NCBI GenBank assembly: GCA_001642005.1
Contig: LWCA01000044.1
Coordinates: forward strand, 1 to 64,000
Direction of reading: 5' to 3'
Source of the DNA: Intoshia linei
Taxonomy: Eukaryota; Animalia; Orthonectida
DNA length: 64,000 bases
The stretch's first letter is position 1, and each line of letters opens with the position of its first letter. Both the position numbers and the translations under genes were made by a program. The notes beneath the pieces were generated by a model that had not been told where the DNA came from, did not search any database, and worked only from the letters and a program-made list of their open reading frames with translations. This document shows positions 1 to 64,000 of the stretch, one piece after another.

Positions 1-116
1 AATAACGCACTTACAGTAAATATTCGTAAAGATATAATGATTTATAATAAAGTTTCAATAAAAACGACATTATATATGAAACTACCTAATACATATATAT
101 ACTATACTGTATAGTA

Positions 117-329
117 CAGTGGTTTTCAACCGGGGGGTCGCGAAATTTATCATGTGGGTCATGAGAATTTGAACACAGTATAAAATATAAATAAGACTGA
201 ATATGCTTTTTTAATATTTTCATTTATGTGAATTGATAAGATGTTTGAAGTATATAGAAAATTTTAGGGTCGCAAAAATTTTTTATGTTTATAAGGGGGT
301 CACGAACACAAAAAGGTTGAAAACCACTG
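117..329. mobile_element. hAT-type MITE
   Basis: Perfect 15-bp TIRs CAGTGGTTTTCAACC / GGTTGAAAACCACTG flanked by a perfect 8-bp TSD GTATAGTA (109-116, 330-337). Confidence 0.92.
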
Positions 330-378
330 GTATAGTATATATTAATAGAATATTATAATGTACTCTATAATTATAGAG

Positions 379-624
379 CATGGGTTCTTAACCTGGGATA
401 CCGGCAGCCCAGGGGGTGCCAAATTGGTTTTTGGTGTGCCAGAAAATGTTTATATGTATATTAATAGGTATTAATATTAATATGTATATTATATAGGGTG
501 TCCATTTTTTTACCGTAGTTATATTATTAACTTTTTTCGAATTTAAGTTTATTACATTTTTTTAGTGCCAAATCGAATTTTATTGAATTAAGGGTGCCAA
601 GTGGAAAAAGGTTAAGAAATCATG
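379..624. mobile_element. hAT-type MITE
   Basis: TIRs CATGGGTTCTTAACCT / AGGTTAAGAAATCATG; 8-bp TSD TTATAGAG / TTATAGAA (1 mismatch). Confidence 0.85.
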
Positions 625-728
625 TTATAGAATATTCAATATACTGGTCAATGTTAGCACGTACATAATTTTTGTGAAATAGAGAAAATATGACCATATA
701 ACTCATACACTTTTCATTTTATTTAAAG

Positions 729-950
729 TTTTTTCATACCTTGGTCCCTCCTGTTAATAAAATAAACTTTTCCAAAAAACATTATGGCGATAATGTCGAT
801 CGACAAACTACGGAACTAGCTATTTGTAGTGGTAATAATGTAAGAAAAATTTGATTTGCAGACTTAAAATTTTAATTACAGAATTATAGTCCCGTTATAT
901 TGAAATTATTACAAATTATTTTATTGGTAAAAACGTTGCCTCTACTGTAG
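729..950 (+). CDS. Probable last two exons of an unidentified gene with a hydrophobic C-terminus
   Basis: AG acceptor at 727-728, open frame FFHTLVPPVN...ICSGNN, 42-nt GT-AG intron 840-881, then NYSPVILKLLQIILLVKTLPLL-stop. No homology recognised. Confidence 0.35.
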
Positions 951-1108
951 ATACCATATCCGAAAATTGAAAAATATTTTACTAATAATATATTACAGTG
1001 TGTGTTATTTATTATTATCTTTATATTTATATATACAACTATTAATTATATGCTAATATTATTTGAATCTATACATGTACATTGTACAATGTACATTATA
1101 TGTATTCA

Positions 1109-2339
1109 TTAATGATTCATTTGAAAATTACCACTATTTATGTTTGATTTATGAAATTCAATATAACCAAATTTTATACCAGTTCCTACAACTGAAAAAG
1201 CAATTGAATTTATATTTGAATATCTATAAGCAGTACATGCAGCGTGTTGTATATTTACATAGTTGTTGATATCATATGATAAAATTTCATTTAATGATAT
1301 ATGTATCATAAAAATACGGTAATTGGATTCGTACATAGTTTTTCTAGAAATGCAATATTTTTCTTTTGATCCTCCTTTAATAAGACAAGCGGAAATATCA
1401 GCATTTTTTGTAGCATCAATTGATAAATGTACCAGATATAATCCAGACGATTTATTATTTAAAATTGAAATATATCTTCCATTAGTGAATGATATATCCG
1501 GTGTAATATCAACCGCACCAACTTTATCAATGTTTTTTATATATTCTAAAAAAAAGTATGACGATCCTAAATTTGGGCTATATGCCACAAAATTTTTCAT
1601 TATTATGGTATTATCTAAAAACAGATATTATTTTATTATTATTAAACCAAATTTATATAAAGTAATTTTTTATGTAATTATGTCCAACCAGTAACCTTAT
1701 ATTTAAGTAAAATAAATTTTGATGAATTAATTAAATTTAGATTCAATGAACTTAATATTTAATTATGAAATTTAATATTTTTTGTACATAAATTTAAATA
1801 AGTATCTTCATTAAGATTTGTCCCAAAAAAATCTCTGTAATCAATTGGTACTGACTTAGTATTTGTATTTAATTTTTTAAACAATTACCTTCAAATTTTT
1901 CATATTTATGAGAATAGTTATCTAGAATAACAAATGTAATACTTTGTTTCAAATTTGTAATATTTAAGATACTATTTCTGCTGTAATAATTTCTTTCTAA
2001 TACATTTTTTTTGTTATTTGAATTAAAAATATTATTTATTGTATAATCAGATTCATAATCCAATTGAGTAAATATCTCTTTAAAATTTGAAACATTATTT
2101 TTTAATATTTTAAAAGATATCGTTCTTTCGTTTTTGACGTAATAATTTTCTTTGTATTTGTCATTGATAGAATTGATGATTATTGTAGAAATGTATAAAA
2201 AATAAATACCTTCTTTCTTAAATGTTACTATTTTTTTTTCTTTATTCAGTAAGACACATTTGCTTATTTGTGTATTTATATCATTAACATTTAAATTCAA
2301 TTTCATTGTTAATATTGGATATTGATCTAAACATGACAA
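1109..2339 (-). CDS. Uncharacterised multi-exon protein (two long open exons, about 2326-1890 and 1615-1109)
   Basis: ORFs of 156 and 163 aa in AT-rich DNA, each with a TTTAG acceptor near its start and a GTAATT donor at 1889. Full exon chain not resolved. Confidence 0.5.
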
Positions 2340-3172
2340 ATTTTATTAATATTTTATATTTTTATTATTGGCAGATATTAATAATATTATACAGGCCCTA
2401 CTTTACTTGGTCAACATTTCCAAACCAGTAATGGTACGTGTCCGTCAAAAATTTTATTACCCACCAATATCTGGCATGCTATTTACAAATCTTAACCTTT
2501 CATACTATTAGTTATACACTACATATATATATATAACTGTATAACTTCTAGTGATTATCGGTTATAGTGAAAAAATGTTGTGAAGGCATAATTTGATGCC
2601 AAAGAAAACTAAAATTTAATTTTACTAGTGAGAAATTGAAATAATTTCAATCAAAGTGTCGGTAAAGATATAAACAATGCCGGTAATCCCTGATCTATAT
2701 TTATGATAAATATATATATATATATATATATGCAGATTTCTATTTTTTATGTCAAAAAAATAAATAATAATTATAATTTAAAAAAACATGAAAACGTTAA
2801 AATTCCACACAATAATTAATACACTAATACACTAAATCAGTGTCACTAATATTCATCACTAAAATAAGTTACTATTATAGTTGAAAATATATCAAAATGT
2901 AATTCTTTTCTCGGGTCCCACCGATAGGTCACTACGCGGCATTGCGTGTAACAATTGATCATAACAGTATATTATGTATTATATCAATTGACCCGATAGT
3001 TCTCTGACGAAATTAAATAGTCGGTAGGTAGCAACCCCTGGGTCGTATTTTGATCACACATGATCTGGATTTTAAATTATTATCTTAAACTCTAAGTTAA
3101 TTGAAAAATTTTTTACTATTGAAATTGTTAATATAAAAAAATTGTACACGTTAAAAAAAAATATTTTTAATA

Positions 3173-3776
3173 TAGTGAGGCCTCTTAATATTGCAAACTC
3201 TCAATACCGCCACAAATTTAAAAAATTTAAAAAAAAAAAAATTGTCAAAATGTGTTAAAATTTGACTTAAATTTTCAATTTAAATTTTATACAAAAATAT
3301 GGTAGCACTAGTTTACTATAAATTAGTTCATTCTATATTTTACTTTATCGTTAATTCTACTTCATAATTCATTCTATCCTCATTTACAACAACTAATTCA
3401 AATTTTACATACGATTTGTAATATAGTTAACTTTTTTAAAGTATAACAATTTTTTATAGAAAATAGCGAACAAAAAGAGATTAAGATTAAATTTCACAGA
3501 CAAATTTGAAATAATTCGATTTCTACAAATAAATAAAAAATGAAAACAATTCTTAGTTTTTTGTATTCTTAAGATAATAATTATATATCATTATATTAAT
3601 TTTATTCTATTATATTGTTTTGGTTCGTTGAATTATCGTTTTTTTGTTATTTTACTGTATATATTTATGTTTATTGTGTAATCGTTATATAATCGATATA
3701 CTCTCAATACCGCCATACTCTCATTACCCCCATAAATATTGAAATACCAAAATTGGGGTATTGAGAGGCCTCACTG
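3173..3776. mobile_element. Tc1/mariner-pogo-type MITE
   Basis: TIRs (C/T)AGTGAGGCCTCT(C/T)AATA, TA on both flanks, internal repeats of CTCTCAATACCGCCA near 3198, 3701 and 3718. Confidence 0.8.
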
Positions 3777-4045
3777 TATGTTGATCATTTAATTTTTCAG
3801 TGACATTATCGTGATTAGAATTGTAAATAATTATTCAAAATGTGTCATTTCAATTGATTACATTTACATAAATTGTATCTATAATATTACAGACAAAAGA
3901 TTCAATATTAAAGGTTACATTTAAAATTATATAAAAGCAAATAATGATATCCATCAATTTACTATATTTTATATTGTCTTATTCTATTATTTATTTTAAT
4001 CACTAAATATTTTTGTGTTCACCTTTGAATCTTGTGAATTATATA

Positions 4046-4531
4046 TTATAACATTAAAAACTTACTTTCCATATTTGTTGAAGTTGCGTATAATATACCA
4101 AAAGTAAAGGCTATTAGGATTATTGTGACAATAAAAATTAAAAAATTTTTGGTAGTTATCTTAAAAAATGGTTTTTTCTTTGATTCAATTTTTTTTTTAG
4201 TAAAAAATGAGATTTCTTTATTAGATTTTAATGTATTACAATTGATATCGTGATGAGTATAATTTTTGTTGTGATTCTTAATTATTTTTTCTCTTTTTTG
4301 AGTAAACATTTCATTCAATTGTCGACATGTATACGTCTGATTAGGTTCATTCAACGTATCTGTGCAGTAAATGGGAGACTGAGATGTACATTGATTAAAG
4401 TTGTATATTATATCCTTATCGTAGAAATTTTTACATTGATTTGGTTTAAATGTACATGCTTCTCTGTTATTTAATAAATTCTCTTCATATAAATTACTGC
4501 AATTACATTTTTTTGACGAATTTTGTGACAT
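4046..4531 (-). CDS. Orphan 161-aa protein with a C-terminal transmembrane helix
   Basis: ATG-to-stop ORF; Cys-containing N-terminus, basic stretch, then FLIFIVTIILIAFTFGILYA. Confidence 0.6.
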   Translation of the reverse strand: MSQNSSKKCNCSNLYEENLLNNREACTFKPNQCKNFYDKDIIYNFNQCTSQSPIYCTDTLNEPNQTYTCRQLNEMFTQKREKIIKNHNKNYTHHDINCNTLKSNKEISFFTKKKIESKKKPFFKITTKNFLIFIVTIILIAFTFGILYATSTNMESKFLML

Positions 4532-7245
4532 TTCAAAATATTATTTTATTTTCGATATACATGTATATTTGTTTTTTGCTTTGAATAAAAATCTTGCAAT
4601 GTATCATTAGTATGGATATCAAGTAGTAATCATTTCATCATGATTTTATGGTTGACCATGATTAATAAAAAAGAATTTAATTTTTAACACCTTGAGTAAA
4701 TCTTTTCATGTAAATTTTTTATTTATTTTTAATATACACTATTTTAGTATCCTTACAATGATGAATTTAAAGATTATTTTATTATTCCATTCAATTGTTA
4801 TTTGCATTGGTATTTATGTCTCGAAAACTATTCAACTTTTTTGATTAATGTGCAATTTTTACAACTGATTGTGAATAATATAAGCTAAAACAGTCCAAAA
4901 TAAATAAAATTAGAATATTTATGAGTTATAACACCCACATAATTGTCCGACTTTTAAATTACGCTTGTCGATGTAATTTTTACTGAATAACAAGTGAGAC
5001 TTGACAATGAATTACAATATACTGTAATTTATAAACATTTACATGATAATTCTTTTTAGTATATCGTACATTGTAACAGTATTGTTAAGTTTTTTAGTAT
5101 ATTCATAAATTTATGTTTTTAACAATAACTCATGAATGAAGTAGTGCAAAATAAATTAAATACAATAACATTATCGCTCCAGGGAACCTATTTTCGGCAT
5201 TACGGTGAAATTTAATAACAAACAATTACTATTGTGATTTAACATGACGAAAATTTTTATTGATTCCGTTACATAGTTCAAATTAAAAATTTGTAAATGT
5301 ATAATGAATCAAAAAAATACTTAATTTACGTCTAGAATTTTAATATATTTTGTTTGTCATAAATCTGTATACACCCATAAACAAAATATTTAATAAAATA
5401 CTAATTGACTTATAAGTAAGAGGTTCATCTAACAACTTGAATTATTTTAATGATGTATTAGTAATACAGTACCACTTTGTCACATACATGTATTATCCAC
5501 TTCGACAACCCTACTTTAATATACATTTTGCATTATTACGGAAAGATTATTTAAATATGAATCAATATCATCAGTGTCACGTAATCTCGTAATTATCGTT
5601 TCCCAATCTTTTGACTTTTTCTAGCCGGTAAATATGTATAGCTATATTATCAGGCCAGTAAAAACGTGGTAAATTAAAGTCTAGAACCGTCTTTAATAAC
5701 CGTGGCCCAATCTTTCTCTTGGAAAACGATTTTTCGGAAACATAAAATATAATAAAAAATAATGAAAAAATTTTTTAAATTACCGTATTATTCTCTCTAT
5801 AACTCGCCATTATTGGGTTTATAAAAAATTGGCGAGTTAAAGAATTTAAAACTATAGAAACAGTACATCAAACCTTTAAATTAAAGCTTAAATTGTAATT
5901 AAATTAAAATAAAAATTGTAATGAGCCATTCTCTGTCTTAAATTAAAAAAACAATAAATATAAATTATACACTACCATATTTCTTTTTACTTATTTATAT
6001 TGTTTGTTAGTTTGATTTGTATACTATCAATATATTATTAAATTATTATAGAAAATTTAATATTATCGATTTATTTAGATATTATGACGTAAAAAAATAA
6101 AATATACTATATTTTAAAATACATTCTCAAAAGGAATGCACATAACCACACCAATTTTGACTAAAAAAGTAATACCAACATGGTAAAGTGCAGAAAATTA
6201 AACTCTATCGAATGTGCGTAACAATGATGCGGTTAGTATTTAAAAACATGACTTAATTATTAAAATATTTAATTATTTGTATTAATTAGAATTATATGAT
6301 TATACTTAAATTAATGTTAATTAAAGTTTTAATTTATTAGAACCTAGAGATGAAACACCGTTTTGTCGTTATAATTTACGATTTATTAATACAATAAATG
6401 TATAACGTAAATATTAAGTTCAATTTGTAACGCCGTAATAATTTTATGCGTATTTTGAACCGAATTTATAATCTAATTACAAGAATATTTTTTTAAATTT
6501 CGGATATATCTGTTAACTACGTTCTTATCTCACTATTCAATATATTACAAACCCAATTAATTAAATATTTATAGGAATCATCAAAAAACAGATGTTCAAA
6601 TTTTATCATATTTTTTACGCGTAACGCCGTAACGGTTTTTAACTGTAAATATACGGTTTAATATTTACTTATATGTAACATCGTGCAAATAACTATGTTG
6701 TACGATGTTATGCGCGCATTTTAAGTCTATCCATAAGTATGGGTCTTGGATACTATTTCCTGTAGGTCACTTAAATTGAAATATTTATATTTTATTTGCT
6801 AGAGAATGGTTTTTATACAAGTTGTAAAATTTAATACTAAATAACTTAGCTTCTTTTGAAAAACTTTAAGTTTATATTTTTTTAGTTTAGTTTAAATTAA
6901 TGGGGAGTTGTGAAGAGAATACTGTATAATAATTGTCGTGTCGCATGAAGATAACGACGCATGGGAGTAAAATTTTGTTTTTTTGTCAAAAACTATTTTT
7001 ATAGTTTCGTGTATTCCTCTCTCTTCCAATACCCTATACATCTTCCCTAACCCATTTATACGGTTGCAATCTCTTAATCTAATCTTGTTCTTTAATTTCT
7101 CTAAAAAATTTGGCAGGTAGTCGAACCAAGGAATCTCCGATTATACTTCATCATAGTAGGCACTGTGCTAAATCGTCGTTACATATTTAAATTTTTTTTT
7201 TAAAAAATTATTAACATTTTTATTTATATTTGAATTTTTATATTA

Positions 7246-8521
7246 TTAGGTGATTCACAAAGTTATGTCGTTTTTATTGATACAATTGATTAGAGACGCT
7301 ATTTCACCGATAAGATTTCACATATTTCCAAATATAAAATATTTTTTAACAATCATGTGTACGACCACATCAGATGAGAACGTAATTTATTTAAATCTAC
7401 ATTTATTCAATCGCCATTGTGCGAAATATTTTAATGATTTTGAGGGACATTTACGTCATATTTTACTGTATAAGTACTTTAAGGACCTTAGTGCAGTGGT
7501 AGCTACCAAAAATATATGTGATGTGTATGGTAAGGATGTTTTAAATGACAGAAAATGTCAAAGATGGTTTAAAAGATTTCGAAATGAAAACTACACTTTA
7601 ATGGATTTTCAACGTTCCGGTAGACCTTCAACTGTTAATATTAATCAAATAAAAAGTGAATTGAAAAAATCTTCAATTTAAACATATCAATCGCTTTCCA
7701 TTGTTGCCAGCTGTTTAAAAAACCAGTGCCTATAATTGTTTGAAACGTTTACAAAAAGTCAATAAGTTTGGAATATGGGTATCCCACTTATTAACGATTC
7801 AACATACATTAAATAGAAAAAACATGCCAATTATTACTAGCCAGACTAAAAAATGAACCGTTTTTAGAAAATATTGTGACTGGTGATGAAAAATGGATAC
7901 ATTGTGATAATACTAAATTGAAAAAACAATGGCATCTTCCCAGGAATCACCGATATTGATTCCAGAACTCCATGGTAAAAAGGTAATAATGAGTATTTGG
8001 TGGGATATGAAAGGTATACTTTATTATGAGTATATTAAAAACAAAGAAACCATTAATGTAAAAAATTATTGCGAACAATTGGATAAATTGACCGATGCAA
8101 TGTACCGTAAAAGACCTCGAATGTTCTCTAAAGGTAATATTATTTTATTACATGACAATGCTAGACCTCATACTGCTATAAAGACTAGATAACATTTAAT
8201 GGACCTTAATTATGAGGTATTAGATCACCCACCATATTTTTCAGACATTGCTCCTTGTGACTATCACTTTTTTAGGTCGATGAGTAACCATTACCATGGA
8301 AAAAATACGATTCAATTGAGCATTTAAAATCTAAGATTGATACCTTTTTGACAAATAAAAGCCAGTTTTTTTCAAAATGGAATTAAGAAGCTACCGGAAC
8401 GTTGGAGAAGAATTGTTGAATGCAATGGAGAATATTTTGTAGAATAAAGGTTAATCAAAATTGTTATTATAGAAGTTTTAATTATAGTTATAAAAACGAC
8501 ATTACTTTGTTAATGACCTAA
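7246..8521 (+). mobile_element. Full-length inactive mariner (DD34D) transposon
   Basis: ~31-bp TIRs TTAGGTGATTCACAAAGTTATGTCGTTTTTA with 3 mismatches, TA TSD, ~1.28 kb. Transposase motifs CQRWFKRFR..RSGRP, IVTGDEKW, HDNARPH, HPPYFSDIAPCDY with 34 codons between D2 and D3. Stops at 7679 and 8190 plus frameshifts. Confidence 0.96.
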
Positions 8522-10154
8522 TATGTTTATTATAGTCAATAAATAAAAATTCAATTATTCTAATTATTAAAAAATTAATGTAAAAAGCCCCTTTATTTTC
8601 TGTTGACCAAAAAATTTAATACAAAAAAACCCATTTTGTAGTTTGCTCAAAAAATCAATAAAAATAAAAAATTAAAGTAAAAAACCCTTAATAAAATGGT
8701 AGAATGGATCAATTTCATGAAATTAAATTTACATGTATATGTGGAATGCCTTCCTCAAAGGGTTATTATATTTCTATCTATAATAAATTGTATTTTTTTT
8801 CTAGTTTTCGTTCTACTAAATTTTTCCACAACTGCATCAAAATCGATATTATCGGCATCTCTTTTGATTATAACGGAAAAAATTCATATATCGACAATTT
8901 TAATACCGATAATTTAAATTAAACTGGTGTTAAACTCCGATATTAAATTAATAGATATAAAACGTAAACAATGATAACAAAAATTATTCAATAAACTCAA
9001 TTTGATGGGTCCGAGAAAATTTTTTTTAATTTTACTCAATGTTAATATACAAATGAAAATATTTTAATGCACATTTGTCACACCAGGGACGCCCTGTACC
9101 CACCCATATCCGCTACGCATAGGTTGTACATCATTTATTTAGAATTATGACAATTTAAGTTCCCAATATTTATTGGAAATAAAAAAAAATATAAAACAAT
9201 ATTAATTATATTTCTTAAAACAATAAATTTGTAACAATATCAATACATATTTTAAAAATAATGATTCTTGGCTATCATTTTTTTTGAGATTTCAATATCA
9301 AATTTTCAGATTGTAATCTAAATAATAAATTTACATAATTTAAGTTAATAAATACATAATATATTTATTATTATTCATTGAATAATTTTTTATCAGCCCT
9401 GGTTAACAATAAAAATTCCATATTACTAATAATATTAACAACATTTTTTCTAAAATGAAACACGTAGTTAATAAAAATAGGATAACGAGCTTATCGAAAA
9501 AACTGAATAATTGAAATTATATTATAAAATTAATTATGAACATTTAAATTAAATTTTAATGCATTGATTGACACTATATTCTAATGTATGGTATTCAAAC
9601 ATTTTTAAAAGTATATGTTTCAGAAATTTAAAAATTATTTATTAATGCAGATGTCGAAAATTCTTTTTAGCACCAATCCCTGTATAGCAGCAAAAAAATT
9701 TGTTCTTAATATTTGAAAAATAATTAAAAATATCTTGAGACACCAAGGGTAGAGTTTCATCCACCAAAATACAAAACCAAAGCTAATTTTCCCATACTCC
9801 ATAAAATTTAAACCATAATAAATTTTTTATGCTAGTTTTATCATGTACGGTACTTTATATTACAAAATTTCAAATCAAATCAAATATTTATAATGTTTTA
9901 TTATTAATTGGTGTATTTATGGTTACATTATCGAATGTATACCACGCGAAGGATTTAATTGAAAATACCCAAATAAATTATATGATTAACTAAAGTTTTT
10001 CAAATTTCAAAATTTGAGAGTACCGTGGTGAAAATTGACTAAAACACTCAAAATTAAAAATTTTACAAAAAATAAAAACTGAAATAAATTACTTAATTTC
10101 AATTTCAACGAATATTATTCTCAAAAACATGTAAAAATGTATAAATAAAATATT

Positions 10155-10742
10155 TTACCTAATAACACTTTCATTTAATAATTTGATTTCATCTTCATAA
10201 TTGGCGCATTGCTTCTCTAATACCTTTGCGTATTCTATTGTTTTCGTTTCTTTTTCTTTTCTCATGCTAAATATTAAAAATAATTATTTTACATATATAA
10301 TATGCCAGAAAAAAAAATTATTTGATTACTTTCTGGATTTTTTAGCAGCTTCGTTGTTAAGTTTTCGCTTTTCATAATATTTTGCGTCCTTTTTATCTGC
10401 AGACACTGGTTTACATGGACGTCTCCGTTTTTGAGGTAGATTTTTCATGAGTATATTTGAATGATTGGACGGTTCAGTTTTAAATTTTTTATATATATGG
10501 TTATATAAATGTGATATATCATTAGTAGTAGAGATGTTTTTCTTTTTTAAATTATCTACTATATCATTCAGTGATTTTTTGCTAATATCGTTAATTTTTC
10601 CATTTTTTACAGATTCACTTTTTCCATTTTCTTGTGGCATTAATAAGGACATATTTAAAGTTCCTGGTTCATTTAATGTAACACCATTATGATTTTCAAC
10701 ATTTTCTAATGTTTTATCTTGGGTATTTAAATCTTCATTCAT
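10155..10742 (-). CDS. PAR-family bZIP transcription factor (HLF/TEF/DBP/Pdp1/giant-like)
   Basis: Basic region KKDAKYYEKRKLNNEAAKKSR; intron 10329-10267 restores NMRKEKETKTIEYAKVLEKQCANYEDEIKLLNESVIR. The 3' end could splice further. Confidence 0.88.
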
Positions 10743-12662
10743 CTTGCAGCAGTATAATATGCTTATACTTAATGTTTACTATTAAAATTTGTGTTTTGTT
10801 TTTATAGACAAATACAGTTTTGGTTAAAACAACGCAATAATGATTTTGTTCTAGAATTCAACAATACTTGATAAATGACCAGTTTATGTTTGTTCCTATT
10901 TTTATTCTAAATTGTATTATGATATAACTCCAAGTAATTCGATTGGTATTCAATTATTTATAGAACAAGGAATATAAATGTTACACGTACAATTCCAAAT
11001 TTAATTAAAATACGTGATTACCATGCAATCAAAATATGTTATGTCATAATTAATTATACGTTGGAGATAATCAACAAATTTATACAAAGAAAGTGTTGTC
11101 CACTACTATTGCATAAACGGACTTATAAACAAAGTTTAGCAACGGCTGGCTATTAATATTTATTGTGTAAATCGATTATGTCGCATTCTAGTGATTCTTA
11201 AATATAAACTCATGTAGAATAACATTTGGACTAATGTCCATTTATATAGATGTGGGACAATTTAAGTTTAATAAAATACACTATAATGTATTAATTTTCG
11301 ATTTATCAAATAGTTAACATTTTTCTGTTACACTTACCATTTATAATTATAATTATTTAATGTATTTTAGTGTACACTTTACTGTTACAATAATTGAAAT
11401 TTTACATTCATGAAATATTTACAATATGAGATAAATAACTGTGATTAATACACATTGAATTCGTTGAAAATTTAGCCAATACATTTTTATTAATAAAACA
11501 TTTATATATACAGCCGTTCATTTTAGCCATACATATCGAACCTTTCTTAAATTGTAACAAATATCAATTCAAGTACTAAAAATAAAATTTTGTTGTTTTG
11601 ATAAACATAACAGTTAACAATTATTCAGCAATTTATCGTACCAGAACTACACATGGTACTACACACTTAATTGTATAACATATCATAGTTATTGATATAA
11701 TAGAAATCAACGTATCCTAAATTGTATCATCACAATTTGGATCCAACAAGCTATAAATTCTATAATCCAGAATTTAAGTTAACGATGAAATTATTCAAGC
11801 GTGTAAGGGCCATTGTAACATTAGATAATTAATTCTTAAACTAAAATAAGAATATACATGTTCAAAAGTATATACAATCAATTTATATACATATAAAAAT
11901 TTACGTATTAGAATAATCAAAACTGTTTTAATTTTATTTATTATAATAATATTTTAGTAGGGCATTTTATGGAAAAAATTTTTTGATAAAAATTAAAAAT
12001 TAGTTTTTTTTGGTAGCTTATTTTTTACCAAACTTTGCTGCGGTATTTTAAATGTACATTTTAAACAAAGTAAAATTAAGTATTTATGAACATTTATGTT
12101 CAAACAAACTATGATGAAATACGTCAAAGTTTGGTGATAATAATATTAATTAAACCCCTTTGAATTTGGAACAAAAATATCGTTAATAATAAATATATCG
12201 CCAAAATTGTGTAATATTAATTGTATTTAATAAAATTAATAGTAATATAATTATATATAATGTATATTATATTATTTATTGTAGTACAGCGGTTACAAAT
12301 GGGGAGGGGGATAGGATTCAGCAAGGGACTCTGATATTCCACAATATTTAAGATGTAACTTTATTAAATTAGTATTTAGGGCCCTTAGAACCCTTCACTT
12401 AAAATTTAAAATAATATTTGAATTTTACCGATAAACAGCTCAGAAATTGTGATTTATAAAATACAAAATTTTTATAAATACACTTTTTGGAATATTTAGT
12501 ACATTTTATAAAAATTTGCATATGTTTTTCTAATAAACAATGGGGCATACAATATATTCATACGACTAGGGCCTAGTCGTTTTTGGGGCCAATTTTGTAG
12601 TATATTATTAACAATAGCGTATAGAAATTACAATATAAACTAAATCAAATATTACTGTATAC

Positions 12663-12670
12663 TAATAATA

Positions 12671-12714
<44 letters not shown>

Positions 12715-12720
12715 TATAAT
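12663..12720. repeat. (AAT)n microsatellite
   Basis: Run of AAT triplets with minor interruptions. Confidence 0.9.
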
Positions 12721-14681
12721 GGTTTAAGCTGTCCCTGATTAAATTAAAATTTTATTGTAGACATTATAAAATTTTGATATACAATGTAGTAAAGATACAA
12801 TGCATATTTAATATTTTTATTTTTCGATCCGGTTTTAAACCGAGTTTAAATTTGTTCAATCGATCTTAAATCGGTTTTTTGGAAACACTAATTACTATTT
12901 TTCTAAAATTCTTTAAATAGGGTAATCCAAGCACATAGCGAGTGAAAGTCATAAATAAATTTTGCAAATTTCGCGGGCCGCAACAATAAAAAAATTTTAC
13001 GCAATTATTTCATCATTCCTCCTCTCTTAGTTTTGTGCTTTTACCCCAATTTCAAAATAATTTTTTGCTCTTCGACTGCTTATTTAGATTATAAAAATAT
13101 TTATTTTAAGTTTATTAACACACTTATTCACATTTTATTGATCATTGCCGTTATATCGATGTCGATTTTGGTTGTGGACATTTGTAAGCAAGCATTAAGT
13201 GTCTCACCATTAGATCAAGTATAAGTGAAAAAAGTAAAAATTTACGGTTTACAATAATATTATAATTATTGTTAATAATAGGTATAATAGTGTTACTCAC
13301 AGATTTATCAGAAAATTACTACGAGTATCATGATATAAATATTACGCCAATTACAAATATAATTAGTATTTTATAAAGTCATAAAATTAGTTTTATAAAA
13401 TTTAATTATCTAAAAAGTTGGAAATTAAGAATAATGAGTACAGAAAGACACAATTATTTCTAAAAAATTTAAATTTATGTCAAGTTATGTGGTAATTATG
13501 ATATTTCTGTAAACAAATGTTATCAAACGGTGCACCTGTCGCATTTTTGCGTCTCAGCAAATGTTATGTGTGTTCAGCTAAATTGAAAACGAGTATACAC
13601 CATTTCACGGACTGTCAGTTAAATAAAAATTTTTGATTTTTCTTTTAAAACAAATTTTTTTGGTAAATTTAAAAGTGTCAATTTAGGTTTAATAAAATTA
13701 AAATCAACAAATCTAGTTTGAAATTCCACATCAACGTTCAATATATACAATTTATATATAAGGTGTATATTATACATCCTAACTTATATAATTATATCAA
13801 TAGCATATCTTAACTTATATAAAAGGCTACGCGATTTTTGTTTGTGTGTGTTATGCTTTATTTACAAAACTACCCGTCTTAGAATTTTTTAAAGACCACA
13901 TTTCAAATACAGTTTTTGTCGGAACGCATATTAAAATAAATTTTAACCTCCCAATTGCACATCTTACGGGTCAAAAACCCCAGTTGTCTCTCTTTTTGAA
14001 AATCAAACGAATTGAAGAATTTAAAAAAATATATACGCTGATGCGGATTTTAAAATCATAAACGTATTTTAATCTTTAATTTAAATCGTATTTTAGTGGG
14101 TTTATTTGTTTTTAATACGGCGTTTTATTTTAAACTGTATAAACGTGGCTACTCGGATATATAGTTACATAGATTCTATTTTCTAGACAATTATTTTCAG
14201 TGTGGCCCATTACCCGAAAAAAATTCATAAATCAAATTAATAATTCATAGATTGAATCAAACTGAAATATATGTACAAACCAGTACAAAATAGTAAAAAA
14301 AATTTAAGAATGAGGCAATTAATTAATTTTTATATAAAAATATAAAAGCAAAAAAATCCAATTCGCCCTAGATAATGATTCATTACACTCACTCACACAG
14401 AGTATTGAAATTGAAATTTTTTTCTACATTGAACCTTTGTGATGAGTCATTAACTCTTAAATGAATTATCAAGTCTAAAGAGAAAAATTACGTTAAGAAA
14501 TCAAATAGATTATAACATGTATTAAACCAATTTATGGTCTTCTTTTACTTGTTAATGTTAACAAACATTTTTTCTTCTACTACGAGTCGATTTCAAAGAT
14601 AATACTGTTTGTCTAATAATTCCGATAAAGAAATCATATAAAATACATTTGCTTTATAACTTTTATTAACATAATTATAAT

Positions 14682-16463
14682 TTAATAATCAAATGTAGAC
14701 TTTTTAGAAGTAATAGTTTGAGGGGTATCAAAATTTAAGTCATACTGCATATTTTGAAAATTTGGAGTTCTTTGATTAAGATTAACACAATTTAGATTAA
14801 TTGGATGAGGAGCATTGGCAGAATAGGAAGAATCATAATTAACCAAATTCTGGGGGTATTCATAATCTGTATAACCATAAGATTCAGTACAAACCGGTAA
14901 GTTGTTAAAATTGTTCAGTTTGCTTGAAGGTAAAACTTGTTTAGCATTTGCTACATCTATATGATCAATGATAATTTTTTTAGAGGACGGTTCACCAATA
15001 GTATATTCACTTTCAGGTGGGATATTACAACGAATAGGCAAATTTTCGTGTGTTAATTTTTTATAATTGTGCCTATTTGTATAATTAATATTTTCAAAGT
15101 TGAGATTCTGCATTGAGTTTTCGGTGGCATTATTGAGACTTTGTAAATGTTTTTGCTTATCACTGTAGTTTACTTCTTCTTTCAGAGGTGTATTTTCGTC
15201 AAAATTAGATTGGCAAGGTGGAAATTGGTTTCTCTCATAACTGGGCAAAATTGGAGAATTGTCACTAAAATATTGTCTTGGACTATTATTTGAATCGTCT
15301 TTTTGGGACACTGATAAACACTTTTCTTGTTCTCTTCTTCGTAAACATGCTGCCCTAGGATTCATATTTCTACGTCTCACTTCTGACTCAAGACTTGTTA
15401 TAATGTTAACTGCATCTTGTAATATCATTAATTTAGTGGATACTTTTCCATTATTACCGGTATGTTGAGATACCATTTTACCCAATTCTTTAAATGCTCC
15501 ATTTATATCACGGACACGTACTCTTTCTCTTTGGTTGTTTATTTTTCGTCTAATTTTTTCTTTTTCAACTTTTGCAGTTTTACCCATAACTTGATGAGAA
15601 TTATCAATATCTACATGATTGAGTACTTTTAAATAATCTGAATTTTTAAGTTGCTCACAATTTGAATTTTCATGTTCTTTATTTGATATCAATTCCACGT
15701 TATTATTAAATTTATTGAAATTCATAATTTCAGAATCAAATTTGCACGCTTTATAAGCCACGTTAGTTTTTCTATTGTTTAAATTGTCCACATAGTTACC
15801 AGTAAAATAATTTTCAATTTTTTTCGATTTTATTGAACTGTCTTGTGGACAATTATTTTTAAAGTTTACATTTTCAGTTTCATTGTTTTCAAAAATAAAG
15901 TGTGGATTTTGTGTTGGTGTATGTTTTGTTGGATCAGAATCAGTAAATAATTTACTGCAGGTTGAATCATCTAATCCCCAATCTTTTTCTTTGTACTGGT
16001 TTGTTTTGGCAATAGCAGTTTGATATGCATTATTCATTGATGTATTTAAAGGGCTAATTAGGGGATTTGATAAATTTATCAAGTCTTTGTTAATGTCGAC
16101 TTTAGAATTGTATTTACATGCATCATGGAAATTTTGAAGTACACAGTTCTTTTGTCTGTTTTGGTCAAAATTGTCGAGTTTTATTTCGGTAGGAATAGAT
16201 GCATTAAATCCACATTCTGATATAGATGGATACGGATTTGTCTACGTTTTAATGAAATAAAACTTATAAATGTAAAGTTTACCTCAATGAGTGAGTTTAT
16301 CTGTGTCATTTCATCTGAGCCAGGAAACTTTTGTTCAAATAAATTGGAATTCATCCATGATTTGATGGTTTGGTTTTTTTCAAATTCTACAAATTAAATA
16401 AAACGAAAATACTAATTTACCTCGCAATTCTTCAGGTGTATTTGAATTTTTTTTTGGGTACAT
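14682..16463 (-). CDS. da: Class I bHLH E-protein (daughterless / TCF3-4-12 orthologue), about 568 aa
   Basis: b[27 protein letters not shown]...[39 protein letters not shown]. Exons 16463-16421, 16386-16283 and 16241-14682 join in frame via 34- and 41-nt GT-AG introns. Confidence 0.93.
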
Positions 16464-16789
16464 GAAAAGAAAAATTTATCAACAAAATAAAACAATTAAT
16501 CACCTAAATCAAGTAAATTTACATCAGAAATAAATTAAAAATAATAAACAAGTGTCATAAATTGTTATTCGATATACATTTATTGAAAACACATTTCGTT
16601 TAGAGCAAAATTAAAAATTTTAATTACCAATTTAGCAGCATTACAAAAACAAAGAGAAATATATATGTTAAAGCAAAACTGAAAATAAAATGTACAATAA
16701 ATTCCGGTTTAGATTGCTATAAATATATTTTTCATTTGACCGCAGTAACGCATACATGTATCCAATATTTAGCAATAAAATCTCAAAAA

Positions 16790-16808
16790 TGACAGCTGTC
16801 ACCATCTG
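16790..16808. promoter_or_regulatory. Palindrome TGACAGCTGTCA (TALE-homeodomain dimer site containing E-box CAGCTG) plus adjacent E-box CATCTG
   Basis: Perfect 12-bp palindrome about 330 bp upstream of the E-protein ATG. Confidence 0.4.
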
Positions 16809-18845
16809 AAATGACGAAAAGTATTGTAATTTTTTTTAAAGCAAAAATGCTTAGTGTTTTGCCACAAATAAATAAATAATATTTTAAAATTAGCCTCAAG
16901 TAGCGTAAAATGATTTTAAAAACTTTTTAATTTTGACATTTCAACAATAGATATTAAAAATGTTTCATGTAATATTGCTGTACAGTGTACATAAATGTAT
17001 AAATTGCAAGTTTTTTTTATTTTTCAAAATAAGTTAACTTGATGACTTTATTATGATAACTTTACATAGAACAAAAATAAAAAGCAGCATCTTGTTTTTC
17101 ATATTTTAAATAAATCAGAATTAATAACACCTCCTCTAAAGCAACAAAGTATTATAACTATCAACAAAATATGATAATCAATTAACAATCAATATAAAAT
17201 ACTTAATAATGTTATGTATATAAGTTTAATGCCTCAGATCTAGAAATTTTTGTGGTAAGGTCTAGTACAATTTTTTGAAATATAACTTACATTCTTTGTT
17301 TTATAAAAAATAATGTAGACCTACGATATCACGATAATTTTAGTTCATACACTAATAGCTTAAATAAAAATCACTGCCATCAAACAAAATTGAAATAAAT
17401 ACAAATTTTCACTGCTTGATTTCAAGTAGATATAGCAAAACATATTATATGTTGATATAATGATAGCATAGAAATACGAACATAATTTTTTTCTATTAAT
17501 ATTTTAGTATCAATTTTTTAAAATTAAATGATATAATAATCTGAGATCTCGCACCCTAGATGAGAGTATTCCCTCTGTGAATCCATCATGTATAATTTAA
17601 ATTAGTGATTTTTATTGGTTAATAGTGATTACAGGTTTAAGACTAAATTCAAGGCATAAAAGTGTATAATTGAAAAAATTTGTTATTTGAAATTTTAATT
17701 TGTAAAAATTTTAATGAAAAAGTTATTATAAATTATTTCTGCTGTAAATCGAAAAATCATTTTTGAAAGCTACACATTAAATGTCACCTAAAAAAAATTA
17801 TATAACTGTACTATACAACTGTACAACAATCTAACTAACTAAAAGTATTTATATTTTTCAAATAAATAATATTTTTTTCTAATAATGAAGATGTTTTTTT
17901 AGAATATACCGTTATTTATTTGATTTTGCTGGAAAATAAAAATGTTTGATTTTACTGGAGCAGGGTAGTTATTGTAATCCATATAGACCTTGGAGATCAT
18001 GGTTCACAAACTGATACCAAGTAATTATCGGAAAATTCTACAGAATGACTCTAGAGATTATTTCCTGAGAAAAAAATGCGCATGTGTCTATTTCTGAAAT
18101 TGACATTTTCACTGTCAAAAAAACATTATTATTATCATTTTAATAATTACCAGTATTGTGCAAATTTTTGCATTAAAAAATAAAATTATTGAGATTAAAA
18201 TTTTTTTAGAAATTCCAAAAATCTTTAATCTTCTAAAAATCAATATCTAAATCTGCAATATAAATTGTAGTAGTCAAACGAGGTAACTTGCCAGTTTCTA
18301 GATGTTATTGTCATTTTAAATTGACTGATTAAAAAATTCATAGGGGTATTGCCAATGGTCTACAGTATTGGTTCAGATTGGGGTTTTGGGGCAAAACTAT
18401 ATGCCTTGGAGTCCGTGAGATTGAAATATAATATAAACTGATATTAAAATTATTTTTAATTGTAATCGTATATCCTGTATTTTTTCGTTAACAAATACAA
18501 AAATATAATGTAAATGTTAATGTAAATAATAATCAAACCAAAATAACCACTTTCATTACAATCAGTAACATCAATTAAATAATTATATTTTTACGATTTA
18601 TTTGTTCAAAAAAAATTTTTTTCATAGTTTGTACCGCAACAAACATTTTATTGTGATGTAGGACGAGGCTTAAAATGTCTGAAAAAAAAACAATTTTTTT
18701 AAAAATTTTTAAGTTTGGGTAGGGGAATATGTGAGAAAATTTGTAAAAAGGGGCAATTGGGGCAAAAAAATTATTTTCGTTTAATTGTGTTTAATAGTTT
18801 CATGTCCATTATTATGGAAATATCGATTCATGAACAAGTAAAAAG

Positions 18846-19605
18846 TAGTGATTGTGATTTCCCGAAAAATTAAAAATCAAATTTCCCAGGAAAAATAAAA
18901 ATTATATTTTTATAGAATATATAAAATATGTAGAAGCATTTTAGAGACCTTAATTAATTTTAGAAACAAAAAGAAATTTAATAAATGGAATAACATGAAT
19001 CTAGATTGAAATTTACAAATTTAATTAGAAAAAAATTTTATTTATTTTAGATGATTTTGAAAAAGTATTTCAAAACACACATAATATTGATAGATTCGTG
19101 TTTTAAACGCGTTCTACGTTTTTTAACGAAATTAGAAGCAGTAGAGAAATTTTTTTCATTTTGTGTTGACGTAGGTTGAACGGACATAAGGGCTTCCTTT
19201 AATTTTAACAATCTTGATGATAGCGTTCCACTTTTTAACAACTCATAATATTTTTCAAAATAATAATGGAAAAAGAAGATAATCCCCTTAAGCTTTAGTA
19301 ATTTGTGGTTGGAATAAAGTTTTTAAAAAAGTACTGGAAAAAGGATATTTTTCCATTAAGGACTGATAAATTGGATTTTATATTTGTGGTTTGATAAAAT
19401 GGATTTTTTTCATAACATTTTGTAAAATCGGATTTTTGAAAAAAATATCGGTGTAAGACAATTTTTCCATGAGGGCTTAAAATGGTAAATTTTAAATATT
19501 ATAATATAATCATATTTTCATAGTAATAACAAACATAAATCAAATACAGGTATGTCTCAATTTTTTTCGAGAAATCCCGGGAATTTTGTCCCGGCACAAT
19601 CGCTA
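18846..19605 (-). mobile_element. Internally deleted hAT transposon retaining the C-terminal dimerisation domain
   Basis: ORF 19241-19047 LMSVQPTSTQNEKNFSTASNFVKKRRTRL fits the hAT dimerisation motif; TIRs TAGTGATTGTG / CACAATCGCTA; flanks GTAAAAAG / CCAAAAAG. Confidence 0.82.
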
Positions 19606-21213
19606 CCAAAAAGTAAAATTTTTAACTTTAAAATATGATTAGCGACTGTAATATGGATGATTTACAGATAAGATAAAATTACGACATATTGTACAATAAT
19701 TTAAATTTTGGTCATAAATGATGTAATGATTAATTAGAGCAATTTAAAAAAAATTCGAAAAAGGAGAGGAATTGTAAAAAAAAATTGAGACCATTAATCT
19801 ATAGTATAATATTCTTGACAGGTCCATGAAAAATGTTATAGTTAACATGTAAATAATTTAAGGAAATAAAAAAAGTGAAGATAAAACTTTTTTCATTTGT
19901 CAAGATATTAGTTTCTGATAGTGACATTTACGACAACGATAATTAATTTCAAACGAATTAATGTCCCAGAATATATATTTTTTTAATTTTAGGGCTGATT
20001 TTATTTTCAATAAAGGTGAAAGTGGGTTTTGTCCCTGAAAGACTCAATTCGTAAAATGACATTTGCGATACTGCATCACTTTTGAAAGCCTATATTAGCA
20101 ATTGGGTTTTTTAAATCTTGGAGTGTTAATTTTTTAAATAAACGGCAACACACACATATTACATTCAAGCGAATGTAATGTATATCAATTTTTTTGGTGT
20201 TCACAGGTTTTTTCAATGCGGTCGTATGGATCCACAGCTAAAAAGAGTTGAGAATGTCTGGTCTACAGAACAAAACATAATCTGAAAAGTTGATTCCTTG
20301 TTTACAATTAATTATCCATATTTATCAAAAAAGCCAAAACAGGAATTAACTTATTATGATCAGTTATTACAACCTCCATATAATCTGAACCACAAAAATT
20401 TCAAATGGGTCAAAAAAAATTTGGAAGCCACAAAGCCTTAAAATATCATCATAAAAAAGATTACAAATATTAAAAAAAACAACGTATGAAATACATTGGA
20501 CATAATAAATAATTATTTAAATTGACATCACTACATAAAATAAAGTTTATTATGGTATTCAAATTGGGTAAAACAGCTATTAGAAGAACTATACCCTACC
20601 TGGAAAAAGATCCACTTTATATAAATGAAAAAATTAAAATATTAATGTTCTCGTACATAACTAAAAAATCTCCGTTTTTAGCTAGCTTGGAGAAATGTTC
20701 TGGATTATAGTAAATTTTTAAATATAAATGTTAATAAAATTCAAAAACTTTTAGTGATTTCATCTACTGGAAAATCCCACAAATTATGTACCAAAACTCG
20801 CAAATTCAATTTTTATTTTTTCATGACAAATCAAAAACAGCTTATATTGAAGCATTCACAGGTGTCTTAAAATGATAAAATAATAAGAAACCTTTAGATA
20901 AAAAGTCAATAATTATGGACTGCTTCGATAAACCCAAGGATATTATACACACTAAATTTATTGAAAATTTTGCATCTCAGTTGTCCAGTATTTTTCATAT
21001 TTTTACAGGCTTTTTAGAAAAAAATTACAAAAAAATACAGAAATGTATTCTAATCCTGCAATATTTGGTTACGATTATAATAGACATTGCATTTGTGAAA
21101 TTAGTGATGCTTGGCCATGTCCACGACTTACTCCTATACCTAAAATGATGCGAGGAAAAGAAATTATGAAGAGTTATATGGAAAAGTCTGCCAAATAAAA
21201 TTTTACATGTATT

Positions 21214-22672
21214 TTACAAATTTTTCGAGTTTGATTGCGTGTTTTCCACTTCTTCGTCTATTCTTGGTGATGTAGTCAAATCATAATCTGGTGGAGGAAT
21301 AAAAAATGCGGAATTGCAGGTAGTACAAGATGTCGGAGATGTTCTTTGCAGTGCAAGGAGGTTAGTTGATTCCACTGGAAAAGATGTATTATGAGCATCA
21401 ATCGAAGAATAACAATTTTGGTTATGAACCATTTTATTTTGTTTGTGATTATTTTTGAACAATATTTTTACTTTTGGTCGTTTATCGAGCCATTTGATAA
21501 GTTGACTCGGATTACTTTGATTTGGTACAATCGGTGTATTATGTCTACTGCCAATGTAAAAATTTTGGCAAGAATTTGGGTTTTGTATAACCTGGAAAAA
21601 AGTATTCGGATTTTGTGCAACATGTTCCCTGGCTAGTGGTTTTATTATCGCCGAGTGTCGTAATTGAGGAATATGCACGTGTGTAATATTAGGATATTTC
21701 GGAAAACTAGAATTTTGTGGTAGGTAAGTTGTATTATAATTATAACTCGAATTTTCCGGGTATTGCATATTGGTGGGGTTAAAACCATTGGATGTTTTTG
21801 GATAAGATTGACGACTATTGGGTGTGCTATATGATTGTTTAAGCTTCATTAACTTTTCACTGAAATTTTTGACTATATTTTTTTTTCGACATAAAGTATT
21901 CTCTTTCGTATGATTCATATAACGGCAACAAATATACAATAATAGAAAAATGAGAAGAATAGGGCATATAATTATGCTTATAGCTGAGATTGTGTTCAAT
22001 TTCCCCCACCATAAATTGGTTTTTTTCCCATTTCTAAAATATTATTAAATATATATAACAATACAGAATTATCTTTAATTCGCCAATCCTCTACATCGCA
22101 TATTTTTTTTTTCAAAAATTTTATAATAAAATTCAATATATGGTCATTTCGTAAAATTCTCTATTATGTCAAGTCTTAAGATGGGACTCTCAAAATTGGC
22201 AAACTAGAGAGAGAATACTGCATTTCATAAATTAAATCAGTTAACCTAAAAAGATCTACCGTCATATATACTATTAAATTACAAAAACTTACAATGGTGT
22301 CGTATACTGTTGGATATCATGAAATGAATATGAGTCGTCGTGTGCATTACACCGAAACGTACCTAACGATTGCATATATCTACAACACAAATCTTGGGAA
22401 TCGTTAAATTTGCAACAACAGTATTGGTCCCTGTCTGTTGGAGCACTAGTTGTGCAAATGTGAGTAAAATTGGCATAAATACTTTTTGTACAACCGACGT
22501 TATCTTAAAAAATTTTAAAAAAAAACAAAATATTTTACCATTTTTATAACACATAAACATCTGTTGCCTCGAACAAATAGCTAAAATAAATCATAAATTT
22601 CATAAAAATAACTGATAATTTACCATTCAATGAAATTACTAAAGATAAAAACACAATGCCGCATATGTTCAT
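21214..22672 (-). CDS. Shisa-like / WBP1-VOPP1-type single-pass membrane protein
   Basis: Exons 22672-22624, 22580-22539, 22503-22293 and 22033-21214 join in frame: signal peptide, Cys-rich ectodomain (C..C..CCC..CC..C), TM ending YICC, Pro/Asn-rich tail with PPPDY. Confidence 0.7.
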
Positions 22673-23904
22673 GTTGATATTTATTTTCGCCCAAAGTGAA
22701 ATTATGGAAAATACTGACAGACCAATCTGCTGTTAAAATTAGTCGACTTTAATTCTCTACTGACATTTAATTTCATTTCATAATTGTGGTTAAATTCGTT
22801 GTATTTTCCACGTAACACAATTATGTATGTATTGGATCCTGTTAGATAGCACAGTTTTTATTATTGATTAAAAGCTATAAAGCAAACATTAAGGAATCCG
22901 GAAATGCAAACTAAATTTAATTACTGATTTTAGCGAGATAATGACATAGTGCTCCAAATTTTAATTAATTTGATATTTCTTTTATACGACGTGAATCACG
23001 TGATATAACAGAATAACATACATTTGTGATTAAAACTATGTAAATCAGTAAACAATGATCACTTTACATTGTAATACACGAAAATTCAGCTTAATTATAC
23101 TAAAGGTGTATTTTGAATGATAATGAATGTACATGCATTTATATTTAATTCCGAAATTGATAAAACAAGTGGATACATCTAAGTTTTTACATTTTATAAC
23201 ATGAACTGTTTAGAACTAACGCATATTATTTTCATATCATAGCATATGATAATAATTTGCACTTTAGGGTATAACGATAGAAAAATGTCAATCACACTAT
23301 CATATTTCATATTGCAATTTACAATTAAATAATTTAAAATCTCTAACTCATGTATATGTATCCTGAATAAATATTTAACATATTCCGTAATCAAAAATTA
23401 AGGAAAATTTATTTTTATTAATTCTTAGAGGGTTTTCTAAGATTAAATTTTAAGTTGATTTTTATGTCAATTTCGATTTATTATAATATAAATAGGTTAA
23501 TTATCATTCTAAATATAAAAATATCTTCAACAACTAGGTGAAATATTATAATGTCACTTTTTGTTTAATTTAATTTGTACATTGTATATGGGTGGGATTC
23601 CATTATTTTTTATCCATTCTTCAATATTTTTTCAAAATGTCGTTGCTATAAAGCACAACTTTCTAAAACTGTGCGATTTCTATTAGATATATGCTGAGTA
23701 AATTGTGCTCTATTTTTTCATATTTTATACCTTTGTGTTTATGTATCTTGTCTCCATATATTCAAGCTAATTCCTTCTAATTGCGTTAACGAGAATTTTA
23801 AATAATAATTACAGAATTTCTAGATGTTGATTATCCCAAACCTAGACGATCGATACATTATTATTTAAAAAATCCCAGTTTTATCCCATCATTAATATAA
23901 TTTA

Positions 23905-24250
23905 ACAAAAAGTACCATTTCTAAAAAAACCCTAAGGGAAAAATTAACTTTTACCGATATTTTTTTGAAAAACATGATTTTACCAAATCTTAAAAATAAA
24001 ATATCTTATTCCAACCATAAAATAAAACTTCAATATTACCAACGCTTTAGGAAAATATCCTATTTTTTAATATTATTTGAAAAATCCGATTTTACGATCT
24101 TATGATCAAAAATGAAATTTTACCATCCCTCAATATTTTTATCATATTATATCATCATACATATCATCAATTATATTTTTCCTATATTTTTTTGAAAAAC
24201 ACGATTTTACTAAATCCTATGATAAAAACCCTCAATTTTTTCATCAATTT
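23905..24250. repeat. Degenerate ~30-bp minisatellite, same family as 19270-19490 and 56107-56470
   Basis: Recurring AAAAATCCGATTTTAC..CCCTAAGGGAA-like units. Confidence 0.6.
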
Positions 24251-24999
24251 TTTATATTTCATGTTTCCATTGTTGTCCAAAAAAATAAATATTTTGAAAT
24301 GGCGATCTGTACTGTATTTAAACCGGGAACAACTCCATTATTACAATGAAAAAATGGAAATATTTTTATTTTTATTCAGCTTAACCTACAGTATTGGAAA
24401 AATTATTAGAAAGAATTTATAAATTTTAATAAATTGTTCAGCATAGTATATTTAGGACTTTAAATAAATATATAATGTAATGAAATTATCAGTGAATATC
24501 AGTTAAAAGTATAGTATATTATCAGGTTGTTTGATTTTATATAATTAATAATGAACCATTGTTATCATCAATAATCAATAGTAAAATAAAATGTTTTGCG
24601 TATCGAAAGTTTTAGTATCATAATGATGCTAGTCGTTTTAATTTAAAATTAGACGGAATTTTTGTACATCAGAAAAATTCACAGTTTATCAGGATTTTTT
24701 TTCGTTAACGAGGAATTTCGCTAAATAGAAATTATTCTGTAATATTTTCTTAAATATAATAATTAATTATGGTTTTAATATCCGTGCATATCTCATTCAT
24801 TTCATTTCAACGTCTATTTCATAATAATCATTTAATTTAGGGTATCTGAGTTAACAACAGAGAGAACATTATTATTTTTGAGTCAGGTATTTTTGCTTTT
24901 CTAAAAATATAAATTTTTCCACTTTATAATTTACTAAATATTTTTGGCTTGTATTTATCGCGTCAGCATTTTAATCCGTAAAGTGTCCGTATTTTAGAA

Positions 25000-25345
25000 T
25001 GTTTGTCAGTAGAAATATTGAATTACTAGTTGATATAATGAATTTTCAGTATTTTAGGTGCCAGTTGACAAGGTGTCAGTATAAATAATTAATTGTCAGT
25101 ATTTAAATTGGAAGAGCAGTAAAAAAAATAATTTTGTCAGTACTTTAAATATACTGTCAGTATTTAAATTAAAAACTGATAAATATGTTTTTGAATACTG
25201 AAAAAGTACATTTTATTACTGATATTTTAATATTTACACTGACAATTTTTATTGAAAATACTAAAAATTTTGTATTAACATGTAATTAACAGTATTAACA
25301 GTAAAATACTACCAGTATTTTAATTAAATACTGACAAATAAAATA
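25000..25345. repeat. Foldback array of TGTCAGTATT / AATACTGACA units
   Basis: Several TGTCAGTA copies at 25004-25165 followed by reverse-complement copies at 25190-25340. Confidence 0.65.
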
Positions 25346-26474
25346 CTTCCCAATAATTTTTTACTAAAAAATGGGGGTTTTTGACATTAAAGGACTCAAT
25401 TGCTGAAAATGAAATTTGTCATAAAACATCAATGTCTAAAAACCGTATTAGAAAGGGGTATTCATAAAACTCAAAGCCTATTACTTTCTTAAATAAATGG
25501 TAATAAATAAATAAATAGACATCTATAAATTATTGCGATTTATTTATAGGATACAATGTAATTGAATATTAAATTATGCTATACATTGTAAGTCTTAAAT
25601 ATAAGACATTAATTTATTATTTTTGAAATCGCATGAAATTGACATTTTGGCATAAGGGTTAATTGTGGTTATTTTAAAATTTATTAAATATTTATAAAAA
25701 AGTTACTTAAACCATTTTATATCGTCGGTGAAGCAGCGTTTATATTTTTTAAATATATCCGAGAATCAAATATATTTCAGTTTATTTACAAATTTTTAAT
25801 CAAAAAAATAATTTAATGTTCGATAAGTTCGAATTTCGGACAAATAAAAATATAACCAACACATAAATGGATAAATAAATAATAAATAAAGTAATGTATA
25901 TAAGATATTCAACGATTATAATAATAACATAATTATAATAATTACAATTATAACTAAATTATTAAAAAATTATTATTTTTTAGTTTTGCTTTTTTTAGAC
26001 ACAATTTTGATAATAGTATTAAAAATAGAATCAGGAAATATTCAAAGGGACGATTATCATCATCGAAATTAATCTAGGCAGTAAATATAAAATTCAAAAA
26101 TAGGGTAATTTATTTCTGATTTTGATTTTATCGTAATTATTGTCATTTATCTAAAAATTTATTTATTTTTTTTAGTAGCCTATTTATTTACTCATTCATT
26201 TCTATCTATAATAGATTTTATTGTAAAAATGTTAAAATTATAGTAAAAATGAATTTTACAAATTACACTACGTCATCCCTTTCTGAAGAATGTATTTAAA
26301 TTTAAAAAATTCAATCATAACTTGATACACTAACCTGTTATGCAAAACAATATAAACATAATATTTATTAGATAACTTTACTATGATATCCAAGAACAAT
26401 CGATTTGTTTGCTAATTTCAACTTAACAATTATAAATTAAATGACAAAATTGACGAAATATAACTAAAAATTGT

Positions 26475-29400
26475 ATGTATTCAATTGAAGAAGAAGAATA
26501 TGATTTGTTATCAGATTCCAAGTATAGAATGTACACCAGTTACATTGATAAGGCATTAAAAAATTTTGAATATAGTAGTGAATGGGCAGATTTGATTTCC
26601 GCCATTTCTAAAATAAAAAAGGTAATTTTTTCAATTAATTTATTGAATTTGGTGTACATATTAATTTAATATAGAATTACTTTAAACCCCTTATTTTTTA
26701 AGGAAATTATATAAAAATTCTGTATTTTTCATGTTTATTTAATTTTACTTCATTTAATGTTTTCATCAATTATTCTAACGTCGTACCATAAATTTTTAAC
26801 TATTTGTACAAATAGATACAATTCCTGAATTGAATGCCAATTTTGAATATTCTATCAATTTTTACTTAAAATATTGTTTTACTAATTTTTAATTTTCACT
26901 TTTTTTATAAAGTAGTTTAGCTAAAAATGTATGTCTGTTTGAGTATTTTTGTTTGTTACTATTTATTTAAAAAATTAAGTGGAGTAGAGTTTTAAAAATA
27001 CCAATTTCTAATACAGTTTTTTAAATGTGAAATTTTATTTTCAGAAATTGAGTTTTTCCGGGTCAAAACACCAAGTATCCTTATTTTAAAATCAAACACG
27101 TCCTAAAATTAAAAAAATATTTTTTTATTGAAAATCAATTTAAAAATTTGATTTTAAGTAGCCAATTTAAAGCATAAAAAAGAAAAAATTTCAAATTTGC
27201 CATTATTTTAATTAAACATTAGTTTAAATAAAATCCCGTTGACGGGAATTAGAATGTTCACTAGGTGAGGGTTGTATTGGATGACATTTTGAGAAAAATA
27301 TATTTTGAACATTAATAAATTGATTACATCTATTAAATTATGATACTTGAATGGCTAAGTTACTTTTTTTATTTAAAAAAAAAATGATGCAATAATTGTA
27401 TTTTGTGATGAAAATGAAAATTATTTTTTTCGAAAATAATATTTAAAAAGACTAATTATAAATGAAATAGATTATCGCATCATATGGTCAATATTCTGAA
27501 AGTATTCCAAAGTTGTCTATTATAGCAAAAAGATTAGGCCAATGTTTGCATCCAGGTCTACCTAGTGGTGTGCACCTGAAATGTTTGGAAACTTATGAAC
27601 TAATTTTTTCTCAAATAAAGCCAGAAATTTTGTCTGAAAATTTATTTATTTTTGCTTCTGGATTATTCCCAGTAATGTCATATGCAGCACTAAATGTAAA
27701 AAGTTATTTATTGGGTATTTATGAAAGATATTTTCTTAATTTGCAGAAATCATTACAACAAGCATTCCCAGGATTGTTGGTAGGATTATTGGGAGGATTG
27801 GAAGAAGGTTCTCAACATAATAAAAGAGTATTGGAATTAATTGAAAAATTTTGTAATTGTGTTGGAAAGAGATTTTTTTATGATAAACTCTGGTTGTGTG
27901 TTTCAAACAATGCATCTATTCGCTATAATGCCCTTCTATACGTTTTGGCGCATTACAATCGGCGATTGTCGATGGATGATCAAATTGATATTATGGGTTA
28001 TTATATGCATAATTTTGTTTCTTCCATTTGTTATTGTTTTAGTGATTCAAATATACTGGCTCAACGAAATGCTATTGAATTTGTGATGAATGCAATACCA
28101 ATCCATTCTCATATATTACTTCATTCTGATATGACTAAACTTATGGCGTCAGCTATTAAAATTCTCTTGCGAAGAGATATTTCCCTCAACAGACGAATTT
28201 TTTCCTGGTTTCTAGCAAATAGTAGATCTGAAAAAACTTCGGATCAAACAAACTATTTTGTTCACAATAGTCGTGATATGTTGGTTGATGCTTTAACAGA
28301 ACACATGCATTCTTGTTATACTTTATTTGATTTAATATACGAACGAAATTTGGGTGTAGATGAATTTAAAAAAATTGAAAATCAAAATGATTTTAATAAT
28401 TCTATTTTAAAATGTGTTCAACTTGATCCAAAAATGATTGATAAAACTTTGGTAGCTTTTAGAATTTTGTCAGTTCTCATTAATAATACCATTATTAAAG
28501 ATAATATTATGCATTTTATGTTTTTACGACTTTTAGAATTTACATTTGATTGGGTTTATTTGAATTCTTTATTTCATATTGATTCTCGTTGTTTAACTTT
28601 TAACAAATTATATTACAAACACAAGTACATATCAGTAGAAACTACCCATAGCGGTGATTGGAATTCTTCTAACGATAGTTTAGAGTTGAATTATAAAGAA
28701 AACATTTTAAGTGAACATTACAAGAATGGGCGGAAATATATATCATTCAACAAAAATTTTCAGGAATTGATTGATGAGGATGGTAGATTGAAAAGTAATT
28801 TAAATATGACTCTTGTCTGTTTATATTGTGATGTGTGGTCAATAGATGAATATAAATATGAATTTGAGAGGAAGGATCTTAATGGCCTTATTAGAACAAA
28901 AAAATATAAAACATTTGATGAATTCTTGATAAAATCAAATGATGTTTCAAAAGTTTTAATCAACAATTTTAAATTAATTCTAACAAGTGTACAACCAAAA
29001 TCCATGATTGATATCTTAATTAATCGATTTAATATTATCATGGAAGGTTTAAATAGTTGTATAGTAAGTGATGATGAAATGTCTTTTACAAGTTCAAATA
29101 CTATAAATTCATTCTCTGTCCAACATTGTGATGATAAAGAATTGGTCAGTTATTTGCAATTAAATAGATATTGCAATGCAATTCGTTTTTTGATTAGAAT
29201 GGTCATCCAAGAAAATGAGTCAAATATTTCAGACAATTTATTATGTTATTATATGAAACATACATTGGTTATGGCTAATAAATGTATAGATAAACTTGTG
29301 GTCACTAATATTGTCAACTTGAATTTTTTGTGGATTGCAATATTGCAAAAGATTGATTGTAAAATGGATGATTGTAATATAACATCATCTTCAAGTCTCA

Positions 29401-32400
29401 TGCAATTTAGAAACTTGTATATAAAATTTGCTAGAAATGTATTGTCAAGTATTTTAAAAGTGGATGCTAATAAAACGAGAACTATTACACAACTGATTAA
29501 TCAATTTACGGGTACATGCTATTCTGGTGAATATATAAATGATCCAGTAACTTATGATGTACGAATGGTTTTGGGAACAATTACGACTCTTTTGTTTGAC
29601 GTTATTTTTAGGTTTTTTAATGATGATACTTATATAAATAACGATGATGAAAAAGGCGAAATTATTGTACAAGAGATTGCAAAATTGTGGACGTTATTTT
29701 TAACGGTTTCTATTGTACACACTAATCCAATTGTATACATATGGTCCATTGAAACGTTACTAGATTTTGGTAAATTTTTATATAATGAAAGACGAGACAA
29801 ATGTTTACCGGAAAAAATAATTACTTTAATTAAAGATGAATTTGATGTAATTTTTGATACAAATTATTTTTCTACAATTCTAAAAAGATTGTGGGATTTA
29901 CTTGGCAATACAAATGATGTAAATATTGTTCTAACGATTTATAACGTCGATTCAATCAATAATTTTAAATTGATGGATACAATAATTCTAAATCATCTGA
30001 AATCTGAATTATTTGAAGATCGTATACAAGCTTGCCAAATCTTTGTTAATTTTTGGAATATATTTTTACAAATTTCTGAATATAATGAAAATCTCAATAT
30101 AATTTTTATTACGCAAAGTATACAGTATATGGTCAATATTTTATCTGATGTAGATGATGTTTGTTTCAGTGTTGTAGAAAGCTGGGTTTTAGAATGTTTT
30201 AGAGAAAATAAAATTTCTTTTATTATTGACAATTTGTTGTTGGTTTTATTGAATGATTCTACGAAACGGTATTCTATTTTTTGTGAAGAGGGAAGTGAGC
30301 AATTTAAAAAGTGTTTTTTGGTTGATGTTACGAAATCACACTTAGAAAATAAGTCAAAATGTCAGAATGTTGAAAAACCTTTTAATAAAGATGATAATGA
30401 AATGGAAAAAAATCCCATAGAGTCAAAAATTGATACCCCTATAATAAATACCCCATTGGCGGAACCTGAAAATGAAACATCACCTGATAATATTGTAGAT
30501 ATGTTTGAATTTAAAACATTTGATGCGTATTTACAAAATATTAACTCAATTGATTCAGGATTTAGTGAAATGTTTTTCTCTGCTCCAATTAAAAAACGAT
30601 ATTTAAGTTACTTGAATCTTGATAGAGTTGCATGCATGTATAATCATTTACTTTTCTATTATAAAACTCCTGAATTACAAAATTTATCAAAGTCTTTAAA
30701 ATGCTTGGAATCTTTCTTTGATTTGGATGCTATTTTGATTGTCAACAAATTCGCTACATGCCCTTTTTTTGATTTAAGTGAAGGATCCACAAAAGTATTA
30801 TGCCCAATTCTTGAATCTATGATTTCTCATAAATGTTCAATAATTCTGTCAATTTTTAAAGACATTTCGAAATATTCCATTCCTTCATCAAATACCATTG
30901 ATTCAGATAAAATTACTTCACTTAATAATCACATTTGTTCAAATTTAACAAAATTAAATACCCACATGAATTATTTAGACATTTTGTTGCAAACGCTTAT
31001 CAATTTTCTAAGATCTTTCCCACGTGAAAAAAATTTAAATGGTTTCACCTATGAAAATGAACAATTTAAAGTTCGGATATGCAAAATTTTGTTAAAAATT
31101 TTTCAAGGAATGTTTACCCTCATTTCAAACAATGACAACTTTTATCCACAATATTATTATGATATTTTGACTCGTAATGATACTCAAAAATTACTTATTT
31201 CTGTATATGGTTTTTACTTGTTTCAACTCACAAATATATTAAAAAATGATTACAAGTCTAGTAATTCATGTATTTTAAATTGCAAAACAATATTGAAATA
31301 TTTGGTTTTCATGTTTAATATTTTTATCAAAATTGAGCATTATTATTTCAACAATAATCCTTGTGATGAAGCAAGCTCTGAAAAGAGTGGTGACAGTAAA
31401 AAAGATATTTCTGCTGGCGTAGGTGAAAGTTTATCCAGCTATTTGGATTGCCCTAATATGTCTTGTTTGTATGTGATTGTTCCAATTATTACGAGTAAAA
31501 TATTTGTAGCGTCCCTTTTACGAACGTTTGAATATTTCGAATTATTTTCGTTACAAGTTTGTATATTGGATACCATTATTGATTGTCTCCCATATTTTAA
31601 TAAGCAGCTTGGATCATTATGTACAACCTTTTTAGTTTGTATTTTCAAAAATATTAACAATCATGTTTCCAAATTGGACGAAAAAAAAATTTGGATTATC
31701 TCAATCTTGCTAAAATATGTAAAATCTATTTTTAATTTTTTTATGACTGAAAGTGTGAAATTTAATGGAAATGATTTTCAAATGAAAAATATTATTTCTT
31801 ATAAAAACTATATTACTAAATTCAACATATTAAAATGTAAAGAAACTAAAAAAGTACACATTATTAATGCAAGGAAGCAAGTTTTCAAAATTTTACCATC
31901 AATTATATTTTCTTTGGTCAATTTATGGAATATTTACAATACAAATTTGTTTAAAGAAATTCAAAGTATTTATATGGATTATGATTTTTTTATATTTATT
32001 GTTTTGATCAAAGGATCAGGAAAACTTTTTACATTGGATGACTAAATATTTTATATTGTGGTTTAAAGTCTTTGTACGTAAATAATAGTTAAATAATTAC
32101 ATTCGGATAAATCATTTGTTTTTGGTACGTGGATCCATTAGGATTTATATAATGAAAATTTACCATTTTTTTAATTTATTAGACAATGTGTATATAATCT
32201 TAAAAATAAAGTAAAAACAGTACAATCTTAAAAATTATTATAAATAGCTTAAATTTTAGAAAAAATAAAATTTAAATAAAAAGCTTTCGATGAATAAAAA
32301 AGTATCAATGTTGTATTAATAATTAATGGCATGAGCACTTTAGAAACATATTTCAGATGAATTTTATTAATATTGAAAAAGATTGTAATAAATATAAAAA

Positions 32401-35400
32401 TAATAATGACAAAGTGGTACTTTTATTAATTCGTTGTAGTTTAAATTTTAAATGTTTTGAAAATGAAAAATTGCGAAGCAATAAAAAAATCCGAAGGAAT
32501 CAATTATATAGATTTCCATCCATATGTCTTTATTGGAAATGAATAGACATTAAATACACATTTTATTTGGAAATTGTAGGATGATTATTTACTTTTTCAT
32601 TTTTAAATTTAAATTAAATTAAATTTTAATTCAAAATTTGAAAAATATTGATTGATAATATATTAAAATTATTATTATTTTTCACGGGAATGCGTAGATT
32701 TTTTAAATTTAAAAATTTGTATTTATATCAAATCGAATAAGCTCTATCAGAATCATCTTTTTTTTAATTGTACGACCGTTAATTATTTCAAAGTTTTGTT
32801 TTAATAAAATAGTTTCGAAGTAAAAAAATTAATATTAAAGTGTTTTTTTGACGATGAAGGCGACACTTAATCAGATTGAAATTTTTTTGTGTGTTAACTG
32901 GATATAACTGTATAATTCATTTTTTTTGAATTCTAGGGTTGTTTTCATTTTTAAAAAAAAGAGTAATCTGGGTTTTTGACCGTGAAAATTGTCTTTTTAT
33001 CTGTTACTATTTATGATAATGCTTATGAATTTAAAAACCATGGCAGAATTTATGTTGTATAAAATTATAAGACTATATTAAATTTTACAGGAAAGGGTAA
33101 ATTATGGTTTTGGCCGTGAAGATATAAGATTTTGAAATTGAAAATTATCTTAATATTGATGAATATAAAACTTTTCATTAGAATGTGTAATTTTTATAAT
33201 TCTAGAACGGGTTTTTAACGTTGAAGGACTCAATTTCTGAAATTGAAATTTGCGATAAAACAACACTCTGGAAAAACGGTTATAAGAATATGGAATTCTT
33301 GGACACAGGACCGTGGAGAGCCAGCATTAGGCCAAATCAGTTGGAAATTTGTAGCCCAGATAAATTTTTTTTTATAAATAGGGTCCTCTATAGATTGCTT
33401 AATCGGTCGTTTATTGCCTAAAAATTAAAAATAACAGTTGCAAATCGCATTAGTCATGATAATTTTGACATACTTAAGAAAATTTCCAACAGTACCTATT
33501 AATGAATTAAAATATTAGGCCCTCATGATTGTAGACCCGGGTCATATGGACCTAGCTCCATTGTCGACCATTCTTCTTGGGCGTATGGTTGATAAACACA
33601 CGAATTTCATCCTCAAGGTATATAATTCATTTTATTTTTGTGTTTTTTATTTGCAGCATAGTAGAAAACCTTAACTCTGTTTTGTTTATCAATTTTCTCT
33701 GGCCGCATATAGTTTTGCTGGGCGCACCGGTTGAGAAACACTGCTATAATGGGTCCGAATTATAAAATATCAAAATTAGAAAAACTGCTTATTTTTTCAA
33801 GTGGTGAATTTTTGTAGGTTTAGAATTTAAATAAATACATGATTTTATAAACTGCCGTTTTATGTGGTCACTTTTGACTTGGCATTGTATTTGTAATTAT
33901 AACTGTATTATTTAGAATGTCAAATTACGAAACGGTCTATTCTTTCTAATATTGGATCAATCATAGAAGTAATATTATATCATGATTCAATTACATGCAT
34001 AACAGCATTTTCTGTTGTATGGGGTGAACTTTCAATTGGAAAAAGAATTAATTCTCCAATTGAATATATTATTCCTTCAATAACCAAAGAACAGGAAATG
34101 ATTATTACTTTTCTACAATCGCTGGAATGTTTTCCGTGTAACAAGTTTTTTGTAGCAATTAAAGACGGAATTAAAAATCCATTAAAAGGTCTTTATTCTT
34201 CAACGACCTCCCATCTCAATAAAACCTATATAAATAAAGTGCAAACACGGAAAACGTCTTTAGACATTTGTATGCTACGAATGTTTTATTATTATATTTG
34301 CAAATTAGACACTGGTTTATTTATTAACCATTGGAGTGTATTATATAAATTTTATAAAGATTCAAGCAATGATTTGGAAAAGCCTACTTGTATATTTGTA
34401 TTAATGTATTCATTTGTGGACATATCAGAACGAATGAAAGTAAGTGATTCAAACATGTATAAAGAACTTCAAGAAATCACCATTAAATTAATAGAAAAAA
34501 TTAATACAATTATTTCGGCTTTATTAGAAAACACAACTTGGATTAGACGCAGTTTAATTGTCAAAAATTCAGTACAAGTTGATTATAATGAATACCCTGA
34601 AGATATGAAAAAAATTCCAAAAAATCGTGAAAATTATAGGATGCGATACAGTGTCCAGGGCATAATGGCTTTAGTTGACTCATTATCTAAGCTTATGGAC
34701 ATTGTCTTTACTAGTGAGGATAAAGAAAAAACTGTTCCAATTTTAACTAGCGTATTAACCAATGTGTTTCCGTTTTTGAGAGCAAGGTCTTGCAGCAATA
34801 TACCTGCTTTCAGAGCTTCTTCAAATCTTTTGAGAAATTTATCAGACTATCAATTTTCACGCAAAGTTTGGAAACGAGATATTTTTGAACTTTTTAACGA
34901 CTCATCTTTTTTTCAAGTCGATGAAACTAGTTTTAAAGATTGGGTCATAATAATTGATAATTTGATGAGCAATGATACTACTACATTTAGAGAACTTTTG
35001 ACGCGTCCTCTTTCAAGTCAAAAAGCAGCACTACCTCTTTTTATATCCAGGGAACAAGAAATTGAACAACGGTGTGCTCACATTAAGCGTATATCTTTTG
35101 TTATATATAGTGGAGAAATTGACCAGTACTACAAATACTTGCCAGAAATTCAAGAAAAAATTACAGAAAATTTAAAATTTGTATCTCCTTTTATATTGAA
35201 CGAAATTTTCTTTTGTTTCAGAATAATTTTACTTAAATTTTCAAGAAACCTGGTTTCCATTTGGCCAATTATTATATATGAACTTACAAATGCTTTAAGC
35301 ATCATGCACCAATTTTTAAGGGCAAAATACGATGACGATGATTCTCTTAGACAGAGAACAAATTCTATTATGAAAATTAGTGGAATTGATTTGAACGCAA

Positions 35401-35882
35401 AAGCCTGGAAGTATGCTTTTTTGGGAGCCGTTAAATTATTGAATTTGTTGATTGATATACCTGTTACCCACCTCCCTCATTTTCAATTTTACAATTGGGC
35501 TTTTGTTGATTTGAATCAGCAATATAATGAATCTACGGAGAGTCCAGGTGTAAGTGATATAGATTATTTTACTGATGAAACTGTCAATACTAAAGAAAAT
35601 AAAAAGTATTTTATACCATACACGTTAAAAATTAACCAATTATTACAAAAATCTAAAAATAATACTAAAGATCTAGTTTCTAAAAAATTAAATTACGCCA
35701 AGTTAGTTGAAAGTTTTATACCAAGAGTTTCCATTAAATCTATCGAAGAATTATCACCTTTTTTTGAGAATATTTCAGACAGAATTACTAGAATAAAACC
35801 AAACGATGAATATCAAATTTACGAAAATATAAACATCTCGACTTATCTCAAACCTCATGAATTCTTAGAACCCTTCAATTAA
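26475..35882 (+). CDS. DOP1: Protein Dopey (DOP1 / pad-1), about 2200 aa
   Basis: Dopey N-terminus DSKYRMYTSYIDKALKNFEYSSEWADLISA..KRLGQCLHPGLPSGVHLK and C-terminal WKRDIFELF..IIDNLM. Exons 26475-26621, 27471-31965 and 33916-35882 join in frame with GT-AG introns. Confidence 0.95.
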
Positions 35883-35924
35883 TTGTATAATTTATTTTGT
35901 ATAGTCACATTACATTTTTAATAT

Positions 35925-38119
35925 CTAATAATTGTCTAATAATCTTGCAGATGGATCTACATTATCTGAAAATGGATGCCTCCAAAAAAATGGTATTATT
36001 TGTGAACGATTTGGGTAATGTTTTTCAAAAATTTCTCTATAATAAAGACTTTCTTTATCGTATGGAGTACAATGTTTGTATTTTTGACATTTTTCCAAAA
36101 ATTCATCATCGCTGTATCTACTTTCAACAAAATCTTTAATGTAATTAAATGCAGAATATTCCTTTTTGGCAATTCCATCAGAAAATGCTTCTTTTCTCCG
36201 CCACAGTAATTCTTCTGGTAATATATCTGAAAAGGCATTTCTTAATATCTGTTTTTCCATTAATTTATATTTTTCCTTACTCCAAGCTGCATCTCCTTTA
36301 TCTAAATATAATGTAGTCACTACATGTTAATTTCCAATTAATTTGATCATAATTTCGCCTTTCTAAATTTTAAGCTTTAAGGATTCTTTACACCCCATTT
36401 TTAAGTCATAATATTAAAACTAATACATTTTTTCAATAACACTAGTATTTGAAACTTAAAAATCTTCAATTGATAAATAGAGCATCGGTTACACAATGCA
36501 GGTCTGCAGATCATTACCGGGTTCCTATGAAAAACCTATCTGTTTATGGTAAAAATAATTTTATAACCATTAAGGTGAAAAAGTGGATTTATATCACCTA
36601 AATTTTAATTTAACTTGGTAAATTTTTCATTAAGACCGGTAGTGGTCCGCGGACGTCTACAGTATTTTGGAAACGCTGACTTAATATGTGCAATCAATAA
36701 ATAATTGTAACCGAATTTTAATCGATATGTTGCTTCCATTTTCTGATCAAATCTTTTATATTCCCCAGGAATACTCATAACATAAAGGAGCAGGTTTTTA
36801 TCGGCAAAAGGTACACGAGCATCGAGAGTTGCTGATGAAATGGTTTTGTCACTTCTAAGTACATCAAAGTATTGTATATTATTTAGCATTTTAACATTCT
36901 CTTGGTCAAGTTTATCACCACATTCAGTTTTACCGAAACCACGATACCCTCCAAAAATTTCATCTGACACGTCTCCACAATATATAACAATATTCTTACC
37001 AATCTTCTTAACAAATTGAGATACCAAATAATTTCCTATCGATGCACGAACAGTAGTAACATCATAAGATTCTATTTGATATATTGTCTCATCGATAGCG
37101 TCAACATATTCTTCTGGGGTAATTAATAATTCATGGTGATCAGTTCCAATGTGTTCTGAAGCTATTTTTGCATAGTGCAAATCCTCCGAACCTTTCAAGC
37201 CTACTGTATAAGTGTGTAATGGTTGATCATAAACTTTTTTAACTAGAGCAGTGATAAGAGTAGAGTCCAACCCTCCAGATAAGATACACCCAATTGGTCG
37301 ATCACTCATGAGTCGCTTTCTAACTGCACCTAGAAACAACTTTCTAACGTTTTTGGCTATTTTTAAGCAATTTTTGTCAATATCAGCGTCCAATGTGTCG
37401 ATAGTATAATCAAAAGGAGCTGGTGAATCTTGGTTATATTTATTTATCCAAAATGGGTCAATATGTGATTTTTCAAATCCATCTTTAACATCAAAATAGC
37501 TGAAAAATTTTCCACTGCTTGAAGTATAATAAGAACCAACCGGAAACATCATAACGTTTTCTAAATCCTCTGGGATGGCTTTCATTTCTGATACGAAAAA
37601 ATGATTATCATCCTCAACATAATAATACATGGGTTTTATTCCAATAGGATCTCGAGCCACTATATATTCACTAGATGTTAAATCCGCTATAACCAATGAA
37701 AAAGTTCCGTCCAAATGTGACACTGTTTTTTCTATCCCAAATTTGAAAAACATTTCTAAGATTATATCGCAGTCGCAATTGGATGTTATTTCTAGGTTGT
37801 ATCGTTTTTGTAAATCTTTATAATTATAAATTTCTCCATTTACCATACTCCCATATCGATGACCTTTTTTTGCAAATTTTCCACTTTGGCTTTCATTCGT
37901 AATTTCGTTTTCGGAACCATTATACGATTTAAAAAAAGGCTGCATGGAGAATTGATCCAATCCTACAATGGTCAATCTATGAAAACCCAAGGTTATTAAT
38001 CCATCGCAAAATTGTTCATAATAAGTGTTCTCTGGACCTCTATGATATAGTCTTTTAAAATATTTTTCTAGTGTTTTCATACTATATTTACGACCTTTGT
38101 AAAAAAAAATTCCGCACAT
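35925..38119 (-). CDS. ASNS: Asparagine synthetase (glutamine-hydrolysing)
   Basis: MCGIF N-terminus, HRGP, NGEIYN, ARDPIG, LSGGLDS, EKQILRNAF, WRRKEAFSDG, DPSAR. One phase-1 GT-AG intron 36711-36302 joins the two ORFs. Confidence 0.96.
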
Positions 38120-39228
38120 GTTCGTTTTCTTCTCTAGATGATGAGTTGTTGCAACGATATTAAATTTACGATTTTGATTTTAAATTAAAATTTAACTGGT
38201 TTATTTGTTAATTAATACGTTTATATTGAATTTCAAAAATTATACGTGTATAATTAAAATGAGTTTTAAAAATAGTTAAAAAGTATTTAATTGCACTATC
38301 ATATAACTAACTTACACGACATAAGTTCAGAATCTGAATTCGATTACTTGTACAGAGTTGCCAGACATAAAGTTATATTCTACATTTAAAAACGATGATT
38401 TTGAAATCTGTATTTTTGATGTGTACAGTGTACAGTTGTGTTTCAGTGAAATAGTTTCATAAATTAATGATAAATTTAATTGAATTTATTAGAAATTTTG
38501 CATCTTAAAATTTTTTTTATCAAATTTAATATTTACGAGAATGTTTTACGGTGATTTGATGATTATTTAATGAAATAATTGTTTTTAGCGTAAATTTTAG
38601 ATTAAAAATCTCTAATCTTATAAAATAGCCAAAATTTGAATAAAAATTACAAATTTTAGTAAGTAACAAAATTGTAACATTCTTGTAAAGAAGTCGATTA
38701 TTCGAATATGTATTTTATTATTTACAATTATTTAATAATTAATAATAATATTGTAAAATAATTTAAAATAATAATTAAGATTCTTCAACAGTACAGTAAC
38801 GTATAGTATCAATATGTATTTAGTGAATACTACAATTCTCATGGATTCTCAATGACAAAATAAATAAAAATTATTAGTACTATTCGTATAAAAGTTCAAA
38901 TTTTAAATTAAAATTTAAGTTTAATTCATCAAAATGTATATGTTTCCATGATTAAATTTAAAATTATTGAATTAAATTGTGACATTTATGGAATGACTAA
39001 TTAAATGTATACTTATGAAATTGGAGTCGTTTTATAGAACTGCTCCGTGGAGCAATTTTCTGGCAACTCTGCACTGCCGTCGATTTCGACGGCGTCGAAT
39101 ATTATCTTGCATTATTATTTCAAATATAAGTTTATTTAATCAACATTTTTATATCAAAAAAATAATTGTACAATTTAATATAATTAAATTTAACTTTAAA
39201 TACTCTATTCATAAAAATCATCTTTATT

Positions 39229-40378
39229 ATGATTAAAAATAAATATCAATCTGAAAAATTATCATATTGCATTGTATGGACGTCTATTCCAATGTTATCG
39301 TAAATTTATAATAAATTACAGTAGGGAGTCCCTACTATGGACAAATTAAGGGCACCATGTTTTATGTAGTGTAACCATGTATAATATACAAATATTTATA
39401 ATAAATAATAATAATTTACAGTTTAAAATTTAAACCATGTAAATTGCATCGAAACCTTGTCGAACTATGAGTATGATTATAATTTATTTTGAATTTAAAT
39501 GTAGATACATTTTTCCACTAATTGGACATGTTGGAATTTGCAACTCAAAAGGCCAAATTTGTGATTTTGTTGGAGGTGTCAATATAGATAATTTTTCTTT
39601 TGGCAGACCACTAAAGTAATGTAATTGTGACTAATGAAAATTAATTCTAACTCGTATTATTTTTTATAATTTAGATACACCCGATTATATCATGACGAAA
39701 ATGTTAATGCTGAACAATATGACAAGATGATTGACGAGTCAAACATGATTTATGATAAAAAAAACGTTTATTTTATTTATTATTCTTGTTTCTTTTTTCT
39801 TTAATTTGATCGTACCTTGGCAGTAACAACCCAAGGATGAACTCTCGATCGTGTCCATGTGTTAATCTTTTTGAGACAATTCTAATTTTAAAAAATTGGA
39901 AGCAAAAGTTTTAAATTTAAATTCTCTAAAAACTCTATTAGAAATTGGGTGTTTTAACTATAGGAATCTTAATTTTTTAATTAAACGGTAACACAGGTGT
40001 TCATTTTTATATATGTTACCGTCAAAGTGAAAATTCAGGCAATTTGCAAACATTTATTTACATTTGTAAGTAAATGATGTAAATTTAATAGCACAACCTA
40101 TTTACGACAAATTGCTACGATCATGTATGCTACGCTTTAAATTTGCTTGGTTATCAAGATAAAAAATGGACACGAATTCAACTAGCTTTCTTAATGATGC
40201 GGAAATCCCACTACGTCGAGTAATTTTAATTTTAAATAATATATTTTATTTTTAATATAAAAAATTCATGATTTTTTAAATTTTTTTTAGTCAATTTGCG
40301 AAAATTGCGACATATCTACCTTTCTTAATTGTATTAACTTTAATTATTATTACTCTATATTTTGTTACTAAATTTTAA
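39229..40378 (+). CDS. TMEM222: TMEM222 / RTE1-like (DUF778) membrane protein
   Basis: Five exons (39229-39299, 39505-39615, 39675-~39765, ~40092-40219, 40291-40378) give YCIVWTSIPMLSYIFPLIGHVGICNSKGQICDF..NFSFGRPLKY..HNLFTTNCYDHVCYALN..TYLPFLIV, which matches the family motifs. Confidence 0.92.
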
Positions 40379-40447
40379 AATTAAAGTTTAATATGAAACA
40401 TGTTTATACCCCGCTATGGTGAATGACGTAATAAACTATATTAATCA

Positions 40448-42419
40448 ATGTATCAAATTTACATATCTTTAACAGTTTTAAATTATATAAATTCTGGTCT
40501 AAATAAAGAGACAATTTTGATTGGATTCTACCGTGAAAATACATTACACATTCTACCCATTCAGTATTCCAATGATCCGTTCTGGAAGAATTTAAATTTA
40601 AAATTTTGTAAAAAATTTAATCAGCACATTAAACTCATCAAAATTAAATTCAAAAATACCAATGAATCGTTTTTGTATGTGAATCATCTAAAATTAAAAA
40701 TTATACTGGAAACCAAATACCCTTTTATCAAAAAAGTACACTATAAAGAAGATAAATTCAACCTCGATTTGTTTTCCGATTACAGCACAAATATTTTTGT
40801 TTATCGTGAAAGTATATTTTTGAATAGATTCAAAATATTCAATTGCCCAAAACACCATTCTGATCAATGTTTAGAAATTTATTTAAAAGAATTTAATTAT
40901 CTTTCATTTTTTCTTTTTAAATATTTTAAAATTAATATAAACAAATTGAATGATTCGAATGGCGAAAAATCAAAGCAAGAACAAACTGCTGCTAAAATGC
41001 AAACACCTTCCAAAAAAGAAAATGTTTTAACAATTTTGAATGGGTATGATATTATGAATTTAAAATTAATAAGTAATAAAATGACTCATTTAGAATTTCA
41101 AAGTTTTTTTATTCCTTTACGCACAATTACAATTTGTATGTTCAATTCAACAAATGTACATGTTTTGTAGAGTAAAAATGTTTGTTTCCTAATAAAAAAA
41201 CTTTTAGACGATTGAACATAATTCTACAAATATCTATTGATATTTTTTTCGGATCATTATTTTATATTTTGCTCAGTTATTCAAATTACGAAAAATACAT
41301 TTTTTCTAATCTTTACACCTCAATGCAGGTACATTTGTGTAGTTTCTTTTTATTTGCATTTTTTTAGATTTTAGAATATTACATTATTAAAGTTGTCGAT
41401 AATATCATCAAATCGGATCAAATTGCTGGCTTGAAATTAAATTCAGAGTTGACTCATTTTTTTGGGATTATCACAAAATATCAAATTGGATTTCAAAATT
41501 GTGTTAACATTTTTTCCTCAATTTCATTTTTGTTTAGATATTTATGTTAATACGCTGTACTATTTTGTCAATTATTTTAAATATCTTTCGCTATCATGTA
41601 ATTATTTTACAAAAAATATACACACATAAAATGTATCATTTTTATGTATATTTAGGCTTTATTGGACTAAGTTTTTATGTTAGTCTTTGGAGGGACGTCA
41701 TATCTTTGGCGTTTTTTTCTATCAACTCTCTTTATTTCATCATGTGCATGTATTTTTTCTTCAATATTGAATTTTAATTTTAATTTTAGGATATATTATT
41801 GTTTTATCAAGACAATGCAACACATGTGTTTATTATTTCTCGGTAAGAAACGTAATCCTTTGAGAAATCGAGTAGATTCTCTAGAAAGTTCGCAGTATAA
41901 ATTATTGATGGGAACTCTAATTTTTACAATTTCATTATTTTTGATTCCAACCATTGTTGTTTTTTATGTACTCGTTATTTTTGTAATTTTTTTTATTTAC
42001 CTTTAATTGTTGATTAATATTTTAGGCAAGATTGTATTTTTTAATAATTGATTCACAGATTTTATTGGCTATAGAAAAACTGCTTAGAAGAATTAAAATT
42101 GGAAATATTGTTCTGTACATTTTTTCGCCCAATTATTTAAATGGTAATTTTTATTTATTTCTAATGTTTTTTAATTTCACTTAATTTTTATTTTTAAGGA
42201 AAATTTGTTCTCAGAAATAAAAGTTTCAGTCAAGATTTACGCATTTACGAAATTATTGTTTTTTATTGTTTATTATTAATATATTTTGTTTAGAATCAAA
42301 AACCATCTTTTCTTAGTATTGTTAGGCATAAAAAGAAAAATATATTGACCAAGTTAGCTAGTTGTATTTTTAGTATGCTTACTGGAAAACCTTTGCATCG
42401 ATTAAATTATTATACTTGA
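40448..42419 (+). CDS. PIGQ: GPI-GlcNAc transferase subunit Q (Gpi1)
   Basis: Gpi1 motifs AGLKLNSEL and LFLGKKRNPLRNRVDS..LLMGTLIFTISLFLIPTIVVFY; several micro-introns; last exon ends at TGA 42417-42419. N-terminal part is divergent. Confidence 0.88.
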
Positions 42420-42769
42420 TTTATATTTATTACGATTAAAGGTCCCGTTGTTATATATGGGTTGTTGAATTGACTATACTTTTTTTATTTCAAAATGAGA
42501 ATAACAAAATTCAAAATGATATATTTTTAATATATTGAAATTTTAAAAGGTTTAAAAAATGGAATGATAAATATCACAATTGTAAAGTAATTCTAAGAAC
42601 TTGTACCATTCGTCTCAAATTTAATTTAATTATTAAAAATTGCAGTTTTCCAACATCTCAATAATCTTGTATACACTTTAAAATCTATCAGACATTAACC
42701 TCAAAATGCATATAATTTCGTAAATAAAGAGAAAAGAAATTTTACTTTAAGGTTACTTGAATTACAATC

Positions 42770-42975
42770 TCAAAATTCAAATATAGTTTTCATGGATGAA
42801 ACTAATTTTAATTTACTTATTTCAAGAAAAGAAGGTATATCGCTACGCGGTGAGCGCACTTCAGTGGACAACAATATGGATAGTATATTATAAATTCCAA
42901 AATTTGCTGAACATACATTTTTAAGGCTTAGACCATACAGCCCTATGCTCGACCCAATTGAGACTGAGGTCAAAT
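42770..42975 (+). pseudogene. Tc1/IS630-like DDE transposase remnant
   Basis: Plus-strand translation gives IVFMDETNFNLLISRKEGISLRGER and, after a deletion, LRLRPYSPMLDPIE. Confidence 0.8.
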
Positions 42976-43101
42976 AAACAGATCAATTGCAGTTCGCCTT
43001 GGTGAGGTATTACATTGACAAGAAAAGTTATCTATGACTTAATCAAAAGTACGTTCTCTATATCAGTTCATGAGAGAATCTATGAATTAAATTAATATAT
43101 C

Positions 43102-43440
43102 TACTACTGTCTTTTCTCGATTATAAGTTTTCTTATATTTCAGAGTAGAAGGGAAAATGCTTATAATCAAAAACAAGCAGACTTTTAAGCAGACCTTGAA
43201 AAATATAAAAAATACACTAAAAGTTTTTTTCTAATTAGTATAAACTTATAAATTAGACATTCTATTGTATGAAGGAAGTTATTTTTTAGAAATAAATTGA
43301 TATGTTGTCTATTTTTTTATTTAAAGTTCTTTCTTTAGAACAAGCAGAAACTGCTTATATTCAAATTTTATTTAGTTAAAAATTTCACTGAAAAATTTGT
43401 ATTTCAAGGGTCTGATTATAATCGAGAAAAGACAGTAGTA
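43102..43440. mobile_element. Tc1/mariner-pogo-type MITE
   Basis: Perfect 25-bp inverted ends TACTACTGTCTTTTCTCGATTATAA / TTATAATCGAGAAAAGACAGTAGTA, including TA. Confidence 0.9.
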
Positions 43441-43860
43441 TCAATTTTATTGCTAGTATGAGCAGATACATATACCATCACTACAATTGGAAGACAACAT
43501 CTTAATTAATAAATATTTATTGTTAAAAAAATTTATCATTTTGAAATTTAATATTATGGTTTTGAAGTTTACTAATCTCAATATGAATTTTGTTATTATC
43601 ATTTTGAAATTAAACAGGTATAATATAATCAATCTTTCTACAAAAAAAGTATTGGTACATTGTGATGTATTACAGCGAAACTTGTTTAAGTACAAGTGAA
43701 AAATTCGTGAAAATTTGCAATTGTAGAGGCAATTTATAGGTGATAGGCTATCACTTATAGCACATGATAAATAACAATAGAAAGGTTGTAAAATTAAATT
43801 TTTTATGATAAATTGTAAAATACAATTTGCAATCTATTTTGTATGTATCAATTATGTCTA

Positions 43861-44227
43861 TGGGCGGATTCAAGGGGGTGCAGAAGGTGCAGTTGCACCC
43901 TACATTTTTAGTTAATGTTTTATAATGTTGATTAATGAATTTACAATACTTCATCCAAGAAGACTGGACCTAATTGATTTAGGATTATTTAATGAACAAA
44001 ATTAATTTTTTTTTTTGTGCTGATCATTTTTTTATTTTTGCGAAAAAATACAAATTTGGAAATAATTGTATAACAACCTTTAAATGAAATTAAAAGAGAC
44101 GCTTTAAAATCAAACTAGACGCCTTGATATTAAAAGAGACGCCCTAAATATTTTTTCGTCTTCGGCGAAGTTAAATATATTGCTCTCTTCGCTCGCACCC
44201 CATTAACTAGCCTCTTGAGTCCGCCCT
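43861..44227. mobile_element. MITE with GC-rich TIRs (superfamily uncertain)
   Basis: GGGCGGATTCAAGGGG / CCTCTTGAGTCCGCCC inverted ends; TSD not clear. Confidence 0.7.
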
Positions 44228-44807
44228 AGATGTTATATCATTTATTGATATGATATCCAAATATATATGGATTTCAAATTAGTCGGTTCAATTGTATAAC
44301 AAAATGTTAAATAATATAACTTTAATTTAAACAATATTACAATTAACCAGTCACTGTATAGATTGTATAAAAATTTTAAGGCGTAATACTTTCGAATTAA
44401 CCAGGATAATTTTTACTTGCACTTCAACGAGTTTCACGTTATTTAATTATTATTTACGATTAAAATTATCTCTATTTAGTCGCGTTTAAAAAAACCAAGA
44501 CATAATATTTTCTATTATTTTTCATATAGTCGTCAATAACCGTGTGAGTTCCACTGGTCGCACTGATTAGAAAATGTACATTTATGTTACTTTTTTTCGT
44601 CATTCGTGTTTGTAATAATTACATATTGAAAATCGCAAATTGTTGCAATTTGAATTACTAAACTTAAATAATACTATTATTCATTGATAAGTTTATTTTA
44701 CATTTATTACAACTCTATTCCATTTTCCGTAATTAAAAGGAGTTTCATTAAACTAAATAAATAATTATTAATTTTATATATTTTAAAATGTCAATTAATA
44801 TTAAACG

Positions 44808-45185
44808 TAGTGGGTCCTAACGGTGCGCCGCAACACTCTAGTATGCCACAAGACAAAATTAGGTGCGTCACGAGATTTTTAACTAATTTCAAAAATTGAA
44901 TAAAATTTACAAAAAAAATAATAAAATAATACCAAATGCAGGATGGTTAATTTAAATTTATACACTTCAACAAATAAATTACTCAACGTTTCATAAAGTC
45001 ATTTTAATAATGTTTAAGCATCTGGGTCTGCATTTTTTATAGGAGAACATTCAAGCAAAATCCATTCAAATTTTTCGGGAAAATCGATTTGATGTGTTAA
45101 GAGTTTTTTTACCATATTGGGTGTCCCGTCAAGTATTTCATTAATTTTGAGTGCGCTTCAACATTAAAAAATTTGGGAACCACTG
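44808..45185. mobile_element. hAT-type MITE
   Basis: TAGTGGGTCCTAA / TTGGGAACCACTG ends; flanks ATTAAACG / ATCTAACG (6/8). Confidence 0.72.
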
Positions 45186-45684
45186 ATCTAACGAAAAAAT
45201 TTAACTTGAGAATTTACATAGTGAACCCAAACCGCCATGCTCGAGATACCCAGAATCAAATATTTTTAAATGTGCTGAATCTAGTAATTGTAATTATAAT
45301 TAATGTATTATTCCTTTAATTATAATTATAAACACCTAATGTATGTAAGCCTAATAAGTGTGATACCGTGAAATTAAAAAATTAAGAGTCGTAGAATTCA
45401 AAAACCATTTCTAATACAGTTGTCTAGAATGATGTTTTGTATCACTTATCATATTTTCAGAAATGGAGTGTTTCATTGTCAAAAAACAATCTACACTTTT
45501 AAAGTAACTATTGGACAAATGGCGTGGAAAGCCATCAGTTAGGCCCGGGATAGATAGAAATTATAGGCACCACATAAAAAATTTAAATTTAAAAAATTAA
45601 AATATAAACCCAAAATTAATATGTAACCTATTAAATTGATAATTTTCCATTGTGAAACTAAATTTATCAAACAAAAGTGGTTTT

Positions 45685-48600
45685 TCATTGATGAGAATTT
45701 GTCGTATAAGGTCTAAATAAGAATAAAGACCATAAAAAAATTAATTTACAGCAACTTGTAATCATTTTGTATTGTTTTTTAGATACACATAATTTTTGTA
45801 AAAATTCTACATATTTATTAAAAATATGAATTAAATCTACTCCTTTAATTTCCATTACAGTTGAATTCAGGATTGTTATTCCCAACTAAAATAATTAAAT
45901 TTAAAATTTGATTAAAAATAACCTTTGAAACTTTTTCATTGTTTTCATTAATTATATTAAATAATAATTCCAGAATAAATCTAATCAATTTTTATTAAAA
46001 TTAATAAATTTTTCAATGTACAGTCAAACCTCTCAATACCGCCATTGCGCCATACATATAGTGGCGGTATTGAGAGGTATGACTGTACGCTGTACAATGT
46101 TGCACAGATCCGAACTCACCGTACCGAAATCAATTTTCGGGTCTTTTAGTCTTTTACAAAATTTTAGTTAAATGAGGACGTTTATAAATATTAAAAAAAA
46201 TATTTTTGAATATTATAACTATTTTGCGTTTTAAATTTAACTAAACGTCCAGAGTCGTGGAGCGATGATTAGGGTTATATTATGAATCATTGTTTGCTAA
46301 ATAATTTTTACGTTTCTACATGTGATTTTCGAGGTGCTCGATCACGGTAGGTTCGGTTCTGATATGAATTGACTAACAATAATGAATATACCTTTTATCA
46401 AATTGAACATAAGTGTTAATGAGATTCTTAATAAAAATTAGAATTTGAATCAGATTTTCTTGGTCCACCTTGTCAAGAATGTACAATAGTTCTAAAATAT
46501 AATGATAAATATTCATTGATTTGAATTATATTAATAATGTACATATATACTGTAATTGACGTAATAATTGTTATATATTAATAATTGATATAATAATGTA
46601 GTTGAAGCTATGTATGTTATATACCAGGCATTATCAATCCTTTCTTACTGTCTACCCTATGATGATATTGAAAAAAACCTGTGGACCAAAAAAAATTATA
46701 TACATTACATCCTTTACTTATATAAAATTTTATGTGTTTGTGTTACCATTTATTTAAAAAAATTACAATTGGCAATAATGTTTTTCAAGAGTGATACATC
46801 GAAAATGTCATTTACCGAAATTGAGTTCAATTCAGTGTAAAAAACCTAATTTCAACTTATGTTACGAATAAAATTTACTTTTTAACTATTTTTAAAAAAG
46901 GGGTAATTTGTGTTTTTGATCATGTAAATGTACGTTTCTGAGACTGACATTTACAACAATGTGAATGATTTTAAAACGCGTCCCAGAATTTATGTTTTTA
47001 AGATTCTAGGCTGATATTGTTTTTAAAAAAAAAAGAAATTTGGTTTTTGCCCTGGAGGCCTAAATTTCGGAAAATGAAACTTGCCTTAAAACATCACTCT
47101 CATCAAAAACTGTATTAAAAAGTGGCTTTTTTAATTCTAGGACTGTTCATTTATTTAAATAAACGTAAAACACAGACACATACCCACCAACACAGACATC
47201 CAATTTTATATAAGTAAAGAATTATACAAAAAGTTGTTACAACGTTTTCGCCGTGGACTCCATGAACCCTAAAAAATAGTAAAATATGAATCCATTGAGT
47301 AATCACATGACAAAAGAACAAATATTTATGGTCTCTAATGATATCAATAATCTAAAATGTTTTTATTGATCCAGAACGCTACGTGGTCCATATGGACAGT
47401 ATGGGTAACGATCTCTGAATTAGTCTATTAATAATAATACCAGTATAATGCTGAAAGATTTCACGTATCAATTGATCAGTTTCAGGGTTTGATTCAAAGC
47501 ATAAATGAATACAATATAATTTATTAAATGTAGTCAATAATTGCAAATAAATGCTTTTAGCTAAAACACATTCAACCTGAAATAAACGGGTAATTGTATT
47601 ATAAATTTCTTTGCTTTTTTCAGATAAACATTTTATCACACAATGTAAATATTCTGGATAGTTTTTCCATTTTTCATTTTTTGATTGGATATGAATAGAG
47701 TACTGAAGATGAACAAAATAATTTACACAATTGGGAATAGATTTTAACAAAATTAAAATATTGTCAATTTTTTTATTTTCCTTTTTATTTAGCTGTTTGA
47801 TGAGACATAGAGATAAATCAATCATGTTAAATAATTGACAAAATATTCTAAATAAGTTTTAGTTTAATATATTAGTTTTATAACTTTGAATTTATTTCCA
47901 GTTTTTTTTCAAATTTGTTAAACATGACAAATGGAACCAAAATAAATCCATCAAATAAATCGGTTATATGTTGTCTAAATAGTTTTATCAATAGAGTTTT
48001 AAAAAGAAAGTTTAAACTTTAAATTGATCTAGTATAGATAGTATATAACATGGCGTATAATTAAAATGGCAAAATATAACAAAATGCATCAGTATTTTTA
48101 TGTTGAGTTAAACGTACGTTTTAAAAAATTAATAGACCAGATAAAATTCAATATCGGTAATAGTTTGGTAGTCAATAATTTATATGTAGAGTATTTTAGC
48201 TTTGTTTAGAAAATAAATTATTTACGCTAATAAAAATCACATTTTTGTTTTTGCCCATGAAACTCTGTTTATAAATTTTAATTTGCTCGTGTATTGTATC
48301 GGTTAACATAAATAAATGGAAAATACCCATTAGAATTATTTCCAATGTCCAATACTTTGACAATTATAGTAAAAAATAGCTTTGTCTCGTTGATGTAGCA
48401 ATGTTTGCATAATTTAATGGACTAATTTAATAATGTATTATTGAAAACATAGAATTACACTGTATAAATGATATAAACAAATTTCCACAAATCCAATTTC
48501 GCTATCAATATATTCTGTTTCTTTTTTTGAATCTATAAAATTAATAAAATGTAGAAATAAATCAACATTTTTATTAAATTTATCAACAAATTTATTGGAG

Positions 48601-51600
48601 TTTTCCTAAATTATATAATTACAAAAAACAATTTTTTTGGACAAAACTTTTATATTTAAAAAAAAAGTAATTCATGATTTTAATCATGAAGATATAAGTT
48701 TCAAAGATTGAGATTTACGGTAATGAAACATTACTAATGTTAATGATTTAAAAAACTTTTTGGAATTTATGTTTTTTTTAAATTGTAGGACTTTATTTTA
48801 ATTATAAAAAGGGTAATTTTGGTTTTTAACCCTGAAGGACTCAATTGCTGAAATTTTAATTTGCGATAAAACATCACACTGAAAAGACTGTATTAGAAAA
48901 TGAGTTTTATTTAATTCTAGGAATCTTAATTTTTAATTAAACTCTAACACAGATTTTCATTTTTGGATAAGTAAAGAATTGTGACAATTAGGGCAAGTCA
49001 AATGATTGAAATTCTAATTTTGATATGTTAATAATAATCAACATAACATTACAATCGTTATAATACCAATATTATGCATATTAATTGGCCAATTAAAATA
49101 ATTATTTATTTATTTTTTTTTAATTAAATTATAATTTAAAAAATTTTAATATAACGTAACACGTGAAAATGAAATGATAAAAATTTATATTTAGAATTCA
49201 ATGTATAATGTACCTCATCAAATATATTTTGAATATAAAGTTTAAATTTTGATATAATTTTGTTTGAATCTTTTAGTGGTTGAACTTGTTTAAGTTCATA
49301 TATCATTTTGAAAATGTCAACTTCATCATAAAGACTTGAATTATTAATCATGTATTTTGACAACAAAACATCAATTAAATAATACTAAACATTTCAACAA
49401 ATTAAATATGTTATTAATTATCAATTATTATTATCATATTTTAATAAATATTATACCGAATTATTATCCAATGTTAGATTATTGTATATTTTTATTAATT
49501 TATTAATGTTTTTTGGAAATTTTAAACTAAATTAAGTTATTTTTCATAAGCAATGACTATAAAATGTGTATATTATACATATATCAGGACTGTGGATATC
49601 CAGCAGTAGCTCCGGTTAACCCAGTGATTCCCCTCCTGTGGGTATTTACCCACTAGTGGGTAATCGTGAAATTTGTTCCAACAAATATGCATTTTTTTGA
49701 TTTTTTTGTATCGCATGCACACTGTGCATTATTAAATGCATTGCACAGTAACGTATAAAATATAATTTTTCCCATTAAGTCCTTCAGGGTCAAAAACACC
49801 ATTTCCCCTTTATTTTACTATTTTGTAAAGTTAGTCTTTTAAAAAATTTTAATTAAAGTTTACTACAGTGGTCGCTCCCTAAATTAAACAGTATCTAAAT
49901 ACACTCAGCGATTACTGTACATGGTAAGAATATACATTCCCGCTCTTGAACATAAACACAATTTATTGTTATTTTTCTCATAAATTTGTTGTAATTTAAT
50001 TAATTTTATATATATATGTAATTTAAGAAATTTATAAGAAAATGCGAGTTCTTCAATTTGAACAATTCCTTTATTTTAAAATTTTGATTTTTCTCATAAA
50101 TTTCACAATAAATATAGTATGAAATAATTAACTACAGTGTTCAATCTCTAAAACTTGAACACCATCCATTTTTTTGCAGTTAGTGTTCAATTTAGAGAGC
50201 GATCACTGTATTAAAAAATTTATATGGCTTATTCTAAAAACCTGACCATCCAAAATGCATTTAAACAACATAGTGGGTAATATCAAATAAAGTACTATAA
50301 TATGGGTAATGTAATAAAAAAGGTTGGGAAATACTGGGTTAATCAGTCCACTCATGTTAATAAACCGGCACATTTCGGATTTTGATATATCCATGGTCCT
50401 TTATTTTAAAATACAAATTTATATATCCTTATTACTCTTCAGTTAAGTTTGCATCAAAATTTTCAAAATTAAAAATGTAATTAATCCATTTTAAAATGGT
50501 GAAATCTGGATTTAATTCATAATTTTCACTTTTTATCTAAATTTATTAGTTGTTTTTGAAATTTTTGAAATAATGATGAAAATTACCAAATGTGTACATA
50601 TTGTATTGATAGATTTGATTACTTTAATGTTTTCATATATAAATTGAATATTATCCAAAATGTCCCCGTTTACAATATCAAATAGAATTAAGAAAAACTA
50701 AATTACATTATTTAAAATTAAACATTTTGTTTTCTGTTATGGATAAATACAGACAAAGTACAATAGACTTTATTATGGTGTCACATTTTTTGATAAATTA
50801 TAGAATCTAATGTATGTTTAGTCTAAAGTATTTAGATTCTAAACTTTAGAGTATAGTGTTTTCATTTATAAAATATTAATATTAGTTCAAAATAAAAATA
50901 TCTATATATACTTTTTCGAGTTGCGCACACCCAATGCCGAGCCTACTATACCCAGACTCCGCTTTTAGCGAGGTACTAGACGATATTTATGTGGTATACT
51001 CTTTATTATCTTTATATTATAATTATATAATTATCATTTTTTTTATACCTTGATCCCCAGTAAATAAAATAATTTTATAAAAAATATATGAATATGTAGA
51101 AGGCTGGTCAACTATAGAAATGTCGAATCGTATATTATTTACTATATATTATATACTATTATTTTTAATTCAATAACCTTATACATATTCTGTCCATTAT
51201 AAGATATTAAAATTTTATTAAATTGACTTTCTAAATCATTTTCTTGATATTTATTAGTTAAATTATTCATCACGTCAATTCCAATCTAAATGTACATTAC
51301 AATATATATAAGATGCACGTGATTGATATGTAGAGTCTATATCAGTGCTTTTTAACCTTTTTACTTCAAGGCACACAGGTGAAACACATAAAAATTTCTG
51401 ATATATCTTAAATTTTGATAAAAAAAGCACATCGATATTCGAAAATGTGCAAAGATTAAAAGAATAAAAATGTAAAATCGTATAATGTATTGTAATTGTA
51501 ATTAATGAATAAAATCAAAGAATTATCAATGTAAAAGTTTGAAACTAATTTTAAAATTCGATTACTTTATTATATTATTATTCAACTTATATTGTAATAA

Positions 51601-54600
51601 TAACTAATAATTATGAGTCATTAATAGTTTATTACTTTTTAAAAAAACTTTTTTATAAAATAAATTCAAATATCTTCGCGGTATACCTCAATACTACTCA
51701 CGGCGCACCATTGCACCGCGGTGCATGGGTTAAGAATCACTGGTCTACACTAAAATGTAACATTAAATTACATCAGGTTGACTAGACTTTTGCAAAAAGT
51801 TCAATTTTTCCCAAACCGATTCAAAAAAATGACTATATTCTAAACATGTTACATTATAAAATAAAATGTTAATTTATAAAACAATTACCATTAGATTTAA
51901 TAAAGTATTTTGATATTAATCCTATAAACAAATGAATTTGACTTTGCATTATATCGGATATCATGGTATGCAAATCTTTATAACTCGATTTGTTAATTAA
52001 ATTATAAATATCCATAATATTTTCTTCAATGTTATCAATAGAAATATTTGACATGTGTTCATTTTTCAGAGAGTATATTAAACAATGAATAAATTTTTCA
52101 ATGTATTTTACACATTCCAAACTAATTTTAAAATTATAGATATTAATTAATGGTTCATTCAACTTTCAAAAAATATTTAATTAAAGATTTGGTTTGCAAT
52201 AGAATTTTTTTAAATTAAAAATTTTTAAAATTTGAATTTTAAAATGGGTTTTTAGGATTTTTTTTTGAACCAAACTTGCCAGAGGGGTTTCTTAGAAATT
52301 TTTTTAAACCAAACTTTCAAGGGGGGTTTTAAGATTTTTTTTTGACCTATACTTTAAGGTTGGTTCAAAAATAATTCATAAAAACTCCCCTTAAAATTTA
52401 TTATTCAAATACAAAATTATATATTAAATATACTAGTATCATATAAATATAAATTAACCTAGCGAATAACGAAGGTTTTAATGTACATATACATTATGTA
52501 ATACATATTATGTATATTTAATATAATGCAACGTGTATTATTAAACCCTATGAAAATATAATTTTAAATTACTCAACGTGCTGATTCGAATTCAGATGAA
52601 CATTTAATGAGATGGAAAAAATTTTAGTGATTCCATTAATAAAAATATTTATATCATTTATATTAATTTTAATTTCTGTATCCGTATTTTCAACATCAAT
52701 ATAAGCCACATTTATGAGATTATAATATAAAACGGTCATAATTTTGATGGGTGAAAATAAAATGACTAATTCTTCCAATAAACTGGAATGTGTGCTTCTA
52801 AATTTTTGATTTAAATATTAATAAAGTTATTATTAGTAGTTATTCAACAATGCGAATTTTTCGCAGGGTTGTGGAGAGCCAAGAGTGAACCGGCCAATGA
52901 AAATAGTAAGACCATACACCGACATTGTTCTAGATTTCTAGGATTAATATTTAAGGCAGAGTTAATAATTTTAAAAAGTGTTCTACTATTTATTTATTAT
53001 ACACTTATTCTCTCCAAATAAATTAAAAAAATAGGATCACAAAATGTATTTAAAATTTTTTACATAAATATTACCAAAATAAAATTAAATAGAAATAATT
53101 CATTTTAAATTAAAATATAATGTGAAATGACTAGTTCATGATGAAACAAGTTTGAGAACCACTCCTTTAAAGGATTTATAATAATGAATATTAGAATTTA
53201 TTATTTGATTTATTTTTTTGTAGAATTAAAAAATTCCACCCTCGGCATAGCTAGGTTCTGTTTATACCAAGTATATAACAGTCAATCTAGTCTACAATAT
53301 AGTAAATCATACGCTAATTGAGAAAAAAAATTGGCCAACATTTCTAAAAATTTTTCAAGGCGTTCATTAACACAATTATTTTTAGTGTTTTGAATGAGAA
53401 CTGACGTTGTGGTAATGATGAAGTTGAAAATGTTTTCCTTATTAGCTTCATCTCCAACATATATAGATTCAATTAAATTATTAAAAATTTCAATAATCTA
53501 AAATGAAAATTATGATTCCCATGTTTTAAAAATATTTATTCTTTTACAATAAAATATTATAGTATATAATATATTAAACTAGATCCCAATAAATATACCA
53601 ATGTTTATTATAATTATAATATTTATTATTATATATAAAATGGTTGGGAACAGCAAATAAAAATCAATCAAATTAAAAAATTACGTTATTTGGTTCTTTT
53701 TCTACTTTCTATAATTAAATATAAAAAATGCAACGAAATCGTTACGTTATTTTCATTGAACATGTCAGTATAAACTTTACCGGCTCTCGCAAAAAGGTGA
53801 GTACCAGGTAAAGTATTTGGATCACATTTAGACTCGAATTGAGCATTTCTTTTTCTAGTTTGAGATTGAGTCAAAGTCTGAGTAAAAGGGCTCTTTTTCT
53901 CCAAATCATCAGGATTTACTAACAATAATATAAACATAGATAATAAAAATGATACCATAAACACAATCCGCGATAAAAGGGTGATAAAGTAAATCTGGCC
54001 ACGATAATCGTTCATTAGGATTTTTATTTAAAATATTTTGTAAAAAATCTTTAAAAATTGGATTGATTTCCATGGACCAATCAATCGAACACTTTCTAAT
54101 TATATGAACTAATCGAAATATGCTATTAGTATAAAATGGAGTTTTTCCCACATATAATTCATAGATTATGCATCCCAGTGCCCAAATGTCCTAAATTGAG
54201 TTAAACACGTTAAATTTTACATTTACCGCTTTATGGTCATATGGTTTTTCTTCAATTAATTCAGGTGACATGTATAATGGAGTTCCTTTGATAGAAGTTA
54301 ATACTAATGTATCCATACTCATACTTCTCGCAAACCCAAAATCACAAAGTTTGACTACAGATTTACCACACAATAAAATATTTTGCGGTTTTAAATCACG
54401 ATGAAGTATTCTGTTTGCATGCAAGTAGTATAAAGCTGACACTAATTGACATGCTATGTTTTTTACTTCAGATTCACACAATTTTTTGTCATCTTCCAAA
54501 ATTTGAAATAACTCACCTTCTGCATAATCTGTTACTACAATAATGTCCGTTGCAGTTTCAAAAGAATCCAACATTCTAATTATGTTTGGATGGTTCAAAG

Positions 54601-54778
54601 TACACACAATTTCAATTTCACGTCTTAAATTTGTTAATTCATCTAGACGTCTTCCTATTTTTGGAATAAATTTTAGAGCTACAATTTGAGCCGTGTATAG
54701 CTTTCGTCCTTTGTATACCTTACCGAACGAACCCTCTCCAATTAAATTTAATATTTGATAGTTCCGTACTTTTTTCAT
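45685..54778 (-). CDS. STK36: Serine/threonine kinase 36 (fused) with a divergent multi-exon C-terminal region
   Basis: [80 protein letters not shown]. Further minus-strand open exons with splice sites near 53497-53313, 52797-52571, 52162-51889, 47847-47384 and 45885-45685. The 3' end is tentative. Confidence 0.85.
46021..46085. mobile_element. 65-bp minimal Tc1/mariner-type MITE
   Basis: 24-bp TIRs CAGTCA(A/T)ACCTCTCAATACCGCCA with 1 mismatch, 17-bp spacer, TA TSD. Confidence 0.88.
46710..47220. repeat. Two opposed copies of a dispersed (Helitron-like) repeat
   Basis: Begins TCCTTTACTTATATAAAATT and ends AATTTTATATAAGTAAAGA; core GGTTTTTG.CCCTGAAGGACTCAATT..TTGCGATAAAACATCA is shared with ~20030, 25375, 33210 and 48820 and, reversed, ~13960, 27045, 49775 and 55700. 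Confidence 0.65.
51343..51742. mobile_element. hAT (Charlie-like) MITE in an STK36 intron
   Basis: TIRs CAGTGCTTTTTAACC / GGTTAAGAATCACTG; TSD GTCTATAT / GTCTACAC. Confidence 0.8.
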
Positions 54779-55381
54779 TTGTTAATCATAGAAACATATC
54801 AACATTGATTATTGGTTAAATCACCAAGATTTTGTTTATCATCTTTTTAAAATGCATTAAACCAAAACAAATGTATTGCTAACGGAAATAAAAATTTAAC
54901 TGTGCGTAGTACAAATTAATCAATGATATGAATGATTATAAAAATATGTGAAATTCTAAATCATTACAATTGTAATGACATAATAACTAATAATGGCGTA
55001 GAGTACCATTATAATATTGTATAATATACAAATATTAATATATTGAATATCTGATTTTTAATTATTTATTATTAGTTTATATATTAATTTATTTTCTAAA
55101 ATTATGCAAAAAATTTTTTATAATAATTTAATTGTAGTATAGCTATAGTTTATTCTTTGAATGTATTTATATAATTCACTTTTAATAACTTTTGAATTTC
55201 ATCAAAAACTCAATTTACGCCATAAACATAATACAATGTAAAACTTTTAAAACACCTTGTGAATTATGATATACTGTATACGGCTCTAAATCTTGAGAAT
55301 TAATTCATACCTAACTATTATACATGCATTGAGTTAAATTAAGTAACTTGGTTAAAATAAACACTAGTATACTCGTTAAAC

Positions 55382-58300
55382 ATGATAAACGATATTCTTC
55401 GGATAAAAATTATCAGTATTGGCAATATCAGTTCCGGAAAAGTAATTTAATTTCAATTACTATTTTACTATATTTTTAGAGTTGTGTTATTAAGCGATTC
55501 TGTGAAAAACGGTTCGTTTCTAAATATATGCCAACGATAGGAATTGATTATGGAGTGACGAGGTTATATAATATAATTAATGTATTATTATTAAAATTTG
55601 AAAAATACACGCGTGTTCTGTGTTTGTTACCATTTAGTTATAAAACTAAGAATGTTACAATTTAAAACTATATAATTTCTAAAAGAGATTATTCCAAAGA
55701 GTGTTTTATCGCAACTTTCAATTTTTGAAATTTACTTATTTACGGCAAAAAATGTATTTTACTATTTTTTGTCATTTTTAAAATATATCCTTCCCAGCAA
55801 TTTTGCAATTAATGTAAGCCTGTCTAGATGAATAAAGTTCATTGAACGTACATGTATAATAACATAATGTATAAGTTTTAGAAATTTTTATATATGATGC
55901 AGATTCCCAAGACCCGTGATTGGGAATAAATGTAATTTAATAACAGAAATTCAATCTGAATGAAAAACCCACGACCAGAAAACTCCATCTATCTTTTAAT
56001 TCAGAATTATGTAGTCTTAATGAGTAATGGCAATTTAATTAATTTTTAATAAATAAATGTAATAATTATGATTATCATTTTATTCAATAAAAAATGGGGT
56101 CTACTTAAATCCAACCATTTTTACTAAAAATCCAATTTTATCAACCCTTAAGGGAAAAACCCACTTTTACAAATTCTTTAGGGAAAATTCCACTTTTATC
56201 AATGCTTAAGGGAAAAATCCATTTTATCAATCTCTAAGGGAAAAATTCATTTTCACAAACCCTTAAGTACAAATTCCAATTTTATCAAGCTTTAAATGAA
56301 AAATTCCAGTTTTACCAACCCTAAAAGAAAAAATGCAGTTAAGGTTTTAACCTTTTAGGGTTGGTAAAACCGGATGTTTCGTTTTTGGGTTTGTAGAGGT
56401 GGGTTAATCCCTTAAGGGTTGGTAAAACTGGATTTTTCCCTTAAGGGTAAGTAAAAGTGGAATTTTCATTTTTTAAGTCTAAATAAATGTAAAAATTGTT
56501 TTTTTAACTCATTTTCCATCATCAAGTTGTTCGACTTAATTGACGGTTTTGATTGACCTAATATTTCGTATATTCCTATATTCGAGTTGCGCTCAGCATT
56601 TTAAATATCCTTTTGAAAATAGTATATAAAAATTTAAATTTACCTTTATTTTTTTGCAAAAACAACATTGTTGTAGGTTGTCATAGTTTATATTTTATGG
56701 TATCAACACCCACGCTTAACTATGCAATTCAATTTTTAAAATTTGGTTCTAGCTCAATTTTTGTGGTTTTTATCGACATTCAAATATCGGATAGATTGAA
56801 AATTTTATAAACATTATTCCATAAATAACTGAAATTTGAACGTCCATAAAAACCACAAAAATCGAGCTAAAACCAAATTTTAAAAATTGAATTGCATAGT
56901 TAAGCGTGGGTGTTGATACCATAAAATATAAACTATGACAACCTACAAAAATGTTGTTTTTGCAAAAAAATAAAGGTAAATTTAAATTTTTCTATACTAT
57001 TTTCAAAAGGATATTTAAAATGCTGAGAGCAACTCGAATCGGCATCTTTGCAACACCCCATTCTAGATTATTATATATATCATGATAATACACCATTTAC
57101 GCATTAACCGCCCTTAATTCTTTGATGGGTGTGACACCCTAATGGAGATGGAAATTAGAAATTACATTACTAATTACATATCTATGGCAGCAGTTGAAAC
57201 TTTTTTGTAATAAATTATTATTAATCAAATGTAAAAATCACAATACTTGATGTTCTATTTATTGAAATAAAATATAATTTTAGTATATAGAGCTTCTACT
57301 GTATATTATTTTCCAAAATTGTTGAAACTTTCATAGTTTCTCAAAAATAAAAAAATGAAATATTTACAAATAAATTCGATTTCTTTTTCAAAATTTTTTC
57401 GACAATGACGGTCTCTCCAATCTGTATTAAACATAAAAAATCCAGAAATGTATGTGTTGATTTAGACGGGCTTAAATCAATGGCAAAATTTCTGAAAGGG
57501 GGTATAAATGTAATGTTTACACAAACAGACAAACGCTTTTACAAACTTTTACACTTTATATGTAATAATTCAGTTAATTTAATTTTAATGTAGATTGAAT
57601 TATGATGGTAAAGAAATTAGAGTAAATATTTTTGATATGTCTGGCAATCCATATTATCATGAAGTAATAATTTAAAAAATGAATTAAACATTTCACATTG
57701 TAACAAAACGTTTTATGTAACTAGACCTAGTTTTAATAATAGCATACCATAATTTTATTTCTTCGGTCTGAATTTATGGTTTGACTAATGTTTATCACAT
57801 TGAATTTATCAATTATAATTATAATTGCTATTGGTTCTAATTTGTTAACAAATTGAAAGTAAAATGGTACATATTAATTTGAATATTTTAGATAAGAAAC
57901 GAATTTTACGAAAATACTCAGGGGATAATGCTATTCTATGATGTAGCAAACCGGAAATCTTTTGAAAGTTTGAATCAATGGGTAAAAGAAGCCAAAGGAG
58001 AAATCGATAGTGAAGATTTGAATAGTACTGCATTAATCGTTATAGGGAACAAAGTAAGTGTGTTTTTAAAATGCAATTTTTGTGTAGGTAGATAAAAACA
58101 GAATGGTATCAAGGAATGAAGGTGAATGTTGGGCATCACGTTATAAATTTCCGTATTTCGAAACTTCTGCTAAAAGTGGAATTGGAATAAACAACGCATT
58201 TAATGTAATTAGAATGAGTCTAATCTGGATTTATCTTCAATGATTATTATCAGAGCCGAACCTACCCAGCTCGACACCATTCCTCAGGGGTTCGAAAAAA

Positions 58301-60622
58301 ATTTTGTAAAATGGGGCCTTCGTGTTTTCACATTGAGCATTTAAAAAAATATTTTTAAATATCATAACTGTGAAATCCTGGCAGAACAGAACCTATCAAG
58401 CTTGAGGTCACGCGAAATAGAAAATAATGTTGCATATTTTTTTACAAATGATTAGTTGTCATAGAGATCATACGCAACTATCCAAGACTATTGACTTAAT
58501 ATTTTAAATTTAATACACAAAGTAGTTATGATATTTTAGAATCTAGTATATATTTTTTAATATTCAACTTGTAAAAATGACGCCCATTTTACCAAAATTT
58601 CGTCGAGGCCCTGGGTAGCTACTAGCTGGGCTTATATATTACTACGAATTGAGTGCATCAAATTAATAAATATTCGAAGCTCGAGTATGATATGTTCTAC
58701 TCTGGTAATTATGAAAAATAAAGTGATAATTTATATTCTGATATTGTACTACAGGGTGTACCATTTAGAACAGTGCACTTGTTAAAAAATTTCATATTAT
58801 GAGTGCACTGACGAAATAAAGAACAAATCAACTGTATAAAAACAAGTTCATATTAATTTTTTGAAATGTTAACCACGAGTGAAAGAATATTTTTTGTTTA
58901 GCTATTAATCGAGTTTAAAACATGCCATACTTCATTTATATCCATGAATTGGTTAAATCAAAAATTCGACGAAAAAATAATATCAAAAAGTATATGGTCA
59001 CCAAAGTCTATTGAACTAACGCTATGTGATTTTTATTTGTAGGGAACAATAAAATCTAAAATTTATAAAAATTCCCCTTCAAATATAGAATCCGGAAAAA
59101 CCAATATCATTAACAGTATTAACTCAATTAGCACTCAAGAATTATCTAATGTTTACAACAATTTCCTTAAACGCATTCATTTATGTATCCAATCTGATGG
59201 TGGTCATTTTGAACAGCTATTGTGAATTAAATAATTTTAAGTTTCTAAATTTTTCCTAAATACGTTAGATAAATATCCAAATAATTTTATTATTGAGCAA
59301 ATTTAATTGTTACAGTCAAAATGTTTTTTGATAAACTTGTTATTTTCAAGTGCAGTTTTAAATGGTAGACACTGTACTAAAACATAAGTCAAATGAGATT
59401 ATGCCTGCATGAAATAGCCAATAATCCCATTATAAGATAATTATTGAGTAAATTTTTAAATAAATATTATACGACGTAGTCGATTTTTTCAAGGGGGTGT
59501 TGAAAAAATATATTACTAAAAAGGGGGCGGTAGACCAAGTAAGTTTGGGAACCACTGATAAAGAGTATTTCTTATATAATTATGAGAAACCAGTCCATTT
59601 AAAAACTATAAAGTTTTAAATAAACGACCATCGACGTGTACTAAGCAAACTTAATTATTGGATATGTCTGAGAGTAACACCCTAATACACATAATCAGGA
59701 CCGTGAAGAGTCAATAGTGGGCCTTGGAAAGATGAAAATGCTATCCCTCTATACAACATTTTTAAGGTTCCTATATTAAATATTTAATCCAGCGGGTTAT
59801 AAACCTTTTTTCAGTGTTACTTTCTGAAGTAAAAACATTTCTAAAAGAACGTATTAATTTTCAAGTGTTTCCCATGACGACATAGTCGCCGCATATGGCC
59901 CATCTCTAAACGGCTCTGCACATAATATAATGTAACCATAATTCATACTTATAGTGTATCATTAAAATTATTATTGACAAAATCAAAGCTGACATACAAG
60001 AAACGATACCTGGAAGTTTAAACGCCAAACCAGCCTATTCTGATGAACAAATACGAATAATAAGCAGAATTATAAATAAATCCACTTCAAACCTTCAAAA
60101 ATTGGGACTACAACATGGTGCCACAATGTAAATTTATTGAACTTTTTTTCGCGTACATTGTACAACACTTTTGATGTGCTGTTTTTTTATCAGAAAACTC
60201 ATTTTGTGCGTGGATGTATTTTGCCTTTTGATGGAGCACCAACTAAAAATTATCAATACATTTATCTTTATCTCAACACAAATTTGATTTTAGGGTAAGC
60301 CCCATCGCAAATAAAAATATGACGGTTACATCATTGAAAATTTTTAGAATGCTTCACTATTTTCTAGGACACATTATCCACTGTGACCAGGTTAGCAGAG
60401 GGTGAGAATTAGAACCGATCATGCGATATTATCAACTCATATACACAATTATTCAAAATTAAATCATTGTCATAAAAGATAATTAAATTTAGACAAGAAA
60501 TTAAACGAGCATACAGAAAACTGGCCATACTTCTTCACCCTGACAAAAGTTTAGCACCGCGAACTGCAGAAGCGTTTGATCAATTAACCAATGCTAAATC
60601 ACAACTTTTGAATGATTTTTAA
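55382..60622 (+). CDS. DNAJC27: Rab-like GTPase plus J-domain protein (RBJ)
   Basis: Seven exons give LRIKIISIGNISSGKSCVIKRFCEKRFVSKYMPTIGIDYGVT..VNIFDMSG..IRNEFYENTQG..GNKVD..FETSAK..IKRAYRKLAILLHPDK; all junctions GT-AG and in frame. Confidence 0.95.
56107..56470. repeat. ~30-bp minisatellite with internal inversion
   Basis: About 8 copies of AAATCCA(C/A)TTTTATCAACCCTTAAGGGAA followed by about 4 reverse-complement copies. Confidence 0.88.
56580..57039. repeat. Long near-perfect inverted repeat (foldback element)
   Basis: Arms of about 205 bp (56580-~56787 and ~56831-57039) are reverse complements with few mismatches around a ~45-bp spacer. Confidence 0.95.
58752..59374 (+). mobile_element. 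Internally deleted Tc1/mariner-superfamily element
   Basis: TIRs CAGGGTGTACCATTTAGAAC..GTGCACTTG / CAAGTGCAGTTTTAAATGGTAGACACTG, TA TSD; transposase C-terminus WSPKSIELTLCDFYL*GTIKSKIY..CIQSDGGHFEQLL. Confidence 0.9.
59696..59918. mobile_element. hAT-type MITE (CAGGRCCGTGGAGAG family)
   Basis: Ends CAGGACCGTGAAGAG / CTCTAAACGGCTCTG with a perfect 8-bp TSD CACATAAT; related 5' ends near 33306, 49586 and 52864. Confidence 0.85.
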
Positions 60623-60730
60623 ATATATATCATGTAAAATAAAACTTGATATAATTATAACAACGAGACTTATTGATTTATTATTGATTATAATAATCTC
60701 ATATAAAACGTTAACAAATTACAAAACGCT

Positions 60731-61863
60731 ATGAACAATTTTGAAAATATTACCAAAATTGGCGAAGGAACTTATGGAACAGTCTACAAATGTTTGTGGA
60801 TAAAATGTAATAAAATTGTGGCTGTAAAAATGGTTAATCTTTTGGACGATGAAGTATTAAAATGGCCAATATATTTATAAAATTAATAGGGCATTCCAAG
60901 TTCTGCATTTCGGGAAATTTGTATTCTACATGAACTAAACCATGAAAATGTTGTGCGGTAAGTCAAAATTACATTAATATAATAAATTAGTCTTTACAAC
61001 GTAATCACCAATGTGGAGCAACTACTTATGGTGTTTGAGTATTGTACATTGGATTTGAAAAATTATTTTGATCAGTTGGAAAGTCCTATATCAAAAGATT
61101 TAGTCAAGGTAAATACCATCAATACTATAATTAGATTGATAGCAATTTATGTATCAACTCATGTGCGGATTAAATTACTGCCACAAGATGAATGTAATAC
61201 ACAGGGATTTAAAACCTCAAAACATACTTCTTGATAAAAACTATAACATAAAATTAGCCGATTTTGGTTTAGCACGGGTTTTTGGCTTACCAGCAAAAGC
61301 GTATTCATCAGAAGTAATAAAATTAAATAATAAAACTTGATATAAATAGGTTGTAACATTGTGGTATCGACCGCCAGATATTCTATATGGAGGAAAGATG
61401 TACTCTACAGCCATAGACATTTGGTCAGCTGGATGTATATTTGCTGGTAATTATTTTATACTTCTTACGATAGTCTAGTTTTTTAAAGAAATGAGCAATT
61501 CTGGAATAGCAATATTACCTGGAAAAGATGTAAATGATCAATTAAAACGAATATTTAAGTATTTTTACAGTTTAAGCATTACTATAATTTTAAGGCTTTT
61601 TGGTACACCTACTCAGAAAACATGGTCAGATATGATTTACTTGAATGAATATAAATCATTCCCGTCGTACAAGACTAATGTCAGATGGAATCAAATTGTA
61701 CCAGAATTATGTTCAAATGGCATAGATTTATTGCTAGTATAACTAACTTATATTAGATTTATTTTATTTTTAGAAACTCATGGTATGTAATCCTAAAAAT
61801 AGAATTTCGGCCCAGAAATCTTTGAATCATAAATACTTTGAAAGTTATAAAAATCAATTATAA
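60731..61863 (+). CDS. CDK5: Cyclin-dependent kinase 5
   Basis: [67 protein letters not shown]; eight exons separated by seven 33-42-nt introns. Confidence 0.92.
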
Positions 61864-61866
61864 AAT

Positions 61867-63992
61867 TTATTTTTTTTTTGTTTTATACAACTTTGCTTCA
61901 TATTGAGCCAAAGACATATAATTTGTGATTTTAGCAAAAGATGCAGCATATTTTGAAGTAGATTTAGGTACTACATTGCTGGCAGATACTTTTAATAAAT
62001 TAATAATATCTGCATCGGGGGGTTCAAAAGTTTTTTTCTTTTTCTTTTTACGTTTTTTATTTGACTTTTGCAATGGGTCAATTTCACTGTTATCAACTTT
62101 TAAAATAATTTCTTCAGTTGGTGGAAAAGAAGGAAAATCTTTATTAGTCATCATGAATGGTTCAGCGACATTATTTTTTTTGATTTTAGTCGCTATTTTT
62201 TCTTTTGGTTTAAGACTAAATGTACAGGTATTGTGTAGTGTGATTTTCATTATTATCGAAATATTAATTCATAAACATGTATAACATTTAACTTTAAAAT
62301 AGGATTAGTAACTGTAATATGGATAATTTAAAGATATGCACAAAATTACGACGCATAGTATAAGTTAAAATTTGGTAATAAATAAAATAATGATTGGGGG
62401 AGAAATTTAAAAAAAATTCAAAAAATAAAATTTAATTATAAAAAAGTTTGAGAACCACAGCTCTATAAGTTCTTTTTAATGACTATCATAAACAAAAATT
62501 CACTTGCCAATTTCATTTTTTTACTAATTAGAAGTCAATTGATTACGTTTTTTATCAAATTTTTAATAGATCCCAGTGTTAGAGTCATAATGTTCTATTT
62601 GAATTTTTGATGAAAAATGTTGCCAATTATATCTTACATTTTATCAAAAAAAATAAGCTTGAAAACGTATTATTTATGAGATAACTTCATCGTGTATTAT
62701 TCACAAACTCATAATAACAAGAAATATAATAATTTAATGGTTTTTATTTAAAAAATTAAATTCCGTTAACAAGTGTACTATGGGAAAAATTTCATATTAA
62801 CGAAATTTCCAATCCCTGGTAAGGACTTAGAATTTACCATAGATTCCTTAAAAAAATTTAAAACGGAAGTAATGTAATATAGCGCTAGCCACATTTCTCC
62901 GGTTTGGACTTATGTTTAAATTTGACACTCAAAACAGTTAATTATTTTAATATAATAAATTAAATATGGATACCAAGAATTATTCCATTTTGCTAAACAT
63001 TAATAAATTAAAATAAATGAATTTCATACGTGTAGGTTTTTCTGTGCAAAGTGAAGGAAATTCGCTATAGAATAAATTATTTTTTTGAATAGTACTATAA
63101 GATGGATTTTCACTATTAACCCTCCATTGACCGCGTAAATTTATTTTGTTATGAGTGGATAAAGAAGCTGATGAACTAGGAGTTTTGACACAATTGGATT
63201 CAATTTTCTTTTTTTCGCCAATAACAAAATCAAACTCATCTTCATTTTTTTGAGATTGACTAAACCTGAGTTGGTGAAGTGACGGAAAATCTTGTTCTGA
63301 ATATTCATACCTGGATGGTGGATCACTAAATACTTTAGTTGTGACTGGTTGATACATCTCATTATTATAAATGGTTACACCTGGAATAAGATTGGTTGGT
63401 TCAGTAGGTGTAACTGTACTTGAAAATTTAAAAGTTGAATATTCAAGTCTTTGTTTTTGAGAAAGCTTATCTGAATGACATTCTATTAAATGACAGTGAT
63501 AATCATTCTGAGTTTGAAATACATTGGAAAAATGTTCCCTTTCACAACCATCAAGGCTACACATGTAATGTTTTGAACTAAAATGTAATTTTAATTCTTC
63601 ATATGACTCAAAGAAGGTAACATTGCTTTCAGAAAAATCACAAATAAAGCAGTTGAAATGATTTCGCCGATTATGTTGTCGATAATCATCTGAATCAAAA
63701 AGTTCTAAATTGCAAAATGAACAAAATCTATGGCCCGATAACTTGTCATTATAATTGAAAGTATGATCACGTAGTTCCTTTCCAGTGTACAGTTCATGGA
63801 ATCGAGGGAAAATTTTAATATGGTCGACACAAGTCTGACAATATGAACGATTATGACATTGCATGTGTTTCATTAGCGCGGGCATACTGCTAAAATCTTC
63901 CTGGCAAAAAGTACATTGATATCTTAATAAAAACAATAATTTGCTTTTGCTCCATTCATCCAAATGTATTCCGCAAAAAATCATTAAGTTTC
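61867..63992 (-). CDS. ZNF598: E3 ubiquitin ligase ZNF598/Hel2-like, 3' part (5' end outside the window)
   Basis: C2H2 array typical of ZNF598 (YCQTCVDHIKIF, GHRFCSFC, HFNCFICD, HFSSKHYMC..C) and repeated (D/E)FPS(L/F) motifs, one of them in the 62250-61867 ORF assigned as last exon. Middle exons unresolved. Confidence 0.82.
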
Positions 63993-64000
63993 CTAGATTT

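Follow-up and report, generated by a model that had tools for sequence, protein, structure and literature searches.

The orthonectid Intoshia linei, a reduced parasitic worm placed in Annelida, carries an asparagine synthetase whose sequence groups with the AsnB proteins of Nucleocytoviricota and not with animal ASNS. We consider it quite probable that a giant-virus AsnB was acquired long ago by the I. linei line and then domesticated, the donor being likely viral. The gene lies in a 64-kb stretch of DNA (hereafter the window), to which all positions refer. Contigs were available from three runs of one study (X1, X2 and X3), which are not recorded as RNA and are treated here as contigs; they were used for the introns that they skip and the genes that they bridge, and depth was not used to rank genes. 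The locus is organised as follows.

33903..35882, plus strand: last coding stretch of Dopey/DOP1, a host gene, convergent, with its end 42 nt away from the stop codon of the synthetase
35925..36301, minus strand: exon 2 of the synthetase (377 nt, through the stop codon), with the KEAFSDG motif and a virus-type C-terminus
36302..36711, minus strand: intron of 410 nt, GT..AG, phase 1, splitting the Asp470 codon; its joint (36301-36712) occurs in contigs
36712..38119, minus strand: exon 1 (1408 nt; codons 1-469 plus one base), 296 bits to TIGR01536, with contigs in all three runs
38120..38202, minus strand: likely 5' UTR, the stretch 5' of the ATG within the same X2 contig

This intron is the only one of the two-exon gene, and the spliced product of 594 aa is identical, letter for letter, to database protein P0001 (I. 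linei A3Q56_00725, OAF71520.1). Exon 1, held by a minus-strand open frame of 504 codons (36608-38119), encodes the glutamine amidotransferase domain together with the greater part of the synthetase domain, and it contains Cys2, the SGGLDS loop and virus-type motifs; all motifs quoted in the first-pass annotation were found within this frame. Pfam and NCBIfam scans returned the glutamine amidotransferase and Asn_synthase domains, and the exon-1 frame alone exceeds the TIGR01536 cut-off of 267.1 bits. By these domains and this cut-off, the product is a glutamine-dependent asparagine synthetase (AsnB, TIGR01536).

Alignment showed conservation of the positions matching Cys1, Arg49, Asn74, Gly75, Asp98, the SGGLDS loop and Lys449 of E. 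coli AsnB, which, together with Glu348, we take to have catalytic roles. The counterpart of Glu348 is Asp383 in the worm synthetase, and Asp is likewise found across the viral clade described below. A structure model (pLDDT 86) matches the fold of human ASNS (6GQ3) and E. coli AsnB (1CT9) with a TM of about 0.75. The worm protein thus shares with E. coli AsnB and with metazoan ASNS (human, Owenia, Lingula and mollusc) the two-domain fold and the alignable catalytic positions, but it is only 32-37% identical to them, has other diagnostic residues and forms no joint clade with them. The predicted reaction is that of an ordinary AsnB, converting aspartate, ATP and glutamine to asparagine: Cys2 would free ammonia from glutamine, and the C-terminal domain would adenylate aspartate with ATP, leading to asparagine. 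The predicted enzyme would supply the parasite's asparagine, replacing the ancestral animal ASNS or acting alongside it.

Similarity searches with this protein pointed away from animals. With the whole protein as BLASTP query, the best environmental protein scored 523 bits, against 363 for the best of the 15 named animal ASNS checked. In two region searches, none of the best 119 non-self rows (of 7186 and of 1956 matches) was named to a cellular organism, and no EukProt protein was among the top rows. Overall identity to the nearest relatives is just 45-48%; phage records reached no more than 22-30%, and the best match of a BFVD fold search was at 33%, with no close relative that had a name. 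Organism names were absent from ten clusters with NCBI or large membership. The motifs quoted in the first-pass annotation recur along the whole length of the relatives. For labelled loci, we compared 89 from viral contigs (L001-L089) with the best 80 of 119 confirmed GTDB loci, and a CGD[V/M/L/F][S/A]DE-type motif was present in 71 of the former versus one of the latter. This count, together with the clustering of the protein with viral sequences (100/98 in the careful tree below), bears out the likeness to Nucleocytoviricota AsnB that had initially been proposed. The single GTDB carrier (L104) lies on a 4-kb contig, and its protein is a near twin of the giant-virus MAG locus L048; it was binned in a Bacteroidetes MAG, likely as viral DNA within the bin.

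Phylogenies gave the same picture. A FastTree analysis of 571 rows, leaving out proteins shorter than 330 aa, locus proteins shorter than 440 aa and 13 redundant mammals, placed the worm gene in a 212-row clade (support 0.98) containing 69 viral-contig loci, 141 unlabelled proteins and one GTDB contig, while the 15 named animal ASNS formed a separate clade elsewhere (support 1.0). A 738-row tree agreed. Labelled members of the clade are therefore nearly all viral, the 69 viral-contig loci standing against one short MAG contig. A more careful tree of 67 chosen rows (IQ-TREE, LG+C20 PMSF) joined the worm gene to the viral clade at 100/98, with inner sets holding it at 99/94 and 98/94, and recovered Metazoa elsewhere at 100/100. 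Coverage of protists was thin, at two EukProt rows, and plant and fungal AsnB were not represented. The first-pass annotation had called for such a phylogeny with topology tests, naming a position inside metazoan ASNS as the outcome contrary to its proposal. The worm protein instead lies outside the animal clade, with animal-type residues at only 2 of 27 diagnostic columns, and forcing it together with Metazoa cost 130-191 log units and was rejected in three AU tests (p 3.6e-4, 1e-13 and 6e-5).

The viral nature of the clade was assessed from its genomic surroundings. Pfam scans of flanking frames of clade members (97, 92 and 71 frames) revealed gene-dense flanks of mostly unknown frames, with domains of the RING, ubiquitin, Ulp1 and glycosyltransferase types. 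One of the labelled relatives that score best, L010, carries genes for major capsid protein, VLTF3, Erv1 and Rpb1 no more than 6.3 kb from its AsnB. Further hallmark genes flank other members (A22 resolvase at L251, PolB at L020, Erv1 at L050 and a capsid-like match at L016), although most clade loci had none in the 10-kb flanks scanned. The top three ESM Atlas clusters were 70, 94 and 88% viral, Nucleocytoviricota being the commonest.

The direction of transfer is less firm than the kinship with the viral clade. Nesting inside viral diversity would show a virus-to-animal transfer, and such nesting is favoured by the sequence data but not firm. An initial AU run rested on a quick tree that was found to be sub-optimal, and the topologies were retested against the careful tree. 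On the quick tree, which set the worm gene at the base of the clade on a zero-length stem, a topology that kept the query outside the viral clade scored better (+15.4, p-AU 0.71). On the careful tree, placing the gene outside the other 27 clade rows was rejected (p 0.036 under LG and 0.005 under PMSF), that topology coming from a shorter search. The nearest sister of the worm gene differs between analyses.

These placements bear on the possibility that the gene is foreign but arrived by way of a cellular carrier, with some unsampled protist or bacterium that had the subfamily donating it to the worm alone or to worm and viruses alike. We regard this route as unlikely. It would accord with the basal placement that survives the quick-tree test, with the 141 of 212 clade rows that have no label (unlabelled metagenome proteins make up two thirds of the clade) and with the related virus-like AsnB in Marinimicrobia and Bacteroidota genomes, the occurrence of which indicates that the family moves between viruses and cells. 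Against it, the careful tree nests the worm gene among viral loci, no EukProt or named cellular protein appears among the top rows, and the motif is found in just one of the 80 GTDB loci kept (of 119 confirmed), on the short contig near-identical to a giant-virus MAG locus. Regarding the GTDB loci themselves (L090-L131), the AsnB of Marinimicrobia branches among viral-contig AsnB and not with that of E. coli, and Saprospiraceae and Psychroflexus have another virus-like AsnB type, possibly reflecting further exchange between viruses and cells.

Orthonectids are reported to evolve fast (PMC12249979, PMC6543705), and an ordinary animal ASNS of such an AT-rich worm might be drawn to AT-rich viruses by long-branch attraction and composition. 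The share of FYMINK residues would fit, being 0.365 in the worm protein, 0.32 in the viral clade and 0.267 in animals. We nevertheless consider this explanation very improbable. The end branch of the worm gene is not long (0.55-0.66; 0.55 in the IQ-TREE tree, where it was not flagged), and the viral clade with the worm gene was retained under the site-heterogeneous model and, at 99.7/100, under four-state recoding. Raw similarity is far greater to the viral clade, and the three AU tests reject the animal grouping. In addition, at the 27 columns that separate the viral clade from animals, the worm protein is virus-type at 20, animal-type at 2 and neither at 5; 12 of the 20 virus-type columns are not moves toward AT-richer residues, and the 20 include two shared gaps and four moves to GC-richer residues.

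A reverse transfer, in which a gene of the orthonectid line seeded the viral subfamily, draws on the basal placement not being rejected on the quick tree, and we hold it to be highly implausible because the next relatives outside the clade are found among further viral AsnB and those of bacteria (Marinimicrobia, Bacteroidota) and not among animal ASNS; it is also contradicted by the rejection of the query plus Metazoa, and an estimated 2000 or so stored viral stretches that match the clade's patterns speak against it.

The remaining alternative, that viral DNA was mis-assembled into a worm contig or represents a recent endogenous giant virus, derives some plausibility from the shortness of the contig (67.9 kb) and is scarcely credible given the setting of the gene. 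As had been proposed, the synthetase lies between ordinary animal genes: it is adjoined by Dopey/DOP1, by an RTE1-family gene and by a Gpi1 (PIG-Q-like) gene, with bHLH, bZIP and kinase genes farther away. Run contigs skip 12 GT..AG introns (36-326 nt) of nearby genes as well as the synthetase intron. The joint was found in contigs of three of three runs in one comparison and two of three in another, with the junction contig extending only 29-30 letters per side; in X1 and X2, its depth was 828 and 612, versus 33 and 19 for the intron-holding contig. One X3 contig spans 33644-36301, that is, from the Dopey end through exon 2 of the synthetase, and the runs differ from the assembly at four coding positions of the gene, three of them synonymous. 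The GC3s of the synthetase (0.201) falls within the range of six host frames (0.188-0.250). Queried with 1414 frames taken from viral loci, the 64-kb window yielded only the synthetase and weak host kinase matches, with no other virus-like gene; it holds no run of viral genes with hallmarks such as would define a giant endogenous viral element. The synthetase is a single, ameliorated, spliced worm gene; it is not a contaminant, nor is it a resident provirus. Contamination is argued against by the spliced intron, the link between exon 2 and Dopey and the host-like GC3. The first-pass annotation had reached the same conclusion partly from a host-type MITE in the intron, and that part of its reasoning falls away, since the host-type status is unsupported.

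Two observations concern the neighbouring Dopey/DOP1 gene (27471-35882). Its open frames of 4.6 kb and 2.0 kb are split by a repeat-rich region (~32150-33530) that draws many run contigs. Its 3' end and that of the synthetase lie 42 nt apart (35879-35925), and their transcripts likely overlap, because contigs of each extend into the end of the other.

The intron-free stretch of 1.4 kb to which attention had been drawn is present as the 1408-nt exon 1. We dropped it as a sign of transfer, since the native Dopey gene holds a 4.6-kb open frame (27471-32045).

The intron has a more informative position. It sits in a 23-residue insert that L010, P0161, Owenia, Pongo and E. coli lack, as do most viral relatives; in P0002, P0004 and P0157, this loop holds unrelated inserts. 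The proposal of a single intron within a lineage-specific insertion is thus upheld, and because animal ASNS, E. coli and most viral relatives lack the insert, the intron is not an ancestral ASNS intron, an ancestral position being the other outcome that would have spoken against the proposal. One intron is few for I. linei, in which the median intron is 57 nt long and a gene has about five (PMC6543705). The insert and intron together form a 479-nt block; splicing removes 410 nt of it and leaves 69 nt (23 codons) in frame. The following features mark it.

36734..36740, minus strand: copy 1 of a 7-nt direct repeat, AATGGAA, in frame with Met461-Glu462 and bounding the 479-nt insertion
36255..36261, minus strand: copy 2 of the AATGGAA repeat, in frame with Met484-Glu485
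~36474..36689, no strand assigned: decayed inverted repeat, possibly an old fold-back element (folding z -4.49), single copy in the window

The AATGGAA pair is a possible target-site duplication, in a window that holds 30 occurrences of this 7-mer, both strands counted. The arrangement would fit an insertion that duplicated its target site and turned into an imprecise intron. None of 300 shuffles gave a palindrome as good as that of the intron, and the decayed inverted repeat is real. Its description as a host-type MITE remnant is unsupported: a second copy of the palindrome was found neither in the 64-kb window nor among repeat contigs of the runs at 85% likeness, so that the many copies that mark a MITE are missing within the window and the contigs compared, and the intron matched neither of the two window repeat families profiled.

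Taken with the preferred reading of a domesticated giant-virus gene, these features suggest a possible course of events. A viral AsnB gene would have entered the germ line, the flanking viral DNA being lost or never transferred, and its synonymous base use would have drifted to that of the host. The 479-nt insertion in a surface loop may then have become an imperfectly spliced intron that left 23 extra residues, and the acquired gene would have fallen under host transcription. More tentatively, and as an account that we would rate somewhat below an even chance, a giant virus may have infected the orthonectid line and its synthetase replaced the ASNS of the worm outright, so that a bilaterian genome among the most reduced would rely on a viral enzyme in a core amino-acid pathway, with an intron that arose from a mobile insertion and beside which the target-site duplication and the 23 leftover codons can still be read.

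Giant viruses trade genes with protists and algae. To our knowledge, well-supported cases of giant-virus metabolic genes domesticated in an animal nucleus are rare, the octocoral mitochondrial MutS being the usual example. No report of the present transfer was found in the literature searched, although the Intoshia genome paper, a survey of virus-eukaryote transfers or Mozar and Claverie 2014, or supplements of these, may list the gene. Giant endogenous viral elements in green algae were reportedly described by Moniruzzaman et al. in 2020, with giant-virus genes that had gained introns; those are long multi-gene regions with hallmarks, whereas in Intoshia there is one gene among host genes. 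The closest precedent for a virus-to-animal kinship is the octocoral MutS (MutS7 type), which PMC6163669 relates to the Mimiviridae version. In both cases an animal gene has giant-virus genes as its near kin, but the octocoral gene is a mitochondrial one with a role in DNA repair, whereas the worm synthetase is a nuclear, metabolic gene of a bilaterian, and animals ordinarily inherit a counterpart of it.

On the viral side, a Mimiviridae-specific asparagine synthetase serves as a marker (Mozar and Claverie 2014, as cited in PMC6163669), and the family is listed as NCVOG0061, with homologues also in other large viruses, in PMC5127864. The worm protein belongs to the same enzyme family as the Mimiviridae protein and clusters with AsnB of giant-virus MAGs and IMG/VR contigs, the viral side of our tree consisting of MAG and metagenome contigs without named isolates. 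It differs in that its gene lies on an animal nuclear contig, with a spliceosomal intron and host-like codon use.

The animal concerned is a bilaterian and a parasite noted for losing genes, and the enzyme is a housekeeping one normally inherited within animals. The case hints at Imitervirales-like viruses reaching animal germ lines, in which event the synthetase gene could be used as a marker to trace such a virus or the host of one. It may also offer a clean test case for gene replacement and for intron birth from insertion.

Finally, other parts of the window deserve mention. Several frames of 157-172 codons in 1112-2342 and 4049-4540 had no Pfam match, and a fragment of a Mariner-type (Mos1 HTH) transposase lies at 7250-7681. 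One repeat family has pieces at 19613-19781 and 62279-62445. The other, a dispersed family of ~300 nt, is represented by at least a dozen pieces in the window, among them the following.

46886-47197, 48650-48988, 19899-20188, 26928-27128, 32946-33311, 25356-25510, 45341-45500 and 39905-40028: pieces of the ~300-nt repeat family
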